DNA of 64,000 nucleotides, taken from positions 50 through 64,049 of the forward strand of contig DATJQB010000290.1 of the NCBI GenBank assembly GCA_035506075.1, in the 5' to 3' direction. How positions within the stretch are numbered: the stretch's first letter is position 1; each line of letters opens with the position of its first letter. The notes below the pieces were generated by a model. The model saw only the letters and a program-made list of their open reading frames with translations, did not search any database and had not been told where the DNA came from. Below, piece after piece: positions 1 through 64,000 of this stretch. The stretch is from Bacteroidota bacterium. GTDB taxonomy: Bacteria > Bacteroidota > Ignavibacteria > UBA10030. Made by a program: the position numbers and the translations under genes.

Positions 1-29
1 TCATAGATCTTGCCCTCATAGTTGTTTGA

Positions 30-2594
30 TTATCGTAATATCGAGAATTGACCGATCTTCTTGTCGCCCGTTGGTGATTCCACGATATAGAGGTAGAGCC
101 CGCTGGCACACTCGAGACCGTCTTTCGAGAACATGTCCCAGAATGTGCTTCCCTTGTTCGCATCGGACGAACTAAAGTAGATCACGTCGATAATCTGTCC
201 TGCCACGTCCGTGATGGTGATCTTGCATTGCGGGGGCAGATTGTAGAAGAGGAGCTTGTGATCGTACACGTTGGCCCTGTTGTCGTGCAACGCGGCCTTC
301 TTGTACGGGTTCGGCCGAACACTGACATTGCCAACCTGTCCAGCCGGAGCAAGAGCCGAGTACACAATCTGCACGGCACCAATGCCCTTCAGGCCGGTGG
401 ATGTTGCAGCGGCATCTGTTGTTGATGTCTTGCCGTAGTTGGCGTTCAGGGTCGCAAACGGGAAGGTGAGCTGCCACAGACCTGATGCACCGTTCCTGTT
501 CGTGGAGTGTGTCTCGATACGGTTCGTTGTTTCGCCGTCCGGACCTGTGTAGGTTCCCTCTTTGTATGCAGCCACGTAGTACCAATACGAGAACCCAAGC
601 ACCACATCCTTGTCCTCATATCTGTAGTTGTAACCGCTGGTCTGCGCCAACGGCAGCGTTGAAAGTTGAGCCTTCGGAATCACGGCAAGCAAATCCCATG
701 TGCCCCACGTGTCGGGCTGGTAGGAACCTTGTGATGCCGTGGCGTTGACCTGTCCAAACGCATCAAACTTCGGATTGACGGGCTTCTTCAGGTTGTCGGG
801 AACCGAACCAGGAGTCATGTTTTCCTGGTACCGGTCGGCATCCCGCATACCGTCTGTCAGGAAGTACTTCTTGACGTACTGGGACGACTTGTAGATCTTG
901 TATCCCGCAAAGTCGGGATCCGTCTCCGCCCGTTTGTCCCACTCAACTGCGACTGACTTCGTCAGAGTGTTGGTGACTTTCATATCAGGAAGCGGCGGGA
1001 GAACCGGGATCTTGTAATTCTGAGCATACGCCCAGCGTGCTGCACGGACCGCCTTTTGTATTCCTTCGAGACGGTATCCGGCAACCGTCGCCATGACGAT
1101 CGTCATCGACTCGCCGGGTGCAAGGCTGAACGGCCCGACACCTGCAAACATGTCGCCGTTGAAGTTTTCAGTATTGCTGGCGCCCTTTGTCCACCTGCCC
1201 CATCCGGTTGGATAGAGGGTGGTGGCATCTGCGTGGCCGTCTTCATACGACGGTGCATCGAAGATGTTGCTGGACTTGAAGTCGCCATCCGGTCGTGTTG
1301 CACCAGCGGTCTTCGGTACGAATGTCGTCACATCGCCCGCTGTGCCGCCCGAGAAGAAGTTTGTATTCGGGTTCAGGTTGAACTTGGTCGCATCCGTCTG
1401 CCGGGTCTTGCCGCCATCGACATACCAGACACCCGTGGCGGTCAGGAACTGTGCGTTCGGTGTGCCGGAGCCCCAGATCTGGGCCTGGCTTCCACCGGAA
1501 ACATACCATCCGCGCTGGACACCAACACCGACCGGATCGGTTCCGAAGATTGTCTTCTTCGTCGCATTGCCGACAACCGTCGTTGACTTGTCCGTCGGAA
1601 GTCCTCCCTGCTTCGCATCGATAATCACGAAGCCGGACCAGACATCGGTGTACCATTTGCGGGCACCGGTATTGAAGCCGATGTCGACGTTTCCGGGACT
1701 CGGATTCAACACGGACGCACTCGGGAGCATTGCGCTGAACGCCCAGGGATATCCATTGGGATCGGGATCATCAATCCACGCTGCCTGCGCAACGAGAGGC
1801 GTCAGGGTGACGTCGTTGTTGTTACGAACGCCGCCGCCATAGCTGCCAACGGACATGTAGCGCTCTTCGGAGAAGCTGAATGCAAGAGCCTTGATCGTGT
1901 TGTTCACTTTTTCGGCAACACCGTCCATGTTCATGTCCAGATTGCCGGTGTTCTTGAATTCAAGCTCGAGAATGACGAAGTCATTCAGGTTGTCCCAGTT
2001 CGGACCCGCAAAGCCGTGTGCGCGGATCTTCACGTCGATACCCACGTTTGTCGGCCACGCTGCTTCGTACACCACGTGCTGCCGGCGATTGCCATCGACC
2101 CAGGCGGGTTCAAGGGCGTAGTGCCGGGAGTTGTCCGTTGCTCCTGCCAGGGTCGGCATATACGTCAGCTGTGCATAGTTCGCACCGCCGCCGGAAGCAA
2201 AGTAACTGGGATTTGTCTTACCACCGATTGTTGACGGGTTGAAGTTTGGATCGGGATCATAGACGCCAGCCCATGCATTCTTGTACCAGTAGTTGGTATA
2301 GAACCATGCGGCAGGCCAGTGTGTGCCGGGGGTCGACCAGGCACGGTCGAAGTTCCCCAGGCGGATAAAGTTGCGGTAGCCTAACGTTGTGTACGTTCCG
2401 GCATCGCTGTAGCTCGGTGTGAAGCTCATCGGCAGGAATGATTCCCATGCATCGCCCGCCTGGATCACACCACCACCCGGATAGTTGACAGTCGAGGTGG
2501 CGGTAATGAGCTGGCCGAACAACGCGCCTGGAGCGACAGCGAACAATAGAGCAAGAATTGCGATAAGCAACCCTTTTTGTCTTGTCATGTTCAT
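30..2594 (-). CDS. Secreted T9SS cargo protein (paralog A) with C-terminal Por/T9SS sorting domain; function unknown
   Basis: 854-aa ORF. N-terminal signal peptide MNMTRQKGLLIAILALLFAVAPGALFGQ. C-terminus ...GLYLYIVESPTGDKKIGQFSILR matches the TIGR04183-type T9SS sorting-domain pattern. The central GPFSLAPGESMTIV...DFAGYKIYKS block is shared with ORF 13658..15601. Lies 47 bp downstream of a TBDR gene. Confidence 0.7.
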   Translation of the reverse strand: MNMTRQKGLLIAILALLFAVAPGALFGQLITATSTVNYPGGGVIQAGDAWESFLPMSFTPSYSDAGTYTTLGYRNFIRLGNFDRAWSTPGTHWPAAWFYTNYWYKNAWAGVYDPDPNFNPSTIGGKTNPSYFASGGGANYAQLTYMPTLAGATDNSRHYALEPAWVDGNRRQHVVYEAAWPTNVGIDVKIRAHGFAGPNWDNLNDFVILELEFKNTGNLDMNMDGVAEKVNNTIKALAFSFSEERYMSVGSYGGGVRNNNDVTLTPLVAQAAWIDDPDPNGYPWAFSAMLPSASVLNPSPGNVDIGFNTGARKWYTDVWSGFVIIDAKQGGLPTDKSTTVVGNATKKTIFGTDPVGVGVQRGWYVSGGSQAQIWGSGTPNAQFLTATGVWYVDGGKTRQTDATKFNLNPNTNFFSGGTAGDVTTFVPKTAGATRPDGDFKSSNIFDAPSYEDGHADATTLYPTGWGRWTKGASNTENFNGDMFAGVGPFSLAPGESMTIVMATVAGYRLEGIQKAVRAARWAYAQNYKIPVLPPLPDMKVTNTLTKSVAVEWDKRAETDPDFAGYKIYKSSQYVKKYFLTDGMRDADRYQENMTPGSVPDNLKKPVNPKFDAFGQVNATASQGSYQPDTWGTWDLLAVIPKAQLSTLPLAQTSGYNYRYEDKDVVLGFSYWYYVAAYKEGTYTGPDGETTNRIETHSTNRNGASGLWQLTFPFATLNANYGKTSTTDAAATSTGLKGIGAVQIVYSALAPAGQVGNVSVRPNPYKKAALHDNRANVYDHKLLFYNLPPQCKITITDVAGQIIDVIYFSSSDANKGSTFWDMFSKDGLECASGLYLYIVESPTGDKKIGQFSILR

Positions 2595-2641
2595 AGTGTT
2601 ACTCCATAATAATAGTATGGTTCACGTCCAGTGTCGTTCTC

Positions 2642-5600
2642 TTAGAAATCAAACCTGACACCAAAGTAGTACTCACGCGGGATATCATAGAACGGGCTTC
2701 CGTTCAATGCAACTGCGCGCTTGTAGGTACCAGTCGGATCAGGCGTGCCGTTGTTCAACGTCGTCATGCCGGCATTCGAGTACTCCCAAAGTGCCGCACC
2801 AGAGGCCGTGTTGTCGTAGCCAATGATGTTGACCCAGTTGAATACGTTCTTCATATCGAAGTAGACGGAGAAGCGGAGATTCGAAACCGTGAATCCCTTT
2901 TCAATCCGCATGTCAACCTGCTTGTTCCACGGAGCCTGACCAAACACACGGCCGGCGACGCGGGGATCTGCGGTCAACGACAACGGATAGTAGAAACCGC
3001 TCTGGAAGGTTCCCATCGAGGAGAGCATGATCTGGTACGGGAATTCGAAGAACAACACGTACGAAATCCTGTGCGCACGATCGTAGCCGCCCGTCAACAG
3101 GTTGTTTCCACCGACTACGTTGACTTCAACCTTGTTGTACGACCAGAAGTCATCGAACGGCAGCGTTTGGCCATACTTCAGGGTATCCGGACGAGAGAAC
3201 GTGGTCTGCTGCAGAGGATCGTTGCCCGTCCATCCGGTTGCCTTGATATAGCTGTAGGAGTAGTTCACACGTCCATACAGGGTGACGAAATCAAAATACG
3301 TCTGGCGCAGCGCCTGGAGTCCGAACTCAACACCGCGGGCATCAGCGTACTGCGCTGTGAGCCACATCGAGTTCGAACCGTTCGCGAGGTTCAGGGAGAC
3401 AGCCTGGTAGCTGTAGTTCTCAATGTCACGCATGTACGCAGAGAACGTCAACCCAAACTTCTTCGGAACAAATTCCCACTGAGCGCCGATTTCGTAGTTC
3501 GACGAAATCGTCGGCTGCTGCTGCAGACTTGCAAACTGCGGAAGGCCGCCGGCCGCGCCGAGCACTTCGTTGTAACTCGCATAGAGGCGTGAGTACGGAG
3601 GCGGAATGAAATTGCGCGAATAAGAGAAGTACATCGCCGCTTCATCGGAGATCGGGTGCGACACGCCGATACGCGGTGAGAAGAACCAGTACGGCTTCAC
3701 GTTGGTCGACTGGCGCAGCGGAATCAGATCGTTCCGAAGGCTGTCGTCCACCATCGCCGGCTGATTGACAAACAGGTTGTAGTAGCTCAACCAGTCAGCT
3801 GCTTTGGGATCCCAACGGTCGATACGGGCACCGAGGTTGATCACGAGACCCGCATATTCCATGCGATCCTGCAGATAGCCGCCGTACATCGTCGGCTTGA
3901 AGTCCCAGTCTTCAACAAGCAGCCTTCTCCTGACGTCCGTCGCATCCGCGCCCAGACCGGAGTTTCTCTGGATCCGGCTGATATCGTTGAACTGGAACGA
4001 CACACCGGCCTTCAGCTGGTTGTGGTAGTCAGCCTGGCTGGTAATGTCAAACTTGACCGTGTTGGTCAGGTTCTTCGTGTTTTCATAGATAAACTGCGGC
4101 CGCGTGATGCCGACCTGCGTATTGCCGGAGGTCATTGGCTGTGTAATAAAGCTCGGGCCGGCCTCGTCGCCAATACGGAAGAACTTGTAAAGATCGACGC
4201 CGGATCGGGAGACATATTTATCCACGTCGGCTGTTTTTTCGAGCGTAATAAAATTGCCATTTTCGTTGAGACCGCAGAAGCCATCGCCGTTATCGTCGCA
4301 ATAGCCATAGCGGTCCTGCTGGAATTTCGAGCTAAGCTGAATCTCGTAGAACGTGCTGGGTGAAAGCACATGGGTCATTTTCACGCTTCCCGTTGCGCCC
4401 ACACCGTCGTTCTTCGGCACGCCCTCGAGGAAATACCGCCACTGGTCGTTGTAGAAGGTGTTCTTCCATCCGAAGAGTCTGCCTCTGTCATTCAGGATTC
4501 CAAAGGCATTCAATTTGATGTTGCTGCCGAGGTTGTAGGTCGTCTTCAACGTGAAATCGGCCTCACGCTCGTGTTCGTTCGGCAGACGATCGTGCGAATC
4601 GAAGTACCGGCCGCTGAACATGAATCCCCAATCCTTTGTAATACCGCCGCTGATCATACCGTCGATATCCATCACCGGCTTGTCCTGATTGAGGTACTTC
4701 CCCTTGGTGTAGGTGTATTTCCCCGCCTTGATGCTGTCCGACGTAATGAGCGTCTGACGTGCGGCTGTCGGGGCTGTCGCCTGGAGGGTCTTCAGCGAGT
4801 CTGTGGCACGCTGTGTTGCGTTCCGCTCGTCGAAGTACACCTGATCGTTCCAGTAGAGATCCGGGCCGACGTATTTCAGGCCGTTCATCTGGCTTGACTT
4901 GACGGAGAAGCTGCCCGTCAGGTTGCCGCGTCCTTCACGGAGGGAGTAGTTGATAAGGCCGGCGGTCGCCGAAACGTTGTCTGCACCGACTGCGCCGGTA
5001 TTCACGGACATCTGCTCAATGGAGTTGAAATTGACGGAGTTCGTTGTGCTCAATTGGTAGTTTCTGTATCGCACAAGGCCGCCCGATGTCGAGAGGATGT
5101 TCTGGTTCGCCTGATCGGCACCAATCGCGTAGTACTGGTCGGTGACGTCGACGCCGTCGACGATCGTTTTGGTTTCCGTGATCTTACCGCCGCGGACGAA
5201 CCCTTTGTAGGCGCCCGGCGTTGTGTTCAGGACATCCAGAACGGACGTGATCGGCAGCTTGTTGTCCAGTTCATCTTTCGTAACGAGGGCTTTCGACGAA
5301 GTCTGCGACTTGTCGACCACTCTCATCTGGGCCTGAACGACCACCTCTTTCAATTCGATCGTTTCCTGCCGCAGGTCAAAATTCAAATCCGAAGTCTGAT
5401 CCGCACGCACCTGTACACCATTGACTTCCGTGCGCGCATACCCCACACTTGATGCCTGAATGGAGTACGTCCCCGGTGGAACGTTGAGGATGTAGTATCG
5501 CCCTTCAGCATCAGTCGCCGCTCCCATCGTTGTGCCCACGACAATCACGTTCGCGCCAACGACGGCTTCCTTCGTGGTGGCGTCCTTTACCGTCCCGGAA

Positions 5601-5686
5601 ATTTTTCCGTTCCCCGCATAGAGGAACGCTGGGATGGCAAGGATTATCAAGAGTATCAGGAGAACTTTGCACCAAGAGGATCTCAT
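2642..5686 (-). CDS. TonB-dependent outer-membrane receptor with N-terminal carboxypeptidase-regulatory-like (CarboxypepD_reg) domain
   Basis: 1014 aa. Signal peptide, then a GKISGTVKD...GANVIVVGTTMGAATDAEGRYYILNVPPGTYSIQASSVGY CarboxypepD_reg-like segment. Plug/barrel-length protein ending in terminal Phe (FGVRFDF), as expected for an outer-membrane beta-barrel. Confidence 0.85.
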   Translation of the reverse strand: MRSSWCKVLLILLIILAIPAFLYAGNGKISGTVKDATTKEAVVGANVIVVGTTMGAATDAEGRYYILNVPPGTYSIQASSVGYARTEVNGVQVRADQTSDLNFDLRQETIELKEVVVQAQMRVVDKSQTSSKALVTKDELDNKLPITSVLDVLNTTPGAYKGFVRGGKITETKTIVDGVDVTDQYYAIGADQANQNILSTSGGLVRYRNYQLSTTNSVNFNSIEQMSVNTGAVGADNVSATAGLINYSLREGRGNLTGSFSVKSSQMNGLKYVGPDLYWNDQVYFDERNATQRATDSLKTLQATAPTAARQTLITSDSIKAGKYTYTKGKYLNQDKPVMDIDGMISGGITKDWGFMFSGRYFDSHDRLPNEHEREADFTLKTTYNLGSNIKLNAFGILNDRGRLFGWKNTFYNDQWRYFLEGVPKNDGVGATGSVKMTHVLSPSTFYEIQLSSKFQQDRYGYCDDNGDGFCGLNENGNFITLEKTADVDKYVSRSGVDLYKFFRIGDEAGPSFITQPMTSGNTQVGITRPQFIYENTKNLTNTVKFDITSQADYHNQLKAGVSFQFNDISRIQRNSGLGADATDVRRRLLVEDWDFKPTMYGGYLQDRMEYAGLVINLGARIDRWDPKAADWLSYYNLFVNQPAMVDDSLRNDLIPLRQSTNVKPYWFFSPRIGVSHPISDEAAMYFSYSRNFIPPPYSRLYASYNEVLGAAGGLPQFASLQQQPTISSNYEIGAQWEFVPKKFGLTFSAYMRDIENYSYQAVSLNLANGSNSMWLTAQYADARGVEFGLQALRQTYFDFVTLYGRVNYSYSYIKATGWTGNDPLQQTTFSRPDTLKYGQTLPFDDFWSYNKVEVNVVGGNNLLTGGYDRAHRISYVLFFEFPYQIMLSSMGTFQSGFYYPLSLTADPRVAGRVFGQAPWNKQVDMRIEKGFTVSNLRFSVYFDMKNVFNWVNIIGYDNTASGAALWEYSNAGMTTLNNGTPDPTGTYKRAVALNGSPFYDIPREYYFGVRFDF

Positions 5687-6498
5687 GATGTTGCTCCTTG
5701 GATGTAGAAGTATATCAGTGAATTAATAACCGTTGTAGAATATAGAGAGAGGATCAAGAAAGACTGTAACGCACAATCGGTATTGCTGTGGATGATGCCG
5801 CTGATGCAGCGTAGCAACTATTCGGTCCCAGCACCTCCCTTCTTTGAATGCGTTGGGTTGGATTGGGGGTGAGATTCAGTTTCAGATTCGCGCACAACGG
5901 AAACGTTACCACAGCTTCTCACACCCTCACCATGCGGCAACACCACGGTGTGAATGGTACGATGGAATTCTTCAGGAAGAGAAGCTTTGAGTTCGCTGCC
6001 ACAACCCCGAAGGGCCCGCGTAGAGCGAGAGTTTCATTAATAAAACTCGGTTTCAGCGGGGGAAGTATAAAACATTTTGCCGGGAATGTCAAGACACGAC
6101 ACTCGACACTTCAAGATAGTACGGAAGGGATTCCTCCAAGGCAATGCGAATCCCCGAGATGTCTGCTTCCCGCGCCGGCACCGCAGCCAATGCGTGACTC
6201 TGCGACCGGTTTTGTGTAGATTCCTGCATCCGGACCGCGTACGCCAACTTCGTTTCAGGATGAAAACGGTGAACCGGCTTCTGCCTTCCGCACCAATTGC
6301 CCGCATTCAATGTCCCCGGGTGGTCGCGTTCACGTCCTCGATGAGTGTCCGTTTCGTCCCACGCACGTGCGTCCGTTGAAACGGATCACCGCACTCTATA
6401 ATAAAGAGGTCAACAACTCAAACCCATCCCCGCCCTGCTCCCGCACCGTGCTCATCCAGCTCCCCATACAACAAAAGGACTGCGGTCCGTCTCATTTC

Positions 6499-8919
6499 GT
6501 GCGATTCCGGAACATCATCGCCGCCGGATTGATGCTGGCCGTTTTTTCCTCCAACGCATCAGGACAAACGTACCGGCTGACCGGCTCCGTCCGCGACGCG
6601 TCAACGAACGAGCTTCTCCCCTTCGTCACGGTCTACGTACGAAATGCGCAACAGGGAACATCCACTGACGATCGGGGCGCCTTCACACTCCGGCTCAAAC
6701 CCGGCACCTACGAAATCCTTGCCAGCCTTGTCGGCTACAAGACTGAAACCTCCAACATCCAGCTGGGACATGATCTCCAGCGCCTCGACCTGAAACTGAC
6801 TCCAACCGATATTCTCCTCCAGGAAGTCACCGTCTATTCCGGCTCGGCAGAACAGGCGCCGCAGTCCGAGACGAGCGCACTGTCGCTCCAGGGGCGCAAG
6901 ATCGTGGAGACGACTACGGTTATCCCCGACGTGTTCCGGTCTGTGCAGACGCTCCCGGGAATTTCATCGGATAACGAGTTCAGCGCAAAGTTCAGCGTGC
7001 GCGGCGGAACGCCGGACGAAAATCTCGTCCTCGTCAACGGCGCCCAGGTCTATGAGCCGTTCCACGTCAAAGAAGCGCCAAACGCAAGCATCGGCATTTT
7101 TAATACGGATATGATGCGTAAAGTTACGTTGGTTACCGGCGGGTTCAGTGCGAAGTACGGCGATAGAATGAGCGCTGTGATGGATATTGAATACCGCGAC
7201 GGGAGCCGGGAGAAGCTCCAGGGCTCCGCCACCCTCAGCATGACCAACTTCGATCTTCTGCTCGAAGGACCGGTGAGCTCAAGCGGGTCCTTCATTGTCG
7301 GGGCACGCAAGAGTTACGTCGAGTATGCACTGTCGATGCTTGGCTTCGACAAATCGATTCGCCCATCCTTCTACGACGTGCAGGGTGTAGCCACCTGGTC
7401 TCTGACTCCCAGGGACAAGCTGCAGTTTGAATTCATTCACGCCGGCGACACGTTTACGCTCGAACCAGGCACATCCCTGGGCGGCCCCTCGATCTACAAC
7501 AGTCAGTACAAAGGAAAAGCCGCGCAGTTTCTCGAATCATCTTCTTCTTCCGAAGGAGAGGATGCTCATTACACGAGCAACCTTGTGGATGTCCAGTGCA
7601 CCGACGTTCTTTCGCCGACGATCTTCGTGAAAAGCGAACTCTCGTACTATCAGCAACTTGAGCACGAATTCAGTTACAATTCCAATCTCTTTGCCCGGGA
7701 TATTTCATCGACGGTGAATTACTTTTACCGTTCGGATCAGGAATATCTGTACTCAAACGATCTGACCATCCGCACCGTCGAGGCCAAGAGTGCTCTCGAG
7801 ATCCAGTTGACACCGTACTATGAACTCAACGCAGGGGGCAGCATCCAGTCGATCTTCTACAATGAACATCTCATCGACCGGCGCACGATCGACGAATCAA
7901 TGAACACGACGCACTATCCGGATACAACGCTCACACACCGGGTTGTTAATTCTGTTGACGCCGCGGACGAGACCATCGACGCGCAATCGTACAAGCTTGC
8001 CTTCTATGCCGAACAGGTGCTCCAGATCGGTGAACGGCTTCTTCTCAACCTGGGCGGGCGGCTTGATTATTTCGCGATCAACCGGGATCTGAACCTCAGC
8101 CCGCGCTTCAACCTGGCCTACCGCCTCGTTGATCAAACAACCCTGCGGGCCGCATGGGGCTTCTATTTTCAGTCGCCCATCTACCGCCAGCTGTCATACT
8201 CTTTTGCTTCAGATACGAACACGAAAGCCCAAAAGGCTGTTCACTCCATTCTTGGCATCGAACACGTCTTTCCCTTCAATCCATCGGTCGGCGCTTCGCT
8301 CACTGTGAAGCTCGAGGGGTTCACCAAACGTTATACAAACCTCATCTCGGCAGCACGAACGAGCAGCGGGCGCATCACCTACTCACGGAAAAATGACGCC
8401 GTCGGTTCTGCGCGCGGACTCGATCTCTACCTGGCCCTCAATCTCCCGCGGTTTTACGGCTGGATCAGCTATGGTCTGCTCGATGCACGCGAAGATCTCG
8501 TCCATGATGCGATCGGCGAATATCCGATGTTTACCGACCAACGGCACACGGCGTCTCTTGTCGGCGAATGGGATCTTGGAAACGGCTGGAGCTCCAACCT
8601 GCGCGTTCAATACGGAAGCGGCTATGCCTACACGCCGTCAGTGGCACAGTATGATGCGCAGAAGGGACAATGGGAGTGGGTTCAGGGAAGAACGAACAGC
8701 GCCACGCTTCCTCCGTACCGCCGCGTGGACACTCGTGTGGCAAGAGACTTCACAATTGCCGGCCTCGCGACATCGGCATTTCTCGACGTGAGCAACGTGC
8801 TGAACTTCACGAACATTCAATCGTACCGTTATCGATTTAACAGCAACGGCCTGCCCTATATAGAATCCGTCAAACTCTGGCCGATTCTCCCAACCCTTGG
8901 GATGTCAGTGAAATTCTGA
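6499..8919 (+). CDS. TonB-dependent outer-membrane receptor (CarboxypepD_reg N-domain)
   Basis: ORF-track frame 6310..8919. Likely GTG start near 6499, giving signal peptide MRFRNIIAAGLMLAVFSSNASGQ. Then a YRLTGSVRDASTNELLPFVTVYV...GTYEILASLVGY CarboxypepD_reg-like domain. C-terminal ...LGMSVKF ends in Phe. Divergent from the TBDR at 2642..5686. Confidence 0.8.
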   Translation: MRFRNIIAAGLMLAVFSSNASGQTYRLTGSVRDASTNELLPFVTVYVRNAQQGTSTDDRGAFTLRLKPGTYEILASLVGYKTETSNIQLGHDLQRLDLKLTPTDILLQEVTVYSGSAEQAPQSETSALSLQGRKIVETTTVIPDVFRSVQTLPGISSDNEFSAKFSVRGGTPDENLVLVNGAQVYEPFHVKEAPNASIGIFNTDMMRKVTLVTGGFSAKYGDRMSAVMDIEYRDGSREKLQGSATLSMTNFDLLLEGPVSSSGSFIVGARKSYVEYALSMLGFDKSIRPSFYDVQGVATWSLTPRDKLQFEFIHAGDTFTLEPGTSLGGPSIYNSQYKGKAAQFLESSSSSEGEDAHYTSNLVDVQCTDVLSPTIFVKSELSYYQQLEHEFSYNSNLFARDISSTVNYFYRSDQEYLYSNDLTIRTVEAKSALEIQLTPYYELNAGGSIQSIFYNEHLIDRRTIDESMNTTHYPDTTLTHRVVNSVDAADETIDAQSYKLAFYAEQVLQIGERLLLNLGGRLDYFAINRDLNLSPRFNLAYRLVDQTTLRAAWGFYFQSPIYRQLSYSFASDTNTKAQKAVHSILGIEHVFPFNPSVGASLTVKLEGFTKRYTNLISAARTSSGRITYSRKNDAVGSARGLDLYLALNLPRFYGWISYGLLDAREDLVHDAIGEYPMFTDQRHTASLVGEWDLGNGWSSNLRVQYGSGYAYTPSVAQYDAQKGQWEWVQGRTNSATLPPYRRVDTRVARDFTIAGLATSAFLDVSNVLNFTNIQSYRYRFNSNGLPYIESVKLWPILPTLGMSVKF

Positions 8920-9134
8920 ATCATTCGGGCGGTTCCGCTCCCGCCGTTTCGGACTCCACGCCGGGGCTCAACAGCCCGTCCGCCACATTCTTCAACATTA
9001 TGAGCCCTGCCGGTAGAGCAACAAATCCCTCCCCTCTCCCGTAAGACTGGAAGGATCAAATCCTCTTGCCGGGTTCCTTCTTCACGACTGCAGCCTCCGG
9101 GCTCCCCGGCTTCAATTCTTGCGGAGATGTTACC

Positions 9135-10847
9135 ATGAAAGCCCACAAACTCTTCGTCCCTTTCGTCGCGTTGCTCTTCACAACTCCTCTGTTCGCGCAG
9201 GGAGATCTCCTGAGCGAGATTCACCGCGTCGGAGTGTATGATGTCAAGAGCAACGGATTCGTTCTGGATTCAGATCAGGGTGTCACCATCCACGCGGTTG
9301 CAGCAAGCGATCGTTACCATGGGGTCGGGACTTCCGCCTGGATTCTCGACAAGTCGACGCGCGCTGTCGTCTGGAAACTCTGGAATGCGAAAGAACATCG
9401 TCGCAGCAAAGGTCTTTCGGAGTATGACGATGTTGTCCAGCTCCCCAAAGGGGACTACGAAGTGTACTACGCCGCATATCCCGAGCCATCAGACAACGTT
9501 GAAAACTTCAGCGACTTTATGGATCTTCTCTCGAGCAAGATCTTCGATGGAAGGCGACGCGACCGCGACTATGATGAATTCTCCATCACTGTGCGCGGCC
9601 ACGGGAAACCCGTCGCGTCCGATGGAGTTGAACAATGGCAGGAGGGTTTGAAAAAGGATGCGCTCGTGTCGATGTCGGCCCTCTGGGACAATGAGTACGT
9701 GCAGCGCGGATTTGTACTTGAGAAACCCGCCGAGCTGACCGTCTATGCTCTCGGAGAAATCCTCGACGACAATCTCGACGATTACGGATGGATCATGAAC
9801 GCCAAAACCGGATCACGGGTATGGCAGATGGACGAGCGCACGATGAAGAACGCCGGCGGTGCGCGCAAGAACCGGATGGTGCGTGAGACTCTTCAACTCC
9901 CCGCCGGACAGTATGTCGCATACTTTGTGACGGACGGATCGCACTCGTACCGGTCGTGGAATGCCGCTCCGCCGTACGACCCGGCATTCTGGGGAATGAC
10001 AATCTGGGTCAAGGATGAAAGCCAGAAGAAATACGCGAAGACGTTTGATTTCAAGCCATCCGCTCCGAAGAACGTCCTTGTCGACCTCACACGATTGGGC
10101 GATCACGAAGTGCGGTCGAAGGCCTTCACGCTCAAGAATGGAATGGATGTTCACATCTACGCCATCGGCGAGGGGCGCGACCACGAGATGTCCGATTACG
10201 GCTGGATCGTCGATGCCACCACAAGGAAGAAAGTATGGAAGATGGAGTACGATCAAACCAGTCACGCCGGCGGCGACAAGAAGAACCGGATCGTTGACAA
10301 GGTTCTTCATCTCGACAAGGGAAGCTACGTCGTGCATTTCGTCACGGACGATTCCCATTCCTATCGTGACTGGAACTCGTCCCCCCCGTTCGATCCCGAG
10401 CACTGGGGGATCACCGTGAGCGCTGCAAGTGATCAGTTCAATCCTTCCGATGTGACTTCATACGAGGAGCGGGACAATCCTTCTGTGCTCGCGAGCATTC
10501 TTCGCGTGGGAGACGATGAGCGGCAACACAAGAAATTCTCTCTTGCGAAGACAAGCACTGTGCACATCTATTCAGTTGGCGAAGGGCGCGACGGTGAGAT
10601 GTACGATTACGCCTGGATCGAGGACGCGAACTCCGGAAGAACGGTCTGGAAGATGAAATACAGGATGACGGAACGGGCCGGCGGTGCATCAAAGAACCGG
10701 CTTTTCGACGGCACCATTTCTCTTCCCGCGGGCAGTTATATCGTCTACTACGAAACAGACGACTCTCATTCGTATGACGATTGGAACGATACACCGCCTG
10801 ATGATCCGGAAGCGTGGGGTGTTACGGTGTCACTCGAAAAGCAGTAG
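9135..10847 (+). CDS. Secreted protein composed of four tandem ~135-aa repeats of an unrecognised domain
   Basis: ORF-track frame 9066..10847. Start moved to MKAHKLFVPFVALLFTTPLFAQ (signal peptide). Four repeats each contain IYA/SVGEGRDxEMxDYGWIxDAxTxxxVWKMxY...AGGxxKNRxV...GSYVVxFVTDDSHSYxDWNxxPPxDPExWGxTV. The repeat is also visible at DNA level (gattacggatggatc / gattacggctggatc / gattacgcctggatc at ~9781, ~10195, ~10603). Confidence 0.7.
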   Translation: MKAHKLFVPFVALLFTTPLFAQGDLLSEIHRVGVYDVKSNGFVLDSDQGVTIHAVAASDRYHGVGTSAWILDKSTRAVVWKLWNAKEHRRSKGLSEYDDVVQLPKGDYEVYYAAYPEPSDNVENFSDFMDLLSSKIFDGRRRDRDYDEFSITVRGHGKPVASDGVEQWQEGLKKDALVSMSALWDNEYVQRGFVLEKPAELTVYALGEILDDNLDDYGWIMNAKTGSRVWQMDERTMKNAGGARKNRMVRETLQLPAGQYVAYFVTDGSHSYRSWNAAPPYDPAFWGMTIWVKDESQKKYAKTFDFKPSAPKNVLVDLTRLGDHEVRSKAFTLKNGMDVHIYAIGEGRDHEMSDYGWIVDATTRKKVWKMEYDQTSHAGGDKKNRIVDKVLHLDKGSYVVHFVTDDSHSYRDWNSSPPFDPEHWGITVSAASDQFNPSDVTSYEERDNPSVLASILRVGDDERQHKKFSLAKTSTVHIYSVGEGRDGEMYDYAWIEDANSGRTVWKMKYRMTERAGGASKNRLFDGTISLPAGSYIVYYETDDSHSYDDWNDTPPDDPEAWGVTVSLEKQ

Positions 10848-10895
10848 GATCGGCGGGGAGCGCAGGGAACCCCGGCGCTTGCATGGGAACCACGG

Positions 10896-10928
10896 AAGGC
10901 GGACGAAACGATGTCCGCCTTTTTTATT
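10896..10928. terminator. Bidirectional rho-independent terminator between convergent genes
   Basis: Stem aaggcggac / gtccgcctt with loop gaaacgat, followed by TTTTTATT on the + strand. An A-rich run precedes it, so it is also usable on the - strand. It sits in the 76-bp gap between the repeat-protein gene and the convergent dipeptidase gene. Confidence 0.55.
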
Positions 10929-12624
10929 TGCACACAGCTCTGAAGACCCTCATGAAGTTTTCCCCCAGAATCTTCCTGACGTCCTGTTTCGAATAACCCC
11001 GCTGGAGCAGGGCTTCGGTGATCGCCGGAAATTTCGAGACGTCTTCAAGACCCACGGGGGTTGTCTCGATACCGTCGAAATCGGATCCGAGCGCCACGTA
11101 ATCGATACCGACAAGATTCTTGATGTAATCGATGTGCTGAATGACATTTTCCAGGCGCGCCGTGCCGGAAGAAACGAGAAACGTCGGGTAGAACACGACA
11201 CCGATGACTCCGCCCCGCTGCGCTATCGTCCGGATCTGTGCGTCGGTCAGGTTCCTGTAGTGATTGCGCACGGCCGCAGCTCCTGAATGGGAGGCGATAA
11301 TGGGGTTCTTCGAGGTCGCGAATATATCTGTCACGGTCTGGGGGCCGACGTGCGACACATCGATGATCATGCCGAGCGAATCCATGGTGCGGATGACACT
11401 CTTCCCGAACTCATTCAATCCCCCGGCCACACCGGATGAAGCATCCTTCGCCGAGACAGCCCACGAGGTGCTGTTGTTCCAGGTGATCGTCATGACGCGC
11501 ACACCGGCACGATAGAACGCGCGCAGGTTGTCAAGGTTATCCTCGATGCTGTGCCCTCCCTCCACAACCACGATGCCCGCAATCTTGTTCTGGCGCGTCA
11601 GTGCGTCCACCGTGTCGGCAGACGTTGTCAGCTTCACATCGTTTGCGTTCCGCGCGACCTGGGCTTTCAGCGTATCGAGAAATTTCATGCTCGTTGCATA
11701 ATACGCCGGCGCGTATTTGGTGGGATCGATCCAGATGGATAAGATCTGCGCGTCCACGCCCCCATCCCTGAATCGCGGAATATCGGTCTGCGGATCTCCG
11801 TTCCTCACAACCACGTGGCGATCGGCAATCTGGTAGGTGAAGTTCGTCCCCGAGATCACTTCCATCACATCGTTATGGAGGTCGATCACGAACGCCCGGT
11901 CGTGCACAGTCTCAAGAAGAAAGTCCGCCTGAGCAGAATCGACGAACGCCACGGTTGCTGAATCCGGCTCGTAAATCAACGACGACGCAACGATGCGGCA
12001 CGAATCGATGCCGGAGGGCGAAGCAAGGTTCCACGAAATGCTTCTTCCCATGACGGACAGGGTGGTCAGTCCCGGCATTGCTCCCCCGTCGAGCTGCACC
12101 ATTTTCCGTGTCAATCGCTCTCCCCCCATCTCAATCGAGTAGAACAGCACGCCCGCGCTTCCCTTCGAAGTCCAATCGATTGTGTAACTTCCCTGCCGGA
12201 GGTCGAATTCTTTCGCGTCAAGGAGCTGGCCAAGGATGTTGTAGACCGTGATGCGCGCTCTGCCCGATCGGGAAATTGTAAACGGAATCTTCGTGGATGG
12301 GTTGAACGGGTTGGGGTAATTTTGTTCCAGGCTGAACGAGCGCGGAACATCTCCCGTCTCTGCAATGCCAACGACGGGAATGTTCACCTGCCACTGACCG
12401 AGCGTGTTTGTGGTCGTCGATGCGAGGAGAACTCCAGAGCGATCGTACACCTGGATGGCAGCCGAAGCAACCGGTGTTCCGCGGTGCTTGTCACGCGCCG
12501 TTCCGCGGAGGGTCTTTCCGCCTGCATACAGTCCGGCAACAAGAAAGAACGCCGCCAGGGCCGTGAGGCAAAGACGATGTGTGGTTCGAAGAGAAAGAGC
12601 GGGAAGCCCGATGAGAGTTGTCAT
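10924..12624 (-). CDS. Membrane (renal-type) dipeptidase, peptidase family M19, with N-terminal signal peptide, CarboxypepD_reg-like segment and an internal T9SS-sorting-domain-like segment
   Basis: ORF 10924..12669; start probably M16 (MTTLIGLPALSL...LVAGLYAGG signal). The C-terminal ~380 aa carry M19 hallmarks (VIDLHNDV..., HSIEDNLDNLRAFYRAGVRVMTITWN, DVSHVGPQT, ASHSGAAAV, GSDFDGIE). Residues ~110-190 read SLEQNYPNPFNPSTKIPFTIS...ITVYNILGQLLD...GSYTIDW...GVLFYSIEMGGERLTRKMVQL, which is the canonical T9SS sorting-domain pattern, here placed N-terminally. Confidence 0.8.
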   Translation of the reverse strand: MTTLIGLPALSLRTTHRLCLTALAAFFLVAGLYAGGKTLRGTARDKHRGTPVASAAIQVYDRSGVLLASTTTNTLGQWQVNIPVVGIAETGDVPRSFSLEQNYPNPFNPSTKIPFTISRSGRARITVYNILGQLLDAKEFDLRQGSYTIDWTSKGSAGVLFYSIEMGGERLTRKMVQLDGGAMPGLTTLSVMGRSISWNLASPSGIDSCRIVASSLIYEPDSATVAFVDSAQADFLLETVHDRAFVIDLHNDVMEVISGTNFTYQIADRHVVVRNGDPQTDIPRFRDGGVDAQILSIWIDPTKYAPAYYATSMKFLDTLKAQVARNANDVKLTTSADTVDALTRQNKIAGIVVVEGGHSIEDNLDNLRAFYRAGVRVMTITWNNSTSWAVSAKDASSGVAGGLNEFGKSVIRTMDSLGMIIDVSHVGPQTVTDIFATSKNPIIASHSGAAAVRNHYRNLTDAQIRTIAQRGGVIGVVFYPTFLVSSGTARLENVIQHIDYIKNLVGIDYVALGSDFDGIETTPVGLEDVSKFPAITEALLQRGYSKQDVRKILGENFMRVFRAVCK

Positions 12625-12686
12625 CCCACCGGGCTTCTGCGGTGTGTGCAAAACACTCTGACTGATCAATATACCTCAAAGACCGC

Positions 12687-13649
12687 TTAGAAACCGATTC
12701 CTATCGAGAGCTTTTGCACCGAAGGAAGGATCTTGAATTTTTCGAAGGAATAATCAAACCGGACATTTTGTCCAAGGAACTTGCTCGCGTTGACACCGAG
12801 CCCTGCTGCAAACGACTCATCGTCGTAGTTCATCTTCACACCGCCGCGGACTGCTAGGAGATCGTACAGGAGCAGCTCGCCGCCAACGGAGTAATGCTCG
12901 ACATTGTCGTTGGGATGGATCAGATCGGCAATGACGCGCAGCGTGTACCCGTCGGCCACGACGGGCTCCATCGAGAACGAGGCCCTGAAGGTGACGGGGA
13001 GCGGGACGCGCTGAAATCCCTTCGTCACATTGCCCTCGGAGTAATCCTGATAGTTCCCGTCGAACGGTGACATGTCGGCGCCGAAATTCTGTAGCGTCAT
13101 CGCCAGGTGTGAGCCGGCGAATCCCAGCGCATAGTTCGTGCCGATATCAAATGCAAGGGCGGAGGTTGAGTGATCGAAATACGACTCCCGGATGATCTTC
13201 GCCTGGGCACCCACGACCAGTTTCTCCGTGATGTGCCGTGCGAACGACAGTCCGAGCACCATGTTCTGGATTGAATACGTCTGACCCGTACCGTTTTCCT
13301 GCTCAATCGTCGTAATCTCCTCCTGGGAGCTGAATCCCGTCGCCTGCACACCGATCACACCAATGTCCCCCCAGCGAAACGCTGCGGAAAGCGAGACCAT
13401 GTCGATGGCGGCGAACCAGGGGACGTACGTGAAGGAGACGTCGGCTTTCTGAACTCCTTCCAGCCCGGCAACATTGGTATAAACCGCGGCGGCATTATCG
13501 ACGACAGACGCTGCAGCGTTCCCAAGCGCCGAGGCGCGGGGATCGAAACTGATCTTCAACAACTGTGCGCCGCTGGTGCCGACCTGCCCGAACTGCTGCG
13601 CGGCGACTGGAACGGTAACGAGAAGAAGAAAGAGAATTGTCTTTTTCAT
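12687..13649 (-). CDS. PorV/PorQ-family-like (FadL-like) outer-membrane beta-barrel protein
   Basis: ORF 12687..13766 trimmed to MKKTILFLLLVTVPVAAQQ (signal peptide); an ATG sits 8 bp after the stop of the upstream cargo gene. N-terminal ...LLKISFDPRASALGNAAASVVDNAAAVYTNVAGL resembles the PorV/PorQ/FadL signature. Alternating beta-strand pattern, C-terminal ...LSIGIGF. The family call comes from motif resemblance only. Confidence 0.5.
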   Translation of the reverse strand: MKKTILFLLLVTVPVAAQQFGQVGTSGAQLLKISFDPRASALGNAAASVVDNAAAVYTNVAGLEGVQKADVSFTYVPWFAAIDMVSLSAAFRWGDIGVIGVQATGFSSQEEITTIEQENGTGQTYSIQNMVLGLSFARHITEKLVVGAQAKIIRESYFDHSTSALAFDIGTNYALGFAGSHLAMTLQNFGADMSPFDGNYQDYSEGNVTKGFQRVPLPVTFRASFSMEPVVADGYTLRVIADLIHPNDNVEHYSVGGELLLYDLLAVRGGVKMNYDDESFAAGLGVNASKFLGQNVRFDYSFEKFKILPSVQKLSIGIGF

Positions 13650-13657
13650 GTGGCACC

Positions 13658-15601
13658 TCAGCGCATGATGACAAATTTGCCCGTGTGGGTCCCGACAGAG
13701 GACTCCACAACGTAGATGTACAGCCCACTGACGGCTTCCTGGTTGTTCCTGGTCGTCAGATCCCACTCGGCAACTCCGGTGAAATCACCGGTGATCTTCA
13801 CATCGCGGCTCTGGTAGACAACATCGCCGCTGTGGATCGTCTTGACGAGGTCGCCGGCAAGTGTGAAGATCGAGATCTTCGCATCCGGCGGGAGGTTGAT
13901 GAAGCGGATCCTGTTCACCCATGGATTTGTATCAACCGGATTGGGGTTGTTGTACCTGCTCGACCCCAGGAACGGATTCGGAACGACCTTGATTCCCGAT
14001 GTTGTCGAGGCGGCAGGAGCGTTCGGCATGAAGACCTGCGTCGACTGGCGGCCGCGGCCAATCTGGTTTTCAAGCCTTCCGATGCCAAGCGTCGAATCGC
14101 CCGAGTCAAATGCGGTGACCGCGTACGTATAGATGAGTCCGTTCGGCGTGTTCTTGTCCTGGAACTCGTAGAGCGTGTCACTTCCCTGCACAACTGTTGA
14201 CGGGGGCCAGTTCTTCAGGAAGGGGCGGCCGTACCAAAGCGTGTCCTTCTTCTTGTCGATGGCGTTGTTCTTCACGTAGATTGCCAGTGTATCCCAGATC
14301 GCATTGCCTCCCGCGTCCTGCCGCGACGTGCGATACACGCCGTAGCCGGCAAAATCCTGCGCCAGCGTCAGTGGATCGCGGCTCGACTCGGCGTTTTTTC
14401 TCCACCGAATTGAAAGCGTCGGCTGTCCGCCGGAAGTAACCGGAACAACGTTGAAGACCGGCACATCCGGTGCCGCCGGGGCGCGCTGGTAGTTGCCGTC
14501 AAACATCGATTGTGCCACCAGGGAGTTCTTGATAATCCCCTGAAGCCCCGGTCCGATGACCCAGGCGACGACAATATGAATTGAGTCACCGGCATTGAGC
14601 GTGTATGGTCCGACACCGAAAATGATCCTGTAATCACGGATCGTTGTCATGTTCTCCGTGATGGTTCCCTTTGCAACGAACTCATATTGTGCCTGCGACG
14701 TAAGCGGTTCGAAATTCCGATACGACGGGGTTGCCATAGTTGGCTTTCCCGTGTACTTGCCGGTGAAATGTACGCTGTCACAATACAGCATCCGGAAGCC
14801 GATGTATCCCGGCGAACGCAGAACGCCCGTCACAGGATCAGGGTTGCCCGTATCGTCGCCCACAACGCTCGGGCTGTCAGAATCGTAGATGTAGGCAAGC
14901 TTGTTCGTGGAATCGTAACCCGCCAGGTCATCGGTATCCCACAGCGTGGATGGTGTGCTTGTTCCCAGGAACCCGGACACGTCTGCATCCTGGCGGAACG
15001 CGACATAGATGCCGGTCAGTTTTTTCTCCGCATCGTCAATCACGCCGTTCTTGTTCCGGTCGTACGGAACATACTTGATCCAGTAATCGCCGATGATGAA
15101 ATCTTCGTTGTACGATTGATCCCACACGTACGTCCGCTCGGTTACTTCCACGCCGAGGTTGACGTGCACACCCGACGGACTTGCAGGGTCGATATCGGTG
15201 TAGCGCGTGTACGTATCTTCTGCCGAGAGCGATCCCTCGGCGGCGTGTTTGACGTGGATTGAATCGAGCGGGCGGAAATGATTGTTCTCTCCCGACGACA
15301 TGTAGCCGAGTGAATCCGCGATGCCGCCGATCCAGATCGACTGCAGCCAGCCGTACAGGTTACCGCTGCCTCCCGGCCATTCGAAATTGGGTTCTTCATA
15401 GTTGCGGTCGCCGTAGAACCCGTAGTTTGTAATCTGTGTCCAGAGCCTTCCCATCTTGTGGCTGAATCCCTTGGCGGGAATATCCGTGACCGAAGAGGTT
15501 TTCATGGGAAGCTTCTCGCGGACTTTCGGCACATCCTGCGCCCACGCCACGGTGAGAAGGAACATGCTTGCAAGGAAGATGCGTATGAGAGTTGTTTTCA
15601 T
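13658..15601 (-). CDS. Secreted T9SS cargo protein (paralog B) with C-terminal T9SS sorting domain
   Basis: 647 aa. Signal peptide MKTTLIRIFLASMFLLTVAWAQD. C-terminus ...AVSGLYIYVVESSVGTHTGKFVIMR follows the T9SS sorting-domain pattern. The internal GPYTLNAGDSIHIVVAWV...DFAGYGVYRTS block is homologous to ORF 30..2594. Starts 7 bp after the TBDR stop. Confidence 0.7.
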   Translation of the reverse strand: MKTTLIRIFLASMFLLTVAWAQDVPKVREKLPMKTSSVTDIPAKGFSHKMGRLWTQITNYGFYGDRNYEEPNFEWPGGSGNLYGWLQSIWIGGIADSLGYMSSGENNHFRPLDSIHVKHAAEGSLSAEDTYTRYTDIDPASPSGVHVNLGVEVTERTYVWDQSYNEDFIIGDYWIKYVPYDRNKNGVIDDAEKKLTGIYVAFRQDADVSGFLGTSTPSTLWDTDDLAGYDSTNKLAYIYDSDSPSVVGDDTGNPDPVTGVLRSPGYIGFRMLYCDSVHFTGKYTGKPTMATPSYRNFEPLTSQAQYEFVAKGTITENMTTIRDYRIIFGVGPYTLNAGDSIHIVVAWVIGPGLQGIIKNSLVAQSMFDGNYQRAPAAPDVPVFNVVPVTSGGQPTLSIRWRKNAESSRDPLTLAQDFAGYGVYRTSRQDAGGNAIWDTLAIYVKNNAIDKKKDTLWYGRPFLKNWPPSTVVQGSDTLYEFQDKNTPNGLIYTYAVTAFDSGDSTLGIGRLENQIGRGRQSTQVFMPNAPAASTTSGIKVVPNPFLGSSRYNNPNPVDTNPWVNRIRFINLPPDAKISIFTLAGDLVKTIHSGDVVYQSRDVKITGDFTGVAEWDLTTRNNQEAVSGLYIYVVESSVGTHTGKFVIMR

Positions 15602-15610
15602 GGCGTCACC

Positions 15611-18364
15611 TTAAAATTGGAGCTGCAACCCGAGCCGGTACACGCGGGGAGGCGTGTAGGCCTGGGGATCGTTGTAGGGACCGGTCGGGTTACCCGTGGC
15701 TTCGTATTCAACAAGACCTTCACGTCCATCGGAGATGTAGGAAATGTTCCTGGTGTTCAGCAGGTTCTTGACCTCTGCGAGCACCGAGAATTCAATCTCA
15801 CCAACCGTAAAGGATTTCCGCGCACGCATATCCACGTTGCTTGCCCACGGAAGCCGGGCGTCGTTGCGAAGGACAAACAGCGGAAACGCATCGCGGGTGT
15901 TCGATGAATACGGATAGCCGGAGTGGGCGACGACCACAAAATCGACCTCGGCATCGCCGATGAGGTCGTGAATCTTTCCCGTCGACGTCAGGAGCAGGTT
16001 GCCGTTGATTCTCCAGCGCACATCCCAGTCGAGCGGATCGAGGCGACGCGGAACAATTTCACCGTTCGATCTGAACACAGACGACGAACGGCCGTTTGCG
16101 AACGCGTAGCTCACGTTGATCATCCCGCCGATTCCACGGGTTGCCATCGTCTCGAGCGTCATTTCCAATCCGCGTACGTTCGCATAATCCATGTTCGTGT
16201 ATGCCTGGTACGAATCGGGGGAACCCGTGATTACGAAGTCGGTGGCCCCGATGAGGTTGGTGATGTCTTTGAAATAGAGCGTTGTGTTCATCCTGAGAAA
16301 ATCGGAGAACATGTGATCCCAGCCGAGCTCGTACGATACGGTCTTCTCCGGCAGCAATCTCGGGTTGCCGAGATCTACGTTTGTCGTGTAGCGGAAATTC
16401 AGAGCGCTGTTTTCATAGAGGAAGCGAAGATCCGGACGCTGGAAGAAGTGTCCATAATAGAAATGAATCTTGTCCCTCTCGGTAATTGGATGTGAAATGC
16501 CGATGCGGGGGCTGATCTGCCACCGGGCGGGAACCTTGTCGGACGTCGTCAGACCCAGGGCATCCTTGTGGCTCGGCAGTGTGGTAAGATCGGCGGGATA
16601 GAGCACGTCCCCCGTCAAACCGTTTGGATTATAGTAATCGAAGCGGATGCCGGCATTCACAATAAAACCGTCGCGGACTTCGATCTTGTCCTGGAGATAT
16701 GCGGCAAAGTCCACCAGGTCCTGGTTCCACATATCAAAGCGCTGATTGGAAGGAGACTCGAATGTCACCTTCTCAACGCCCCCCTTGATGTAGTCTGTTT
16801 CGACCCCGGTCTTGAAGAGGTTAGAAGAGTTCAGCTGGTTTGAATAGTCGACGCGCAGGTTGGTTGTGCGTGAGATCTGATTCAGATACCATCCTTCATC
16901 GCCGGTGTAGTACCAGTAACCGTCGGTCAAGAGGTGGCTGTAGTAGCCCCCAATGCCGCCATTGAGTTGCCAGTGAAGTTCGTCCGTCGTGCTGCCGTCG
17001 AGATTCCTGTCGTCGACATCGCGGACGATCTCACGGAAGTTCGTCCAGAACTGTGACAATTTGATGTCGATGAACGATTGATTGTTGATCGTCTGGTTGA
17101 TCGAGAGACCGATGTTGTAGCTTTTGTTGATCGGGAGTGAAATGTGATTCTGCATTCCCGCCTGATAGATGTTCTGCACACTCTTGTACCACAGGCCGTC
17201 GACTGCATATCGTGCCGAGTCGGGATTCTTCGCGTTGTGGTAGTTTTGTGGATTGGTGACGAAGATGAACTGTTGCAGCGTCTTGACGCCGTTCGAGGTA
17301 ACGAGCTGCTGGAAGAGATCCGACTGGTATCCTTCGCTCAGCGGTCCATACTTCGCGGAGGAGTGATAGTAGGAATTCGTCTGGTCCCAGGAATACAAGC
17401 CGCTGAGTGTGACGCGGGTATTCGGAGTCACCGCCCGCATCTTGAGCTGGTAGGATTCCCTGTGAAAATCCTCATGTGGAAGAAAATCGCGGTTCTGCAG
17501 CGCAACGTCCGTTGAACCGTTCAGATAGAAGTTGATTCCCCCCATGGTAACGGAAGGAGCGCTGATATATGCTTCGTAGTCTTTCCAGTCCGGCTGACCG
17601 GTGCCGTACGCGAAGGGCGTCCACTGCATCTTCGCCCACGGAAAATCCGAGGTGCGGACGCGGAGCTTAGCGCCGAACCTGTTCTGATCCCGCGTGATTG
17701 TGTTGACGATGCCCGATTGCGCATTGCCGTACTCCGCCTCAAACCCGCCCGTCGTTACCTGGATCTCGGAGACGCTGAACTCGGGAAGATTGGCTGAGAA
17801 GCCGGCCGTTGTTGTTCCGCTGTAGCTGTTGATGGCGCTCTTGATCGCCATGCCGTCAACCAGGAACAGCGACTCGTTGAAGCGGCCGCCGCGGAAATGA
17901 CTTCCGTTCACGCCGGCCTGCATGAAGACCACCTCTCTGAAATCGTCGACCGGCAGAGCGTTGATCGCTTCGGCTTCAACGATGTGCTTCGTGGATGTCA
18001 GGTCTGCCTGAATCGGAGGCCTTGTCGCCACAACGACAACCTCGCCGAGCTGGACATCAGCCGCCTGCAGCGGGAAATCGATTGTCGTGGTCATGTCGAG
18101 CATGACCCTGATGTTCGAGATGGTCTTTGGTGCAAAGCCAATCATCGACGCGCGCAGGGTATAAGTCCCGACGGGCACGTTGATAATGAAGTAGTTGCCG
18201 TCGACATCGGAAGCCGTTCCATAGGTGGTACCAACAATCTGGATGTTCACCATCGGGAGCGGCTGGTGAGTGGCGGCATCAAAGACGCGACCAGCGATTT
18301 TTCCGGTCGTCCCCGCCAATGCGAGCTGGGACGCGAGAAGAAAGAAGCAAAGGAGCCTTTTCAT
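15611..18364 (-). CDS. TonB-dependent outer-membrane receptor (CarboxypepD_reg N-domain)
   Basis: 917 aa. Signal MKRLLCFFLLASQLALAGTTG, then KIAGRVFDAATHQPLPMVNIQIVGTTYGTASDVDGNYFIINVPVGTYTLRASMIGF. Plug/barrel length and C-terminal ...RLGLQLQF. Confidence 0.85.
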   Translation of the reverse strand: MKRLLCFFLLASQLALAGTTGKIAGRVFDAATHQPLPMVNIQIVGTTYGTASDVDGNYFIINVPVGTYTLRASMIGFAPKTISNIRVMLDMTTTIDFPLQAADVQLGEVVVVATRPPIQADLTSTKHIVEAEAINALPVDDFREVVFMQAGVNGSHFRGGRFNESLFLVDGMAIKSAINSYSGTTTAGFSANLPEFSVSEIQVTTGGFEAEYGNAQSGIVNTITRDQNRFGAKLRVRTSDFPWAKMQWTPFAYGTGQPDWKDYEAYISAPSVTMGGINFYLNGSTDVALQNRDFLPHEDFHRESYQLKMRAVTPNTRVTLSGLYSWDQTNSYYHSSAKYGPLSEGYQSDLFQQLVTSNGVKTLQQFIFVTNPQNYHNAKNPDSARYAVDGLWYKSVQNIYQAGMQNHISLPINKSYNIGLSINQTINNQSFIDIKLSQFWTNFREIVRDVDDRNLDGSTTDELHWQLNGGIGGYYSHLLTDGYWYYTGDEGWYLNQISRTTNLRVDYSNQLNSSNLFKTGVETDYIKGGVEKVTFESPSNQRFDMWNQDLVDFAAYLQDKIEVRDGFIVNAGIRFDYYNPNGLTGDVLYPADLTTLPSHKDALGLTTSDKVPARWQISPRIGISHPITERDKIHFYYGHFFQRPDLRFLYENSALNFRYTTNVDLGNPRLLPEKTVSYELGWDHMFSDFLRMNTTLYFKDITNLIGATDFVITGSPDSYQAYTNMDYANVRGLEMTLETMATRGIGGMINVSYAFANGRSSSVFRSNGEIVPRRLDPLDWDVRWRINGNLLLTSTGKIHDLIGDAEVDFVVVAHSGYPYSSNTRDAFPLFVLRNDARLPWASNVDMRARKSFTVGEIEFSVLAEVKNLLNTRNISYISDGREGLVEYEATGNPTGPYNDPQAYTPPRVYRLGLQLQF

Positions 18365-18690
18365 GGTTTCCTCTTAGACATTGGATCAAAGTGACGCGAG
18401 GAGAAAAAGGACACGGAAGCAAACTATGCCTGGTACCGCAAGGTCCGCTGACTCGGCGGACGGTCGATTGTTTACTACGTGAGGACTGGGATTACACGTG
18501 AAGCGTCGCGAGCGTGCTGGATGCGAATCAGATTGCGAGGCGGCCCTGACGGTGCGGGCGGCACTCCGGTGCACGACTGCAGTGTGAAAGTAGCCATCTC
18601 TTCGAATGAAGTCAAGCCTTAGTTGACGAAGGAATGACCAGCGAATGCGATGGGATGGATGTGAAAGGAATTCCTGTTTCTGTGGTCGTG

Positions 18691-18731
18691 AGGACAAAAG
18701 GAAGGGTCCAACCGGAACAAGCGTTGGACCC
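18691..18731 (-). terminator. Rho-independent terminator downstream of ctp (minus strand)
   Basis: Hairpin gggtccaac-(cggaacaagc)-gttggaccc at 18704..18731. The minus-strand 3' tail reads UUCCUUUUGUCC (plus-strand aggacaaaaggaa at 18691..18703). Confidence 0.5.
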
Positions 18732-18761
18732 TGAAGTCGAAGACTGATTGCTGGGATTGTG

Positions 18762-20396
18762 CTAATTCAGTTTGGCGAACTTCACTGCCTCCGGCAGAAG
18801 TGCGACGGCCTTCTGGAACTGGGGATCGACTTCCAGCATGACCCGGTACGATCCGTTGTTTCCCCAGAACGATCGCGCGATCTCAGCCCGCAGGCGCGCC
18901 TTGACAAACACCAGGTCTTTCTGAAGATCCTTCTCTTCCACCTTCAGCCCCTTGGTTGTCACAAAATTGCGAAAATCCTGCAACATCTCGTCGGATACGA
19001 CAAACGATTTGACGAAGCGGAGGATGTCGTCGCCGTACGTCGACCGCAGCGCCTGGCCATGCGCATCCAGCCATGTCGTCATGAACTGATAGAACATATC
19101 GCGTCTTTGGAGATTTTGCGTGAACTCCGCGGCAGCGGGCGGCTTCACGATAAAGTCCGGCGAAATTCCTCCGCCCCCATAGACGATGCGCCCTCCGCTG
19201 GTATGATACATGGGGCGGGCCGAATCGGCTTTCGACGCTGCGTCGTTCTTGTGTTCAAGATTGTCACCTTCTTTTTCAACGCGCTCGAATGCTTCCCGCT
19301 CGTACTCCGCTTTGTCTTTTCCGGTATAGGTTCGCTGGATGAGCCGGCCCGCCGGCGTGTAATACCGGGCAATTGTCAGGCGGAATGCAGAGCCGTCGCC
19401 AAAGGCCCACTGACGCTGTACAAGACCTTTTCCAAAACTCGTTTCGCCGACGATCAGCCCGCGATCCCAATCCTGGATGGCGCCCGCCACGATCTCGCTT
19501 GCGCTTGCAGATGCATGGTTGATGAGAACGATGAGCGGCAGCTTCTCGTACTCCTGGCCGGTTGTTGCCGTATAACTTTCTTCAAGTTCCGGGACGCGCG
19601 CCTTGGTGTACACAATTTGCCGGGGTTTCGATTTCGTACCTGCGTCGAGGAACAAATCCGCCACCTTCACCGCTTCTTCAAGGACGCCCCCGGGGTTGTA
19701 GCGCAAATCAAGAATGAGCCGCTTCATGCCGTGGGCGCGTAGATCGCGCAGCGCGTTGGTCATCTCCGCTCCGGTTGTCAGGGCGAACTTGTTCAGTGCG
19801 ATGTACCCGACTTCTTCGTTTATCATCATCGATACATCGATACTGTTGAGCGAGATATCGGCGCGTGTAATTTCGTAGTCAAGCACACCCGGAACACCGG
19901 GTCTGCCAATGGAGACTTTGACCTTTGTCCCTTTTGGTCCGCGCAGCCGCTTCGAAGCCTGATCCGAGGTCAACCCGACCGCCGTGCTGTCGTTGATTTT
20001 CACAATCCTGTCATTCGAGAGAATCCCCAGCTTCGCAGCGGGACCTCCCCCCATCGGCTCGACAACGATGATGGTGTCGTTCAAAGCGCGGATCGACAGT
20101 CCAACCCCCTGATAGTTGCCCTGCATTTCCTCGGAGGCTTTCTCGAACGCCTTCGGTGGAAAATAGACCGAGTGCGGGTCGAGCTGGTCGAGCATGCCGT
20201 TGATCGCTGCCTCCGTAAGTTTGCGCGTATCGACAGGATCAACGTAGTATTTGTCGGAATAGACCAGGATGTCCTGGAATTTTCTCATCTGGTCGTAAAT
20301 GTTGTCGGCCGAGATCAATCCTCGCCCCTGAAACCCTACCAACATTCCGATGAGCATCACTGCAGCGACCATCCAGACCGAATACCTCTTTTTCAT
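18762..20396 (-). CDS. ctpA: Carboxyl-terminal processing protease (S41 family, Ctp/Prc-like) with PDZ domain
   Basis: ORF 18762..20504 trimmed to MKKRYSVWMVAAVMLIGMLV (signal/anchor). PDZ segment GVGLSI...EPMGGGPAAKLGILSNDRIVKIND. S41 core RLILDLRYNPGG, LINHASASASEI, GETSFGKG. Confidence 0.85.
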   Translation of the reverse strand: MKKRYSVWMVAAVMLIGMLVGFQGRGLISADNIYDQMRKFQDILVYSDKYYVDPVDTRKLTEAAINGMLDQLDPHSVYFPPKAFEKASEEMQGNYQGVGLSIRALNDTIIVVEPMGGGPAAKLGILSNDRIVKINDSTAVGLTSDQASKRLRGPKGTKVKVSIGRPGVPGVLDYEITRADISLNSIDVSMMINEEVGYIALNKFALTTGAEMTNALRDLRAHGMKRLILDLRYNPGGVLEEAVKVADLFLDAGTKSKPRQIVYTKARVPELEESYTATTGQEYEKLPLIVLINHASASASEIVAGAIQDWDRGLIVGETSFGKGLVQRQWAFGDGSAFRLTIARYYTPAGRLIQRTYTGKDKAEYEREAFERVEKEGDNLEHKNDAASKADSARPMYHTSGGRIVYGGGGISPDFIVKPPAAAEFTQNLQRRDMFYQFMTTWLDAHGQALRSTYGDDILRFVKSFVVSDEMLQDFRNFVTTKGLKVEEKDLQKDLVFVKARLRAEIARSFWGNNGSYRVMLEVDPQFQKAVALLPEAVKFAKLN

Positions 20397-20564
20397 CAGT
20401 AACCTCTGTTCGTTCAACAAGAATACTCTTACTTCTTTCAACGCCGGCGGCGGAGGGCTGGTTCCTCGAACCGATGCAAAGGAGCCCGCGCACCCGGAAT
20501 TCACAACAATATACCGAATATTGTCCCCAGAGAAAACCCGCGATCCTGTGAAACGGCACGGAGC

Positions 20565-20592
20565 AAAAAAATCCCCGGTCGAAGCCGGGGAT
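20565..20592 (-). terminator. Rho-independent terminator downstream of TPR gene (minus strand)
   Basis: On the minus strand: hairpin atccccggcttcgaccggggat followed by UUUUUUU (plus-strand aaaaaaatccccggtcgaagccggggat). Lies 26 bp past the stop of 20618..21562. Confidence 0.55.
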
Positions 20593-20617
20593 CGGTGTTT
20601 GGCATCTCACAATCTTG

Positions 20618-21562
20618 TTAGCGGGCAAGGGCACGGATTTTCACGCGCGCGTCGTCGGCAGCCCTTCCGCTTGGTACCATGGACAAATAGCGTTGATACT
20701 CTTCCTTCGCGAGGTCGTTCTGACCCATGAATTCATACAATTGCGCGATGCGGAAGACAAGCGGGGTGCGCGATGGATCGAGGGCAAATGCTTTTTGAAA
20801 TGAGAGGATCGTTTCAGGATACTTTCGCTGCATCTGATACGCTCGTCCAAGCTGGTAATGACTCTCCGCCTGTTCCGGGGCAACCTCAACATACTTCCGG
20901 AACATGACGATCGCCGCATCGATTTCCCCGCGGGCTCTGTGGTATTCGCCGAAATGAAAGTACGCCTGCCACGAAGCCGGGCGCGAGTAGATAGCCTTCT
21001 GGTACATGGTCACCGCTTTGTCGCTTTCTCCTTCTTCCGCGAAAATTCCTGCGTGCGCCAACACCCCAAGATAGGGATCCAGCTTCGCGATTTCGTTTGC
21101 CTGTTCGTGCGCTTTCTGGTAACTGCCGCCGAGAATGCCCGGCGCGAAGACGTAGTACTGCACGAGCGCTTCGCGGTACACCGTGGAGGATGGATCACAT
21201 TTCACGGCAAGCTCGAGCTGCGCCTTCACCTTCGGAGCGAGGAACGGCATGCGGACAAGTCCGGCGTATTCATAGTTTGCCATGTACGCTTCAGCCAGCA
21301 TGTAGTGATACTCCGCGTTTGATTCATCGAGACTGACTGCTTTCTCGAGATGATCGATCGCGCGATCGGAATTTGACGGCTCGTGAAGGTTGTCCATCCC
21401 GAGCTGATAGAAAGCTCCAGCCATCGCGGCATCCTTCGCGGGCGCGCTGTGTTCAAGACGCTTCTGGCCAAACTGCAACGGCTGAGACCACGCACCGATC
21501 GTCAGTGCAACCATCAGGCTCACAGCGGTGAGCGATCGTCCCATAGCTCTCTTGTCTGCCAT
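20618..21562 (-). CDS. Secreted tetratricopeptide-repeat protein
   Basis: 314 aa. Signal-like N-terminus (SLTAVSLMVALTIGAWSQP). Repeated 34-aa TPR-like units (AEYHYMLAEAYMANYEY..., WQAYFHFGEYHRARGEIDAAI..., ESHYQLGRAYQMQRKYPETI...). Confidence 0.65.
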   Translation of the reverse strand: MADKRAMGRSLTAVSLMVALTIGAWSQPLQFGQKRLEHSAPAKDAAMAGAFYQLGMDNLHEPSNSDRAIDHLEKAVSLDESNAEYHYMLAEAYMANYEYAGLVRMPFLAPKVKAQLELAVKCDPSSTVYREALVQYYVFAPGILGGSYQKAHEQANEIAKLDPYLGVLAHAGIFAEEGESDKAVTMYQKAIYSRPASWQAYFHFGEYHRARGEIDAAIVMFRKYVEVAPEQAESHYQLGRAYQMQRKYPETILSFQKAFALDPSRTPLVFRIAQLYEFMGQNDLAKEEYQRYLSMVPSGRAADDARVKIRALAR

Positions 21563-21627
21563 CGAGTATCCCCCTTCCCCAATGCCGAAATCCGGTCTGT
21601 CTGTACTACGGTTCCCGAGAACGAGAG

Positions 21628-22779
21628 TTACGACTCCTCCGGCTCAGGAAAAACCCCGCTTTGTTGCATCGGAATCACCACCGCGACCTCCAGTCCACGC
21701 GGGGATTTGTTGGCGAGTATGAACCGGTGATTGTCTCCGTAGAGCTGCTCGAGGCGCTCCCGGGTGTTCTTCAGTCCCACTCCTTCATGAACCGGCATGC
21801 CGTTCTCCACGGCGAGTCCGGGGCCGTCGTCCACGACCGACAGGCGGAGCGACCCAATACTCCGGCGCGCGGAAATGTCGATGCATCCTCCGCTCGCCCT
21901 CGGGGCAACCGCATACCGGATCGAATTCTCCACGAGCGGCTGGAGAATCAGGTTGGGGACCTTGCAGTCCAAGACTTCCGGCTCGACGGCAATCCGGACT
22001 TTCAGCCGGTCGCCGAAGCGTGCCTGTTCGATTTCCAGGTAGCGCTGCAGGAAATCGATTTCCTCGCGCAATGTAACCTCCTGGACGCCAACGTTGTGAA
22101 GCGAGTACCGCAACAGATCGCCGAGCCGCGCGAGCACCTTGTCGGCTTCATCCACATCCCGGTGCATGAGTGAAGAAATTGTGTTGAAGGTGTTGAAGAG
22201 AAAATGCGGGTGAAGCTGCATCTTCAATGACTGCAGCTGTGCCTGCGTAAGCTGGGTCTTCAGTTGCGCGGCGCGGAGTTCGCGCTCGCGAAACTTCCTG
22301 TAATACTCCCGGCCGTACCCGATCCCCAGAATGGCCCAGTACGTCAGGAGGTTGATGTGGAAATATACCACGAACGTTCGTTCGATCGCGCGAAAGGCCT
22401 CGTAGAGTTGCAGGCGGTCGGGACTGAACGATTGAACGACGATCTCCGCGATCAGCAGCTGTACACTTGACAGCAGCACGCTTGTCATGAGATGAACGAT
22501 CACAGCGAGAACCTTCGACCCGCGCTCAAAGCGAAACCGCTTTCCCAGCCACAGGACGAGCGGTGCAATGCATCCCCATATATAATAGAAGGAAAGGTTG
22601 GTTTTGAGAGCGAGATCCCACGAAACCGGAGTGCGGAAAATATACCGGCCCCAGAGCGCCGACTCGGACGCGAAGAACAACCCCGCCGCCGTCCAGATCA
22701 GGAAGTAGGAAACCCATTGTATCCATTTGCGCTCGAACAGACCTTCCCGCCGATCGACGCGCAGTGACTCGGGTGCCAT
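21628..22779 (-). CDS. Sensor histidine kinase, LytS/YehU-type (multi-TM N-domain + His_kinase + HATPase_c)
   Basis: 383 aa. Four to five predicted TM helices at the N-terminus. LHPHFLFNTFNTISSLMHRD (phospho-His box of the His_kinase PF06580 type). LQPLVENSIRYA (N-box), DDGPG, GVGLKNTRERL (G-boxes). Starts 5 bp after the decarboxylase stop. Confidence 0.8.
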   Translation of the reverse strand: MAPESLRVDRREGLFERKWIQWVSYFLIWTAAGLFFASESALWGRYIFRTPVSWDLALKTNLSFYYIWGCIAPLVLWLGKRFRFERGSKVLAVIVHLMTSVLLSSVQLLIAEIVVQSFSPDRLQLYEAFRAIERTFVVYFHINLLTYWAILGIGYGREYYRKFRERELRAAQLKTQLTQAQLQSLKMQLHPHFLFNTFNTISSLMHRDVDEADKVLARLGDLLRYSLHNVGVQEVTLREEIDFLQRYLEIEQARFGDRLKVRIAVEPEVLDCKVPNLILQPLVENSIRYAVAPRASGGCIDISARRSIGSLRLSVVDDGPGLAVENGMPVHEGVGLKNTRERLEQLYGDNHRFILANKSPRGLEVAVVIPMQQSGVFPEPEES

Positions 22780-22783
22780 ATGT

Positions 22784-24262
22784 TCAGGCTCGTAAAGTTT
22801 TCAAGGCCGTTTGAATCTGCCGCCATGTCATGAGTGCGTGTTCCTCTGATGTCTTGAGTTGTCCGACAACCATGCGGATGGTGTACGCGTCGCCCAGTTT
22901 TGTATGCGACAGGAACGTCTCGCGGCTTCCGTTGACGAGGTTGATAAGATCATCGTTGAGCTTGCTCAGCTCCTGCTCCGAGTCCATTCCCTTCGGATGT
23001 GCCCGGAAGCAGACCGTCGCAAAGTGTACCGGCGCAAGCACTTCGAAATCCGGATCTTCTTCCACCCACTGCTTGAATGCGCCGGCAATCCGGAGGTGTT
23101 CGCGGAGTCGTGCGGCGAGGCCGTCCCAGCCGAAGTAGCGAAGCACAAACCAAAGCTTCAGTGCGCGGAAGCGTCTGCCCAACGGAACACCGTAATCCAT
23201 GAGGTTGCGCACGACATCGTCATGCGCAGTCCGAAGATATTCCGGGACGAGCGAAAACGCCCGGCGCATGATCTCCGGCTTCCGCGTGTAGAGAACGCTC
23301 AGATCAACCGGGACGAACATCCATTTGTGCGGATTGATGACGAAGGAGTCCGCCCGTTCACATCCCTCCAGCACGTATCGCTTCTCCGGGACAATCGCCG
23401 CGCTTCCGCCGTACGCGGCATCCACGTGCAGCCAGAGTTTCTCCCGCTCGCAGATGTCCGCAATTGCCGGTATCGGGTCGATGCTCGTGCACGACGTCGT
23501 GCCGACTGTTGCCACGACGCAGAACGGCCTGATGCCGTTTCGGCGATCGTCCGCAATGGCTGCGGCGAGCGCCTCCGGCCGGATGCGGAATTGTGCATCA
23601 ACGGGGATGCGGCGAACCGCATCAAGACCGAAGCCAAGCGTGATAACGGCTTTCTCAACAGACGAATGCGCGAAGTCAGAAATGTACAGGCGGAGCCTGG
23701 GAACATCCTTCCTCCCCGCCATTCCATGCTCGCGCATGTTCAGATCCGCCATCGACTCACGCGCCGCAGCGATCCCGTGCATCGTGCTCGTCGATGCGGT
23801 GTCGAGGATCATCCCCCAATACTCGGCCGGAAGTCCGATCATCTGTCGCAGCCAGTCCAGCGTGACGGTTTCCAGCTCCGGTACTGCCGGGCACGATTCC
23901 CAGACCATTCCGTTGCCGTTCAGGGCAGAGGCGATCAACTCTGCCAGGATGGCCGGACTGCTCGCTGATGAATTGAAATACGCATGGAACCTTGGATGGT
24001 TCCAGTGTGTCACGGCGGGCATGATCAGCCGATCTACATCTGCAAGGATATCCGGCATTGGCTCACCGGTTTTCGGCGGAGCCGGGGGAAGAGACCGGAT
24101 GAGGTCGCCCGGTTTCATATCCGGTCGCACCGGCCTCTCTTCTATAGTGTCCAGGTAATCTGCCACCCAGTCGACCAATTGGTGGCCGTAGTTCCTGAAC
24201 TCATCGTTCGGCATGTCGCCTAATGGCTTGCGGGATTGATCCACGAGCTTCTTGTCTGTCAC
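22784..24262 (-). CDS. Pyridoxal-phosphate-dependent aromatic-L-amino-acid (group II) decarboxylase
   Basis: 492 aa. HWNHPRFHAYFNSSASSPAILAELIASALN and VDAAYGGSAAI...SFVINPHKWMFVPVDLSVLY, including the PLP-lysine NPHKW motif typical of DDC/TDC/GAD group II decarboxylases. Confidence 0.8.
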   Translation of the reverse strand: MTDKKLVDQSRKPLGDMPNDEFRNYGHQLVDWVADYLDTIEERPVRPDMKPGDLIRSLPPAPPKTGEPMPDILADVDRLIMPAVTHWNHPRFHAYFNSSASSPAILAELIASALNGNGMVWESCPAVPELETVTLDWLRQMIGLPAEYWGMILDTASTSTMHGIAAARESMADLNMREHGMAGRKDVPRLRLYISDFAHSSVEKAVITLGFGLDAVRRIPVDAQFRIRPEALAAAIADDRRNGIRPFCVVATVGTTSCTSIDPIPAIADICEREKLWLHVDAAYGGSAAIVPEKRYVLEGCERADSFVINPHKWMFVPVDLSVLYTRKPEIMRRAFSLVPEYLRTAHDDVVRNLMDYGVPLGRRFRALKLWFVLRYFGWDGLAARLREHLRIAGAFKQWVEEDPDFEVLAPVHFATVCFRAHPKGMDSEQELSKLNDDLINLVNGSRETFLSHTKLGDAYTIRMVVGQLKTSEEHALMTWRQIQTALKTLRA

Positions 24263-24295
24263 GTGATATCCGATCTTCTATTATAGAGATAGAAA

Positions 24296-25216
24296 CTACT
24301 TGGCGTTTGGACTCTCCGGGGGCAAAGGACTTGTGACTTCCGCTACGAGCTTCCATCTGCTGGCGACGTCCCGTCTCCATGCATGCAGGTAATAGCCTTT
24401 CTCGACGGTTGCAGTTCCCGCCGAAGACAACGCGGTGTAGCTTCCAATGGAATATCCCAGATCACCCGCAGCGGAAACTACGGCGTTGAGTGTGATTCCG
24501 GAGGTAAGGTACGGATGGTGGAGGAAAAAGGACTGTATTGAATCCAATCCGATGACGGGTTGAAATCCCTGCCGGTACACCCGGGCGTCAGGCTCAAACG
24601 TTTTTTGAAGAAGCGTCTGCACCTTTTTTTCCTTCAGGCTTTGGAAGAACACGCGCTCAGCTTCGATCATCTCCTCGCGGTGCTCCTCTGTGCTCAATGG
24701 CGGAATTGCTGTTGTCCGCTTCACGGGATCGGGCGCGTGGAATTCACGCGATCCGGCGAAAGGCCCGGGAAGCTCTGTGCCGACATCGAATACAACTTGC
24801 CACACCCCTGACGCTTGTTTCTTCCAGAAGGAAAAATAAAACCCGTAGTATCGCGGCCGCTTCGCCGCGGTGTGATCGGTCCACACCGATGGTCCCGTTG
24901 TGTAACCCAGATCGCCGCTGATCGCGATATCAGCCCAGATCGGTTCCCATTCCAGTGTCGTCTCCGTTGGATTCTTCGGCATCGGGACACTCTTCATGGC
25001 TTCTTTGTACTTCACGGGGTGGGGTCTGAACACCATCGCGTCATCGGCAAAAAATTGCATGAACGACGGCCGCGCGCCGATCTTCAAACTCGTAGCGGCA
25101 AAACTTCGCTCCGCTTCAACGAGCGATGTGAGGGCCTCTCGATGGAGTGTCCCCTGCGCTTTGCCGACAACCGCCAGGAACAAGATTGCAGCAACAATTG
25201 CCGCTGTCCTTTTCAT
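24296..25216 (-). CDS. Secreted hypothetical protein with two similar ~130-aa halves (possible tandem SnoaL/DUF4440-like domains)
   Basis: ORF 24296..25228 trimmed to MKRTAAIVAAILFLAVVGKAQ (signal peptide). The halves begin ...LVEAERSFAATSLKIG...FADDAMVF and ...EMIEAERVFFQSLKEK...FEPDARVY. The family assignment is tentative. Confidence 0.5.
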   Translation of the reverse strand: MKRTAAIVAAILFLAVVGKAQGTLHREALTSLVEAERSFAATSLKIGARPSFMQFFADDAMVFRPHPVKYKEAMKSVPMPKNPTETTLEWEPIWADIAISGDLGYTTGPSVWTDHTAAKRPRYYGFYFSFWKKQASGVWQVVFDVGTELPGPFAGSREFHAPDPVKRTTAIPPLSTEEHREEMIEAERVFFQSLKEKKVQTLLQKTFEPDARVYRQGFQPVIGLDSIQSFFLHHPYLTSGITLNAVVSAAGDLGYSIGSYTALSSAGTATVEKGYYLHAWRRDVASRWKLVAEVTSPLPPESPNAK

Positions 25217-25271
25217 AGATTCTCCCATGTTGTCGTACTACCATAAGAAGCCGCCGGATAAGATGCAACAA

Positions 25272-25295
25272 GGCCCCCGGGAAAACCCGGAGGCC
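25272..25295 (-). terminator. Possible terminator after SusD-like gene
   Basis: Imperfect GC hairpin ggcccccggg-aaaa-cccggaggcc, 46 bp downstream of the SusD stop. The U-tract on the minus strand is weak (uuguugcaucuu). Confidence 0.3.
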
Positions 25296-25340
25296 TTGCT
25301 TGTCAGATGCCGGGGGTCGTTCCCGCCCCGTCGTTACTGG

Positions 25341-26774
25341 TTATTGGATGCTGAACGGTGAGACCCTGCTGCGATTTGCCGCCAGGACCTTGTTCATATC
25401 CCACAGGATCGTCACCGTCGAACCCGCGGTTGTGAACCGCCTCATTTCGTCGCTTGCCGGGATGTAGTCGGGAACGACAACGGTTGTTCCGGGGCTTCCC
25501 GGTGTGATGTTGGGGTTGCCGTCGATCTGACGCTGCGACACCGGGAGACGAATGCCAAGGTCAATCATGCGCCTTCCTTCAAGGAAGAAGATCTCCTGTC
25601 GAAGCAGGTAGAGCGTCCTGAAGTGAGAGTAGACCGAGGAGAGCGTGTCGACCATTGCCGTGGTGACGCTCGTGCCGGACGTGGAATAGACCGTAACGAT
25701 CGACGCACCGCCCCGCTTCTGGATCAACCCTGCGATCGCCGGCTCGTTGGCATCCGACTTGACGAGGAAGGTTGGATCGTTCGGGTGGCCCGGACGGGTG
25801 TCTTTATCGTTGTACGTCGTCGTGGGGCGCGATCGTGCCGTTGTAATCGCGCTCTTCATATTCAGCTTCGCACCGGCCAGGTCGCCGTTTGCCAGTGCGA
25901 CTTCGGCGAGGATCAGGTATGCCTCCTCGGACTTCAGCACCGGGACCTGCGTCCCGTTTGTGGGGTATTTGGGATCGAGAAAGTCGAGCCGCGGCAGAGG
26001 CTGGATGTCGTTTGTCGACCTGCCAACGATCGCTGCATACGTCGTCGATGTTAGCTGCGCCGGATCGAACTGGGCGGCGAAAAGATAGGATGTCCCGCCG
26101 AGTGCAAGCGCAGCATTCGCTTCCGCAGCAGCGTTGACCTTGTCGCCCAGCATCCGGAACGTCCGTGCCCGGGCCATGCGGCAGTTCGCCTTCATTGCCG
26201 ATTGTGTCGTCAGGTTGAATGCCGTTTGAAACTGGTCGTTCGCGATCTGAAGCGCCCGTTGTGCCGTCACAGCCGGTCCCTTTTCAGCGATCGGGAAGTT
26301 CGTGAACCCTTCGCCGAGGATCAGCAGCGCCATGCCTTTGTAGAAGTAGACTTCGGCTTTCTGATCGTTGGTCGCGAAAATATCGCCCGGCAGAATTGAC
26401 GAGATTCCGAAATCGGCCAGAGCGTTCAGCTGCAGCGCGTTTTCGTACATCGCGTTATAGGTGAACGAGTTTCCCGTGATTGTCCGCGGATACGAGAGCG
26501 TATTGTCGTAGAACGACGTGCGGTTGTCCAGGTTGTCGGAAACCATGTCGCCGATTAACGAGGAGATGCCGATCGTGTTCGAGAAATATCGTCTCATGCC
26601 GGTCACGAGCGAAGTCGTTCCGCCGACGGGATTTTCGAGCAAGTTGTCGGCGGTAATGGATGGATTATCCACCTTGGACGGATCGACGAGGTCGCATGCC
26701 GCCAGCGAAAGTACGAGCACGCTGAAGAGTGTTCGGACTGCAATGGTTCGCGTTAATGTCATGGTAGTACGCAT
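25341..26774 (-). CDS. RagB/SusD-family nutrient-binding outer-membrane lipoprotein
   Basis: ORF 25341..26813 trimmed to MRTTMTLTRTIAVRTLFSVLVLSLAAC (lipoprotein signal with lipobox Cys). ~475 aa helical/TPR-like protein immediately downstream (38-bp gap) of a SusC-type TBDR. The sequence has the alanine-rich SusD-like repeats. Confidence 0.7.
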   Translation of the reverse strand: MRTTMTLTRTIAVRTLFSVLVLSLAACDLVDPSKVDNPSITADNLLENPVGGTTSLVTGMRRYFSNTIGISSLIGDMVSDNLDNRTSFYDNTLSYPRTITGNSFTYNAMYENALQLNALADFGISSILPGDIFATNDQKAEVYFYKGMALLILGEGFTNFPIAEKGPAVTAQRALQIANDQFQTAFNLTTQSAMKANCRMARARTFRMLGDKVNAAAEANAALALGGTSYLFAAQFDPAQLTSTTYAAIVGRSTNDIQPLPRLDFLDPKYPTNGTQVPVLKSEEAYLILAEVALANGDLAGAKLNMKSAITTARSRPTTTYNDKDTRPGHPNDPTFLVKSDANEPAIAGLIQKRGGASIVTVYSTSGTSVTTAMVDTLSSVYSHFRTLYLLRQEIFFLEGRRMIDLGIRLPVSQRQIDGNPNITPGSPGTTVVVPDYIPASDEMRRFTTAGSTVTILWDMNKVLAANRSRVSPFSIQ

Positions 26775-26812
26775 ATGGTCTTCTCCTTTGATTGGGATCC
26801 AGTCGTGTTCCA

Positions 26813-29680
26813 TTAGAATGTGAAATCGAGTCCAAGGCGGTACTGCCGCGGCGCTTCAACCGTTGCGCCGGCGATGCCTCCGACCTCGATCGCTGTACTT
26901 GGAATGAAACTGGTCTCCGGATCAACATTCGTTGCCTTGATGCCGAAGCTTGCCACATTGCGTACGCTTGCAGTAATTGCGAGTCCGCTCACCAGCCCGC
27001 CGATGACAGCGCGCGGCACACGATACCTGACCGAAATTTCCCGGATCTTGAACCAATCACCAGGTTCAACCAGGACCGAGGACGCCGTGTTGCGGTTGTA
27101 CGGAGTGCTGCCGGGAGCAACCACGGGGATCAGAGACGCTTCCTTCTGATAGAGTGCCGGGTTCGCGAGGCCGTTGACGATGCGCCGCGAGAGCGACTGA
27201 TTGAGGATGTAGTTTCCCCACGCGCCTTCGAACAATCCGGAAATCGTAATGTCCTTCAGGATCGTGATGTCGGCTCCAAAGGACACCGTGTTCTTCGGAA
27301 CGGGTGATCCCACATAGACCGTATCCACCCTGCCGCGGTAGGTTCCATCAGATTCGAGATGTGGTTTGCTCACACGGATAATGCCGACCTCTTTTCCTTC
27401 CTCCACACGTTGCGGGGCAAACGAAAACCCCGCGATCGTAAACGGGGCCGCGCCGCCGAGGCTGTTAACCCGGTTCTTGAGCGTGGTGTAGTACCCGCGC
27501 AGGTTGACCTGTACGTCCTCCATGTCCACGGCGATCGCCCGCATGGTAACCTCGAAGCCCTGGTTGAAGATCTCGCCGACATTCCGCCGCTGCGTACCGA
27601 GTCCGGCTGCCGGATCTTCCGTTACCGTGAACATTGCGTCCTTCGTGATCTGACGGTACCACGAGAACTCCACGGAGATCCGATCGTCAAGAAATCCCGC
27701 ATCGAAGCCCGCATCAACGGACGTCGTGTTCTCCGGTTTCAGATCCGAGTTTCCCGGATTGCCGAAGCTGAGTGCCGATTCGTTGAAGAAAATGTTCGAG
27801 ATGAACGTTCGGTCTCGCGTGAACGGTGGCGGAAAGGTTCCCGTCTTTCCCCACGATGCACGAAGCTTGAGACTCCCAAGGTACGGCTTGAGCGCATCGG
27901 GATAGATTGATTCATCCGAGATGTTGTACGCAACGCCGACCTTCGGGTATGTCTGAATACCGATCGCCTTGCCGAATGTTGAGTTTCCGTCGAATCGAAC
28001 GCCGACATCGAAGAAGAGCCGGTCCCACAACCCGATCTGATCCTGCGCCAGATAGCCGTAGCTGAACAGTTCACGGTTGCTCTCCTGGGCGGTAACGACG
28101 GAAGCGTTGCTGAAAATCTGCGTACCGGGAATTCTGAACGTCGTTCCTGTGCCGTTTTCTTCCCGGTCGTCAATCCTGAACCCCTGCGCCCCCACGATCA
28201 GCCGCTGCGTCATGGGCCCGATGGTCGGCACTTTGAATGTTCCTGTATAGTTCAACGTGATAGTTTTGTACTCACGATCGGAACGCGACAAGAGACCGCC
28301 GACCGTTCCCCAAAACGCCCCCTGTTCAAGCGGGACATACTGCCTGTTTTCATTCTTCCTGTAGTCGACGCCGATCGTCGCCTTGTTTTCCCACCATGAA
28401 AACGGCGTGTAGGTAAAGTTGGTGGAGAAAATCCAGCGATTCACATTCTCCCTCCAGTCGCCGAGCAAATGCTGTGCAAACAGGCTGTCCTTGCTTGCCT
28501 GGTTGTTCAGCACATCGAACGCCCCTTCGATTTCGAGATTCGAAAGAAGCGATTCGCTGGAGTTGTCATTCGAGAGGATCCCGTATTCGTCGTGAGTGTA
28601 ACTCGACGAAACTTCCACGCTCGCAAGCTCGGAGACAACAACCCGCAGGCCCGTGGAGAGATTGTAGAGCTTTTCGTTGAGCGCGTCCTGTGTGACGACA
28701 CCCTTGTTCTCCGACATTTTCCCGGCGACGTTGTACGTGATGACGTCGCTCCCGCCGACAGCGTTCAGGCCATATCCCTGGTAGAGGCCGGGACGGAAGA
28801 ACTTGTTCTTCGTCATGTCGTTTGAAAAGTCCTTGAGAGGTTCAACGTCCGAGCCCGATGTCACATTGGCGCTCCATCGGATTGCGCCTGGAATCCCCTT
28901 TTTCGTAAAGATCTGTATGACGCCGTTTGCAGCTTCCGCGCCGTAGAGGGTCGCGGCCGCGCCTCCTTTGATAACCTCAATATGGTCGACATCGCCGGAA
29001 AGAATATCGGAAATCGACGAAGAGATCTGTCCTCCGGTGGCGTTCGAAAGCCGCCCCTGGTAGTTGTTGTCAACCCGGACTCCATCGACGTAGATGACCG
29101 GTGTCGGCTGTCCCAACGCGGACTTGATGCCGCGTGTCATGATGCGCGCTGACGAGCCCGGTGCACCGCCGGGTGTGTACGACATCAATCCCGGCACACG
29201 CCCCTGCAGGAGTTGATCGACGGACTTCGCAGGACTCAGGTCGACATCTTTTGAAGAGATCGACTCAACAACGGACGGCAGCCGCTTCTTCTCTGTTGCG
29301 GCTCCCTGGCCTGTGACGACGACCTCGTTCAGCTGCACCGCTGTTGCCGCAAGTCCGAAATCCAGCGTAGCGGTTTCTCCGGCCACGACCTTCACGTCCC
29401 GCGCAAGCTCCTTGTAGCCCACATAGCGGGCGCGCACGGTGTATGTGCCGGGAGGAACCTGTTTGATGACGAACAGTCCCTCGAGATTTGTCGAAGCCCC
29501 AAGGCTCGTGCCGACGATAAAGACGTTGGCGCCAATCAGCACCTCGGACCGGCCTGCTTCCGAAACAGTCCCGCGAATCTCGCCGGTTTTTGTCTGGGCC
29601 GCTGCAGGTGTACCGTTCGCGGCGACGAGAAGCAGCAACACCAAGAATCCAGTGCTAAAACGTAGGAGCAATTTTTTCAT
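26813..29680 (-). CDS. SusC/RagA-family TonB-linked outer-membrane transporter
   Basis: 955 aa. Signal MKKLLLRFSTGFLVLLLLVAANGTPAAAQ. CarboxypepD_reg-like GEIRGTVSEAGRSEVLIGANVFIVGTSLGASTNLEGLFVIKQVPPGTYTVRARYVGY. Plug motifs (VVVTGQG..., TRGIKS..., PVIYVDGVRVDN). Ends LGLDFTF. Paired with a downstream SusD-like gene. Confidence 0.85.
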   Translation of the reverse strand: MKKLLLRFSTGFLVLLLLVAANGTPAAAQTKTGEIRGTVSEAGRSEVLIGANVFIVGTSLGASTNLEGLFVIKQVPPGTYTVRARYVGYKELARDVKVVAGETATLDFGLAATAVQLNEVVVTGQGAATEKKRLPSVVESISSKDVDLSPAKSVDQLLQGRVPGLMSYTPGGAPGSSARIMTRGIKSALGQPTPVIYVDGVRVDNNYQGRLSNATGGQISSSISDILSGDVDHIEVIKGGAAATLYGAEAANGVIQIFTKKGIPGAIRWSANVTSGSDVEPLKDFSNDMTKNKFFRPGLYQGYGLNAVGGSDVITYNVAGKMSENKGVVTQDALNEKLYNLSTGLRVVVSELASVEVSSSYTHDEYGILSNDNSSESLLSNLEIEGAFDVLNNQASKDSLFAQHLLGDWRENVNRWIFSTNFTYTPFSWWENKATIGVDYRKNENRQYVPLEQGAFWGTVGGLLSRSDREYKTITLNYTGTFKVPTIGPMTQRLIVGAQGFRIDDREENGTGTTFRIPGTQIFSNASVVTAQESNRELFSYGYLAQDQIGLWDRLFFDVGVRFDGNSTFGKAIGIQTYPKVGVAYNISDESIYPDALKPYLGSLKLRASWGKTGTFPPPFTRDRTFISNIFFNESALSFGNPGNSDLKPENTTSVDAGFDAGFLDDRISVEFSWYRQITKDAMFTVTEDPAAGLGTQRRNVGEIFNQGFEVTMRAIAVDMEDVQVNLRGYYTTLKNRVNSLGGAAPFTIAGFSFAPQRVEEGKEVGIIRVSKPHLESDGTYRGRVDTVYVGSPVPKNTVSFGADITILKDITISGLFEGAWGNYILNQSLSRRIVNGLANPALYQKEASLIPVVAPGSTPYNRNTASSVLVEPGDWFKIREISVRYRVPRAVIGGLVSGLAITASVRNVASFGIKATNVDPETSFIPSTAIEVGGIAGATVEAPRQYRLGLDFTF

Positions 29681-30076
29681 GATCTCTCCTTGTTGGTGAT
29701 GGAGTATCGTTGATTTAATGGAGACAGAATCCTGTCGAACACATCAGTGAAGAGAAGGCGGGCGCTCTCGTGAAATGTACATCGGCCAGAGGCTGCGGAG
29801 AAGCAAAAAGCCACGAAGCGGACTATTTTGCTTTTGGACGCGTACGATTCGTTGATGGATGGAAGCGCATTGTGCAGGACCAGTCGTCACGGACTGTGAG
29901 CGATGACGCCGGTTCTTTCATGAAGAGCACGCGGTGATGATGCGGGTGTTGTTGAAGTTCGACGACAGAGAATGAAACGGGTCGGGAGACGCCGGGCGGC
30001 GCGGCAATCGGGTGAACGATCACCGGTGCGATGCGATGAAACGGGGAGTTGTTGCCGGCGAAATTGGCTGTGCGCG

Positions 30077-30856
30077 TTAGAGTGTGGTTCCCAGAAGATC
30101 GGGCAGGTTGCTCCTGTAGCTCCGGCTCATCGTCAGCTGCGTACCGTCTCGCATGATGACAACATACTCACCGTGGAACCAGGGCTGCAGCTCTTTGATT
30201 TTCTCGATGTTCACGAACGTTGATCGGTGAATGCGGATGAACATTGCCGGGTCGAGTTTCTTCTGGATGGCGTTCATGGTTTCCCGGAGCAGGTGCGTCT
30301 CGTTGCCCACATGAAGCCTGACGTAATTGCCCGCAGCCTCAATCCAGTCTATTTCATCATTCTTCAGGAAGAAAACCCTTCCTCCCGACTTCACGACGAG
30401 GCGGTCGGCTTGCTTCTTTGGACCTTTCAGCTGCCTCAGGAGTGAATTCAGCTGTTGGTTGATCTCGTTTCTACGCCCTGGCTCCAGGTGCTCACGAACA
30501 CGGTTCAGGGCCGTCTGAAAGCGCTGCCTGTCGAATGGCTTCAGCAGGTAGTCTATGGCATGGACATCAAACGCCTGTACCGCGTACTGATCGTATGCTG
30601 TGACAAAGATGACGGCCGGAAATCGCTCCGGGCCAATCGTCTCGATCACACCAAATCCATCCAGTTCCGGCATCTGAATGTCGAGAAAGACAAGATCGGG
30701 AGTAAGAGACGCGATCGATTGCACCGCCTCCGCACCGTTCGTGCACTCATCGACGATTTCGACATCCATTTCTGTCTTCAGCAGCTCGCGAATCTTGTTG
30801 CGCGCTGGCGGCTCGTCATCAACGATGAGGGCCCGGATCTTCTTCGTGTCTACCAT
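30077..30856 (-). CDS. LytTR-family two-component response regulator (receiver + LytTR DNA-binding domain)
   Basis: ORF 30077..30991 (the track ORF begins at an alternative TTG). Likely start MVDTKKIRALIVDDEPPARNKIRELL. Receiver motifs DD...D (LVFLDIQMPELDGF), VIFVTAY, K-containing LLKP. C-terminal LytTR motifs (VVKSGGRVFFLKNDEIDWIEAAGNYVRLHV..., FIRIHRSTFVNIEKIKEL). Confidence 0.85.
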   Translation of the reverse strand: MVDTKKIRALIVDDEPPARNKIRELLKTEMDVEIVDECTNGAEAVQSIASLTPDLVFLDIQMPELDGFGVIETIGPERFPAVIFVTAYDQYAVQAFDVHAIDYLLKPFDRQRFQTALNRVREHLEPGRRNEINQQLNSLLRQLKGPKKQADRLVVKSGGRVFFLKNDEIDWIEAAGNYVRLHVGNETHLLRETMNAIQKKLDPAMFIRIHRSTFVNIEKIKELQPWFHGEYVVIMRDGTQLTMSRSYRSNLPDLLGTTL

Positions 30857-31030
30857 AGCAACTCTCTTTCTGTTGATGCGGAACGGATCCCACGTGGGCG
30901 GCCGGGAACATTGCCGTTCCCGGCAAGTGTCCGGCAGACCCCATCCAAGTGTGAGACGATTCATCAACAGGAAAAGTTGCACGGCCGACAATGGCGATGT
31001 CGGGAATCTTCATGTGGGCTATTCTGCCGG

Positions 31031-31756
31031 CTACTGTGCGTGCATTCCGACGAGCAGGATCCTGAAGAAAGGAATTGTTCGCACTATGAATCGTTCAAGC
31101 CCCGCCTCTTCTGCCAACCTGCGAAACTCACGCACTGTGAATCCCCTGCGCACAGAAAGAACCGCATCGGTCCTTGTCATTGGATTTCTTGTGGTGAGCG
31201 CGGTATAGAGCCAGGCCACACACACCGCCATCGGGCCTCTCGTCAAATCAACGATCACGAGTCCTATCCGACTGAGCTCTCGCATTGATCGCATGATCCG
31301 CACGCCGTCCGCCGATGAAAAGTGATGCATTGTGAGCGAGCAGAGGACGATGTCAAATGACGCCGGGGGGTAGTCGAGGTTAAGGATGTCGCCTGCTTCG
31401 ATTGTGATTTCCGGGACGTGTTCTGTGAGTCGTCGCGCTTCATTCAGAACAAGCTGATGCTTGTCCACGGCCGTGATGTGGATTCGCCGCTTCCTCTTCC
31501 GCGCCAGCCGGGAGAGATAGAGCGGGATGTCGGCCGAGCCGGTTCCGAGATCGAGAATTGTTATAACGCGGTCGCCGGCCCGTTCCAGAAACCCGCCAAT
31601 GCCCAGGCGGATGGCCCGCTCGCCTCCAAAGAACCTGTTCACGGTCCGGATGCTCTGAAGCTCATCGCGGAGAAGCCCTTCATCGGCGTTCGGGTCCTCG
31701 ATGAGTTCGGGAAGCCCGGGATCAAATTTTCTCTCTGACATATGAAACCTCATCAC
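31031..31756 (-). CDS. Class I SAM-dependent methyltransferase
   Basis: 241 aa. Motif I ILDLGTGSADIPLYL. Post-I acidic ITAVDKHQ. Motif IV-like FDIVLCSLTMHHF. The start may be the downstream Met (MSERKFD). Confidence 0.7.
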   Translation of the reverse strand: MMRFHMSERKFDPGLPELIEDPNADEGLLRDELQSIRTVNRFFGGERAIRLGIGGFLERAGDRVITILDLGTGSADIPLYLSRLARKRKRRIHITAVDKHQLVLNEARRLTEHVPEITIEAGDILNLDYPPASFDIVLCSLTMHHFSSADGVRIMRSMRELSRIGLVIVDLTRGPMAVCVAWLYTALTTRNPMTRTDAVLSVRRGFTVREFRRLAEEAGLERFIVRTIPFFRILLVGMHAQ

Positions 31757-31868
31757 GTGATAACCGGCGCCCCCCGGCTCCGGTTCCTTCTGTCTGGAAT
31801 TGCTTTCTTCCTCATTCCTGCTATCTTTCCATCACCCAACGTCCAATCGTCCATCCATCCCGACTGCC

Positions 31869-32810
31869 ATGAAGAGTCTCAAACCTCCCCGTCTTCGCAA
31901 AGGGGACCTTGTTGGAATTATTTCCCCCGCCAGCCCTCCTTCAGCTCAGGAGAAAATCGACAAAGGGGTCCGCTACCTTGAGGGGCTCGGCTACCGCGTG
32001 AAGATTGGCAAGTATGTCATGGAGCGCCATGGTTATCTTGCCGGGACCGACGCCCAACGGGCAGAGGACCTGAACGACATGCTCCGCGACCGGGAAGTCC
32101 GGGCGGTGTTTGCAATCCGGGGCGGATATGGAACTCCCAGGCTGTTGCATCTTGTCGATTATGCTGCTGTCCGGCGCGACCCGAAGATCGTGGTCGGGTA
32201 CAGCGACATTACCGGGCTTCAGCTGGCATTGTACAGGAAGACCGGATTGATTACTTTTTCCGGCCCGATGGTTGGCGTTGAGATGTGGGACTCCATCGAC
32301 CCGTTCACAGAGGAGCACTTCTGGCGCCTGGTTACCTCGTCGACCCGGATTGGTGCGCTCCTCAATCCCGGAAGCACAGCGATGCGGATCTACAGGAAGG
32401 GGCGGGCGCGGGGAACGCTCTTGGGTGGGAATTTTTCCCTCCTCGCTTCACTCCTGGGGACGCGGTATCTTCCAGACTTGCGGAAGTCTATTCTTCTCCT
32501 GGAAGATGTTGATGAGGCTCCTCATCGTGTCGACCGCATGTTTGCCCAGCTTTTCCACTCGGGCATCACCGGCTCCATTTCCGGACTCGTACTCGGTGCG
32601 TTCACGGACTGTGTTCCGTCCGACCCATCGAAACCGCATCTCACCATCGACCAGGTGATCGACGACGCCGTGGATCGGATGGGGTGCCCCGTCATCGGCA
32701 ACCTTCAGTACGGCCACATTCCGCGGAAGCTGACGATTCCCTTCGGCGTCCGGGCGGTTCTCGACGCACGCGACGGGACGTTGAAGATACCGGAGAGCGC
32801 GGTACGCTAG
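31869..32810 (+). CDS. LD-carboxypeptidase (peptidase S66; LdcA/MccF-like)
   Basis: ORF 31800..32810 trimmed to MKSLKPPRLRKGDLVGIISPAS. S66 features GYLAGTDAQRAEDLNDMLRDREVRAVFAIRGGYGTPRLL and GYSDITGL (catalytic Ser), with a C-terminal HIP..LTIPFGVRAVLDARDGTL. Confidence 0.8.
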   Translation: MKSLKPPRLRKGDLVGIISPASPPSAQEKIDKGVRYLEGLGYRVKIGKYVMERHGYLAGTDAQRAEDLNDMLRDREVRAVFAIRGGYGTPRLLHLVDYAAVRRDPKIVVGYSDITGLQLALYRKTGLITFSGPMVGVEMWDSIDPFTEEHFWRLVTSSTRIGALLNPGSTAMRIYRKGRARGTLLGGNFSLLASLLGTRYLPDLRKSILLLEDVDEAPHRVDRMFAQLFHSGITGSISGLVLGAFTDCVPSDPSKPHLTIDQVIDDAVDRMGCPVIGNLQYGHIPRKLTIPFGVRAVLDARDGTLKIPESAVR

Positions 32811-32913
32811 CGATTGTTTGTTTCAGCACACAAGCATCGTTCGTCTTCATTGACTATCCTTCAACTTATCGTTACATTTTGTTCATCATTGAACGTCGCG
32901 GCGTGATTCTGGC

Positions 32914-33531
32914 TTGATGAACATTGGTGTTTTCGCCTCCGGACGCGGGTCAAACTTCCAGGCAATTCTCAACGCTATTCAACAGGATCGGCTCCCTGCG
33001 CGTGTCACGCTTGTGCTGAGCAACAAGGGGGATGCGGGTGCGTTGGATATTGCTCGCACATACTCTCTTCCCGCCCTGCATCTCAGTCACAAGCAGTTCT
33101 CCGATGAGGCATCGTTTGCTTCGGCAATGCTTGACGCGTTGAAGCAGCACGACGTTCATCTGATCGCGCTCGCTGGATACCTCAGGAAGATTCCGTCGTC
33201 CGTCGTTCAAGCATACAGGAATCGCATCCTGAACATTCATCCTGCGCTGCTCCCTTCATTCGGGGGCGCAGGAATGTACGGTCATCACGTTCACGAAGCG
33301 GTTCTTGCATCGGGAGCGAAGTACAGCGGAGCCACGGTTCATCTTGTCGACGACGATTACGACCGCGGACCCATCGTTCTGCAAAAAACGGTTCCGGTCG
33401 ACGAGCTCGACACTCCCGAGACGCTGGCTGCCAAGGTGCTGAATATTGAGCACGAGATATACCCTCTCGCCCTCAAAGCCTTCGCTGAAAACAGAGTAAC
33501 GATCAACGAAAGGTCTGTGTGGATACATTGA
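32914..33531 (+). CDS. purN: Phosphoribosylglycinamide formyltransferase
   Basis: 205 aa. MMNIGVFASGRGSNFQAIL..., LAGYLRKIP..., NIHPALLPSFGGAGMYGHHVHEAVL..., HLVDDDYDRGPIVLQ (formyl-transferase N-domain signature). Confidence 0.85.
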   Translation: MMNIGVFASGRGSNFQAILNAIQQDRLPARVTLVLSNKGDAGALDIARTYSLPALHLSHKQFSDEASFASAMLDALKQHDVHLIALAGYLRKIPSSVVQAYRNRILNIHPALLPSFGGAGMYGHHVHEAVLASGAKYSGATVHLVDDDYDRGPIVLQKTVPVDELDTPETLAAKVLNIEHEIYPLALKAFAENRVTINERSVWIH

Positions 33532-35129
33532 CATCGTTCAAGGTACCGACCCTCGAACGCGATACCTGGACTGACTCTCCGGAGGGATCCTTGCTGACCA
33601 TCCGACGTGCGCTTGTAAGCGTTTCCGACAAACGTGGAATTGTTGAGCTGGCACAGGGTCTGCGGCGCTTTGGCGTCGAGCTGATCTCGACCGGGGGAAC
33701 TCACCAGGCGCTGAAAGAGGCCGGCATTGAAGTCAAATCCGTGTCCGATGTTACAGGGTTTCCCGAAATCCTTGACGGGCGCGTCAAAACGCTGCACCCG
33801 GCAATCCATGCCGGCATCCTCGCCGCAGCCGACAATCCGCTTCACCTGAAGCAGCTCGCGCAGCACCACATCCAGCCGATCGACCTCGTTATTGTCAACC
33901 TCTATCCATTTGAACAGACGATCGCCGGAGAAAACGTCACGCTCGAACAGGCGATTGAACAAATCGACATCGGCGGACCTGCGATGGTGAGGGCGGCCGC
34001 GAAAAACTACCGCCATACGGCTGTTGTGGTGAACCCCGATCATTATGTCGCCCTGCTCGAAGAACTGACGAAGCACAACGGAGCCGTCTCTGCTGAAACG
34101 CGCTTTGCGTATGCGCGCGAGGCGTTTCAACATACCGCGACCTACGATACGATTGTCGCTTCCTACTTCAGCGGTATCCAATCATCGCCGGGGCTCCCCG
34201 ACGTTGTGACATTGTCGATGAAGAAGAACTCAACGCTGCGATACGGCGAAAATCCACACCAGGCTGCAGCGCTCTATGGAAAGTTCGACACGTACTTCAA
34301 GAAGCTGCACGGGAAAGAACTTTCGTACAACAACATTCTTGACATCAACGCCGCGGTGCTGCTGAGCGCAGAGTTCGACAAACCGACCGCGGTAATCATC
34401 AAGCATAACAATCCGTGCGGCGTCGGATCCGGTGAGACCTTGCACGATGCGTACACGAAGGCGCTCGCGACCGACTCGAAATCGGCGTATGGAGGAATTG
34501 TCGCGGTGAACCGCGTGCTCGACATGAGTACGGCGGAAGCCATCAACGACATTTTTACCGAGGTCGTGATTGCCCCGGGTTTTGCCGAGGGCGTGCTTGA
34601 TCTCATGGTGAAGAAGCGCGACCGCCGGTTGATCCAGCAGGCGATCGACGTGCGTTCGACGAAAGCGCTTGACATCCGCAGCGTCGTCGAGGGGTTGCTT
34701 GTGCAGGAACGTGACCAGTACCGGATTGCGCGGGAGGACCTGCGCGTTGTCACACATCGCAAACCGACAGAAGACGAACTTGAATCGTTGATCTTTGCAT
34801 GGCGCGTGGCGAAGCACGTGAAGTCCAACGCCATCATTTATGCGCGCAAAGACCGGACGCTCGGCATCGGCGCAGGGCAGATGTCGCGTGTCGACTCGGC
34901 CAAGATTGCCGTCATGAAGGCCGCCGAAGCGGGGCTGGATCTTGCCGGCTGCGCCGTGGCCTCCGATGCATTTTTCCCCTTTGCCGACGGGCTTCTCGAG
35001 GCCGTCAAGGGGGGCGCGGTATGCGTCATCCAGCCGGGCGGCTCGGTACGTGACGACGAGGTCATCAAGGCTGCCGACGACCATCATGTCGCCATGGCGT
35101 TCACGTCGATCAGACATTTCCGACACTAA
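33519..35129 (+). CDS. purH: Bifunctional AICAR transformylase / IMP cyclohydrolase
   Basis: 536 aa. MGS-like N-domain ([19 protein letters not shown]...LISTGGT...[18 protein letters not shown]) and AICARFT domain (IKHNNPCG..., GIVAVN..., [11 protein letters not shown]). Overlaps the purN stop by 13 nt. Confidence 0.9.
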
Positions 35130-35165
35130 CTCTCAATCACTCAATACAAACCACCAACGTTCGCA

Positions 35166-36191
35166 ATGGGCCTTTTTTCACTTTTTTCTGCAGACATCGC
35201 TGTCGACCTCGGCACGGCCAACACCGTCATCTGGATGAAGGGAAAGGGAATTGTCCTGAACGAGCCCTCCATCGTTGCCTTCGACCGCAACACGAAGAAG
35301 ATCATCGCCATCGGACACGAAGCGCGCGAGATGCTCGGGCGCACCCATCGCGACATCCGGACCATCCGTCCCATGAAAGACGGCGTCATCGCGGATTTCG
35401 AAATAGCAGAAGGAATGCTCCGCGAGTTCATCCGGAAGACAAGCGTGGGGTGGGTGCCAAGCCGGCGTATCGTCGTCTCGGTTCCTTCGGGGATCACGGA
35501 GGTTGAAAAGCGGGCGGTGCGCGACGCGGCAGAGCATGCCGGCGCCAAGGAAGTTCATTTGCTCGCAGAGCCCATGGCATCTGCGATCGGCATCGGACTT
35601 GATGTTGACGCCCCGGTGGGCAATATGGTTGTCGATATCGGCGGCGGTACGACGGAGATCGCCGTCATCGCCCTCTCCGGTATTGTCACGGAGGAATCGA
35701 TCCGCGTGGCGGGAGACGAGAAGAACAACGCGATCATCCAGTTTTTCAAACGCAACCACAACATCCTCATCGGCGAGCGGACGGCAGAGGCAATCAAGTG
35801 CGAGGTGGGCTCGGCAATGCCGCTGAAAGAGGAAATTACGATCCAGGTCAAAGGACGCGATCTCGTCAACGGCGTCCCGAAGACGACTGAAGTCAGCTCT
35901 GTGGAAATCCGCGAAGCGCTGAACGAACCGATCGCCCAGATTGTTGAAGCAGTGAAGGTGACGCTCGAGCGGACACCTCCCGAACTTTCGGCGGATATTC
36001 TGGACCGCGGCATCATGCTGACCGGCGGCGGTGCACTGCTCAAGGGACTTGATGAGCGCATCCGGCTTGAAACCAATCTGCCCGTCCACGTTGCCGAGGA
36101 TCCACTCACGGCGGTGGTGCGGGGCACGGGACGAGTGCTCGAAGACCTCAGGCACTTTTCGAAGGTCCTCATTAAGAGCAAGCGGTATTAG
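35166..36191 (+). CDS. mreB: Rod-shape-determining actin homolog MreB
   Basis: 341 aa. DIAVDLGTANTVIW, NEPSIVAF, VVDIGGGTTEIAVI, ILTGGGALLKGLD; full-length MreB. Confidence 0.92.
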   Translation: MGLFSLFSADIAVDLGTANTVIWMKGKGIVLNEPSIVAFDRNTKKIIAIGHEAREMLGRTHRDIRTIRPMKDGVIADFEIAEGMLREFIRKTSVGWVPSRRIVVSVPSGITEVEKRAVRDAAEHAGAKEVHLLAEPMASAIGIGLDVDAPVGNMVVDIGGGTTEIAVIALSGIVTEESIRVAGDEKNNAIIQFFKRNHNILIGERTAEAIKCEVGSAMPLKEEITIQVKGRDLVNGVPKTTEVSSVEIREALNEPIAQIVEAVKVTLERTPPELSADILDRGIMLTGGGALLKGLDERIRLETNLPVHVAEDPLTAVVRGTGRVLEDLRHFSKVLIKSKRY

Positions 36192-36277
36192 GCGCGCTCT
36201 CCGGGCTCGCCAATTTCGTGAGCGAGCCTTCTCCCTTCCGGCGACGGCTCCTCTCCTCATAACGTTCAATCAACGGC

Positions 36278-37117
36278 ATGTTCAAACGTCTCTACAATCT
36301 CGCGCTGGTGTTCAGGGAGTATGCCGTCCTGTCCGCTCTCCTGGTGCTCTCCTTGATTCTGATGGCGCTTGGCGACAACACCCAGATTCGCCACATCCGG
36401 AGTGTTGCCACGGTGGCCTTCGGCGTTGTCGAGGAACAATTCTCCTTTATCCCGCGGTACTTCGCCCTGCGCGGCGAGAACGACATGCTGCGCCGGATGA
36501 ATATTGATCTCGCTGACGAAGCGAGCCGGCTGCGCGAAGCACGACTTGAAAACGACAGGCTTCACCGGCTCCTCGCTTTGAAGGAAACAACCCCGTACCC
36601 CGTTCTTGCCGCCAAGGTTGTCGGGAAGAACCTCACCCTGCTGCGCAATACTCTTACACTCAATGTTGGAAAACTCGACGGCGTCCTTCCGCATATGCCC
36701 GTCGTGAGCGATGGCGGACTTGTCGGCGTCATTGCGAGCGTGAACGATCACTACAGTGTTGTCAGAATTCTGCTCAATGCCGATTTTCGCGCGAGCGCGA
36801 AGGTCGAGCGAAGCCGCGTCGACGGCATCCTTGCCTGGGACGGCGACGATCTGCTGTTGTCCAACGTCGCAAAGACACTCGACGTTGTGGCCGGAGATAC
36901 TGTGATCACGTCCGATTACAGCAGCACCTACCCCGCGAAGATCCGCATCGGCGTTGTGCGGGAAGTAAGCGAACAGCCGGGCTCGTTGTTCAAAAAAGTC
37001 TACGTTACACCGGGCGTGAATTTCGTGAAGCTTGAAGAAGTGTTCGTGGTATCGTACCAACCTGATCCCGAGCGTCTGGAGGTGGATCAGTCCACACCGC
37101 AGAAGACCCGACGGTAG
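36278..37117 (+). CDS. mreC: Rod-shape-determining protein MreC
   Basis: 279 aa. N-terminal TM (LSALLVLSLILMALG), coiled-coil (LRRMNIDLADEASRLREARLENDRLHRLL), beta-rich C-domain (GLVGVIASVNDHYSVVRIL...DGILAW). Directly follows mreB. Confidence 0.8.
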   Translation: MFKRLYNLALVFREYAVLSALLVLSLILMALGDNTQIRHIRSVATVAFGVVEEQFSFIPRYFALRGENDMLRRMNIDLADEASRLREARLENDRLHRLLALKETTPYPVLAAKVVGKNLTLLRNTLTLNVGKLDGVLPHMPVVSDGGLVGVIASVNDHYSVVRILLNADFRASAKVERSRVDGILAWDGDDLLLSNVAKTLDVVAGDTVITSDYSSTYPAKIRIGVVREVSEQPGSLFKKVYVTPGVNFVKLEEVFVVSYQPDPERLEVDQSTPQKTRR

Positions 37118-37163
37118 TTCCTCGGTACCGTCGCCGTTTCATCTCAACATTGGGGATGGTTCT

Positions 37164-39626
37164 ATGAAAGTACTCAAATTCGGCGGCTCCTCGGTCGCCG
37201 ATGCAAAACGCATTCGATCTGTTGCGCATATCGTCCTGGCAGCGGCCAGGAAAGAGCGCGTGGTGGTTGTCGTCTCGGCCTTCCAGGGGGTCACCAACAT
37301 GCTGCTGCAGTGCGCCCGCAGCGCTGAAAAGGGAGATCTCGCATACGAGCAGCTCTACAATCAGATCGCACACAAGCACAGGGAAGCGATCGACGCGCTG
37401 CTCGAGCGCGGCAAACGGAAGACAACAATCGATGGTGTGGACGAACTCCTCGAAGAACTCCAGAAGGTGCTCCACGGCATGTTTCTCCTCCGAGATTGTC
37501 CGCCACGCGCCCTGGACCTGACGGCAAGTTTCGGTGAGCGCCTCTCTGCCACGATCATCGCTGCATACCTCCAACAACTCCGCCCGGCGGTGTTCGTCGA
37601 CGCGCGCCAGTTTACAATTACGGACGACCAGTTCACGCATGCCGCCGTCCTGTTCGATCAAACAAACAAAAAGATCCGCGCCTATTTCAACCGGCTCGGA
37701 CAGAAGAAAGGCCCGGCGCCGATTCCCGTTGTCACGGGATTTGTTGGTTCAACAGAAGACGGGCGCACAACGACAATCGGTCGCAACGGCTCGGACTATA
37801 CAGCAGCGATTCTCGGCGCAGCACTGAACGCGTCAGTCATCGAGATCTGGACGGATGTCGACGGCATCCTGAGCGCCGACCCGCGGTCGGTGCCTTCAGC
37901 GTTCGTGCTTTCCCAAATGTCGTACGAGGAAGCCATGGAGCTTTCGTACTTCGGGGCGAAGGTCCTCCACCCCGCGACGATTGCTCCAGCTGTGGCGAAG
38001 AAGATTCCCATTGACATCAAGAACACGCTCAACCCCGGCGCACCGGGTACGCGTATCTCCGAGAAAGCTGAAAACTGGGAAGGGGTCGCGAAGGGCATTG
38101 CGTCGGTCGACAACATTGCGCTGCTCACGCTGCGCGGGCTGAGCATGGTCGGTGTCCCCGGAACGGCAGAACGCCTCTTCAGGGCCCTGGCGTCACACCG
38201 CGTCAACGTGATTCTGATTTCCCAGGCTTCATCCGAACACACGATCTGCTTTGCTGTCAGCACCTCTGATCTTGCCGCCGCCAAACGGGCGGTCGGGTCC
38301 GAATTTCACTTCGAGCTCCAGAGCAGGCTGACGAGTCTCGATATCAAGGCCGATCAGACGATCATTGCGATTGTTGGTGAGGGGATGAAGGGAACGCCCG
38401 GCGTCTCGGGCAAAGTATTCCAGGCGCTCGGCCGCAACGGGATCAACGTCTCGGCAATCGCCCAGGGTGCGTCGGAGCGCAATATCTCGTTCGTGATTCA
38501 GTATAGCCAGATGAACCGTGCGCTCAACGTCATTCACGAAGCGTTTTTCGAGAAGCACAAACATCTCGCCGTGATTCTCGTTGGCGTCGGCAATATCGGA
38601 TCGACGCTTCTCCGCCAGCTTCACCAGCAACGAGCCTTTCTCCTTTCCCAGGGTTTCGATGTCAGGGTCTGTGGAATCGCGAACAGCAAGCAGTTCATCC
38701 TCGACCCTGCGGGTATCGATCTGACGGTGTGGCGCGACAAACTTCATCGCTCACACAGAACAATGTCTCTCGGAGAATTTGCCCATCAGGTTGGCCGCAT
38801 GGAGTTGATCAACGCGGTGCTTGTGGATTGCACCGCAAGCTCCGATGTGGTCGAGGCCTACCCCGACTTCGTCAACGCCAATCTCCACATCATCACACCA
38901 AACAAGAAGGCAAACGTTCTGCCGTGGAGCCGCTACAGCGCTTTGCTTGACCTCATGAAGAGCCGGCATCAGCATTTTCTCTACGAAGCCAATGTCGGTG
39001 CGGGGCTGCCCGTGATCTCCACGCTGACCGATCTTATCTCCAGCGGCGATCAGATCGTGAACGTCGAGGGCATTCTCTCGGGAACGCTGAGCTACCTGTT
39101 CAATCACTTTGACGGCACGAAACCGTTCAGTGAGTTCGTCCGCGAGGCAAACCAGCTTGGTTTCACGGAACCCGATCCGCGCGAAGACCTTTCGGGGGGC
39201 GATGTTGCGCGCAAACTTCTCATACTTGCACGCCATCTTGGTCTGAAGCTGGACATGAGCGACATCCACGTGGAGAACCTGATCCCGCGTCCTCTCCGCT
39301 CCGGAGAATTCACCGACGCGTTCTATGCCAGGTTTGCCCGGTTTGATTCCGCCATGCAAGAGCGTTTTCAGAAGGCACACGCGCGCGGCAACGTGCTTCG
39401 GTACGTCGGAACGCTCCGCGGTACCGAGGCATCCGCAGGGCTCAAGGAGGTCCCACCGGACCACCCGTTCGCCGGCACAAGGGGAAGCGACAATATCATC
39501 GCCATTACGACACAGCGGTACGCACGCACTCCCCTTGTTGTTCAGGGCCCGGGAGCAGGCGCCGATGTGACCGCGATGGGTGTCTTTTCGGACATACTGA
39601 AGCTCCTTCACTATCTCCCGTATTGA
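37164..39626 (+). CDS. thrA: Bifunctional aspartate kinase / homoserine dehydrogenase
   Basis: ORF 37032..39626 trimmed to MKVLKFGGSSVADAKRIRSVAHIV (aspartokinase signature KFGGSS). ACT-domain region. C-terminal HSDH (VILVGVGNIGSTLL..., DCTASSDV..., EANVGAGLPVI...). ~820 aa. Confidence 0.88.
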   Translation: MKVLKFGGSSVADAKRIRSVAHIVLAAARKERVVVVVSAFQGVTNMLLQCARSAEKGDLAYEQLYNQIAHKHREAIDALLERGKRKTTIDGVDELLEELQKVLHGMFLLRDCPPRALDLTASFGERLSATIIAAYLQQLRPAVFVDARQFTITDDQFTHAAVLFDQTNKKIRAYFNRLGQKKGPAPIPVVTGFVGSTEDGRTTTIGRNGSDYTAAILGAALNASVIEIWTDVDGILSADPRSVPSAFVLSQMSYEEAMELSYFGAKVLHPATIAPAVAKKIPIDIKNTLNPGAPGTRISEKAENWEGVAKGIASVDNIALLTLRGLSMVGVPGTAERLFRALASHRVNVILISQASSEHTICFAVSTSDLAAAKRAVGSEFHFELQSRLTSLDIKADQTIIAIVGEGMKGTPGVSGKVFQALGRNGINVSAIAQGASERNISFVIQYSQMNRALNVIHEAFFEKHKHLAVILVGVGNIGSTLLRQLHQQRAFLLSQGFDVRVCGIANSKQFILDPAGIDLTVWRDKLHRSHRTMSLGEFAHQVGRMELINAVLVDCTASSDVVEAYPDFVNANLHIITPNKKANVLPWSRYSALLDLMKSRHQHFLYEANVGAGLPVISTLTDLISSGDQIVNVEGILSGTLSYLFNHFDGTKPFSEFVREANQLGFTEPDPREDLSGGDVARKLLILARHLGLKLDMSDIHVENLIPRPLRSGEFTDAFYARFARFDSAMQERFQKAHARGNVLRYVGTLRGTEASAGLKEVPPDHPFAGTRGSDNIIAITTQRYARTPLVVQGPGAGADVTAMGVFSDILKLLHYLPY

Positions 39627-39628
39627 GA

Positions 39629-40585
39629 ATGAGCAAACTGATTCCACGATCGGTCAAGGCATTCGCGCCGGCCACGATCTCCAACCTTGGGCCGGGATTC
39701 GATGTTCTCGGCGTTGCGCTCCACAAGCCCGGCGATTTTGTTCTCGCGCGCAGGCAGGCGGAACCAGGGCTCGAGTTCTCGGTTCGTACGGCCCAGGCGC
39801 AGGTTCCCCTGGAATCGAAATCCAACGTCGCAGCGTACGTTGCGGAACAAATTCTCGCCGAGGTGAAACCGCCGTTCGGCATTCGGATGGAACTCGAGAA
39901 GGCGATGCCGATCGGGTCCGGTCTTGGAAGCTCGGCCGCCAGCAGTGTTGCCTCCGCAATGGCGGTCAATGCGTTGCTTCCCAAGCCGCTCGAGAAGACC
40001 GATTTATTGCGCTTTGCTCTCCAGGGCGAGCTGTTCGCGTGCGGATCGCTTCATGCCGACAATGCCGCTCCTTCGCTTCTTGGAGGCGGCTGCCTGATCC
40101 GGAGCTACGACCCGGTTGATGTCATACCAATTCCTGTCGATCCATCACTCGTGTGGGTTGTCATTCACCCGCATGTTGTTGTGCTCACCAAGAAATCACG
40201 CGCAATCCTTCCGCATCAGATCCCCCTTCGTACAGCGGTGAGGCAATGGGGAAATGTTGCGGGACTTGTGCTTGGCCTTGCCGGTGGAGACAAGGAGCTC
40301 ATCCGCCGGTCCGTTGAGGACGTCATCATGGAACCGCTCCGCTCGAAACTCATTCCGGGCTTCGACGCCGTGAAGGAGTGTGCTCTTGCGGCGGGTGCCC
40401 TCGGGTGTTCCATTTCAGGTTCCGGGCCATCGGTGTTTTCGATCGCATCGTCAATGCAGTCCGCGAAGGTGATCAGCGCTGCAATGGTCCGTGCGTTTCG
40501 TCTTTCAGCCGGAGTCAGCTGCGACAGCTTCATTTCCAGAACCAATCACCATGGTGCGCGCATCGTCTGGAGAAAAGACCGATGA
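39629..40585 (+). CDS. thrB: Homoserine kinase
   Basis: GHMP-kinase motifs: FAPATISNLGPGFDVLGVAL, MPIGSGLGSSAASSVASAMAVNAL. ATG 2 nt after the thrA stop. The ORF-track frame begins at 39623 (TTG). Confidence 0.85.
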   Translation: MSKLIPRSVKAFAPATISNLGPGFDVLGVALHKPGDFVLARRQAEPGLEFSVRTAQAQVPLESKSNVAAYVAEQILAEVKPPFGIRMELEKAMPIGSGLGSSAASSVASAMAVNALLPKPLEKTDLLRFALQGELFACGSLHADNAAPSLLGGGCLIRSYDPVDVIPIPVDPSLVWVVIHPHVVVLTKKSRAILPHQIPLRTAVRQWGNVAGLVLGLAGGDKELIRRSVEDVIMEPLRSKLIPGFDAVKECALAAGALGCSISGSGPSVFSIASSMQSAKVISAAMVRAFRLSAGVSCDSFISRTNHHGARIVWRKDR

Positions 40586-41898
40586 GGTTTCGATCCATCC
40601 TCGGCCAGAGTCCGGTTGTCGGATTTCGCGAAGCTCTCTTCCGCGGGCTTGCACCAGACGGAAGCCTTTACATCCCGGAGTTCATCCCGGCGCTTCGGCT
40701 GTCCCTGAAATCGGCCGGAGACGCTCACCGGCTGCCGGAACTTGCCGCCGAAGTGATTTCTGAATTCGTGGACGATATTCCCCGCGAAGAAATCCGGGCG
40801 ATGACCGAGCGATCGTTCAGCTTCCCCATCCCGCTTATCCGCCTCGAACAAAACCTGTTTCTCCTTGAGCTGTTTCACGGACCGACGCTTGCGTTCAAGG
40901 ATGTCGGTGCGCGGTTCATGGCGCGCGCGCTTTCGTACTTCCTTGCAACGCAGGAACAGCATCTGACCATTGCCGTCGCGACCTCGGGCGACACGGGAAG
41001 CGCGGTGGCTCACGGATTCTTCAACGTCCCCAATATTTCGGTGTTTGTCTTTTACCCGTCCGGCAAGATCAGCAAGCTGCAGGAGCAGCAAATGACCACG
41101 CTCGGCGGAAACATCCATGCCATCGAAGTCGAGGGAACGTTCGACGACTGCCAGCACCTCGTCAAGCGCGCTCTTGCCGATCATGAGCTTGTCCGTCAGA
41201 CCAATCTCACGACGGCCAATTCGATCAATCTCGGCCGGCTGCTTCCGCAGGTAACTTACTACGTCTGGGCGGCGCTCCTGTACAAACAGATGATGGGCGA
41301 AGCTGCGCATGCAGGTCCGGGACCGGCGATTGCCGTTCCGAGCGGTAATTTTGGGAACCTGACAGCTGCGACGTATGCGAAGCGGATGGGATCGCCGATT
41401 GCCGGCTTTCTCTCTGCGAGTAATGCAAACAACGTTGTCCCCGAGTACTTTTCCACGGGCGCATTCAATCCCCGGCCGTCGCTCCAGACGTATTCGAATG
41501 CGATGGATGTCGGCAATCCGAGCAATTTCGCCCGCCTCCTTGCGCTGTACGACAACGATCGCGCGAACCTCCGGCGCGATATTACAGCCATGAGCATCAG
41601 TGACGAAGAGACCGTCACCGAAATGCGGCGAACGTACGACCGGTGCGGGTACGTGCTGGATCCGCATACAGCGGTCGGTGTTGCGGCTGCGCGGCAGGGT
41701 CACTCTTCGGGGACACCGGTGTTGCCCACCATTGTCGCTGCGACAGCGCATCCGGCGAAGTTTCCCGAGGTCGTTTTCAAAGCGCTGGGGAAATCCGTCC
41801 CTCTTCCGCCCCAGCTGGCGGAGGCGATGAGTCACACGAAGAAGAGCGTCCGGATTTCGGCAGACTATGGACGTGTACGTGAACTGCTCGGATCGTGA
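40582..41898 (+). CDS. thrC: Threonine synthase
   Basis: ORF 40378..41898 trimmed to MRFRSILGQSPVVGFREALFRGLAPDGSLYIPE (ATGA overlap with the thrB stop). PLP-lysine region FHGPTLAFKDVG, then ATSGDTGSA. ~438 aa long-form ThrC. Confidence 0.85.
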   Translation: MRFRSILGQSPVVGFREALFRGLAPDGSLYIPEFIPALRLSLKSAGDAHRLPELAAEVISEFVDDIPREEIRAMTERSFSFPIPLIRLEQNLFLLELFHGPTLAFKDVGARFMARALSYFLATQEQHLTIAVATSGDTGSAVAHGFFNVPNISVFVFYPSGKISKLQEQQMTTLGGNIHAIEVEGTFDDCQHLVKRALADHELVRQTNLTTANSINLGRLLPQVTYYVWAALLYKQMMGEAAHAGPGPAIAVPSGNFGNLTAATYAKRMGSPIAGFLSASNANNVVPEYFSTGAFNPRPSLQTYSNAMDVGNPSNFARLLALYDNDRANLRRDITAMSISDEETVTEMRRTYDRCGYVLDPHTAVGVAAARQGHSSGTPVLPTIVAATAHPAKFPEVVFKALGKSVPLPPQLAEAMSHTKKSVRISADYGRVRELLGS

Positions 41899-41974
41899 CG
41901 GATCTCACCTCCGCGAAATTGATTCTCGGGGGTTTTCTCGATAGTATTATGAGTCGATAGCAAAGGGTTCTCGA

Positions 41975-42472
41975 ATGGAACATTATCTTCGGTCTGCTCT
42001 GGTTGCGTTGGCGCTCCTGTTGCTCCAGACGACCTTTTTGCCGTTGGTGTCGATTGGCGGGTTTGTCCCGGATGTGTTTCTCATCTGGGTTGTGTACGTC
42101 GCCGTTCGACGCGGGCAGATCGAAGCAACGATCACGGGATTCATCGTCGGGCTGCTGCAGGATGCCGTCTCGATGCAGTTTTTCGGCTTGAGCGCTCTCA
42201 CGAAGACTATTGCCGGGTTCGTCGCCGGATATTTTTTCAACGACAATAGCACAGAGCAAACGCTGGGCTCGTACCGATTCCTGACGATTGTTCTCCTTTC
42301 ATCCGTCGTCCACAATGTTATCTACTACGGAATCTTCCTTCAGGGAATCCAGGATTCGGTCGTGACAACGACGATTGAGTTCAGCGTCTTCACGGGCCTC
42401 TACACTGTTTTTGTCGGAATGTTTCCCATGTTCGCGTTTGTCCGGAAATACAGACTCTCGCAATCCCTATGA
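41975..42472 (+). CDS. mreD: Rod-shape-determining protein MreD
   Basis: 165-aa polytopic membrane protein (LLLLQTTFLPLVSIGGFVPDVFLIWVVYVAV...GFIVGLLQDAVSMQFFGLSAL...). Its stop overlaps the PBP2 start (ATGA). Sits where mreD is expected relative to mrdA-rodA. Confidence 0.65.
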   Translation: MEHYLRSALVALALLLLQTTFLPLVSIGGFVPDVFLIWVVYVAVRRGQIEATITGFIVGLLQDAVSMQFFGLSALTKTIAGFVAGYFFNDNSTEQTLGSYRFLTIVLLSSVVHNVIYYGIFLQGIQDSVVTTTIEFSVFTGLYTVFVGMFPMFAFVRKYRLSQSL

Positions 42473-44304
42473 TCCACGACGAACAATTCGGATCGCTCGA
42501 ACGGCGCAGAACGCTGACGATCTTCATCCTCGCGGTTTTTGCCCTCTTGATGCTGCGGCTGTATCAGCTGCAGCTGTTGTATCACGTCGAGATGGACAAG
42601 AAATCCGAAGAAAACAGTGTTCGGGCACTCGTCAAGGAACCGGTCAGGGGATACATCTACGATCGAAACGGCAAACTCATCGTGGACGTCGGCCCTTCGT
42701 ATTCCGTCACACTCGTTCCGGCTGAATTCGAAAAGCGCAACATCCCGCTGCTGTCTTCCATCCTCCAGATGGAACCGCAAACGCTCGAGGAGCGCATCAA
42801 CAGGGCGAAAGTATATTCCCCGTTTCTTCCGGCGCGCATCAAGCGTGATGTCGATATGCGGACGCTCGCTGCGATCGAGGAGAATATGACGACGCTCCGC
42901 GGTGTCTCCTTCCAGGTGGAATCGAAACGCGTCTACCCGACAAGCGCCCACGCTTCGCATTTGCTCGGCTATCGACGGGAAATCTCCGATGCTCAACTCA
43001 CCGAGGCAACCGAGGCGAGACCCGGAGATCTTGTCGGCGTCGCCGGCCTTGAATCGCGTTACGAACAGCTCCTGCGCGGCATCAAGGGCTTCGAATATGT
43101 ATCCGTAAACTCCAAGGGACAGATCATTGGAAGCTTCGAGGATGGTAAGCGTGATCGCTCCGCGGAAGAAGGCGACGATCTGCTGTTGAGCGTCGATGTT
43201 GGTCTGCAGGCCTTTGCTGAGTCGCTTATGACGAACTACAGCGGCGCCATCGTTGCGATGGATCCCAACGACGGCGGAATTCTCGCCCTTGTCAGCAAAC
43301 CGGACTACGATCCATCGATCATGAGCGGCGTGACTCCGGCGGACCTGTGGGCTGAGCTTCAGACAAGTCCGACAAAACCGCTCTTCAATCGCGCGACGCT
43401 CACACGCTATCCTCCCGGATCGACATTTAAGATGGTTCTTGCTGCAGCCGCCCTGCAGGAAGGAATTATCGACGAGAACTTTCGCATTCATTGCACCGGC
43501 GGGTTCCGTTTCGGCAACAGAACGTTTACCGATCTTCATGTGCACGGGTCCGTCAACGTTGTCGAGGCAATTCAACGGTCGTGCAACGTGTTCTTTTATC
43601 AACTGATGCTGAAGGTTGGATTTGACAAGTGGACGGAGTACGGACGGCGGTTTGGATTCGGACAATACACGAACACCGATACGGGTGAGGAGACCACCGG
43701 TTTGCTTCCTTCAACCCAGTATTATGATTCGCGTTACGGCAAGGGGAAATGGACGCAGGGCTTTCTCATCAGTCTTGCAATCGGTCAGGGAGAGGTCGGC
43801 GTGTCGCCGCTGCAGATGGCACGCTATGCCGCGGCTCTTGCGAATGGCGGAATTGTGTACCGGCCGCATGCTGTGGAGATGGTTCGCAACAAGGAACGAC
43901 ATACGCTCGATCCGATTCCGCACGATTCCACACTTGTCGGTCTTTCACCCCACGTGATGGACCTGATCAGGGACGGCATGCAGCGGGTGGTCCACGCACC
44001 GGGTGGCACCGGCGGACTTGCACGCATTCCCGGCGTCATTTCGGCCGGCAAAACAGGAACCGCCCAAAATCCGCACGGGAGAGACCATGCCTGGTATATT
44101 GGCTTCGCTCCCTTCGACCACCCGAAGATTGCGATTGCGGTGATGCTTGAGAATTCCGGGTTCGGCGGCGCAAAAGCAGCCCCGCTCGCCGGGCTTGTAA
44201 TGGAGCGCTATCTTTACGGCGAGCTGATTCGCAACAAACCCAAGGCGGTGCAGGCGCAAAAATCTGTTGCCGGCGCACTTCCATCGCCCGACCAACAGCA
44301 TTGA
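42469..44304 (+). CDS. mrdA: Penicillin-binding protein 2 (elongasome transpeptidase)
   Basis: 611 aa. N-terminal TM, dimerisation domain (RGYIYDRNGKLI), transpeptidase motifs STFK (GSTFKMVLAAAAL), SCN (QRSCNVFFYQL), KTG (AGKTGTAQ). Confidence 0.88.
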   Translation: MIHDEQFGSLERRRTLTIFILAVFALLMLRLYQLQLLYHVEMDKKSEENSVRALVKEPVRGYIYDRNGKLIVDVGPSYSVTLVPAEFEKRNIPLLSSILQMEPQTLEERINRAKVYSPFLPARIKRDVDMRTLAAIEENMTTLRGVSFQVESKRVYPTSAHASHLLGYRREISDAQLTEATEARPGDLVGVAGLESRYEQLLRGIKGFEYVSVNSKGQIIGSFEDGKRDRSAEEGDDLLLSVDVGLQAFAESLMTNYSGAIVAMDPNDGGILALVSKPDYDPSIMSGVTPADLWAELQTSPTKPLFNRATLTRYPPGSTFKMVLAAAALQEGIIDENFRIHCTGGFRFGNRTFTDLHVHGSVNVVEAIQRSCNVFFYQLMLKVGFDKWTEYGRRFGFGQYTNTDTGEETTGLLPSTQYYDSRYGKGKWTQGFLISLAIGQGEVGVSPLQMARYAAALANGGIVYRPHAVEMVRNKERHTLDPIPHDSTLVGLSPHVMDLIRDGMQRVVHAPGGTGGLARIPGVISAGKTGTAQNPHGRDHAWYIGFAPFDHPKIAIAVMLENSGFGGAKAAPLAGLVMERYLYGELIRNKPKAVQAQKSVAGALPSPDQQH

Positions 44305-44342
44305 ACAATCCATAATTTCTGAAACTTTTCGAGCGTCACCCC

Positions 44343-45587
44343 ATGTACGATTACCTCAGAGAGTACTTCGACTTCAAGGCACTGCTCATGTGCCTGGCCC
44401 TGGTTGTGTTGGGACTGCTCTCTGTGTACAGCGCCACATTCGACGTCGGAGCGGCCGCAGCGTTCAAGAAGCAGCTCCTCTGGGGGGGAATCGGACTTCT
44501 CGCTCTCTTCACGATGGCATTCTTCCCGATCAGGACTCTTCAGCGGATCGCATTTCCCGTTTATGCCCTGAACCTCCTTCTTCTCTTCATCGTGCTTGTG
44601 ATCGGTGAGCGCGTCTCAGGATCAAAGAGCTGGTTCGGCCTGGGAGGATCGGGCGGAGCGGGAGGCCCGGCGTCGTTTGGTGGCCAACCCTCCGAGTTCG
44701 CGAAGGTCGCAACCGTTCTGGCTCTCTCCGCGTTTCTCGCGCGCACATCGGTCTCCCTCTCAAACGTCAAGCATCTGCTCATCGCGTTTGGCATTGTCGG
44801 GATGCCGATGCTCCTCATCCTTGCTCAACCTGATCTCGGAACCTCCGTCGTATTCTTCGCGATGTTGCTGCCCGTGCTCTACTGGGCCGGCTCATCGAAC
44901 TTTGTCCTCGCCGCAATCATCGCACCCATCATCGCTGCGGCCGGAGCCTTGTTCGGAACGTGGATTTTTCTCCTCTCGCTCGTCGTCAGCGGATCGCTTC
45001 TGTACGCTGCCCGTGAAAACAGGTTTGCCGCGGCGGTCGTTTTTGGTCTCACGCTTGCGGTCGGATTATCCGTCCAGGCGGTCTACGAACGCATGCCTGC
45101 GTATCAGCAGAAACGAATCTCGACGTTCATGAATCCAGGCGCCGATCAAAAAGGAGCGGGATACAACGTTTATCAATCGAAGGTTGCCATTGGCTCCGGA
45201 GGATTCTTCGGCAAGGGATATTTGCAGGGGACGCAAACGCAGTTGAATTTCATCCCCGAACAATGGACGGATTTCATTTTCTGCGTCCCCGGTGAAGAAT
45301 TCGGGTTTGTCGGCGCATCGCTTGTCATAGGATTATTCACGGGTCTCCTGCTTCACGGGGTAAATGTGGCCGGAATGTCCAAAAACAAGTTTGCCAGCGC
45401 GGCGGCCATAGGCATCACCGGGATTTTTGGCTTCCATGTACTCGTCAACATCGGCATGTCGATGGGACTCCTCCCTGTCATCGGCATACCCTTGCCATTT
45501 CTCAGCTATGGTGGATCCGCACTTGTTGCAAACATGGCGATGGTCGGTCTCTTGATGAACTTCTATGCCAACCGCAAAGAGCATTGA
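44343..45587 (+). CDS. rodA: Rod-shape-determining SEDS-family glycosyltransferase RodA
   Basis: 414 aa, ~10 TM helices. FtsW/RodA/SpoVE signatures (KSWFGLGG..., QPSEFAKVATVL, PEQWTDFIF, LPFLSYGGSAL). Confidence 0.88.
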   Translation: MYDYLREYFDFKALLMCLALVVLGLLSVYSATFDVGAAAAFKKQLLWGGIGLLALFTMAFFPIRTLQRIAFPVYALNLLLLFIVLVIGERVSGSKSWFGLGGSGGAGGPASFGGQPSEFAKVATVLALSAFLARTSVSLSNVKHLLIAFGIVGMPMLLILAQPDLGTSVVFFAMLLPVLYWAGSSNFVLAAIIAPIIAAAGALFGTWIFLLSLVVSGSLLYAARENRFAAAVVFGLTLAVGLSVQAVYERMPAYQQKRISTFMNPGADQKGAGYNVYQSKVAIGSGGFFGKGYLQGTQTQLNFIPEQWTDFIFCVPGEEFGFVGASLVIGLFTGLLLHGVNVAGMSKNKFASAAAIGITGIFGFHVLVNIGMSMGLLPVIGIPLPFLSYGGSALVANMAMVGLLMNFYANRKEH

Positions 45588-45713
45588 CGATCGCGTTGTT
45601 GATCTGCTCACACAGTCTTGACGGCTTCGCCCGGTTTTGCCAATTGCCTTTGATTGAAACTCACACCTCTTTTCCTTATCCTGATTCAACAGTTCAATAA
45701 CAGCGCTCGCTGA

Positions 45714-46526
45714 ATGTCCATCGGTTCATTTCTTCTTCTCGTTCTGGGCGGCGGCGTTGCCGGGACAATTGGCGCAATGCTTGGTCTCGGCGGCGGCGTG
45801 TTCCTGACGCCGTTCCTTCTCTTCGTGTTCGGCCTGCCGATGCATCAGGCAATCGCCACCAGTATTCTCGCCGTTATAGCAACCTCCAGTGCCGGGGCCG
45901 CCATGAACATGGAGCGGCAAACGGTCAACATCCGGCTCGGCATGGTGCTTGAGATTGCCACGGTGACGGGGGCGATTTTCGGCGGCATCACGGCAAATCT
46001 CTTGAGCGGAGACGTGCTCTCACACATTTTCGCCACACTTCTCCTTGTGGTTGCCTTCACGATGATCTGGCGGCTCAAACATTCGAGCGACACAGCTCCC
46101 GCAGTTACCGATGGTGCCTTTGCTGCTGCTTACAAAGACGAAGCAACGGGGGCGATGATCCCCTACTCCGCAAAACGAATTCCTGCTGTTCTCGTCGTCT
46201 CGTTGATCGCGGGCAATATCTCAGGACTTCTTGGTGTCGGCGGCGGAATATTCAAGGTCCCCGCGATGCACCTGATCTCCGGCATCCCGATGAAAGCCGC
46301 GACCGCCACCAGCAATTTCATGATTGGCGTCACTGCCGCCGCGAGCGCATTCGTTTACTTTGCTCATGGACATTTGAATCCTTTTGTCGTCGCTCCCGCC
46401 GTGCTGGGCGTGCTCGGCGGATCGTTTCTCGGCGTAAAAGTGAACCGACACATCAAGGGATCGTTTCTCACCTGGATTTTTGCCGGCGTCCTGCTCGTCG
46501 TCGCCGTGCGCATGTTCTGGAAATGA
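45714..46526 (+). CDS. TauE/SafE-family (DUF81) membrane transporter
   Basis: 270 aa with two similar halves, each beginning GGGVAGTIGAMLGLGGGVFLTPFLL / SGLLGVGGGIFKVPAMHLI, as in sulfite-exporter TauE/SafE proteins. Confidence 0.75.
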   Translation: MSIGSFLLLVLGGGVAGTIGAMLGLGGGVFLTPFLLFVFGLPMHQAIATSILAVIATSSAGAAMNMERQTVNIRLGMVLEIATVTGAIFGGITANLLSGDVLSHIFATLLLVVAFTMIWRLKHSSDTAPAVTDGAFAAAYKDEATGAMIPYSAKRIPAVLVVSLIAGNISGLLGVGGGIFKVPAMHLISGIPMKAATATSNFMIGVTAAASAFVYFAHGHLNPFVVAPAVLGVLGGSFLGVKVNRHIKGSFLTWIFAGVLLVVAVRMFWK

Positions 46527-46918
46527 ACGGCATGACCAACCCTTCACCCATACTGCCAGATCGACCGTCCCGGGAACACGCCGTTGAGCGCTGGGTCGGC
46601 CGCGTCCTGCGCTTTGGCGTATTGGGCAGCGCCGGGTTGATCGTCACCGGCCTGCTCGTCGCCTGGTACTCTGCCGGCACGCTTCAGATCCCGCGCGAGA
46701 ACCCGCCCCCCGGCGAAGTTCTCAGGAATCTGTTGAGCGGTACTCTCGACGCTGTCACGCTCATATTCGCGGGCCTGCTCCTGCTGATGCTGACACCGCT
46801 CATACGCGTGCTCACAGCGGCAATCGGATTTGCAGCAGAACGAGACAAGAGGTTTGTTGCCGTCGCTCTTGTGGTCTTTGCGATGTTGCTCGGGGAGTTC
46901 CTGTTTTCACTTCACTGA
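46523..46918 (+). CDS. DUF1634-family small membrane protein (partner of TauE/SafE)
   Basis: 131 aa, 3-4 TM helices. 4-nt overlap with the preceding TauE gene. The DUF81 + DUF1634 pairing is a recurrent arrangement. Confidence 0.55.
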   Translation: MNGMTNPSPILPDRPSREHAVERWVGRVLRFGVLGSAGLIVTGLLVAWYSAGTLQIPRENPPPGEVLRNLLSGTLDAVTLIFAGLLLLMLTPLIRVLTAAIGFAAERDKRFVAVALVVFAMLLGEFLFSLH

Positions 46919-46957
46919 AGCACCACGATGTAGTGCCTTTCACAATGCGGGGATGTC

Positions 46958-47494
46958 ATGATTCTTTCCGACAAGAGGATTCTCGAAGAGGTGAAAAGCG
47001 GTTCGATCGTCATCAAGCCGTTTCATAGGAAGCATCTTGGATCGAACAGTTACGATGTACACCTCGGCGAGTGGATGGCGATGTACAAGGAAGAGATTCT
47101 CGACTGCAGGAAGCACAACAAGGTGCAGCACTTCCGCATCCCGCGTGAGGGGATGATGCTTGTGCCGAGCATGCTCTATCTCGGCGTGACAAAGGAGTAC
47201 ACCGAAACCCACAAGCACGTCCCCTTTCTCGAAGGAAAAAGCAGTATCGGCCGCCTGGGCATTGACATCCACGCAACCGCCGGCAAGGGGGACGTCGGAT
47301 TCTGCAATACCTGGACGCTCGAGATTTCCGTCCGCCATCCCGTCAAGATCTACGCGGGGATGCCCATCGGGCAGCTGATTTATTTCGAGATCTCCGGCGA
47401 AGTGGAGTTTGCATACAGCAGGAAGCCGGGCGCAAAATACAATAAGCGCACGATCAAACCCGTCGAATCCATGATGTGGAAGAATTTCAAATAG
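46958..47494 (+). CDS. dcd: dCTP deaminase
   Basis: 178 aa. MILSDKRILEEVKSGSIVIKPF..., LGSNSYDVHLG, GRLGIDIHATAGKGDVGFCNTWTLEI: dUTPase-fold dCTP deaminase pattern. Confidence 0.85.
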   Translation: MILSDKRILEEVKSGSIVIKPFHRKHLGSNSYDVHLGEWMAMYKEEILDCRKHNKVQHFRIPREGMMLVPSMLYLGVTKEYTETHKHVPFLEGKSSIGRLGIDIHATAGKGDVGFCNTWTLEISVRHPVKIYAGMPIGQLIYFEISGEVEFAYSRKPGAKYNKRTIKPVESMMWKNFK

Positions 47495-47553
47495 ACACCG
47501 CGCATGCTCAGTGCACCGCCTGCACACATCTGCAGGATCAACCAGGGAGACAC

Positions 47554-48375
47554 ATGACATTTATAGAGAAACTTCAGAAGGCACAACGGAAGAACAAATC
47601 CCTCCTCTGCGTCGGCCTGGACACCGACCCGGCGAAGCTCCCTCCGCATCTTGGAAAAAGTGCGGCTGCGGTGTTGAAATTTAACCGTGAGATTATCGAG
47701 GCCACGGGCGATCTTGTCTGCGCATTCAAGTTGAATCTGGCATTCTATGAGGCCCTCGGCGAAAAAGGATGGCGCGTGATTCGCGAGACGCTCGCCGCCG
47801 TACCAAAATCGGTCATCACGATCGGCGACGGCAAGCGCGGGGACATCGGCAATACCGCGGAACGCTACGCGAGCGCACTTTTCGATGAGCTGGAATTTGA
47901 CGCAGCAACGGTAAACCCCTATCTCGGCTTCGACTCGGTGGAACCGTTCATCCGCTCTGAAGCACACGGTGCCTTTGTCCTGGCGCTGACGTCGAACAAG
48001 GGTTCGAACGATTTCCAGCGCCTCACGATTCATGGACGCCCGTTGTACGAGAAGATCGTCCAGGCGACACTGAAGTGGGATACACACCACAACATTGGTC
48101 TCGTCGTCGGCGCGACGCACCCGGCCGAGCTGAAACCGATCCGCGACCTCGCCCCGGCGATGCCCATCCTCATCCCGGGTATCGGCTCCCAGGGGGGAGA
48201 TCTGGAATCCGCAGTCCGGTTTGGATGCAACAAGAACGGCCTTCTCGCGGTGATTAACGCAAGCCGCAGTGTCCTCTACGCGTCGAAGGGAAAAGATTTC
48301 GCCAAAGCCGCCCGGGCTGAGGCGCAACAACTCCGCACACAAATGCAGCAATTCCGCACACAGTATTTCTCCTGA
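47554..48375 (+). CDS. pyrF: Orotidine-5'-phosphate decarboxylase (type 2, long form)
   Basis: ORF 47476..48375 trimmed to MTFIEKLQKAQRKNKSLLCVGLDTD. KLNLAFYEALG, ITIGDGKRGDIGNTAE, LIPGIGSQGGD. Confidence 0.85.
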   Translation: MTFIEKLQKAQRKNKSLLCVGLDTDPAKLPPHLGKSAAAVLKFNREIIEATGDLVCAFKLNLAFYEALGEKGWRVIRETLAAVPKSVITIGDGKRGDIGNTAERYASALFDELEFDAATVNPYLGFDSVEPFIRSEAHGAFVLALTSNKGSNDFQRLTIHGRPLYEKIVQATLKWDTHHNIGLVVGATHPAELKPIRDLAPAMPILIPGIGSQGGDLESAVRFGCNKNGLLAVINASRSVLYASKGKDFAKAARAEAQQLRTQMQQFRTQYFS

Positions 48376-48380
48376 GCCCC

Positions 48381-48404
48381 CGCGGCCGGAGCGATCCGGC
48401 CGCG
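48381..48404 (+). terminator. Strong GC hairpin after pyrF without U-tract (possible rho-dependent/structural terminator)
   Basis: cgcggccgga-gcga-tccggccgcg: 10-bp perfect stem 6 nt after the pyrF stop. Followed by ctgctcctcc rather than a T-run. Confidence 0.35.
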
Positions 48405-48432
48405 CTGCTCCTCCGCTTCACAGACGCTCATC

Positions 48433-49956
48433 GTGGGAAAACTCACGCTCAATATTCCTGAGCGGTTCCTGCGCCATATCTGGAACTGCCAGTACCTCGA
48501 TCCGCTTGCCCTGAAAACATCCGACAACCGTGTCGTCCGGGTGCTCGAAGCCGGATCGCTGAACTCCGACGGCGGACCGGACTTTCGTGATGCCGTTATC
48601 CGGATCGGCGGCACAACATACCGCGGCGACGTGGAGTTTCACAAAACCCTTGCGGATTGGCGACTTCACAGACACTCGGAAGATCCCGGATACAACCGGG
48701 TGATTCTCCATGTCGTCTTCGAGCGCGGATCCGATTCCGCCACAACCCGATCGCACAGCGGCCGGACGATACCCGTTCTCCTGCTCGAGCCTTTCCTTTC
48801 CGAATCGATCCGTCTGCTGTGGCACAAGACAATTCAGGACGAACATCGCATGCTAAGAAGAACAATTCGCTGTGCCGGATTCAACAGCACGGTCGATGCA
48901 ACGCTCGTGATCACGTGGATCCGGAGGCTTGCCGTCGAACGCCTGGAGCTGAAACTCCGCCGCCTCGACGAACGGCTGAGGGAGCTGGCTCATATTCATC
49001 TCCTCGAAGTGCATGACCACACCGGGGACATCCCGCCGTGGCGAATCCAGGGTGATCCCGATGATCTTCCCCCTCCCTTTCGGGAATTGAAAACCACACA
49101 CCTTGCCGCACGTGAATTCTGGGATCAACTTCTGTACGAAGGTCTGATGGAATGCCTCGGCTACAGCAAGAACCGCGAGCCGTTTCTCAGGCTTGCCCGG
49201 GCCGTAACGCTCCGGGTCATCCGGGATCACGAACTCGAAAAGGATGAGTTGTCGCTGCAGGCGGTTCTCTTTGGAGCGGGCGGGCTCTTGCCAAAGATGA
49301 AGGATCTTCATGAAAAGGAATCACGCGAGTTTGTCCGGGACCTGACGCACCGATGGAGGGAGTTCAAACCGCACTACAGGGCTTCCGTCTTGCACGCGGC
49401 AGACTGGCAGTTTTTTCCAACGCGTCCGGCGAATTTCCCGACGCACCGGCTTGCTGCAGCCACCCCGTTGATTCGCTTCATACTGTCAGCCGATCTGTTT
49501 CGCGGAATCGTTGAGAAGATAAAATCCGACAACCCCCAGGGCCGTTCTCTGCATGAGGTCAGGAGCCTGTTCCGACTTGAGCCGTTGCAGTACTGGACAC
49601 GTCACACCCATTTCGACCGGGTGTGCTCACGGTCCGTACACCCGCTCGGAGCCGAACGGATTGACATCGCGATTGCAAATGTCGTTGTTCCTCTCGTCCT
49701 GCTGTACGCGCGCATCTTCAGGGACCGCGTCGCACGTGAACGAACGCTGCAGTTGTTTGAGTCAATGCCTCCGGCAGCAGAGAATTCGATTACACGTTTT
49801 ATGGCTGGTCAGTTGGTGCAGGATCGCCTTGGGAAGACCTCGGTGAGTACGCAACAGGGGGTAATACAACTCTACAAATATTATTGCAGCGAGGAGCGTT
49901 GCGCGGAGTGCGACATTGGCGTGACCATTGCAGGTGCTTTGAGCGATGCGCCATAG
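48433..49956 (+). CDS. DUF2851-family protein
   Basis: 507 aa. N-terminal ERFLRHIWNCQYLDPLALKTSDNRVVRVLEAGSLNSDGGPDFRDAVIRIGGTTYRGDVEFHKTLADWRLHRHSEDPGYNRVILHVV reproduces the conserved DUF2851 N-terminal block (E.LLq.IW..q.f...L.T.DG..v.V...G..N.d.GPDF..A.i.i....w.G.VEiH...SdW..H.H..D..Y..ViLHVV). Confidence 0.7.
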   Translation: MGKLTLNIPERFLRHIWNCQYLDPLALKTSDNRVVRVLEAGSLNSDGGPDFRDAVIRIGGTTYRGDVEFHKTLADWRLHRHSEDPGYNRVILHVVFERGSDSATTRSHSGRTIPVLLLEPFLSESIRLLWHKTIQDEHRMLRRTIRCAGFNSTVDATLVITWIRRLAVERLELKLRRLDERLRELAHIHLLEVHDHTGDIPPWRIQGDPDDLPPPFRELKTTHLAAREFWDQLLYEGLMECLGYSKNREPFLRLARAVTLRVIRDHELEKDELSLQAVLFGAGGLLPKMKDLHEKESREFVRDLTHRWREFKPHYRASVLHAADWQFFPTRPANFPTHRLAAATPLIRFILSADLFRGIVEKIKSDNPQGRSLHEVRSLFRLEPLQYWTRHTHFDRVCSRSVHPLGAERIDIAIANVVVPLVLLYARIFRDRVARERTLQLFESMPPAAENSITRFMAGQLVQDRLGKTSVSTQQGVIQLYKYYCSEERCAECDIGVTIAGALSDAP

Positions 49957-49980
49957 GATCACCCATTCCGGATGCCGGGG

Positions 49981-51276
49981 TCAGGTCTTCTGCTGTTTCT
50001 TTTTGGCCGCCGGGAACAAGACGTTGTTGAGGATGAGGCGGTAGCCGGGGGAGTTCTTGTGAAGAGAGAGATCGGTCGGCGGATCGCCCACGGCGTGCTG
50101 GTAGTCTTCCGGATCGTGACCGCCAAACCATGTGAACGTGCCTCTTCCGAAATTGCCGTGGATGTATTTGACTTCATCCGTTCCCTCCCGTTGCGCCAGC
50201 AGGGTAACCGTTCGTTTGATGAGATCCTTCTTGAACGCAGTTGTTTGCCCCATGAATCCTTTCACAATCGATACATGGTTTTGCGTCAACATGGACGGAA
50301 CGGGATCGTACTTTGCCGAAAATTCAAAGAGCGTAAAATAGTCCGTGTTTGGATCCCGGATGGGGGGCGGGTCGCTCGGTGGAATATCGATGTCGGAATA
50401 CTCGTACCGCATCGGGTTCATGTCGAGTGTAAAGTTCTCGAACACAAGCGTCTTGCTGAAGTCCAGTTTTTTTTGTGCGTTCGGATCGGGGGGGTCCCCG
50501 TCGAACATCACGTCGCAGATATCAACCCCCTCTGCCGCGAGCGCAATGTCATAGCTGTCCGTCGCCGAGCACATGGCGAACATGAATCCCCCGTTGCCGA
50601 CGAATTCCTTGATGGAGCGCGCAACGGCCTTCTTTTCTTCCGACACCTTCTTATATCCCAGCCGCTTTGCTTCCTTTTCATACAACAATTGTTGATCGAT
50701 GTACCATTGGGCGTACCTGTAGTTTGCGTAGAATTTCCCGTACTGCCCCGTGAAATCCTCGTGGTGCAGGTGCAGCCAGTCGTACTCGGCCAGTTTGCCC
50801 GACAACACTTCTTCATCCCACACCTTTGTGTACGGGATCTCGGCGTATTCGAGCGCCAGGGTCACGGCGTCATCCCAGGGTTTGAAGTTCGGGGGAACGT
50901 AGACGGCGATCTTCGGCGCCTTCTCGAGACGAACGACATCCATGTTGTTGTCTTCCCTCTGCACCTCCGCATCGATCGACGCCGCCTCAGATGCGTTTTC
51001 CGGCTCGAACAACACGCCGCGAATTCTGCATTCACGCGCGAGCACATCGCTGTAGTCTGCCATGAACGAACCGCCGCGGTAGTTCAGAAGCCAGTCCACC
51101 TCGCCGTTGTGCTGAAGGACCCAGAATGCAATGCCGTAGGCTTTCAGGTGATCGGTCTGCTTCAGATCCATCGGGATGAGCAGCTTCGATTGTGCCTGCG
51201 ACGTCACGATTCCCGTCGTCAGCATGAGGACGGTGAACGCGAGTCGCAGGACGTGGTTTGAGAACTTCAATCTCAT
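49981..51276 (-). CDS. Secreted hypothetical protein (possible GATase1/ThuA-like fold with candidate nucleophile Cys)
   Basis: 431 aa. Signal peptide ...LTTGIVTSQAQ. Trp/Tyr/Asp-rich. GGFMFAMCSATDSYDIALAAEG segment. A full-length mirror ORF on the + strand (49972..51261) is Arg/Val/His-rich and judged antisense noise. Confidence 0.55.
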   Translation of the reverse strand: MRLKFSNHVLRLAFTVLMLTTGIVTSQAQSKLLIPMDLKQTDHLKAYGIAFWVLQHNGEVDWLLNYRGGSFMADYSDVLARECRIRGVLFEPENASEAASIDAEVQREDNNMDVVRLEKAPKIAVYVPPNFKPWDDAVTLALEYAEIPYTKVWDEEVLSGKLAEYDWLHLHHEDFTGQYGKFYANYRYAQWYIDQQLLYEKEAKRLGYKKVSEEKKAVARSIKEFVGNGGFMFAMCSATDSYDIALAAEGVDICDVMFDGDPPDPNAQKKLDFSKTLVFENFTLDMNPMRYEYSDIDIPPSDPPPIRDPNTDYFTLFEFSAKYDPVPSMLTQNHVSIVKGFMGQTTAFKKDLIKRTVTLLAQREGTDEVKYIHGNFGRGTFTWFGGHDPEDYQHAVGDPPTDLSLHKNSPGYRLILNNVLFPAAKKKQQKT

Positions 51277-51291
51277 GCGTTGTGTGCCCGG

Positions 51292-53196
51292 TCAGATTGA
51301 ATCGCCGCGAAGAAAGCGGATGCGTTTGCGCGCTTCCTCCACGTAGAGGGACGTTGGATAGTTTGCCAGAACTTCCTCGTACGACTCGATCGCTTTCTTC
51401 TTGTCCTGCAGTTTTGATTCATACACTTCGGCGACGCGCATTTGCGCCCGGTCACGGAGAACGCTCGTCGGCATGTCGTTGATCACTCTGCGGAACATGA
51501 CGAGTGCATCGTTCACCTTGTCGAGGAGCAACTCCATCTCCGCGCTGCGCATCGCCGCGTCGTCCGCAAGCGTGGAGGCGGGATAGTGTTCGAGAACCGA
51601 CTGGAACCGGCCGAGCGCTTCAGAGTATTTTCGTTGGCGCACGAGCAGTTCCGCAGCCGCAAATTCTGTGAGTGCCTGCGGGCCGGCGCTCTTGTTTTCC
51701 TGGATAAAATACAGCAGCTGTAACGCGTCGTTGGCCAGGTCGTTGGTAATATTCGCGCTGATGTGCTGAAGCGAAGCACAGCATGAATCAAACCGCGCCT
51801 CGAAGTAATCGAGCTCGGCCAGCCGGAAGAGAATTTGGTCGCGGTACTGATCCGGCGCACCCCTCACAAGTCCGCTGTATTCCTTGCGGGCTTTCGCGAG
51901 ATCGTTTCTTGCGATGTCTACCTCGGCAAGACTCAGTGTCGCTTCGTACACGAGGGTTGCGCTGAACGGCATGGTCCGAATCCTGTCAAACGCGGCGGCG
52001 GCACCATTGAGATCGAAGAACCGCTGGAAGCGAATGACGCCGATCCTGTAGAGCGCCTGCATGGCGGTCTCGCTGTTGGGCTGATCCTTGATGAGCGATT
52101 CATACAGTGCCAGCGATCCCTGGAATGTCGGTTGGGTTTCTGAAACGACCGCCCCGCGCTGATCGGAAACGGGCTGTTGTGCGACACGCTGCGCGAGGGT
52201 ATCGTTCAGGGCGCTCAACTCCTCAATTGCCCGCGCATATCCGTACCTCGCATACATGAGAATGTTAAGAGGCGCCTTCCCTTCAATAACCTCTCTAAAC
52301 GCTTTTGCGGCTGTAAGATATGCGTGCTCCTGTGCCGCCCGCTGTGCGAACTGATAAATCTCGAGTCCGTTTGCTTTCGTCAACCGATCGATGACCTGAT
52401 ATTCTCCAAGCGCCGCGTCAAATTGTTTTCCCTCCATGTACAGCCACGCAAGGACGGAGTGCGTCGGCACGTCGTTGGGTGTCCGCACCGCTTCCGCCTT
52501 GAACACGGCCAGCGCCGCAATCCTCCCGTCTTCGTGTCCGGTGAAACCGGACAGCCGCGACTGGATGTACGTCACCTGCTGAGGATTCGTCCGGAGGATC
52601 TTTACAAACTCCAGGGTCGCTGCATCGTATTGGTGAAGCGCTCCGTAGAGTGTGGCAAGGTCTTCCATGAAAAGGCTTTGATTCGCTGCGGCAACACGCC
52701 CCATCTTGTAGACATCAATGGCCCTGTCGTACTGCCGATGCTCAATCAGTTGAGAGGCGATTAATCGGTACAGGTTGGCGTTCTTTGGGTCCTTTCGAAG
52801 CACCACCTGCCAGACCGAATCAGCGGTCTGTGGCTGTCCCGACAAATCGTACAGGCCGCCCAGAATGGACAGAAGATTTTCGTCTGATGGATTCACCCGA
52901 AGCTGTTGACGGACAAGATCGATCGCCTTGTCGTATTGCTTCAGTTCCGTGTAGCCGCGCCGCAATCCCTCCAGCACAACAAAGTTTTGAGGTGACGATT
53001 CAAGCAGTGATTCATACACAGTAACAGCGCGATCCCATTCGCCGGCCTGCTCGAAGCTCTGGGCAAGTCTCAGCTTCGCAACGACATCCGTCTGCTGGGC
53101 AACGGCGCATGACGCACACACAACGAGCGCGAACGCACAGCCATATGCGTATGCGCGCAGCGTTTGTCCGTCGATATGAAGTCCGGAAATTTTCAT
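51292..53196 (-). CDS. Secreted multi-TPR-repeat protein
   Basis: 634 aa. Signal-like YGCAFALVVCASCAVAQQ. More than 12 TPR-like 34-aa units (e.g. AGEWDRAVTVYESLL..., LKQYDKAIDLVRQQLRVNP..., FDAALGEYQVI...). Confidence 0.7.
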   Translation of the reverse strand: MKISGLHIDGQTLRAYAYGCAFALVVCASCAVAQQTDVVAKLRLAQSFEQAGEWDRAVTVYESLLESSPQNFVVLEGLRRGYTELKQYDKAIDLVRQQLRVNPSDENLLSILGGLYDLSGQPQTADSVWQVVLRKDPKNANLYRLIASQLIEHRQYDRAIDVYKMGRVAAANQSLFMEDLATLYGALHQYDAATLEFVKILRTNPQQVTYIQSRLSGFTGHEDGRIAALAVFKAEAVRTPNDVPTHSVLAWLYMEGKQFDAALGEYQVIDRLTKANGLEIYQFAQRAAQEHAYLTAAKAFREVIEGKAPLNILMYARYGYARAIEELSALNDTLAQRVAQQPVSDQRGAVVSETQPTFQGSLALYESLIKDQPNSETAMQALYRIGVIRFQRFFDLNGAAAAFDRIRTMPFSATLVYEATLSLAEVDIARNDLAKARKEYSGLVRGAPDQYRDQILFRLAELDYFEARFDSCCASLQHISANITNDLANDALQLLYFIQENKSAGPQALTEFAAAELLVRQRKYSEALGRFQSVLEHYPASTLADDAAMRSAEMELLLDKVNDALVMFRRVINDMPTSVLRDRAQMRVAEVYESKLQDKKKAIESYEEVLANYPTSLYVEEARKRIRFLRGDSI

Positions 53197-53346
53197 TGCC
53201 CTTCGTACATCAACTTATCAAAAAACGCCGCCGTAATCAATGAAACGCCCCTCCTCCTCTTTGAACACATGAGATGATGCCAGATGTTCCGCGCCGCGGA
53301 CTTCGGTTGATTTGCCCTGCTATTTTGCTTACCTTTTTTCTACATC

Positions 53347-54501
53347 ATGGGTGCTTGCCAGAACATCGCGATCCTTGGCTCAACGGGCTCGATTGGTACC
53401 AGCAGCCTCGAGGTGATCAGGAATTTTCCGGACCGCTTCCGGGCAACGTACCTTACAACGAACCGCAACATTGAGTTACTGCAGCAGCAGATTGCTCAGT
53501 TTCGGCCGAAGGGTGTTGTCGTCCTCGACGAGCGCAGCGCTGCCGAGCTCCGCTCGCGCCTGGATGGTTCCGTGGAGATACTCTCCGGTGCATCGGGGCT
53601 TGAGAACGTTGTCACGCGGGATGATGTCGACACCGTCATCAGCTCGCTTGTAGGCTTCGCGGGACTCAAGCCGACGATTGCCGCCATCCGGCATAAAAAA
53701 CGGATTGCCCTGGCGAACAAAGAGACGCTTGTGGTCGCCGGCGGCTTCATCACCTCTCTCGTCCGCGAATACGGTGTCGAGCTCCTGCCTGTCGACAGCG
53801 AGCACAGCGCGATTTTCCAGTGCCTTGTCGGCGAGGACCGGTCGAACGTCGCCAAGCTGCTTCTGACCGCATCGGGGGGGCCCTTTCTGAACATTCCTTC
53901 GGAGTCTTTTGCTTCGCTGACCGTTGAAGCCGCTCTCAATCATCCGAAGTGGAAGATGGGGAACAAAATCACGATCGATTCGTCGACGTTGATGAACAAG
54001 GGACTGGAAGTGATCGAAGCCCGCTGGCTGTTCGGACTCGGCGGTGACCGGATTCATGTCGTCATTCATCCGCAGTCCATCATCCATTCAATGGTTGAAT
54101 TTGTCGACGGCTCCGTGAAAGCGCAGCTCGGTATTCCCGACATGAAGATCCCAATCCAATATGCGCTCACCTATCCCGAGCGTTGGCCGATGAACGGCTC
54201 ACGGGTGGATTTCCCGGAACTTCAGTCGATGACATTTTTCAAGCCGGACCGGGACAAGTTCCGCTGCCTCGGGCTTGCCTACGATGCGCTCGCCTTGGGG
54301 GGCACGGCACCGGCGGTCCTCAATGCCGCCAACGAGGTTGCCGTTCACTCGTTCCTGAACCGGGGAATCTCATTTGACAAGATCCCGACTGTCATTGAGC
54401 GGGCTTTGGCGCTTCACAAAACACGCACAAATCCTGATATCGACGATATCATTGAAGCCGATCGCGAGACGCGGGCTTTCGTTGGAACTCTTTTGAATTG
54501 A
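53347..54501 (+). CDS. dxr: 1-deoxy-D-xylulose-5-phosphate reductoisomerase
   Basis: 384 aa. NIAILGSTGSIGTSSLEV (NADPH fold), LANKETLV, DSEHSAIFQCL, PKWKMGNKITIDSSTLMNKGLEVIEA. Confidence 0.9.
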   Translation: MGACQNIAILGSTGSIGTSSLEVIRNFPDRFRATYLTTNRNIELLQQQIAQFRPKGVVVLDERSAAELRSRLDGSVEILSGASGLENVVTRDDVDTVISSLVGFAGLKPTIAAIRHKKRIALANKETLVVAGGFITSLVREYGVELLPVDSEHSAIFQCLVGEDRSNVAKLLLTASGGPFLNIPSESFASLTVEAALNHPKWKMGNKITIDSSTLMNKGLEVIEARWLFGLGGDRIHVVIHPQSIIHSMVEFVDGSVKAQLGIPDMKIPIQYALTYPERWPMNGSRVDFPELQSMTFFKPDRDKFRCLGLAYDALALGGTAPAVLNAANEVAVHSFLNRGISFDKIPTVIERALALHKTRTNPDIDDIIEADRETRAFVGTLLN

Positions 54502-54516
54502 TAACGGTAGTATAGA

Positions 54517-54535
54517 GGGGCCCCGGCCGGGGTTT
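54517..54535 (+). terminator. Weak palindromic GC element between dxr and rseP (possible attenuator/terminator)
   Basis: ggggccccggccgggg is self-complementary and followed by ttt. No long U-tract. Confidence 0.25.
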
Positions 54536-54567
54536 CCGGCTGTCGTTCACGACTATTTGAGACCTCG

Positions 54568-55881
54568 ATGGATTTCTTTCCGACACTTTTCTACTTCCTT
54601 GTTGTCATCGGCATCCTTGTGCTTGTACACGAGCTTGGCCATTTCCTCGCGGCGAAATTTTTCGGCATGCGTGTCGATCGCTTCAGCATAGGGTTCCCTC
54701 CGCGAGCGTTCGGAAAAAAAATCGGCGACACAGACTATTGCGTTTCCTGGATCCCCATCGGCGGTTATGTGAAGATCGCCGGCATGGTGGATGAGAGTTT
54801 CGATACGGAATTTCTGAATGAGGACCCGAAGCCCTGGGAGTTTCGCGCCAAACCGATCTGGCAGCGCCTGATCGTGATTTGCGCCGGCGTGATCATGAAC
54901 ATTCTTCTCGCCGTCGTCATCTTTTGGGGCATCATCATCTATCAGGGCAAAACCGTGAAGCCGGTGACGCAGATCGACCATGTCACGGCTGAGAGTCCGG
55001 CTGCCAAGGCTGGTTTTCTCGCCGGCGATATCGTCGTCAGCGTGAATGGTGAGTCGGTCACCTACTGGGAAGATGTGGAGAATCTCTTATACTCCGACGC
55101 TCTTTCCGGGAACCTCGTCGTCCAGCTTACAAGGGGCGGCGAACCGACCACGTTGAAGATCGGCAGGCCTCTGACTTCAGAAATTCTTGAAAACGGACTC
55201 GGGCTTTACCCGGCGGGAATTGTCGCTCTTGTTGGAAGCGTCGAATCGGGAAAGCCGGCAGACCAGGCCGGACTCAAGGCGGGCGACATCATTCTTGAGA
55301 TGGGAGATCAGAAAGTTTCCTTCCACTCTCTGCCTGAAATCGTGAAGCGTTACGCTGGCAAGGGAATCACCCTGAAGTGGAAGCGCGACGGAGAGATGAA
55401 AGAGGCCCAAATTGTTCCGACTGCGGAAGGAAAAATCGGCGTCGGCTTTACGCCTCTTTACAACGGTCCGCACGCAAATATTCACTATTCTCCTCTTGCT
55501 GCCCTGCCGGAAGGAATCAGGGATGCCTGGAACATGAGTTGGATGAATTTGAAGAGCATTTACCAGATTTTCGTCGGGCGTGTCTCGCTTTCCAAGTCGG
55601 TCGCCGGTCCGATCATGATCGCCAAGATGGCAACCCGATCCGCAGAAACCGGCATCATTAATTTCCTCGGGTTCATGGCTCTCCTGAGCATGAACCTTGC
55701 CATCCTCAACCTCTTTCCCTTTCCCGCCCTCGACGGCGGACATGCGATGTTCCTCATCTACGAAGGAATCTTCAGGCGCGAGATACCTGCGAAAGTCAAG
55801 ATCGCGTTCCAACAGGTCGGCTTCGTGCTTTTGCTTGTTTTTATGGCCTTCGTTCTGTATAATGACATCATTCGTTTTTGA
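54568..55881 (+). CDS. rseP: RIP metalloprotease RseP (site-2 protease, M50 family) with PDZ domains
   Basis: 437 aa. HELGHFLAAKFFGM (HExxH in TM1). Two PDZ-like segments (AAKAGFLAGDIVVSVNG, ADQAGLKAGDIILEMGD). LNLFPFPALDGGH (LDG motif). Confidence 0.88.
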   Translation: MDFFPTLFYFLVVIGILVLVHELGHFLAAKFFGMRVDRFSIGFPPRAFGKKIGDTDYCVSWIPIGGYVKIAGMVDESFDTEFLNEDPKPWEFRAKPIWQRLIVICAGVIMNILLAVVIFWGIIIYQGKTVKPVTQIDHVTAESPAAKAGFLAGDIVVSVNGESVTYWEDVENLLYSDALSGNLVVQLTRGGEPTTLKIGRPLTSEILENGLGLYPAGIVALVGSVESGKPADQAGLKAGDIILEMGDQKVSFHSLPEIVKRYAGKGITLKWKRDGEMKEAQIVPTAEGKIGVGFTPLYNGPHANIHYSPLAALPEGIRDAWNMSWMNLKSIYQIFVGRVSLSKSVAGPIMIAKMATRSAETGIINFLGFMALLSMNLAILNLFPFPALDGGHAMFLIYEGIFRREIPAKVKIAFQQVGFVLLLVFMAFVLYNDIIRF

Positions 55882-55970
55882 CCTCTCTCTGTGTGACTTT
55901 GCGCACTCCTATTGAGTCTCAAGTTTTCTAGTTTCTGGCAAACTGTCTTATTCCAAAAGGAGGGATTCCT

Positions 55971-57164
55971 ATGAAAAAACTCTTGTTGGCATGTGGGGAG
56001 AGTTTCTTGCGCATCGGCGCGGTCGTCGTAATAATCGCTCTTGCGTTCATCTTCACTCCCTCCTCCTATTCCCAAACAACTTATAGTCTCTCGTTCGAGG
56101 GACTCCCGAGCGGCACGGTCGACCTCACGCAATATATCGGCCTTGACAGAAAGCTGAAGACAAACGTCGCCGGACAGGTTCTTCATATCTCCGTGGCTCC
56201 GCCGCTGACGAAGACTCAGAAAGTCCGGCTCAGCATTGCCGTTTCGGGATCCGGGTCCACCGTGACAGAGTGCAATCTCAATCCGATTGCCACGGCGACC
56301 ACGGTCGCCTTTGATATCTCCGGAGCCGGCCGCGATCTCGGTGCTTCCGATTTCACAGGCAACTCGGGAATCGGCGTACAAACGTCCGATACGAAACAGT
56401 CGTGCATCGACGCTCTCGCCGACAAGATGACACAGGGTGTCGCTGCGATTCCCGCGGGTATTTACACAATCGCTGCCACTCTGAACGATGCCAACACGGG
56501 AGCCATCCTCGGATCGACAACGTATCCGATTGTCATCCTCGGCCAATCCACGAACGAGGCGACCCTGAACCTCACGTCGCCGACAAACGGAGAGCAGGTC
56601 ACCCAGTCGGCCAGCGTGATTTTCCAGTTCGAGAACTCCATTGGCGGGCGTCTGCTCGTGTTCGAACACTCCACCCTCAGCCAGTCTCCCGACGATGCAA
56701 CGGCGGATCTGAACTCACCGTTGAAAATGGTCGATGTGACATTCGACAGCAAACACACGGGAAGCAATCAGGTCAACGCTGTGAATCCCGGTGTCGCACT
56801 TCGTCCCTGGACGGCGGGCAAGAAATATTCTTGGTACTTCCTTGGTACGTTCGGTAACTCGAGCGCCGCCGCATCGGGAAGTGCTGTTACGAAGAAGAGT
56901 CCCATCTGGTCGTTCACTGTTGTTTCGAGCGACCCGCTGTATGCCCGGCTTGTCGATGCACTTTCGGGCGCGCCTGAACCGGTTGGCTCTTCATATCAGA
57001 ATCTGGCGAGCTCCGGATACCTGTTGAACCTCTCGAGTACATTTTACCTCCAGGAAGGAGATAACGCTTCCCCGAAGCCGATCCAGCTTCAGGATGTGTT
57101 GACGTTCCTGAGAAGCCTTGCGGGCAAAAATGTCCAGATCAGGGCTGGGCTTGTCACTCAATAA
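55971..57164 (+). CDS. Secreted hypothetical protein (first gene of FecR/OMP/CHASE2-cyclase operon)
   Basis: 397 aa. Signal/anchor MKKLLLACGESFLRIGAVVVIIALAFIF. Ser/Thr/Gly-rich beta-type composition. No recognised domain. Confidence 0.6.
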   Translation: MKKLLLACGESFLRIGAVVVIIALAFIFTPSSYSQTTYSLSFEGLPSGTVDLTQYIGLDRKLKTNVAGQVLHISVAPPLTKTQKVRLSIAVSGSGSTVTECNLNPIATATTVAFDISGAGRDLGASDFTGNSGIGVQTSDTKQSCIDALADKMTQGVAAIPAGIYTIAATLNDANTGAILGSTTYPIVILGQSTNEATLNLTSPTNGEQVTQSASVIFQFENSIGGRLLVFEHSTLSQSPDDATADLNSPLKMVDVTFDSKHTGSNQVNAVNPGVALRPWTAGKKYSWYFLGTFGNSSAAASGSAVTKKSPIWSFTVVSSDPLYARLVDALSGAPEPVGSSYQNLASSGYLLNLSSTFYLQEGDNASPKPIQLQDVLTFLRSLAGKNVQIRAGLVTQ

Positions 57165-57187
57165 CTTCTTGGATGGAGGATTCTCCG

Positions 57188-58282
57188 ATGAAACGATCAT
57201 TCACACTTGTCATTATCGTTATTGTCGCGGCTTTGCTTGCTGCTCCGGCGTGGAACTTCCAGGACAAGAAGCCGATCGCGGCCTACATCATGAAGGTCGT
57301 GAATAACGTTGAGCGGCGGACCGGTTCGACCCAGGGTTGGTCGAAGGCCGTGCTGCTCTCCGAGCTGAAGGCGGGCTACGAGGTGCGCACACAAGAGAAG
57401 TCGTTTGCGATGATCAAGTTCGCAGACGAATCAAAAGTCTCTGTGCGCGAGAAGTCGATCATTACGATCTCCGGCGAAGTCTCCGGAGGGAAAATTCTTA
57501 ACCGCGATGTCTACATCGAGCGGGGCAGAACTTCGTTCGAGGTGAAGAAGCAGGAAACAGAACAGTTTCGGTTTACCTCCCCGATTTCCGTTGCATCCAT
57601 TCGCGGAACCGAGGGCGGGACAGGCTTCGATCCGGGCCTCGGACAGGCCGATATCACGATCATCACCGGAATTGCAGAGTTTTCGCACACCTCCAGCGGC
57701 TGCAAAGTGGATGTTACGCCTGGCATGACCGGGCGGGTCGATCGGGGTGGCGGTTGCAAGGTCGACACTGCGTCGCACAACGAGCTCAACAATAACAATC
57801 CACATTCAAACGTGAACCAGGGTGTCGTCGACTCGACACAGCAGGGCGGCAACAATAATCAGCCCCCGCCAGGTTCATCGACAAAGTTCACACTGACGCT
57901 GCCCACAGGTGCCACGTTGACCTCCGGCGTTCAGGCTCAGCTCAACGTTGCCCTGTCGAATCCTCCCGTGGAGATTCAGCAGGTCACACTCTTCTACAGA
58001 AATCAGGGCGATCCTTCGTATAAGCAGCTCCAGATGACGGTGAAGGAACTCACAGCCACGGGCACGGTTCCCGCCAGCGACATTCATGCAGGAACAGCGA
58101 AGAAGTTCGAGTATTACTTCTCCATGCGCGGTTCGAATGGAACAACCTACACGTTCCCGGACACGAATCCCGATTCGTCTCCCTACATCCTGCCGGTGAA
58201 ACCGAAGGTTGTCTATCTCAAGATTCCGGTGACGACACCAACTGGAGAACAACGGTACCTGCAGATCTCCTACGAGGAGTAA
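57188..58282 (+). CDS. FecR-domain protein with C-terminal Ig-like domain shared with the downstream OMP
   Basis: ORF 57173..58282 trimmed to MKRSFTLVIIVIVAALLAAPAWN. The FecR (PF04773-like) pattern is GYEVRTQEKSFAMIKFADESKVSVREKSIITI...RDVYIERGRTSFEV...FRFTSPISVASIRGTE. The C-terminal ~110 aa (FYRNQGDPSYKQLQM...KKFEYYFSMRGSNGTTYTFPD) resembles the N-terminus of ORF 58425..60893. Confidence 0.6.
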   Translation: MKRSFTLVIIVIVAALLAAPAWNFQDKKPIAAYIMKVVNNVERRTGSTQGWSKAVLLSELKAGYEVRTQEKSFAMIKFADESKVSVREKSIITISGEVSGGKILNRDVYIERGRTSFEVKKQETEQFRFTSPISVASIRGTEGGTGFDPGLGQADITIITGIAEFSHTSSGCKVDVTPGMTGRVDRGGGCKVDTASHNELNNNNPHSNVNQGVVDSTQQGGNNNQPPPGSSTKFTLTLPTGATLTSGVQAQLNVALSNPPVEIQQVTLFYRNQGDPSYKQLQMTVKELTATGTVPASDIHAGTAKKFEYYFSMRGSNGTTYTFPDTNPDSSPYILPVKPKVVYLKIPVTTPTGEQRYLQISYEE

Positions 58283-58424
58283 TCCTGCCGTACCGCTGCG
58301 GTATTGAGATTCTCGACGTTGCTCTTACAACAAGGACGGCAGGTGAAGAGCCTGCCGTCCCTGTTTCAATTCACTTTGTCAATTCGCCTTTCCTTTTCTC
58401 ATTCTAACATCACGGAGACCCCTC

Positions 58425-60893
58425 ATGAATCGCGCCCTTGCTTCCCTTGCGACCGTTCTCTGCCTTCTGTGCGTGGCGTTCCTGGCTGCCGAGGCACAGG
58501 TGAGTTCTGTCGTACTGCGTGTGAACGCGCCGGTTGTGAGTCAGAACCAGCCCCTGCCAATCAGCGTCGACTTCACGCCGAGCGGCACCGTCGAACGCGT
58601 CTTACTGCGGTACCGCGGATTCGGCGAATCCGAATATCACCAGCAGGAAATGCTGCTGGCGGGCAACTCGGCGTCGCTCACAATTGGCGGACAGTACGTG
58701 CTCCCTCCTTACATTGAATACTACGTGATCGTTCAAACATCCGGGGGACACACCGAGACGTACCCGATTGAAAACGCCGAGTCAACTCCGCTGAAGGCGA
58801 CCATCAAGCCCGTAGATCCGAAATCCCTCGAAGTGCGGCTGCTGAGTCCCGAGCAGGGGGAGACAATTGCAAGCGAAGACCTCGTGATTGCCGTGTCTCT
58901 GTACTATGCGTCAGAAAACGTCGACAGGAAGGCGACAAAGCTGTTCCTCAACGGCATTGACGTGACGCCGCAAGCCCTTTTCTCCGACGATGTGATCCTC
59001 TACTCACCCGCGAACTTTCCACGCCCCCTGAGCCTCGGCGTGCAGTTTCTCCGCGTCGATCTGTATGATACAAAGGGCGCTCTCTATCATTCCGTTGAGT
59101 CGAACTTCAACCTTTCAACGGCTGCGGCCATTGCAGCGCGCGAATCGCGCTTGAAATTCGGCATCGACGGACAACTGGAATACAGGAACGAAAACGTCCA
59201 GTCAACACAAAACACATTTGCTCGCGGCCAGGTGCGCGCCCTCGGGTCGCTTGGCTCGTCGTTCAATTTCGGATCCAACATCTTCCTGACGAACGAAGAG
59301 AAAACCGATCGTCAGCCCCAGGACCGTTTCTCGGCGTTTGCTGATGCCGATTTCCTCAAAGTCCAGGTGGGTGATGCGTTCCCGAAGTTTCCAACGAACA
59401 TTGTGAGCGGCAAGCGCGTGCGTGGGGTTTCAGCCAATCTCTTCCTGAAGTTCTTCAACGTCGACTTTGCGTACGGCCAGACAATGCGCAGCATCGAGGG
59501 CATTGCGCTTCGGGATACAACGTTCAAAGATTCCACCGCCCTGCTCTCACGGCCTTCAAACTCAATTCTGAAATCGGGTCTTACCTACTCGCTGTTCCAG
59601 GCTGGCACGTACACACGCAACTTCTTTGCCATCCGCCCGAGTTTTGGCTCCGGAGAGAATTTCCAGTTTGGTCTGACATACATGAATTCGAAAGACGATA
59701 TCTCGTCCATCCGGTATGGTCTCACGCCGCAGCAAAACCTCGTCGCAGGATCCGATCTGCTGATCGCCTTTGACGACCAGCGCTTCAGACTGGAAGGACA
59801 GGCAGAGGTGAGTTTGACAAACACCGATATTACAAGCGGTTCGTTCACGCAGGCGGATTACGATCTCATGGCGGGCAAGAACGACCCAACACTCACAGCG
59901 CAACAACGCAGCGATCGCCAGAAAAGCGCTGATGATCTGAAGAAGATCGCCGACGCCGCCAGCAAGTTCATGACGATCAACCAGTATTTGTTCCCCATCA
60001 ACCCTGTGGGGCACGGGCTCCCGGGCGTCGCGTACGACGGCATGCTGACGATGAATTATTTCAACAACTTTATCCGTGCACAGTATTATCAGCGCGGTAA
60101 CGCGTACCAGTCGTTCGGAAACGAATTCCTGCAGGCCGACATCAAGGGGCTTTCGCTCTCCGATCGCATCCGCATGTTCCAGAACAGGGCGCTCCTCAGC
60201 CTCTCCTATGAACAGCGCCAGGACAACACCGCGCAAACAAAGGTCGCCACCACGACGTATGGAAACATGAACGGGTCCCTCACGGTGTTTCCATCAAACA
60301 CGCTCCCCTCGTTTACCGTCGGGTATGGAATCCTTTCGCGCAAGAGCGATGCCAGCCTTGTCGACTCCCTGCAGCGGTTCTATGCTGCGGACGACAAGAC
60401 AAACCGCATCTCGTTCCAGCTGAACTACGATTTCAATGCTGGCGCGCGCCACAACCTGTCGCTCGGCATGAGCCTGTCGGACAAGACGGACAACCTGCCG
60501 GTCGGTCTCAACCGGGGTGAGCAGAAGAACAACAGTTACTTCGGCTCGCTGACGTCAAACTTCCAGTTCCCGTTGCAGACAACGCTCTCGTTCAACACAA
60601 ACCTGAGCTCGAACGCCGACCTGACCAATCCGAACCTTGCACTGCTACCGATGATTGAGTTCAAGCTGACCTCGTACGGTCTGAATGCGCAATACAGGCT
60701 GTTGGAGGACAAGATGCGGATCACGGCGGGGATCAACACGACAACCGGCGACCTGAACAGGACGCTCATGCAGGGCGCCGTGGACTACACGGTCACCGCC
60801 AATCACACGCTGGCGTTGCAGTACGACTACATCCAGAACTCGGGGTTGAAAGACGACAACGTGATGAGTCTCGTCTATCGATTTAACTTCTGA
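58425..60893 (+). CDS. Large outer-membrane beta-barrel protein of unknown family with N-terminal Ig-like domains
   Basis: 822 aa. Signal peptide MNRALASLATVLCLLCVAFLAAEAQ. N-terminal domain (LLRYRGFGESEYHQQEML...IEYYVIVQTSGGHTETYPIE) is similar to the FecR-protein C-terminus. C-terminal ~550 aa of alternating amphipathic strands ends ...MSLVYRFNF (aromatic terminus). Confidence 0.6.
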   Translation: MNRALASLATVLCLLCVAFLAAEAQVSSVVLRVNAPVVSQNQPLPISVDFTPSGTVERVLLRYRGFGESEYHQQEMLLAGNSASLTIGGQYVLPPYIEYYVIVQTSGGHTETYPIENAESTPLKATIKPVDPKSLEVRLLSPEQGETIASEDLVIAVSLYYASENVDRKATKLFLNGIDVTPQALFSDDVILYSPANFPRPLSLGVQFLRVDLYDTKGALYHSVESNFNLSTAAAIAARESRLKFGIDGQLEYRNENVQSTQNTFARGQVRALGSLGSSFNFGSNIFLTNEEKTDRQPQDRFSAFADADFLKVQVGDAFPKFPTNIVSGKRVRGVSANLFLKFFNVDFAYGQTMRSIEGIALRDTTFKDSTALLSRPSNSILKSGLTYSLFQAGTYTRNFFAIRPSFGSGENFQFGLTYMNSKDDISSIRYGLTPQQNLVAGSDLLIAFDDQRFRLEGQAEVSLTNTDITSGSFTQADYDLMAGKNDPTLTAQQRSDRQKSADDLKKIADAASKFMTINQYLFPINPVGHGLPGVAYDGMLTMNYFNNFIRAQYYQRGNAYQSFGNEFLQADIKGLSLSDRIRMFQNRALLSLSYEQRQDNTAQTKVATTTYGNMNGSLTVFPSNTLPSFTVGYGILSRKSDASLVDSLQRFYAADDKTNRISFQLNYDFNAGARHNLSLGMSLSDKTDNLPVGLNRGEQKNNSYFGSLTSNFQFPLQTTLSFNTNLSSNADLTNPNLALLPMIEFKLTSYGLNAQYRLLEDKMRITAGINTTTGDLNRTLMQGAVDYTVTANHTLALQYDYIQNSGLKDDNVMSLVYRFNF

Positions 60894-60915
60894 ACCTGAT
60901 TCCGGAAGGGCGACC

Positions 60916-63117
60916 ATGGCCTCACCTTCGTTTAAGAAGAGCATCCTCCCAATTCTCATAAAAGCGGGAATCGGACTGGGGATCGGCATCCTTGTCGCCC
61001 TCATCCGCCTCTGGGACCCCGGCTTCATTCAGAACGTCGACCACCTCACGACGGACTACCGCTATCAGCAGCGTTACGATCGCCAGAAGGACAGCTCGGA
61101 ACGGTTCGATCGCAATCGCGCCAACGTCATCATCGTTGGAATCAAGGACAAGGACCTTTCCGCTCTTCCCGAGACGTTTCCCTTTCCGCGATCCTATTAT
61201 GCCCACGTGATTGAAAATCTCGAACACGCCGGCGTCCTCGCTGTGGTGCTTGACGTGACGTTTGATTCCAAGCGCGATAGCGCGACCGACGCCGAGTTCG
61301 AGGGTGTGCTTGAAAAGTACAACAACATCGTGCTTGCAGCGAAAGCGGAAGAGTCCACGGGGGGCGGAAAATATACGTTGAGCACCATCAACCGCTCGTA
61401 CGGCAACTACTTCTATAAACCCGGCCGGCGCGTAGGCCTCTCCAACATCCCGGGGAAAGACCGGGACGATGTCGCCCGCCGATACTACCCCATGCTCGCA
61501 GTCGGCAATTTTCTCACGCCCACACTCGGATTTGCAGCGCTCAACGTTGCGTTCCATCTTCCCGACACGGCCATCGCCGATGTCCGCCCGCCGAATCTTG
61601 TTCTCGGCGACCGCGTGATCCCCACGATCGACGGCCGGTCGTTCATGCTCAACTATTACGGCCCGAGCGAATCATTCCGGTACCTTTCGTTCACCGAGGT
61701 CATCGACGATTCGACGTTCAAGACAAAAGAAGAACTCGAGGTCGGCGCCGATATCAATCAATTTGATCTCGACGATGAAGTCCGCGCCGCGCTGAAGGAC
61801 AAGATCGTTATCATCGGATCGGCCATGCCCGAAGAGCGCGACTTCCACACGATCCCGCTCATGAACCCCGATGGTACGTACCTGATGTTCGGGGTAGAGA
61901 TCCACGCAACGGCAATCCAGAACGTCCTCGATCAAAGTTACATCCGCCGGGCCGACCCGACGCTTGAACTTGGACTGATTATCTTTCTCGCTCTCGTGTC
62001 GTTCCTTGTCATCCTTCGCGTCCGGCAAATCAAGGCCCGCTTTGTTGTCCTCCTCGAGTTGGCGTCACTCTTGATTGCAGCGCTCTTCATCGTTGCCGTC
62101 TTCGAAATAGCGGTCCGCTCCTTTATGAACGACAGCACGCTTGTGAACATTGTCTACCCGAGCCTGGCTGTTGTCCTCGCGTATCTTGGAGCCGCGGTTT
62201 ATCAATATCTCGCCGAGCGCCAGCAAAAAGCGCTGATCAAGAATGTGTTCAGCAAGTACATCAGCGCGGCGGTTGTCAATGAACTCGTCGCGAATCCGGA
62301 AAAGGCGAAGCTCGGTGGTGACCGCCGCGAGCTGACCGTCTTCTTCTCGGATATCGCCGGCTTCACAACCATCTCGGAACAATTCTACACGCGCCCCGAA
62401 GGTCTTGTGGAGTTGCTGAACGAGTACCTGGACGAGATGACGGGGATCGTCCTGAAGCACGAAGGAACGCTCGATAAGTACGAGGGGGATGCCATCATGG
62501 CGTTCTGGGGAGCCCCGATTGCTCAGAAAGACCACGCTCTCCGCACCTGCCTCGCATCGCTTGAAATGCAGCAGCGTCTTGCAGCGCTGCGCCCGAAGTG
62601 GAAGAAGGAAGGGCGTCCCGCTCTCGAGGTGCGCATCGGCATTAACACCGGCACGATGATCGTCGGCAATATGGGGGGACGCGACCGGTTCGATTACACG
62701 GTCATCGGCGACAGTGTGAACCTCGCCTCACGCCTTGAAGGAGCAAACAAGCAGTACGGATCCAATGTGATGATCAGCGACATGACCTACCACCACGTCA
62801 AAGGCCAGGTGCTGGTCCGCGAGCTCGACCTGATCCAGGTCAAGGGGAAAACCGAGCCGGTCAAGGTCTGGGAGCTTCTCGGAAAGGCGGACATGGAATT
62901 GACCGAGGACCAGAAGCAGTCGCTTGAAATCTATCACGAGGGGCTACGACTTTACCGCGCCCGGAACTGGCAGGAGGCGATTGCGTATTTCCAGCAGGCA
63001 AAGCAGCTTGACCCGGCTTGCCGTGTTGCCGACATTTACGAGCAGCGCGCGAATCTCTACCAGCTTAATCCGCCCCCCGCGGATTGGTCCGGCGTCTTTG
63101 TGATGACAACAAAATAA
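60916..63117 (+). CDS. CHASE2-sensor class III adenylate/guanylate cyclase with C-terminal TPR-like tail
   Basis: 733 aa. N-terminal TM plus periplasmic CHASE2-like region (~300 aa). Three TM helices. Cyclase core (LTVFFSDIAGFTTISEQ..., KYEGDAIMAFWGAP..., RIGINTGTMIVGNMGG...YTVIGDSVNLASRLEG). Tail LEIYHEGLRLYRARNWQEAIAYFQQAKQLDP. Confidence 0.85.
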   Translation: MASPSFKKSILPILIKAGIGLGIGILVALIRLWDPGFIQNVDHLTTDYRYQQRYDRQKDSSERFDRNRANVIIVGIKDKDLSALPETFPFPRSYYAHVIENLEHAGVLAVVLDVTFDSKRDSATDAEFEGVLEKYNNIVLAAKAEESTGGGKYTLSTINRSYGNYFYKPGRRVGLSNIPGKDRDDVARRYYPMLAVGNFLTPTLGFAALNVAFHLPDTAIADVRPPNLVLGDRVIPTIDGRSFMLNYYGPSESFRYLSFTEVIDDSTFKTKEELEVGADINQFDLDDEVRAALKDKIVIIGSAMPEERDFHTIPLMNPDGTYLMFGVEIHATAIQNVLDQSYIRRADPTLELGLIIFLALVSFLVILRVRQIKARFVVLLELASLLIAALFIVAVFEIAVRSFMNDSTLVNIVYPSLAVVLAYLGAAVYQYLAERQQKALIKNVFSKYISAAVVNELVANPEKAKLGGDRRELTVFFSDIAGFTTISEQFYTRPEGLVELLNEYLDEMTGIVLKHEGTLDKYEGDAIMAFWGAPIAQKDHALRTCLASLEMQQRLAALRPKWKKEGRPALEVRIGINTGTMIVGNMGGRDRFDYTVIGDSVNLASRLEGANKQYGSNVMISDMTYHHVKGQVLVRELDLIQVKGKTEPVKVWELLGKADMELTEDQKQSLEIYHEGLRLYRARNWQEAIAYFQQAKQLDPACRVADIYEQRANLYQLNPPPADWSGVFVMTTK

Positions 63118-63143
63118 CCGTTTACTGTCAGGATCTGCATTCA

Positions 63144-63180
63144 AAAGCCGGAAGTGGTTCTGTTCCGGCTTTCTCTTTTT
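63144..63180 (+). terminator. Rho-independent terminator after the cyclase gene
   Basis: aaagccggaa-(gtggttctg)-ttccggcttt followed by ctcttttt, 27 bp after the stop at 63117. Confidence 0.6.
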
Positions 63181-63182
63181 CC

Positions 63183-64000
63183 ATGGACATTCTCAACCAA
63201 CTCTCTCCCCGCCGCTTTCGAGCCGTCGACGACCTGATCGCTTTCATTTCGATCTATGACGACGCCCGACGCACGCGCGGGTATCGGCTCCTGCTTCGTT
63301 CCCACGCAAAACAAATCCGGAACGCCGTCTGTGTCGAGGGCGGCTGCGGCCTGGGAATCTTCGCGGCCGAGCTGGCGCGACTGGGAGCTCGCAAAGTTTA
63401 TGCTGTAGAACAAAACCCCCTTCTTGCCGACCTGGCTGCACAACGGATCGCGAAGCTCCCGGCGCATCTTGCGCGCCGCATCGAACTCGTGAATCTCCCG
63501 CTGCAACGCTTCAAACCTGCAGAGCGCGTGCATGTGCTCGTCCATGAGTTCTTCGGACAGTTGCTGTACGACGAAGACCTTTGGGTGCTCGATCGCCTCC
63601 GGTTCAAACCCGATTTGGTGCTCCCTGACGGCGGAGAACTTCGCGCGGGGACACTCTCCTCCACGCTGTACAGAGATCGATTCGTAACACCGGCAGTGAT
63701 TGAGAAGCTTGATGGAGCTCTTGTTTCCGGCCTGTTTGAGGGAGAATCAAGAGACCTGCGTGAGTCTGTGTTGCGGTGGAGTTTCGGAAAGGGATTGGTG
63801 CACCTGCGACACAACCTGAGCCGCCATCGGGGCGACCTGGTCTGCATGGGACTTGTTGTAACTCACAACGGAAAGCGCGTGTGTGAGGCGGGCGAACACG
63901 GGAATTGGTCGTACGTGTGGACGAAACGGAGCGGAAATGAACTGAGCTTTCGATTCAGGAAGGCCCCCGGCGGCGAAGGAATGGACTGCTTCTTCGGCTG
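63183..64000 (+). CDS. PRMT-like class I SAM-dependent methyltransferase (5' complete, 3' truncated by window end)
   Basis: Read by hand from ATG 63183 (not in the ORF track because no stop occurs before the window end). MDILNQLSPRRF...VCVEGGCGLGIFAAELARLGARKVYAVEQNP matches motif I/post-I of protein-arginine-methyltransferase-like enzymes (VLDVGxGTGILSxFAAKAGAxKVYAVE). VLVHEFFGQLLYDE resembles the PRMT double-E loop region. Confidence 0.55.
   Translation, partial: MDILNQLSPRRFRAVDDLIAFISIYDDARRTRGYRLLLRSHAKQIRNAVCVEGGCGLGIFAAELARLGARKVYAVEQNPLLADLAAQRIAKLPAHLARRIELVNLPLQRFKPAERVHVLVHEFFGQLLYDEDLWVLDRLRFKPDLVLPDGGELRAGTLSSTLYRDRFVTPAVIEKLDGALVSGLFEGESRDLRESVLRWSFGKGLVHLRHNLSRHRGDLVCMGLVVTHNGKRVCEAGEHGNWSYVWTKRSGNELSFRFRKAPGGEGMDCFFG

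Follow-up and report, generated by a model that had tools for sequence, protein, structure and literature searches.

A gene in the window (the whole 64 kb stretch of DNA analysed here) encodes an exported protein that consists almost entirely of tandem repeats, and it lies downstream of a gene for a TonB-dependent receptor. The questions that it raises are what kind of domain the repeats form, what they might bind and whether the protein is a partner of that receptor.

The repeat protein and its relatives

The open reading frame and its start agree with their earlier description, the stop codon being that at 10845–10847, and the 570-residue product is 100% identical with the database entry 'hypothetical protein VMH23_11110 [Bacteroidota bacterium]'. 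The ATG at 9135 was preferred over an in-frame TTG at 9066 because of the Shine–Dalgarno-like GGAG (Table 1); the TTG is only ~16 nt past the predicted transcription start. The intrinsic terminator sits between the gene and a convergent M19 dipeptidase gene, and no paralogue of the protein was found within the 64 kb window.

Table 1. Features of the repeat-protein gene, with positions in the window and residues of the product
Feature	Residues	Position	Strand	Remarks
ECF-sigma-type promoter motif GCAAC-N17-CGTA		9018..9043	+	-35 GCAAC 9018–9022, -10 CGTA 9040–9043
Shine–Dalgarno-like GGAG		9123..9126	+	8 nt before ATG 9135; read directly
Coding sequence		9135..10847	+	570 aa plus stop
Predicted Sec type-I signal peptide	1–21	9135..9197	+	MKAHKLFVPFVALLFTTPLFA; hydrophobic N-terminus, no lipobox
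Repeat R1, degenerate	22–158	9198..9608	+	38 bits against repeat profile
Repeat R2, canonical	159–296	9609..10022	+	196.5 bits, E 2e-60; polar cluster kept
Repeat R3, canonical	297–433	10023..10433	+	214.3 bits, E 7e-66; polar cluster kept
Repeat R4, canonical	434–570	10434..10844	+	203.7 bits; unit modelled singly
Intrinsic terminator		10894..10930	+	12 bp stem, 6 GC pairs, T-run

The N-terminus reads MKAHKLFVPFVALLFTTPLFA followed by QGD, and cleavage is predicted between the two, before Gln22, from the conserved 'A-Q'. A comparable N-terminus is found in 221 of 268 relatives, and a lipobox-like Cys in just three of the 268; no match to Por_Secre_tail (T9SS sorting) was listed for the protein or for any of 82 homologues. 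The protein lacks a lipid anchor, a T9SS tail and a barrel and is therefore most likely soluble and periplasmic, and its location may extend beyond the periplasm. In its mature form it is acidic (pI 5.25) and free of Cys, the family median being one Cys per protein.

Comparison of the protein with itself, as proposed in the initial annotation to define the repeat borders, gave three strong diagonals, offset by 137, 138 and 275 aa and scoring 287–359 with BLOSUM. The tandem units of ~137 aa described there are real, but they are not four equal copies; rather, one degenerate repeat is followed by three canonical ones. R2, R3 and R4 share 38–47% identity pairwise and each scores 196–214 bits against the repeat profile, whereas R1 is 19–32% identical with them and, against a profile built without the 570-residue protein itself, scores 38 bits compared with 5.8 for the best of 500 shuffles. 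By these scores R1 is a real but degenerate copy, which matches the β-core alone (profile positions 17–108), lacks the AGG..KNR, DDSHSY, DWN and DPE motifs, that is, every polar motif, and carries a helical, low-confidence insert at residues 119–148 (pLDDT below 50 at 119–124 and 137–141). The claim that the repeat can be recognized even in the DNA held weakly: global nucleotide alignments of R2–R4 gave 59–64% identity and exceeded shuffles by more than 10 SD, those of R1 by just ~1.3–2.3 SD, and a repeat search returned one 103 nt pair between R3 and R4 (73% identity, spacing 411 nt), but Tandem Repeats Finder detected no tandem repeat in the DNA.

Searches of Pfam, NCBIfam and PDB sequences gave no family above cut-off, so the description of the domain as unrecognized stands; a profile match to a well-characterized family, the result that the initial annotation had named as counting against it, was looked for and did not occur. 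Scans of the whole protein, 82 homologues and the single repeats against Pfam and NCBIfam yielded sub-threshold noise only (AMPK1_CBM, DUF6786, DUF5013, DUF4458 and CopC), the single repeats had no related Pfam match at E≤1, with two chance-level hits for R2 only, and PDB sequence and profile searches found nothing below an E-value of 0.78. Individual candidates were rejected as follows. CBM48/AMPK1_CBM (PF16561) scored 20.6 bits for the 570-residue protein against a gathering cut-off of 26.8 bits, with sub-threshold hits in 25 of 82 homologues and none for single repeats. DUF6786 (PF20583), for which a literature search found no paper mentioning the family, gave whole-protein E-values of 5e-6 or weaker in 35 of the 82 homologues, including 25.1 bits in P0014, the one homologue shown in detail, with no individually significant stretch; these stayed below the cut-off of 27 bits, and neither the 570-residue protein nor any single repeat had a hit. 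As to CBM6/CBM35, no such CBM HMM was among the matches listed for the protein, the 82 homologues and the single repeats, and no carbohydrate-active enzyme is attached. CopC and CopK scores were weak and at chance level. On the strength of these searches, the repeat is a previously unannotated domain that no curated domain model covers.

The family comprises 1192 clusters at 50% identity and is present in at least 572 species genomes, and all members seen carry the label hypothetical. Its carriers are Ignavibacteria-like Bacteroidota, Calditrichota, KSB1, Latescibacterota, Marinimicrobia, Gemmatimonadota and Acidobacteriota, and it thus extends over at least seven phyla, which are for the most part uncultured and are prominent in soil, sediment and groundwater. 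Exactly four domains are present in 238 of 268 relatives, and no other recognizable or fused domain was found in any of the 268; longer relatives owe their length either to an extended insert following R1 or to additional repeats, and in members with five or six repeats the extra copies are duplicated canonical ones. The best match of each repeat in other proteins is the repeat at the same position in 97–100% of cases, and the four-domain order, as read from these matches, is ancestral.

Predicted fold and conserved polar cluster

AlphaFold models of the whole protein (pLDDT 85.4, pTM 0.68) and, with AlphaFold2, of R4 alone (pLDDT 92.1, pTM 0.83, eight β-strands) were confident and predict an eight-stranded β-sandwich, the fold guessed in the initial annotation. 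Foldseek searches against the PDB and BFVD returned generic jelly rolls alone. For the whole model the PDB neighbours were CUB proteins, at the top, and the ColG collagen-binding domain, and for one repeat they were CBM6, PPC, the MAp19 CUB domain and GOLD. These neighbours are metal- or ligand-binding jelly rolls, although the fold class that the model suggests is a generic one, because all structural matches had TM scores below 0.5.

Among 238 proteins the polar cluster of the canonical repeats is nearly invariant (R4 numbering). Glu50, Asp58, Gly83, Gly84, Asn88 and His112 are 99–100% conserved in each of R2–R4, as is Asp109 at 97–100%, with Lys87 at 93–96%, Arg89 at 84–100% and Ser111 at 89–95%. 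The full cluster comprises Glu50, Asp58, Gly83-Gly84, Lys87-Asn88-Arg89, Asp109-x-Ser111-His112 and Trp117-Asn118; the predicted model places its residues in the loops that follow strands 3, 5 and 7, and strand alternation would bring these loops together at one end of the sandwich. Across the same 238 proteins R1 retains the core residues Phe35, Trp61, Trp72, Gly100 and Tyr102, but not Glu50, Asp58, Gly83-Gly84, the KNR motif or the Asp109 and His112 of DxSH. An invariant cluster of Asp, Glu, His, Asn, Lys and Arg would fit a ligand- or metal-binding site, as had been suspected from the aromatic and acidic motifs.

Promoter, gene neighbourhood and proposed function

A conserved element upstream of the gene was considered as an RNA structure and rejected, as RNAalifold gave only a weak 6 bp helix (-2.4 kcal/mol); Rfam had nothing at gathering threshold, with chance hits only at E≤1. 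We reinterpret the element as a probable promoter. The motif lies between the receptor gene and the start codon, 92 nt before the ATG, and when 160 nt upstream of the gene were scanned on the coding strand at 82 loci, G[ACT]AAC-N16/17-CGT[AC] was present in 48, compared with 0.5 expected (binomial 2e-83), and on the opposite strand in none of the 82. Its distance to the start codon is tight, with a median of 54 nt, and 91% of hits have a G two bases before the AAC, although this was not imposed in the first scan. The strict motif is absent from 34 of the loci, some of which are operonic with an upstream gene and some of which have a variant -10. The motif agrees with the published ECF consensus, which has AAC at -35 and CGT at -10, with TGAAAC..CGTA for sigW (PMC5758882). 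No ECF sigma gene was found in the 64 kb window, and the ten other hits to the motif there were not above chance (~6 expected). In several KSB1-like loci (L028, L033, L037, L056 and L058 among them), an ECF sigma gene (Sigma70_r2 plus r4_2) and an ORF with weak likeness to RseA_N are found just upstream, as is, in several KSB1-like loci, the gene for a DUF6249 membrane protein. The gene appears, from its upstream sequence, to have its own conserved ECF-type promoter, and may depend on such a sigma factor.

Partner genes were sought by ORF clustering of 86 loci and by a Pfam tally of 101 flanking genes, and none was found, no Pfam family occurring in more than six of the 101. In addition, there was no conserved neighbour among these flanking genes that pointed to a ligand.

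Our preferred reading, which we advance tentatively and at somewhat below an even chance, is that of an envelope-stress-regulated, multivalent, metal-assisted binding protein. The product would be a Sec-exported soluble protein forming a rigid array of four eight-stranded jelly-roll domains, of which the N-terminal copy, R1, would have lost its functional site while R2–R4 keep theirs. Each of the three clusters may hold a metal ion, most likely Ca2+ and possibly a transition metal at the His, that organizes a ligand-binding site, by analogy with CUB domains that bind Ca2+ and with metal-dependent lectins or CBMs. Held in fixed register, the three sites could bind multivalently to a repetitive envelope or extracellular ligand, most likely a glycan or polyanionic polymer, or alternatively to basic side chains exposed on proteins or peptides. 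Transcription would be from the gene's own ECF-sigma-dependent promoter, and the protein would therefore be made within the cell-envelope stress response rather than as an accessory of the upstream receptor.

Were the modules CUB-like protein binders, with an acidic Ca2+ site that clamps Lys or Arg side chains, the protein might instead be a stress-induced periplasmic holdase or scavenger of unfolded envelope proteins or cationic antimicrobial peptides, which we consider rather unlikely. Genes for periplasmic quality control are typically under ECF control, as in the sigmaE regulon; the acidity of the protein is shared by the family (median pI 5.2) and fits such a role as well. Among the PDB matches of the whole model those to CUB proteins rank first, and the spacing E-x7-D ... 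D-x-S-[N/H] resembles that of the Ca2+ site of CUB domains, whose acidic residues bind ligand lysines (PMC6372009). However, neither sequence nor profile comparison showed similarity to CUB, and Lys87, Asn88, Arg89, His112 and Trp117 are not CUB features but resemble a site for a small polar or anionic group.

The initial annotation had thought of a surface protein working with the upstream receptor, which would make the repeats a nutrient-capture array of CBMs, like SusE/SusF, passing substrate to that receptor. On the same strand, 215 nt separate the stop of the receptor gene (8919) from the ATG, no terminator-like site was found between the two, and the arrangement recurs in six further locus records (L001, L002/L016, L008, L009 and L010). 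CBM6 modules are the best single-repeat PDB matches by E-value, and the sub-threshold CBM48 scores noted above point the same way. Nevertheless, only 7 of 86 locus records, representing six distinct contigs (L002 and L016 are one contig), have a receptor of this type immediately upstream, all of them from Ignavibacteria-like relatives with 51–100% identity, and elsewhere TonB receptor domains occur in 4–5 of the 101 flanking genes. Such adjacency comes cheaply because receptors are very dense in this genome, with four in a 30 kb part of the window. No SusD-like neighbour was seen at the examined loci, and the 25 commonest Pfam families in the 101 flanking genes included no glycoside hydrolase family. 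With its own promoter, and with neither a lipoprotein Cys nor a listed Por_Secre_tail match, so that nothing would place the protein on the cell surface, the gene gives little reason to retain the partnership, and we judge this reading improbable. A tempting guilt-by-association link to the neighbouring receptor is thereby corrected.

A periplasmic metal buffer or metallochaperone, in which the three His/Asp/Glu sites store or deliver a transition metal, would account for one His and three carboxylates being invariant in each repeat, and the receptor upstream in the nearest clade could then import a metallophore. In one checked locus, L003, a gene for YbjQ_1 (PF01906), which we take to be a putative heavy-metal-binding protein, is directly upstream, and the upstream sequences of L026 and L032 are near-identical with that of L003. 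CopC and CopK also scored weakly, but at chance level; a Cu or Zn site would not usually have just one His and neither Cys nor Met, nor was a metal-regulator box identified or a metal transporter found to be conserved in the neighbourhood, and we regard the proposal as highly unlikely. A reading of the single repeats as small enzymes, such as metal-dependent lyases or esterases that attack an envelope polymer through catalytic E, D, D and H, is very improbable: the near-100% invariance of Glu50, Asp58, Asn88, Asp109 and His112 at 40–50% overall identity is active-site-like and D-x-x-H, by our own observation, resembles a catalytic dyad motif, but three tandem active copies of a 137-residue all-β domain would be an atypical architecture, no enzyme family was seen among sequence or fold matches, and duplications that add copies suit avidity better than catalysis.

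Returning to the multivalent binding protein, a larger proposition is that the repeat is a new bacterial metal-binding jelly roll, convergent with or anciently related to the Ca2+-CUB site, and that the protein is a core ECF envelope-stress effector across the seven phyla listed above. We think this doubtful as a whole; if true, the protein would be a periplasmic factor for stress protection that was not known before, its binding site defined and open to mutation. The confidently predicted fold, the near-invariant polar constellation in three repeats and the conserved ECF-type promoter make the protein a concrete target: it is a candidate effector of envelope stress for which the point mutants to make are obvious, and its domain clearly merits a family entry of its own.

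Comparison with known systems

The CUB systems with which we compared the protein were C1s, C1r, MASP, neuropilin, PCPE-1 and cubilin. The repeat is predicted to be, like a CUB domain, an eight-stranded jelly roll of ~110–140 aa, both kinds of domain form tandem arrays in exported proteins, and the MAp19 CUB domain had the highest TM score among single-repeat matches, 0.47. In CUB domains and, by its model, in the repeat, a Glu ends the third strand, an Asp follows eight residues on and Asp-x-Ser-[Asn/His] comes after the seventh strand, so that E-x7-D ... D-x-S-H in the repeat parallels E45, D53, D98, S100 and N101 of C1s CUB1. These five residues were confirmed in the C1s sequence, and together with Y17 we take them to be its Ca2+ ligands. 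CUB domains consist of two four-stranded sheets and bind ligands through Ca2+ loops with an acidic triad (PMC8051872, PMC6372009), to which a Tyr is added at the Ca2+ site (PMC6372009). Homology with CUB was rejected at the level of sequence, the hhalign probability being 0.1–0.2% against four verified CUB sequences (C1s, MASP-1), and the Pfam matches listed for the whole protein (E≤10), 82 homologues (E≤0.01) and single repeats (E≤1) did not include CUB (PF00431). The differences are that CUB domains have disulfide-forming cysteines, whereas the mature repeat protein has none; that the repeat has His at the position of the Ca2+-ligating Asn and does not conserve the stabilizing Tyr; that its final loop (DWN..PP.DP) is 10 residues longer; that its invariant GG..KNR loop has no counterpart in CUB; and that its hosts are bacterial and the protein belongs to no protease or receptor.

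CBM6 and CBM35 modules have their binding sites at loop ends, often with Ca2+, Asn and aromatic residues. Like the repeats they are jelly rolls used in tandem for avidity, and the CBM6 structures 2cdp and 2cdo gave the best single-repeat Foldseek E-values (2.7e-4, TM 0.41); unlike them, the repeat protein had no glycoside hydrolase fused to it in the 268 relatives and none among the commonest families of the flanking genes, and the TM scores are below 0.5. Among PPC domains, the tandem Ca2+-binding jelly-roll pair of ColG s3a–s3b (5iku) was one of the whole-model matches, and the single domains 1nqj, 4hpk and 5sv5 matched at TM 0.38–0.44. In contrast with clostridial collagenases, there is no sequence match and no peptidase domain accompanies the repeat protein; moreover, PPC Ca2+ ligands are located in the N-terminal linker, and the invariant residues of the repeats lie elsewhere.

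SusE and SusF likewise consist of tandem β-sandwich binding domains, and in the nearest relatives of the repeat protein a TonB-dependent transporter is next door. Membership of this lipoprotein group was rejected, as there is no lipobox Cys in the protein or in 265 of 268 relatives and no conserved SusC/SusD-type linkage; the repeat protein is thus not a lipoprotein, has no SusD partner and no conserved receptor adjacency, and shows no sequence relationship with SusE/SusF. As regards regulation, the comparison is with sigmaW- and sigmaE-type regulons. Although the repeat protein resembles no known regulon member, it shares with them an AAC -35, a CGT[A/C] -10, a 16–17 nt spacer with an A/T tract after the -35 and an exported product, and in several KSB1-like loci a sigma/putative anti-sigma pair adjoins the gene.

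Repeat organization and spread of the family

A BLOSUM62 diagonal scan of the family protein against itself gave three outstanding self-match diagonals, at offsets of 137, 138 and 275 residues and with scores of 287–359, the next best scoring no more than 57. The canonical repeats R2, R3 and R4 are 38–47% identical in pairs and score 196–214 bits each against the repeat profile. R1 is only 19–32% identical to the other repeats and aligns to profile positions 17–108 only, but it is a true copy despite this low identity: it scored 38 bits against a profile made without the family protein, the best of 500 shuffles reaching 5.8. R1 lacks the AGG..KNR, DDSHSY, DWN and DPE motifs and carries an insert (aa 119–148) that is helical and of low confidence in the AlphaFold2 model. 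The tandem repeat protein proposed in the initial annotation therefore stands on the three diagonals and on the profile scores of all copies, but its four copies with shared motifs are corrected to one degenerate and three canonical copies. The repeat had also been described as visible in the DNA, which holds only weakly: R3 and R4 are linked by a single 103-nt pair (73% identity, 411 nt spacing) and global nucleotide alignments among R2–R4 show 59–64% identity, more than 10 SD above shuffles, but Tandem Repeats Finder detected no tandem repeat in the DNA.

Features of the family protein (amino acid positions) and of the window (nucleotide positions)
Feature	Position	Strand	Remark
R1	aa 22-158		degenerate
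R2	aa 159-296		canonical
R3	aa 297-433		canonical
R4	aa 434-570		canonical
ECF-type promoter motif, GCAAC-17 nt-CGTA	GCAAC 9018-9022, CGTA 9040-9043	+	consensus match
Terminator	10894-10930		12-bp stem + T-run, 3' of the family gene, before the convergent M19 dipeptidase gene
CarboxypepD_reg-TonB-dependent receptor gene	2642-5686	-	window
CarboxypepD_reg-TonB-dependent receptor gene	6310-8919	+	window
CarboxypepD_reg-TonB-dependent receptor gene	15611-18364	-	window
CarboxypepD_reg-TonB-dependent receptor gene	26813-29680	-	window

The protein is 100% identical to 'hypothetical protein VMH23_11110 [Bacteroidota bacterium]', and more than 2955 matching proteins, all unnamed, were found at 90% clustering. 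When all 1.84 billion representatives were scanned with the profile of one repeat, 1192 clusters matched at E≤1e-3, with four matched stretches in nearly all of the best 150 of these. Relatives are encoded in at least 572 species-level genomes (79 metagenome-assembled genomes and one single-cell assembly for the 80 loci listed), from Ignavibacteria-like Bacteroidota, Kapaibacteria, Calditrichota, KSB1, Latescibacterota, Marinimicrobia, Gemmatimonadota and Acidobacteriota. Among 268 retrieved relatives, in which we found no other recognizable domain, four repeats are present in 238, five or six in 17 and three in 13, the last mostly reflecting an undetected R1 or truncation. The extra length of longer relatives is a longer insert after R1, and the extra copies in five- and six-repeat members are duplicated canonical repeats. 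In 97–100% of cases each repeat finds its best match in other proteins at its own position, so the four-domain order predates the spread of the family.

Predicted fold and conserved polar residues

The initial annotation did not recognize the domain, and our searches agree. Neither the family protein nor its homologues gave anything above cut-off in Pfam and NCBIfam, the best sub-threshold matches being AMPK1_CBM (20.6 bits against a cut-off of 26.8) and, in some homologues, DUF6786 (approx. 25 bits against 27). Single repeats searched against Pfam at E≤1 gave no related match and two chance-level hits, both with R2, and PDB sequence and profile searches were empty. The domain family is real and widespread, and none of the libraries searched has a curated annotation for it.

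AlphaFold2 modelling with family alignments was confident, giving a pLDDT of 85.4 and a pTM of 0.68 for the whole protein, and a pLDDT of 92.1 and a pTM of 0.83 for a single repeat, which is all-beta with eight strands. The top Foldseek matches of the whole model in the PDB were multi-CUB proteins (neuropilin a1a2, enteropeptidase, MASP and C1r) and ColG with its tandem collagen-binding domains. One repeat matched CBM6, PPC/ColG, the CUB domains of MAp19 and neuropilin, a GOLD domain and jelly rolls of viral haemagglutinins, each of these single-repeat matches with a TM value of 0.3–0.47. A viral structure library held nothing closer. On these models the similarities are generic. Taken with the lack of a sequence assignment and the confident all-beta model, they make the domain a new sequence family whose predicted fold belongs to the jelly rolls, a very common class among binding modules.

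Conservation was examined in the 238 four-repeat proteins, which are approx. 40–75% identical overall. In R4 numbering, Glu50, Asp58, Gly83, Gly84, Asn88 and His112 are conserved at 99–100% in each of R2, R3 and R4, with Asp109 at 97–100%, Lys87 at 93–96%, Arg89 at 84–100% and Trp117 and Asn118 at 92–99%; all are absent from R1, which keeps only the core residues Phe35, Trp61, Trp72, Gly100 and Tyr102. In the single-repeat model, Glu50 and Asp58 fall where strand 3 ends and strand 4 begins, GG..KNR forms the loop ahead of strand 6, and DxSH, WN and DP lie in the long strand 7–8 loop. As successive strands of the sandwich alternate in direction and these connections are odd-numbered, the conserved residues should all lie at the same end.

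An ECF-type promoter motif and a variable neighbourhood

The likely start of the family gene, on the plus strand, is the ATG at 9135, giving 570 aa, rather than the in-frame TTG at 9066, because GGAG lies upstream at 9123–9126 and the product then begins MKAHKLF..., as in homologues. The N-terminus is a hydrophobic type-I signal peptide, MKAHKLFVPFVALLFTTPLFA followed by QGD, with no lipobox cysteine, and the mature protein has a pI of 5.25 and no cysteine. At the N-terminus (window 9135–9203 for the family protein), many sampled family members share an Ala-Gln signal-peptide end, which fits the 'Q-rule' described for Bacteroidetes signal-peptidase-I substrates, whose N-terminal glutamine becomes pyroglutamate.

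Alignment of the upstream regions of the closest relatives revealed a conserved element, GAAACAAA ... CCGTAA, the sequence of which fits the ECF-sigma promoter consensus (AAC at -35, CGT at -10, TGAAAC..CGTA for sigW and an A/T tract after the -35; PMC5758882). RNA structure was tested as a reading of this element and was unconvincing. A loose scan of 82 loci (AAC-N16-18-CGT[AC], spanning 300 nt upstream of the called ORF and its first 90 nt) found the motif in 57 on the coding strand and in six on the opposite strand. With a strict motif (G[ACT]AAC-N16/17-CGT[AC], 160 nt ahead of the inferred start) the counts were 48/82 and 0/82, against 0.5 loci expected by chance from the rate in the rest of the same loci (binomial 2e-83). 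The G two positions before AAC was present in 91% of loose matches, though unconstrained in that scan, and 52 of 54 had a spacer of 16 or 17 nt. From the end of the strict motif to the start codon the median distance is 54 nt, and matches came from all phyla listed for the family. Some motif-negative loci are operonic with the upstream gene or have variant -10 elements.

Several KSB1-like loci carry a divergent ECF sigma gene (Sigma70_r2 + r4_2) approx. 1 kb upstream. An ORF weakly similar to RseA_N comes after it, and a gene for a DUF6249 membrane protein separates the two from the family gene (checked by Pfam in L028, L037 and L058). This conserved module lies approx. 1–2 kb upstream in L028, L033, L037, L056 and L058 and is partial in L029 and L030; the RseA_N-like ORF is 166–173 aa, the DUF6249 protein is small, and several of these loci have a response regulator-PglZ gene downstream. 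Neither an ECF sigma gene nor a paralogue of the family protein occurs in the 64-kb window. Elsewhere in the window the motif occurs ten times, no more than chance (approx. six expected). One match (GTAAC-N16-CGTA, 21607–21631, minus strand) precedes the gene for a TPR protein (20618–21562) by 45 nt and another (GCAAC-N17-CGTC, 30955–30980, minus strand) lies close to the start of a LytTR response-regulator gene; both genes may belong to the same regulon, at a match count that is not significant.

A partnership with the CarboxypepD_reg-Plug-TonB-dependent receptor encoded directly upstream (6499–8919) had been suggested and is not borne out. Receptors of this type are encoded directly upstream in L001, L002 (one contig with L016), L008, L009 and L010 as well; elsewhere the upstream gene encodes YbjQ_1, a beta-lactamase-TPR protein, Omp85/DUF5686, acyl-CoA dehydrogenase, ABC/MacB components or others. 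The 101 flanking genes in 84 loci carry 112 Pfam families, none in more than six genes, and TonB receptor domains occur in four; moreover, 30 kb of the window holds four such receptors. The receptor link is therefore a trait of one clade at most and says little on function. We found no terminator-like site between the receptor stop codon (8919) and the ATG at 9135.

We noticed no SusD-like neighbour of the four window receptor genes. Large ORFs without a Pfam match (30–2594, 854 aa; 13658–15601, 647 aa) follow two of them and recur beside receptors in L001 and L004. The M19 membrane dipeptidase (10924–12669, minus strand; Pfam 341 bits) has a Por_Secre_tail-like (T9SS sorting) domain at residues 118–191, N-terminal rather than C-terminal to the catalytic domain, a layout repeated in L001. 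In L003 a YbjQ_1 (PF01906) gene precedes the family gene by approx. 35 nt, which suggests an operon in this clade, and the family gene is followed by one for an M28/M20 peptidase; the coding sequence upstream is near-identical in L026 and L032. In L006 (6448–11399) the six-repeat homologue P0022 follows a DUF5686+Omp85 outer-membrane protein gene by 3 nt and precedes a DUF4097 gene, an operon-like envelope context unlike that of the window.

Proposed role and comparison with CUB domains

We propose that the family gene has an ECF-dependent promoter of its own, so that the protein would be made under envelope stress, and that the product is exported by Sec. Its sequence shows neither a lipid anchor nor a T9SS tail or barrel, which makes the periplasm its most likely location. 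The pTM of the whole protein suggests that the domains form a fairly fixed array rather than beads on a string, and three equivalent invariant sites, probably metal-organized, would bind a repeating ligand with avidity. Lys, Asn, Arg, His and Trp surround the acidic cluster, which suggests that the ligand is a polar or anionic group such as a sugar, uronate or phosphate. The main alternative is a CUB-like grip on basic side chains. CUB domains form their ligand site from Ca2+ loops and salt-bridge ligand lysines to the Ca2+-site carboxylates (PMC8051872; PMC6372009). Rival readings of the protein as a receptor-linked capture factor, as a metal buffer or as a tandem enzyme have no more support than avid binding of a repeating ligand.

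On present evidence this is no categorically new kind of system: the fold class is ordinary, the sequence family is new and the regulatory association is conserved. The domain is well suited to a new domain entry and to biochemical follow-up.

The E-x7-D ... D-x-S-H pattern of the family has the order and spacing of Glu45, Asp53, Asp98, Ser100 and Asn101 in C1s CUB1 (sequence confirmed against PDB chains), the residues that ligate Ca2+ there. Legume lectin Mn2+/Ca2+ sites are made of the same residue types, Glu, Asp, Asp, His and Asn. Membership of the CUB family is nevertheless unsupported: Pfam CUB is not among the matches listed, hhalign of the repeat against four CUB sequences gave a probability of 0.2%, the protein lacks cysteines, and the CUB tyrosine is not conserved. 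CUB and lectin sites may thus serve by analogy as a model for how the domain works, not as its classification.

Follow-up and report, generated by a model that had tools for sequence, protein, structure and literature searches.

T9SS cargo prediction, and most mechanistic thinking about this pathway, assumes a sorting domain (CTD) that is C-terminal and cleaved. How, then, is a sorting domain to be understood when it lies inside an enzyme? The gene shown above raises this question, as the M19 dipeptidase that it encodes belongs to a family that is a natural and strongly conserved exception: a near-canonical type A CTD is locked within another domain. No description of this architecture was found in the literature searched, a statement that holds within that library only.

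The dipeptidase gene and its catalytic domain

The gene occupies positions 10924..12624 on the (-) strand of the window (the whole 64-kb stretch of DNA analysed) and encodes 566 amino acids plus the stop when counted from the first ATG; an alternative TTG start extends the open reading frame to 10924..12669 (-). An identical protein, HTY37655.1, is deposited as 'membrane dipeptidase [Bacteroidota bacterium]', and the sequence is on record from two contigs. Immediately past the stop codon, between convergent genes, lies a hairpin with a 12-bp stem (10894..10923, no strand assigned). Because the hairpin and its T-run were called on the + strand, the terminator is shown for the convergent gene; we infer that it may end the dipeptidase transcript as well.

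The catalytic domain spans aa 240-566 (10927..11907, (-)) and was assigned using Pfam, Foldseek, and residue alignment. Peptidase_M19 (PF01244) matches aa 240-562 with an E value of 7.5e-102 over profile positions 2-318 of 319, and comparison with 3id7, 1itq, and 3lu2 gives TM (target) scores of 0.78-0.95 and rmsd values of 1.5-2.5 Å. Residues H250, D252, E355, H425, H446, R457, and D515, found in the HxD, EGGH, SH, SHS, RN, and DxDG motifs, align with those of Sco3058, where we take them to correspond to H20/D22/E123/H191/H212/R223/D320. All seven of these metal- and catalytic-site residues are invariant across 116 sequences, and the protein contains an intact binuclear-zinc, renal-type M19 dipeptidase with a complete active site. 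It shares the TIM-barrel fold, the metal and catalytic residues, and 30-32% identity with Sco3058, human DPEP1, and GliJ. In contrast, these known M19 dipeptidases lack the 240-aa N-terminal module of the family described here.

The nearest M19-only proteins are at most 48% identical, and other M19 lineages bear AMIN, SH3_3 (3xSH3_3), DUF2231, or membrane modules N-terminally. Among the 150 nearest 50%-identity representatives, extensions of ~100-200 aa consist of AMIN, SH3_3, DUF2231, or unassigned modules, and no uninterrupted signal peptide-CarboxypepD_reg-M19 ancestor was found. A NYPNPFNP-type HMM detected no canonical C-terminal CTD on any of these 150 representatives, which gives no indication that T9SS cargo commonly includes M19 enzymes.

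The protein begins with a signal-peptide-like segment (aa 1-34; 12523..12624, (-)), recognized by inspection of the sequence and by alignment. An Arg-containing n-region precedes a hydrophobic stretch, LCLTALAAFFLVAGLYA, with an h-region of 17 residues and an A|G site; the equivalent site is A/S|Q in many homologues. AF2 predicts a helix at aa 12-30. From these features, we infer that the dipeptidase is probably exported via the Sec pathway.

The internal CTD-like domain and its host sandwich

The segment at aa 100-179 (12088..12327, (-); EQNYPNPFNPST...TRKMVQLD) is homologous to the type A sorting domain of the T9SS. The original prediction had identified a sorting domain from a quoted peptide, which maps to nt 12088-12327, and the identification is confirmed by profile searches. 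Pfam places Por_Secre_tail (PF18962) at aa 103-176 with 29.6 bits, above its cut-off of 27. The NCBIfam model TIGR04183 reaches 41.7 bits (cut-off 23) and matches 29 of 30 diverse family members. An HMM built from 134 ordinary C-terminal CTDs gives 82.9 bits for the internal segment, a value that is inflated because those CTDs were chosen by their similarity to it. The only solved structure matched by the sequence of the domain is a CTD chain, 8glj_D. The domain is present in all 121 family members tested (35-91 bits), always with at least 254 residues downstream. In the dipeptidase of the window it ends at aa 179 of 566, leaving 387 residues C-terminal to it, and its location is therefore not terminal.

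The corresponding point in ordinary CTDs is the end of the protein. In 135 of 147 ordinary CTD matches from the fetched FCB-group loci, the stop codon falls exactly one residue past the equivalent of aa 178. An end-to-end CTD alignment shows that ordinary CTDs terminate with KMxLLK and the stop, whereas the dipeptidase family reads KMxQLDGG and continues. Within ~1.3 Mb, 157 CTD matches were counted, comprising 148 C-terminal domains, eight of these dipeptidases, and one other protein. The control set consisted of 79 ordinary-CTD loci from the contig profile search with full-length alignment. That search was dominated by the NYPNPFNP pattern and returned a single true orthologue (L001).

Compared with type A CTDs (TIGR04183/PF18962), the internal copy has the same length and boundaries and shares the fold motifs QNYPNPFNPxTxI, G132, G145, G158-x-x-F-Y, and K-M. 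It also stands, by inspection, behind a signal-peptide-like N-terminus. A lysine near the C-terminus of CTDs contacts PorV (PMC10994853), and its aligned counterpart, K174, is 97% conserved in the dipeptidase family. In contrast, three positions that are almost fixed in ordinary CTDs are replaced: Asp179 takes the place of the terminal K/R seen in 98% of ordinary CTDs from these phyla, an invariant Gln that of the Leu at position -3 (90%), and Leu that of the Tyr of GVYFY (99%). In P. gingivalis, secretion requires residues of motif E (PMC10202324), which is the last strand of the CTD. The dipeptidase copy further differs from type A CTDs in that it is non-terminal, is nested within another domain, and is followed by a conserved Gly-rich turn and an extra strand. 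These last features belong to the post-CTD segment (aa 180-202; 12019..12087, (-)), in which the turn, GGxxxGLG, leads into the strand at aa 185-191 and then into a variable, low-confidence linker. On the N-terminal side, a variable linker (aa 85-99; 12328..12372, (-)) enters the domain; its residues 87-91 have AF2 pLDDT values below 50, and P94, F97, and L99 are also conserved upstream of ordinary CTDs.

The segments beyond these linkers resemble two halves of one CarboxypepD_reg-type beta-sandwich. The first half (aa 36-84; 12373..12519, (-)), assigned from PF13620 and the AF2 model, contains four strands (37-45, 56-60, 66-71, and 77-82; pLDDT 84-96). The native CarboxypepD_reg match covers aa 38-83 but only profile positions 1-46 of 82, and its score of 22.5 bits is below the cut-off of 32.3. 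The second half (aa 203-239; 11908..12018, (-)) emerged from in-silico splicing and hhalign. Upon excision of aa 85-202, the match grows from profile positions 1-46 to 1-72..82, and the score of the spliced window protein rises from 22.5 to 32.1 bits, just under the gathering score of 32.3. Spliced family members score 31-37 bits, with five of ten exceeding the gathering score. An hhalign comparison of spliced modules with the N-terminal domains of the window's TonB-dependent receptors covers both halves (probability 93.5%, E 2.3e-7). Because splicing restores the profile match and hhalign recovers the receptor domains, the dipeptidase is regarded as a split CarboxypepD_reg member. As judged from the profile matches and the secondary structure and confidence of the AF2 model, the CTD-like domain and its linkers (aa 85-202) are nested between the halves of the sandwich. 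The domain order given in the original prediction thus needs amendment: the M19 domain is C-terminal, as stated, but CarboxypepD_reg does not simply precede the CTD and is instead split around it. Four TonB-dependent receptors in the window, of the SusC-like kind found in Bacteroidota, have N-terminal domains that align with the host sandwich over its full length. The host sandwich differs from them in two ways: its 'VPPGTY' loop carries an insertion of 118 residues that interrupts it, and it heads a soluble enzyme, not a transporter.

Integrity, conservation, and age of the architecture

An artefact was among the explanations first offered for this arrangement, in which a sequencing or assembly frameshift masks a stop after the CTD and two genes exist in reality. 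The exact termination of ordinary CTDs at the equivalent point is what such an error would look like. However, more than 115 homologues, 45-78% identical and assembled independently in NCBI, JGI, ENA, and Logan data, have the same continuous reading frame. The sequence across the junction, KMxQLDGGxxxGLG, is conserved at the amino-acid level, the 37 residues that follow are in frame and supply the missing part of the split CarboxypepD_reg domain, and the identical protein comes from two contigs. The frameshift reading is effectively refuted by these comparisons, and its probability is next to nil.

The best 120 homologues listed have 64-100% query coverage and 50-78% identity; coverage is 93-100% in all but seven, five of which are shorter or truncated proteins. 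The CTD-like domain has a mean pairwise identity of 0.625, close to the 0.641 of the M19 domain; the values fall to 0.386 and 0.441 in the two sandwich halves and to 0.286 in the linker. These values indicate that the CTD-like domain is under purifying selection equal in strength to that on the catalytic domain. The genuine CTDs of syntenic orthologues are likewise more conserved than their passenger domains, so conservation alone is no proof of a novel function. Proteins as little as 45% identical, from about five 50%-identity clusters and including the deep-branching members P0122-P0124, have this architecture in common. Taken together, the alignments show a genuine, conserved family of dipeptidases with an internal CTD-like domain in Ignavibacteria-like bacteria.

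This distribution also bears on the proposal that a small T9SS cargo gene was recently fused to a dipeptidase gene. Superficially, aa 1-179 look like a miniature cargo protein, with a signal peptide, a small passenger, and a CTD. The putative passenger, however, is half a domain whose remaining half sits past the CTD, so that the CTD is nested and not joined end to end, and the architecture reaches down to 45% identity and into deep-branching members. A recent fusion is thereby refuted and has a very low probability; the insertion is taken instead to be ancient.

Genomic neighbourhood and possible roles of the internal domain

The dipeptidase is the last gene of a four-gene cassette. The first (15611..18364, (-)) encodes a TonB-dependent receptor of 917 aa that carries a CarboxypepD_reg domain at its N-terminus. 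It is followed by a 647-aa protein (13658..15601, (-)), which matches no Pfam family and whose C-terminal CTD-like domain is divergent and ends in GKFVIMR and the stop, and then, directly upstream of the dipeptidase, by a 321-aa outer-membrane barrel of the PorV/PorQ family (12687..13652, (-)). The barrel scores 154 bits against NF033709 (cut-off 90) but misses both equivalog cut-offs (T9SS_PorQ, 95 versus 220; T9SS_OM_PorV, 43 versus 250), and its scores identify it as a family member that is an orthologue of neither PorV nor PorQ. PDB sequence searches with the 647-aa protein and with the barrel were uninformative. No sprA/sov, porK-N, or porU gene was seen in the 64-kb window, in which this paralogue is the sole T9SS-related barrel. 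The cassette is conserved in six of 11 loci, with differing outer flanks, and the PorV/PorQ-family gene is syntenic in L082, L083, L085, L087, and L089. The tree groups all loci with the cassette into one clade, with the loci that lack it as the sister clade, so the adjacency represents one evolutionary event. Where no PorV/Q gene adjoins, the CTD-like domain shows the same degree of conservation.

Among the explanations first put forward, reuse of an Ig-like domain for another role best fits the nesting, the conservation, and the family-wide architecture. The preferred form of this reading, which is tentative and has somewhat less than an even chance of being correct, is that the CTD fold acts as a permanent handle for protein interaction, with barrels of the PorV/PorQ type as its probable targets. 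The CTD homologue is an insertion in the loop that joins strands four and five of a CarboxypepD_reg-type sandwich, of the type that heads the neighbouring TonB-dependent receptors. There, held on two flexible linkers, it keeps its fold motifs and near-C-terminal lysine but has no free C-terminus and has three near-invariant positions replaced. The fold may have been co-opted as a non-removable protein-protein handle instead of a cleavable export tag, for which PorV/PorQ-family outer-membrane barrels would be the likeliest partners. Such a handle would put the dipeptidase at the outer membrane beside the TonB-dependent uptake cassette, with docking either after T9SS-mediated export to the surface or from the periplasmic side.

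Two known systems offer parallels. PorU and PorZ bind PorV and PorQ through uncleaved CTDs (PMC10202324); there too the CTD fold is a permanent attachment and not a removable tag, as is suggested here, and a PorV/PorQ-family barrel gene adjoins the dipeptidase in one clade. The CTDs of PorU and PorZ, in contrast, are C-terminal and part of the T9SS machinery, whereas in the dipeptidase the attachment is a prediction and the neighbouring barrel is a paralogue below the PorV and PorQ equivalog scores. Type B cargo genes adjoin their cognate shuttle genes (PMC12618676), and the F. johnsoniae type B cargo with PorP/SprF similarly links a CTD protein genetically to a dedicated PorV-like barrel. That CTD is type B and not type A-like, and the pairing was demonstrated by experiment there and is read from sequence here. 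PorV grips CTDs by its extracellular loops inside the SprA pore (PMC10994853). Docking of the dipeptidase in this manner would therefore need export. To our knowledge, export has never been shown for a non-terminal CTD. The loss of the three CTD-typical residues (terminal K/R, L at -3, and Y of GVYFY) also speaks against a handle, as do the single origin of the cassette adjacency, set beside the equal conservation of the domain outside that clade, the periplasm being an easier rationale for a dipeptidase, and the AMIN or SH3_3 modules carried by other M19 lineages.

These last points are shared by a possible, though less than probable, alternative in which the domain has only a structural or intramolecular part in a periplasmic enzyme and no remaining link to T9SS or the PorV family. 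The fold would then have been recruited solely for its stable Ig-like sandwich and could serve as a spacer, help in dimerisation, form a lid, or bind a non-T9SS partner. The conserved CTD motifs dictate the fold and not translocon contacts (PMC10994853), and the altered positions, the equal conservation in the clade without an adjacent PorV/Q gene, and the unrelated N-terminal modules elsewhere (3xSH3_3, AMIN, DUF2231), which suggest a general modularity of exported M19 enzymes, are all consistent with a structural part; periplasmic dipeptide hydrolysis would be the simplest physiology. A mere spacer, however, would be expected to drift like the sandwich halves (0.39-0.44), yet identity in the domain is 0.625. 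Retention of K174 and of the pre-CTD P/F/L/Q motif as in real CTDs, persistence of the PorV/Q-containing cassette through the whole clade, and the low-confidence linkers on both sides, which in the model argue against tight packing onto the enzyme, also weigh against it.

At the other extreme, the domain could be a fully functional, non-terminal T9SS export signal, recognized by SprA/PorV, with the whole enzyme exported and then kept by the barrel or set free through a cut at the conserved D179|G180. The 83-bit score against the ordinary-CTD HMM, built from CTDs chosen by similarity to the internal domain, the PorV-contacting Lys, and the adjoining PorV/Q paralogue are in agreement with this, T9SS moves folded cargo CTD-first (PMC10994853), and D|G fits the PorU site motif T/E/D/N|G/A/S (PMC10202324). 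The earlier view that only the extreme C-terminus allows the signal to work is too strict, since P. gingivalis tolerates His-tags appended to the CTDs of PorU, PorZ, and PPAD but not replacement of the last residues (PMC11285876). Those extensions, however, were only 6-8 residues long, compared with 387 in the dipeptidase, and the final LLK is now QLD. PorU normally cuts N-terminal to the CTD, where cleavage would split the host sandwich; moreover, no T9SS core genes lie in the 64-kb window, and none of the 150 nearest M19 representatives carries a canonical C-terminal CTD by the NYPNPFNP-type HMM. Export in this full sense is doubtful. A looser version, in which the internal type A sorting domain still works through recognition by T9SS and/or a PorV/PorQ-type barrel, the enzyme is carried across or onto the outer membrane, and the domain stays as an anchor, is unlikely but less so.

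If the internal signal does work, the T9SS signal would depend on fold and not on position. The family allows a test of whether CTD recognition is position-independent and, with the preferred reading of a docking handle in mind, of whether CTD folds act as permanent docking modules beyond PorU and PorZ. Domain-based pipelines will label such proteins T9SS cargo or overlook the module, as the annotation 'membrane dipeptidase' does. Finally, the grouping of a TonB-dependent receptor, a CTD protein, and a PorV/Q barrel recurs across several FCB phyla and may represent an undescribed uptake or anchoring system.

Domain architecture and conservation of the dipeptidase

The dipeptidase ORF spans 10924–12669 of the minus strand, and reading from the first ATG, at 12624, yields a protein of 566 aa. 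In Pfam, Peptidase_M19 covers aa 240–562 (E 7.5e-102), Por_Secre_tail covers aa 103–176 (29.6 bits, gathering score 27), and CarboxypepD_reg is matched partially at aa 38–83, over profile positions 1–46 of 82 only and at 22.5 bits, below the 32.3 cut-off. The NCBIfam model TIGR04183, "T9SS type A sorting domain", is matched at 41.7 bits (cut-off 23). By this annotation, the original prediction of a T9SS-type domain and an M19 dipeptidase in one ORF is correct and well above chance, and the sorting-domain peptide that it quoted is the translation of nt 12088–12327. The identical protein HTY37655.1 is deposited only as "membrane dipeptidase".

In the AF2 model (mean pLDDT 89, pTM 0.76), structural superposition of the C-terminal domain gives target TM-scores of 0.78–0.95 against Sco3058, human DPEP1, GliJ and Lmo2462. 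A phmmer alignment to 3id7 places H250, D252, E355, H425, H446, R457 and D515 in conserved HxD, EGGH, SH, SHS, RN and DxDG motifs. These residues, the counterparts of the metal ligands and catalytic residues of Sco3058, are invariant in the 116-sequence family alignment. The M19 enzyme is intact. Other M19 lineages (library representatives P0174, P0223, P0236 and P0168) carry different N-terminal modules, namely three SH3_3, AMIN or a DUF2231 membrane domain, and exported M19 enzymes seem to have repeatedly acquired localisation modules.

Searched with the dipeptidase, a set of 5.8 billion clustered proteins gave 2348 matches. The best 120 of these are nearly all 530–590 aa long, are 50–78% identical, and cover 93–100% of the query in all but seven cases; most carry precomputed PF18962 and PF01244, and they derive from NCBI, JGI, ENA and Logan assemblies of Ignavibacteria/Bacteroidota MAGs. 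Whether orthologues keep both domains in one gene was a question raised at the outset, and the single-protein architecture is conserved in 121 of 121 family sequences: an HMM of ordinary CTDs (type A C-terminal sorting domains) detects the internal domain in each (35–91 bits, median 80), with at least 254 residues following it. TIGR04183 is matched by 29 of 30 diverse members. In a library of 1.84 billion proteins grouped at 50% identity, ~5 clusters (P0122–P0125 and P0214) hold the full architecture, which extends to 45% identity, and the next M19 relatives are ordinary 320–440-aa enzymes at ≤48% identity. These matches indicate a single conserved protein. The original prediction had also considered a frameshift or assembly artefact masking a stop, or a recent fusion. 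The amino-acid sequence directly downstream of the CTD-like domain is conserved, which leaves no hidden stop at that point, and the same architecture recurs across independent assemblies; the spread of the architecture over several divergent clusters argues against a recent fusion. Each of these two readings is highly improbable.

A CTD homologue within a split CarboxypepD_reg domain

The CTD-like domain (aa 100–179) was compared with ordinary CTDs from 79 control loci, a by-product of a profile scan of genome contigs. In 135 of 147 non-dipeptidase matches to aa 85–215, a stop codon falls exactly one residue past the equivalent of aa 178 (…KMxL[LIVM]K-stop), whereas at the same point in the dipeptidases (…KMxQLDGG…) reading continues. 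An HMM from 134 ordinary CTDs, scanned against all stop-to-stop ORFs in ~1.3 Mb, gave 157 matches: 148 at the extreme C-terminus, eight in dipeptidase orthologues and one in another protein. The dipeptidase family shares all the strongly conserved CTD positions, K174 (97%) among them. The family has L160 where ordinary CTDs have Y (99%), Q177 versus L (90%) and D179 versus a terminal K/R (98%), with further consistent departures at D136, W151 and R170; the C-terminal signature of the domain is altered. Among solved structures, the N-module profile matches only the CTD chain of 8GLJ (E 0.0036), a Lys of which pairs with K174 in the profile alignment. Conserved CTD motifs specify the fold, and the C-terminus-proximal lysine is the only near-invariant CTD residue touching the translocon (PMC10994853).

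Over 116 family sequences, mean pairwise identity is 0.625 in the CTD-like domain and 0.641 in the M19 domain, against 0.386 and 0.441 in the first and second halves of the CarboxypepD_reg sandwich and 0.286 in the post-CTD linker. In syntenic orthologues of the 647-aa protein and of a BNR protein, the genuine C-terminal CTDs likewise exceed the passenger regions in conservation; the CTD-like domain therefore behaves as a real CTD under constraint and not as a decaying relic. The internal homologue is under strong purifying selection.

When aa 85–202 were excised in silico from the window dipeptidase and nine homologues, nine of the ten spliced sequences matched CarboxypepD_reg or the related CarbopepD_reg_2 over both halves, reaching profile positions 1–67 to 1–82 of 82, or 1–74 of 88; the match of the exception, P0025, still covered positions 1–49 only. 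Full-length PF13620 scores after splicing were 31–37 bits, with five of ten passing the gathering score, and that of the window dipeptidase rose from 22.5 to 32.1 bits. In hhalign, the spliced-module profile aligns end to end with the N-terminal CarboxypepD_reg profile of four TonB-dependent receptors (TBDRs) of the window (probability 93.5%, E 2.3e-7, columns 4–84 versus 3–78 of 80), and the insertion junction falls in the "VPPGTY" loop of the TBDR domains. The profile evidence thus places a type A CTD homologue inside a split CarboxypepD_reg domain. The predicted internal CTD-like domain stands, but its placement after CarboxypepD_reg, between two domains, does not, as excision restores the match across both halves. 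The AF2 model has confident strands on either side of the insertion (aa 37–82 and 208–237, pLDDT ~84–97), a six-to-seven-strand sandwich at aa 111–177 with an extra strand at 185–191, and two low-confidence linkers (aa 87–91 and 194–203); we infer from this model that the two CarboxypepD_reg halves would pair in three dimensions. The component parts are known families, and neither the deposited annotation nor the literature searched describes the dipeptidase family or a type A CTD nested internally.

The sole internal CTD-like match outside the dipeptidases in the ~1.3 Mb scanned lies in comparison locus L040, in a lipoprotein-like plus-strand ORF from 14238 (352 aa from MKIYILL...). Its N-terminus resembles the CarboxypepD_reg first half, the second half is weakly matched by the 40 residues at its C-terminal end (profile positions 38–82, E 0.012), and a truncated CTD-like domain lies between these putative halves at aa ~181–257. 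This ORF may conceivably hold a second, dipeptidase-independent CTD nested in a split CarboxypepD_reg.

The four-gene cassette and possible roles of the CTD-like domain

Upstream of the dipeptidase lie three same-strand genes, for a 917-aa TBDR, a 647-aa protein and a 321-aa PorV/PorQ-family barrel, with gaps along the cassette of 9, 5 and 17–62 nt. The barrel clears the NF033709 cut-off (154 bits against 90) and stays under the equivalog cut-offs for PorV and for PorQ. The 647-aa protein (13658–15601, minus strand) has no Pfam family; its C-terminal domain (aa ~550–647, KVVPNPF...GKFVIMR-stop) is a CTD that is divergent and carries an insertion, with conservation among orthologues of 72–85% versus 56–74% in the rest of the protein. 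The best NCBIfam matches of this domain are weak and fall on the CTD regions of PorZ and of PorU; these are the two T9SS proteins in which retention of the CTD is known. The cassette recurs in loci L082, L083, L085, L087 and L089, where the outer flanks differ, and is absent from L081, L084, L086, L088 and L001. In a neighbour-joining tree, the cassette-bearing loci all fall in one clade and the remaining loci in its sister clade; the adjacency therefore arose once and has persisted over ~53% sequence divergence. Linkage of the dipeptidase to the PorV/Q-containing cassette is thus found in one clade only.

The partners known for CTD folds belong to the T9SS. The CTD fold of the dipeptidase would be kept as an interaction module and not as a removable tag, and we tentatively propose that it is a handle that docks the enzyme permanently on PorV/PorQ-type barrels. 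As precedents, retained CTDs hold PorU and PorZ on PorV or PorQ (PMC10202324), type B cargo genes adjoin their cognate shuttle genes (PMC12618676), and P. gingivalis tolerates short C-terminal extensions of CTDs (PMC11285876). Against docking, secretion depends on motif-E residues (PMC10202324), PorV grips CTDs by extracellular loops inside the translocon (PMC10994853), and the terminal K/R is lost in the dipeptidase domain. A dipeptidase is also most easily placed in the periplasm, and other M19 lineages bear AMIN or SH3_3 N-terminal modules; a T9SS-independent structural role, or one with another partner, is a rather less probable alternative to the docking handle. That the domain is a genuine export signal acting from an internal position is unlikely. 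Recognition by the T9SS from such a position would be of much greater interest.

Surrounding genes

The triad of TBDR, 647-aa-like protein (~630–650 aa, ending in a divergent CTD-like domain) and ~320-aa PorV/Q-like barrel (12687–18364, minus strand) is also seen, in weaker and partly incomplete form, in eight of the 79 unrelated loci of the FCB group (L004, L018, L029, L038, L042, L044, L064 and L066), at ≤10 kb from ordinary CTD genes. One possible role is uptake or anchoring, with a PorV/Q paralogue keeping a surface protein beside the TBDR.

Convergent with the dipeptidase is a gene for a 570-aa signal-peptide-like protein (9135–10844, plus strand) built of ~four ~130-aa internal repeats (…DYGWI.DA…VWKM…AGG..KNR…G.Y.V.Y.TDDSHSY..WN..PP.DP..WG.T…), which has no family match in Pfam or NCBIfam. 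L082 and L087 have a gene of like size and place (570–571 aa, no Pfam family). A strong hairpin at 10894–10923, with a GC-rich 12-bp stem and a T-run, lies exactly between the two convergent stops and may be a terminator for both genes. Within 30 kb there are four TBDRs headed by CarboxypepD_reg domains (2645–5686, 6310–8916, 15614–18364 and 26816–29680), and an S41 C-terminal processing peptidase (18765–20504) is found just upstream of the cassette. Positions 1–30000 look dedicated to nutrient, possibly peptide, uptake.

Follow-up and report, generated by a model that had tools for sequence, protein, structure and literature searches.

What would a TonB-dependent receptor (TBDR), a candidate T9SS cargo protein and a PorV-like barrel be doing together in one tight operon? 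For this locus, module B, the initial annotation of the window (the whole stretch of 64,000 nucleotides analyzed here) had suggested a self-contained outer-membrane uptake complex, possibly a "SusCD analogue built from T9SS parts".

Organization of the module B locus

The triad lies on the minus strand in the order receptor, protein X, barrel, and is flanked by several further features:

18365..18761, minus strand: non-coding stretch 5' of the receptor gene, 397 nt; long ORF absent on that strand
15611..18364, minus strand: TBDR, 917 aa
13658..15601, minus strand: protein X ("cargo B"), 647 aa
12687..13649, minus strand: PorV/PorQ-family outer-membrane barrel, 320 aa from ATG (MKKTILF...), signal-peptide-like start
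10924..12669, minus strand: M19 membrane dipeptidase, putative fourth operon gene, 581 aa from TTG; alternative ATG at 12624
12097..12318, minus strand: T9SS type-A sorting domain inside the M19 protein, before the catalytic domain (aa 118-191)
10894..10923, no strand: GC-rich hairpin with a 12-bp stem in a convergent intergenic region, directly downstream of the M19 stop (terminator scan)

The ORFs of 917, 647, and 320 aa are found exactly where the initial annotation had placed a tight minus-strand operon. Of the two intergenic gaps it gave, the 8 nt between the X stop codon and the barrel ATG agree with the sequence; the other, from the TBDR stop codon to the X ATG, reads as 9 nt instead of 7, a trivial error. 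Mechanical calling would start the barrel ORF earlier, at a GTG at 13766, and so make it overlap X.

The M19 dipeptidase matches PF01244 (8.1e-102) and the sorting-domain model TIGR04183 (41.5 bits) and also carries a CarboxypepD_reg-like domain, and its internal sorting domain is kept in all six orthologs tested. The gap between the barrel and the M19 gene measures 17 to 62 nt, depending on the choice of M19 start, and the terminator scan found no comparable hairpin within it. Because no terminator separates the two genes, the module B transcription unit probably comprises four genes, the M19 dipeptidase included, and the hairpin at 10894-10923 is likely the end of the operon. The stretch 5' of the receptor gene is presumed to hold the promoter and regulatory region; a sigma-70 consensus was absent there in a promoter scan whose scope does not cover Bacteroidota-type promoters.

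The receptor and the PorV/PorQ-family barrel

The first protein is a TBDR, with plug and barrel domains and a TonB box. Its signal peptide is followed by a CarboxypepD_reg-like N-terminal extension (aa 23-111; PF13715, 1.6e-19), a TonB-box-like GEVVVVATR (aa ~107-115) between this N-domain and the plug, the plug itself (aa 121-218) and a barrel of the 22-strand type (PF00593, 6.7e-21, 76 bits against a cutoff of 27). The Plug model PF07715 scores 22.4 bits, marginally below its cutoff of 23.9. The protein fails the SusC/RagA model TIGR04056 (64.9 bits against a cutoff of 368.25), which matches its N-terminal ~120 aa only.

The small barrel, with a signal peptide ending in VAA before QQ, exceeds the cutoff of the PorV/PorQ family model NF033709 (154.2 bits against 90; aa 25-320 on HMM positions 1-326), and NCBI lists an identical protein under the name "PorV/PorQ family protein". 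Both equivalog models stay below cutoff: PorQ (NF033711) aligns over the full length at 95.4 bits against 220, and PorV (NF033710) over the N-terminal half only, at 42.6 against 250. By these sequence scores the barrel is a distinct PorV/PorQ subfamily, more PorQ-like in both length and score.

Could it instead be a generic channel of the FadL/OmpP1 type that passes hydrophobic compounds, or a housekeeping PorV/PorQ, and merely happen to lie next to X? The FadL fold is common to both groups, and FadL, TbuX, and TodX are among the structural matches of the AF2 model (pLDDT 86.8). The best Foldseek matches, however, are Flavobacterium johnsoniae PorV structures (8gl6_F, E 6e-13, TMq 0.73; 6h3i_F, 6.5e-11, 0.70), with FadL/TbuX ranked below them at TMq ~0.6 and BamG (9hiv_F) weaker still than PorV (0.53 against 0.73). 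At E<=0.01 the barrel matches no Pfam family, Toluene_X/FadL (PF03349) included, and no PorP/SprF model. The PorV/PorQ-like assignment made in the initial annotation is thus borne out by the family model, the Pfam result and the nearest solved structure. Its description as a "dedicated PorV-like shuttle" stands as to family; as to role, a PorQ-type anchor that stays in place, or a cognate carrier, seems a better fit than a roving shuttle.

Protein X is predicted to carry a T9SS-type C-terminal domain

Protein X has an SPI signal peptide (cleaved between AWA and QD) that lacks a Cys, and no lipobox. It has no match to any Pfam family, and its AF2 model (mean pLDDT 79) is almost entirely beta, with three domains:

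14492..15469, minus strand: N-terminal beta-supersandwich, galactose-mutarotase-like, aa ~45-370; putative ligand-binding module
14027..14464, minus strand: middle FN3/Ig-like domain, aa ~380-525; least conserved domain
13661..13999, minus strand: C-terminal T9SS-type domain (CTD), aa ~535-647; putative uncleaved barrel-binding anchor

The middle domain gives a weak Fn3 match in the PDB (3mpc, E 0.0098); its mean pairwise identity is 32%. The CTD is the most highly conserved of the three (56.5%, against 46.8% and 32.4%). It has the expected fold, a beta-sandwich whose first strand is of the PNPF type, and keeps a Lys close to its C-terminal end (invariant Lys642), a residue described as almost invariant in type A CTDs (PMC10994853). 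An extra loop follows the VVPNPF strand (aa ~544-560), and the domain exceeds the ordinary CTDs of these loci in length by 10-25 residues. It reaches 18.9 bits against the TIGR04183 cutoff of 23 (aa 553-645) and has no PF18962 match at E<=0.01; two truncated X homologs do have precomputed PF18962 matches. Because the CTD lies under the TIGR04183 cutoff and is without a Pfam match, we infer T9SS export of X from sequence features rather than assign it.

Two known partner types were considered for X and rejected: SusD/RagB, given the lack of a Pfam match, the nearly all-beta model and the Cys-free signal peptide, and PorZ (NF052228), which reaches 21.6 bits against a cutoff of 260, in the CTD region only. 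No solved homolog was found by sequence. At E<=1e-3 the superfamily takes in 7,751 cluster representatives (50% identity clusters), and neither Pfam nor NCBIfam has a model dedicated to it.

The supersandwich looks non-catalytic. It does hold many invariant Asp residues, so that an enzymatic or metal-dependent role is conceivable: X could be a surface hydrolase or lyase acting on some polymer and handing oligomers to the receptor, with the barrel still serving as its anchor or carrier. We regard this as rather improbable.

The triad is a conserved unit across FCB-group phyla

Synteny was assessed in loci from GTDB-species genomes plus four contig look-ups, counting only those with enough flanking sequence. 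The three-gene arrangement recurs across phyla: in 66 of 70 testable X-family loci the gene immediately upstream of X encodes the receptor, and in 65 of 67 the one immediately downstream encodes the barrel; intergenic gaps range from -38 to +93 nt. The MAGs concerned are labeled Ignavibacteria, KSB1, Calditrichota, Marinimicrobia/Fidelibacterota, and Zixibacteria. Among four sampled superfamily representatives, three (P0086, P0102, and P0097) show the same pattern; the fourth, P0112, has a canonical Pfam-recognized CTD and neither barrel nor receptor adjoining, and serves as a natural control. Pairwise identities correlate among the three genes at 0.88-0.96 (59 complete triads and the window's own). 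Judged by sequence and synteny, the triad is conserved and inherited together in many phyla of the FCB group. SprA has been reported to be specific to the FCB group and missing from Chlorobiota (PMC12611786).

A single contig may carry several paralogous triads, as in L039 and L096 (two each) and in the window, where two X paralogs occur within 18 kb. Such multiplicity is incompatible with a single housekeeping gene, and together with the X-barrel adjacency across phyla, the family model and the structural match, it effectively refutes a generic FadL channel or chance neighbor, an idea we now consider hardly credible.

The order and spacing of the genes also bear on a different account, in which the barrel would be a cargo-specific T9SS shuttle, comparable to PorP/SprF, that takes X out of the SprA translocon; the CTD would then be cleaved, X released or LPS-linked independently of the barrel, and the receptor merely co-regulated. 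Adjacency of cargo and carrier genes is a published hallmark of cognate shuttles (PMC12618676, PMC10994853), and the barrel does belong to the PorV family. However, a receptor-X-barrel order that is fixed across phyla, with gaps from single digits to tens of nucleotides, speaks against export as the only function, and the fact that receptor, X and barrel diverge in parallel favors a three-part functional unit. It would also be unexpected for the CTD to be the most conserved domain of X if it were a discarded signal. Since published type B carriers anchor their cargo too, this account itself drifts towards anchoring, and we consider it unlikely.

The second X paralog belongs to module A, of which two genes lie in the window:

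2642..5686, minus strand: module A receptor, paralog of the module B receptor, 1014 aa
30..2594, minus strand: module A X paralog (cargo A), 854 aa

The module A barrel gene would lie past the end of both contig and window. That the two cargo proteins are paralogs, as initially proposed, is confirmed by BLASTP (E 7e-23, 27% identity over the C-terminal ~320 aa, within which both sequence blocks quoted in that proposal fall) and by reciprocal family-HMM matches (X_B family against cargo A, E 9e-45; X_A family against X, 4.8e-41). The N-terminal "NEDFxI" motif also claimed to be shared does not reach significance in BLASTP alone (E 0.08); the family profiles do recover it, with HMM positions 143-199 aligned to cargo A residues 190-250. 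The module A and B receptors (BLASTP 7e-29 and 2e-21) are far closer to each other than to the other two TBDRs of the window: the B-family TBDR HMM scores the module A receptor at 396 bits and the other two at only 150 and 115. Between the two modules, the barrels share 25% identity, the X proteins 27%, and the receptors 25-31%. In metagenomic relatives of cargo A, the receptor precedes X in 35 of 36 and the barrel directly follows X in 51 of 66 within a strict window; six of the other 15 were inspected, and all six have a barrel ORF called with an over-long start.

Gene neighborhood and candidate substrates

The triad context in loci of other organisms is PUL-like, with GH2, GH43, and GH10 or M19 and M28 genes nearby. 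Glycoside hydrolases adjoin the more distant X members (GH2, aldose epimerase, and TIG in L006; GH43, GH10-CTD, and TIG in L008), and peptidases the closer ones (M28-CTD in L001). Across 48 related loci, the gene after the barrel encodes an M19 peptidase in 10 and an M28 peptidase in 6; within the module B orthologous group, an FG-GAP or BNR propeller is commoner than a peptidase as the fourth gene. A locus from candidate division WOR-3 (L171) has the order exbB-exbD-exbD-tonB-receptor-X-barrel-CTD protein, its receptor being a distant homolog; this order ties the triad to TonB energization. For the module B copy, peptides are the likeliest cargo, because of the M19 dipeptidase in the operon and an S41 peptidase gene upstream.

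Elsewhere in the same organism, another receptor gene adjoins a lipoprotein-type (SusD-like) partner. The triad therefore coexists with a SusCD-type system instead of replacing it, and the argument that the organism needs the triad falls away.

Discussion

We propose, at a probability of about 0.6, that module B is a TonB-dependent uptake unit of the outer membrane, one that follows SusCD/RagAB logic in a different construction, with X exported by the T9SS and anchored through its CTD in the PorQ-like barrel. A SusCD analogue built from T9SS parts is the best-supported reading because the cargo paralogy, the barrel family, the cross-phylum unit and the PUL-like context all hold; the physical complex and the uptake function enter it as predictions. 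From conservation and by analogy, we infer that X retains its CTD. The domain would stay bound to extracellular loops of the co-encoded barrel, as in PorZ-PorQ and PorU-PorV, and because it would remain bound there, the barrel would be both the dedicated carrier of X and its permanent membrane anchor. Gene adjacency, parallel divergence and the conservation of the CTD point to such binding indirectly. The barrel-X pair would adjoin the receptor, so that the supersandwich could catch substrate at the cell surface and pass it to the TonB-energized receptor. The substrate class may be set by the further genes of the operon, the M19 dipeptidase here and glycan loci for distant copies.

The resemblance to SusC/SusD and RagA/RagB lies in a CarboxypepD_reg-extended TonB-dependent transporter gene directly before the gene for a surface accessory protein, in the many diverged paralogous copies, and in loci that also encode secreted glycoside hydrolases or peptidases. 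In contrast, SusD/RagB are alpha-helical TPR lipoproteins whereas X is all-beta, with a T9SS-type CTD and no lipobox; the triad also has an obligatory third gene, for the PorV/PorQ-family barrel, and a receptor outside the SusC/RagA model. In TbpA/TbpB-type pairs of Proteobacteria, a receptor is likewise co-encoded with a surface ligand-capture protein, but there that protein is a lipoprotein, exported through Slam or by other routes, and neither a T9SS nor a dedicated anchor barrel takes part.

Precedents for a retained CTD come from PorZ-PorQ and PorU-PorV, and type B CTD proteins are anchored by adjacent PorP/SprF carriers (PMC10202324, PMC12618676, PMC10994853). Unlike the PorQ-PorZ and PorV-PorU pairs of the Porphyromonas gingivalis attachment complex, the triad stands outside the core secretion machinery, is multi-copy and is linked to a TBDR; X lacks the beta-propellers of PorZ, and the barrel stays under both equivalog cutoffs. 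As with SprB-SprF of F. johnsoniae (type B CTD), the cargo gene adjoins that of its own carrier barrel, which in type B systems also anchors the cargo at the surface (PMC12618676, PMC10994853). Here, however, the barrel is PorV/PorQ and not PorP/SprF, the CTD is type-A-like with an insertion, and the cargo is tied to a nutrient receptor and not to gliding adhesins. The proposed placing of receptor, barrel and X has a structural precedent in BamG-BamH: BamG, a 14-strand barrel of FadL fold, packs against the larger barrel BamA, and its extracellular loops hold a surface subunit (PMC12578637); barrel family and function differ.

More tentatively, and at somewhat less than even odds, the triad may represent a third, formerly unrecognized receptor plus surface-partner uptake architecture, in which a T9SS CTD serves as a permanent anchor in a dedicated PorQ-like barrel docked on a TonB-dependent transporter. 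The diverged copies, numbering in the thousands, would in that case be the PUL equivalents of Ignavibacteria, Calditrichota, Marinimicrobia, KSB1, Zixibacteria, and WOR-3, and the extended CTD loop would act as a cargo-barrel specificity code.

We found no prior description of a receptor-X-barrel triad, and it is apparently an undescribed nutrient-uptake module of Ignavibacteria and neighboring little-studied phyla, where it probably does the job of the SusC/SusD pairs of Bacteroides. What defines Bacteroidota nutritionally is TonB-dependent uptake assisted by a surface partner, but SusD-based searches miss triad-type loci in other FCB phyla. X itself belongs to a big family, ~7,750 clusters at 50% identity, without a domain model or solved structure. 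If the proposal is true, PorV/PorQ-family barrels and type-A-like CTDs gain a role in the stable membrane anchoring of transporter subunits, and the triads offer natural cognate CTD-barrel pairs for the study of T9SS carrier specificity. The receptor-X-barrel signature would then be a simple genomic marker of uptake loci in abundant, mostly uncultured lineages of sediment, soil, and ocean.

Organization of the module B locus

The initial annotation had described three minus-strand genes, and ORF calling finds them at exactly the positions and lengths proposed (917, 647, and 320 aa). Its claim of tight packing stands: read off the sequence, the gaps in gene order are 9 nt (given there as 7) and 8 nt.

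Receptor loci of the window and the genes of module B
15611..18364, minus strand: TonB-dependent receptor, 917 aa
13658..15601, minus strand: X, 647 aa, all-beta protein with a divergent T9SS-type C-terminal domain (CTD)
12687..13649, minus strand: PorV/PorQ-family barrel, 320 aa
10924-12669, minus strand: M19 dipeptidase gene, 3' of the barrel gene across a gap of a few tens of nucleotides
6310-10847, plus strand: third receptor (869 aa), followed by a 593-aa secreted protein
25341-29680, minus strand: 955-aa TonB-dependent receptor, then a 490-aa protein, the genes overlapping by 1 nt

A terminator scan found only one strong hairpin, at 10894-10923 on the 3' side of the M19 gene. Because of this, and because M19 follows so closely behind the barrel, the transcription unit probably comprises four genes, M19 included. 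A sigma-70 promoter scan was uninformative, with 2 sites versus 4 expected by chance. Signal-peptidase sites are predicted in the barrel (VAA|QQ, 13649) and in X (AWA|QD, 15601); both would leave an N-terminal Gln, in keeping with the "Q-rule" described for SPI substrates of Bacteroidetes, which is said not to hold across the whole FCB group (PMC5837995).

T9SS signals usually sit at the C-terminus of a protein. The M19 dipeptidase instead carries an internal type A sorting domain (nt 12097-12318; TIGR04183, 41.5 bits), located N-terminal to the catalytic domain and not at the C-terminus, and all six M19 orthologues from related loci (L003, L012, L015, L018, L022, and L025) keep this placement. 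The internal domain may act as an anchor that engages a PorV-like barrel, or it may be left over from an old gene fusion.

At 25341-29680, the 490-aa partner protein carries a lipobox (LSLAAC) and matches nothing in Pfam. These two genes are probably a divergent SusC/SusD-like pair, and lipoprotein-type partners would therefore coexist with triads in this organism. The 593-aa secreted protein at 6310-10847 contains three internal repeats (...YGWI.DA..G..VW.M...AGG..KNR...TDDSHSY..WN..PP.DP..WG...), with neither a CTD nor a family assignment found.

The three components of the triad

In Pfam searches, the receptor shows a TonB_dep_Rec barrel preceded by a plug and, at the N-terminus, a CarboxypepD_reg-like extension; the SusC/RagA model matches its N-domain only (64.9 bits, cutoff 368). 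The small barrel passes the PorV/PorQ family model (NCBIfam; 154 bits, cutoff 90) and falls below both equivalog cutoffs (PorV, 42.6 versus 250; PorQ, 95.4 versus 220), being nearer PorQ in length and model coverage. An identical protein is recorded at NCBI from a MAG contig as "PorV/PorQ family protein [Bacteroidota bacterium]". The AF2 model of the barrel (pLDDT 86.8) is closest to Flavobacterium johnsoniae PorV (TMq 0.70-0.73), with FadL, TbuX, and TodX ranking behind it, so that the barrel is not a generic FadL protein, the case that the initial annotation had named as refuting its reading. A PorP/SprF-type carrier was rejected, with no match in an HMM search.

X belongs to no Pfam family (Pfam search), and its AF2 model (mean pLDDT 79) comprises a signal peptide, a beta-supersandwich of ~320 residues, an FN3/Ig-like domain, and a C-terminal beta-sandwich. 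The last of these scores just below the cutoff of the T9SS sorting-domain model TIGR04183 (18.9 bits, cutoff 23), and the NCBIfam model nearest to X is that of PorZ, at its C-terminus. Identities as PorZ and as a SusD relative were both rejected on the Pfam/NCBIfam searches and the AF2 model. A less likely alternative is that X is an enzyme. In the source databases, X goes only by the names "T9SS type A sorting domain-containing", "hypothetical", or "fibronectin type 3 domain-containing" protein, and its homologues are either unnamed or bear the first of these names. The X family is very large and without a domain model of its own: of 1.84 billion cluster representatives, 7,751 match its profile at E<=1e-3 and 795 at E<=1e-30.

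An extended and conserved CTD

Across 59 complete triads and the window's own, the CTD is the most conserved domain of X, with a mean pairwise identity of 56.5%, compared with 46.8% for the supersandwich and 32.4% for the FN3-like domain. Type A CTDs are reported to have a nearly invariant Lys near the C-terminus, whose counterpart in X is the invariant Lys642, and the translocon-contacting surface of ordinary type A CTDs is reported to be poorly conserved (PMC10994853). The CTD of X exceeds ordinary CTDs of the same loci by 10-25 residues, and an additional loop after the VVPNPF strand (residues 544-560) is modeled with low confidence by AF2.

The superfamily representative P0112 has a canonical CTD, and neither barrel nor receptor adjoins its gene. 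Its locus, L172 (2-6952), encodes two neighboring proteins with an X-type supersandwich and a canonical short CTD (QNYPNPFNPVTTIKF...), without an adjacent barrel or receptor. Because the barrel is missing next to these short CTDs, this single locus hints that the barrel accompanies the extended CTD and not the N-terminal domain, which agrees with the reading discussed below.

Conservation and duplication of the triad

With each GTDB species represented by one genome, a search yielded 143 X relatives. The 80 best are from MAGs with the labels Ignavibacteria/Bacteroidota, KSB1, Calditrichota, Marinimicrobia/Neomarinimicrobiota/Fidelibacterota, and Zixibacteria; those from Ignavibacteria/Bacteroidota, the window's own lineage, share 82-85% identity. 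Synteny was scored on these loci plus four non-duplicate loci from contig look-ups, using in-house ORF calls and HMMs made from the proteins of the window; roughly 140 triads were collected in all. The receptor lies immediately upstream of X in 66 of the 70 loci with room for it, and the barrel immediately downstream in 65 of 67 testable loci; judged by coordinates, at least some exceptions arise from the ORF caller's choice of start codon. The same arrangement recurs in distant X homologues (21-24% identity) and in three of four sampled superfamily representatives. A generic barrel adjacent to X by chance is effectively excluded.

Module A, the paralogous receptor and cargo pair of the same window, shows a similar pattern across its family, gathered by metagenome scan: the receptor is upstream in 35/36 loci and the barrel downstream in 51/66 under a strict window. 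Six of the 15 barrel exceptions were inspected and are no real absences, the barrel ORF being present with an over-long start that overlaps its neighbor. On the window contig, which holds one complete triad and module A, the module A barrel would lie past the contig end.

That the two cargo proteins are paralogues, as initially proposed, is borne out by BLASTP of cargo A (30..2594) against X (E 7e-23 across the C-terminal half), in an alignment that spans both conserved blocks originally cited. The N-terminal "NEDFxI" region also claimed to be common to both is covered by the family profiles (E 9e-45 one way and 4.8e-41 the other), at which level the relationship is unambiguous. An exact look-up found no identical protein on record for cargo A. 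The receptors of modules A and B are mutual closest relatives in the window (396 bits versus 150 and 115 for the other two TonB-dependent receptors), and identity between modules is 25% for the barrels, 27% for X, and 25-31% for the receptors. Pairwise identities of receptor, X, and barrel correlate at 0.88-0.96 (59 complete triads and the window's own), indicating from sequence comparison that the three genes diverge in parallel.

Two contigs, L039 and L096, carry two triads each. Those of L096 (1-9628) stand in tandem, in the order X (partial), barrel, receptor, X, barrel, which suggests that whole modules were duplicated locally. Separately, L001 has on its opposite strand (1-4612, minus) a second module that is divergent and apparently ordered differently: 1057-aa receptor, 312-aa protein, and 708-aa protein.

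Nutrient-locus contexts

The gene 3' of the barrel encodes a T9SS-tailed protein in nearly every locus.

Pfam domains encoded after the barrel in 48 loci (one protein can match several domains)
FG-GAP: 26 of 48
Sortilin/BNR: 18 of 48
M19: 10 of 48
M28: 6 of 48

In the window, the neighbors of module B are peptidases (M19 downstream, S41 upstream; Pfam), and peptides are a plausible substrate of this copy. Distant triads adjoin GH2, aldose epimerase, and TIG genes, or GH43 and GH10-CTD genes. In a locus of candidate division WOR-3 (L171, 1-12130), the order is exbB-exbD-exbD-tonB-receptor-X-barrel-CTD protein (the last 935 aa), with the exb/tonB genes in the same orientation at minimal gaps; the exbB-exbD-exbD-tonB genes directly upstream therefore tie this triad directly to TonB energization.

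Discussion

The best-supported reading of the triad is a SusCD-like TonB-dependent uptake unit. X would be its ligand-capture surface protein, exported by the T9SS and not a lipoprotein, and kept at the surface by an uncleaved, extended CTD seated in the dedicated PorQ-like barrel. The barrel holding X would stand beside the receptor, forming a three-way receptor-X-barrel complex in which ligand may be passed from X to the receptor. PorZ, with its CTD retained, is held by PorQ, and PorU likewise by PorV; a review has explicitly hypothesized that cognate PorV-like barrels shield CTDs from cleavage (PMC10202324). The barrel could alternatively be a carrier for export only, with X then released. 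Genes of type B CTD proteins adjoin those of PorP/SprF carriers, which anchor them (PMC12618676, PMC10994853), and the FadL-fold barrel BamG is docked on BamA while holding a surface subunit (PMC12578637). SprA has been called FCB-specific and is missing from Chlorobiota (PMC12611786).

A full-text literature search found no description of a receptor/CTD-protein/PorV-like triad, nor is one mentioned in the genome papers on Caldithrix and Melioribacter. The triad combines known kinds of part (a TonB-dependent receptor, a T9SS CTD, and a PorV/PorQ barrel) and follows known logic, that of a receptor with a surface partner and of a cargo with its cognate carrier. It is widespread and open to direct testing.
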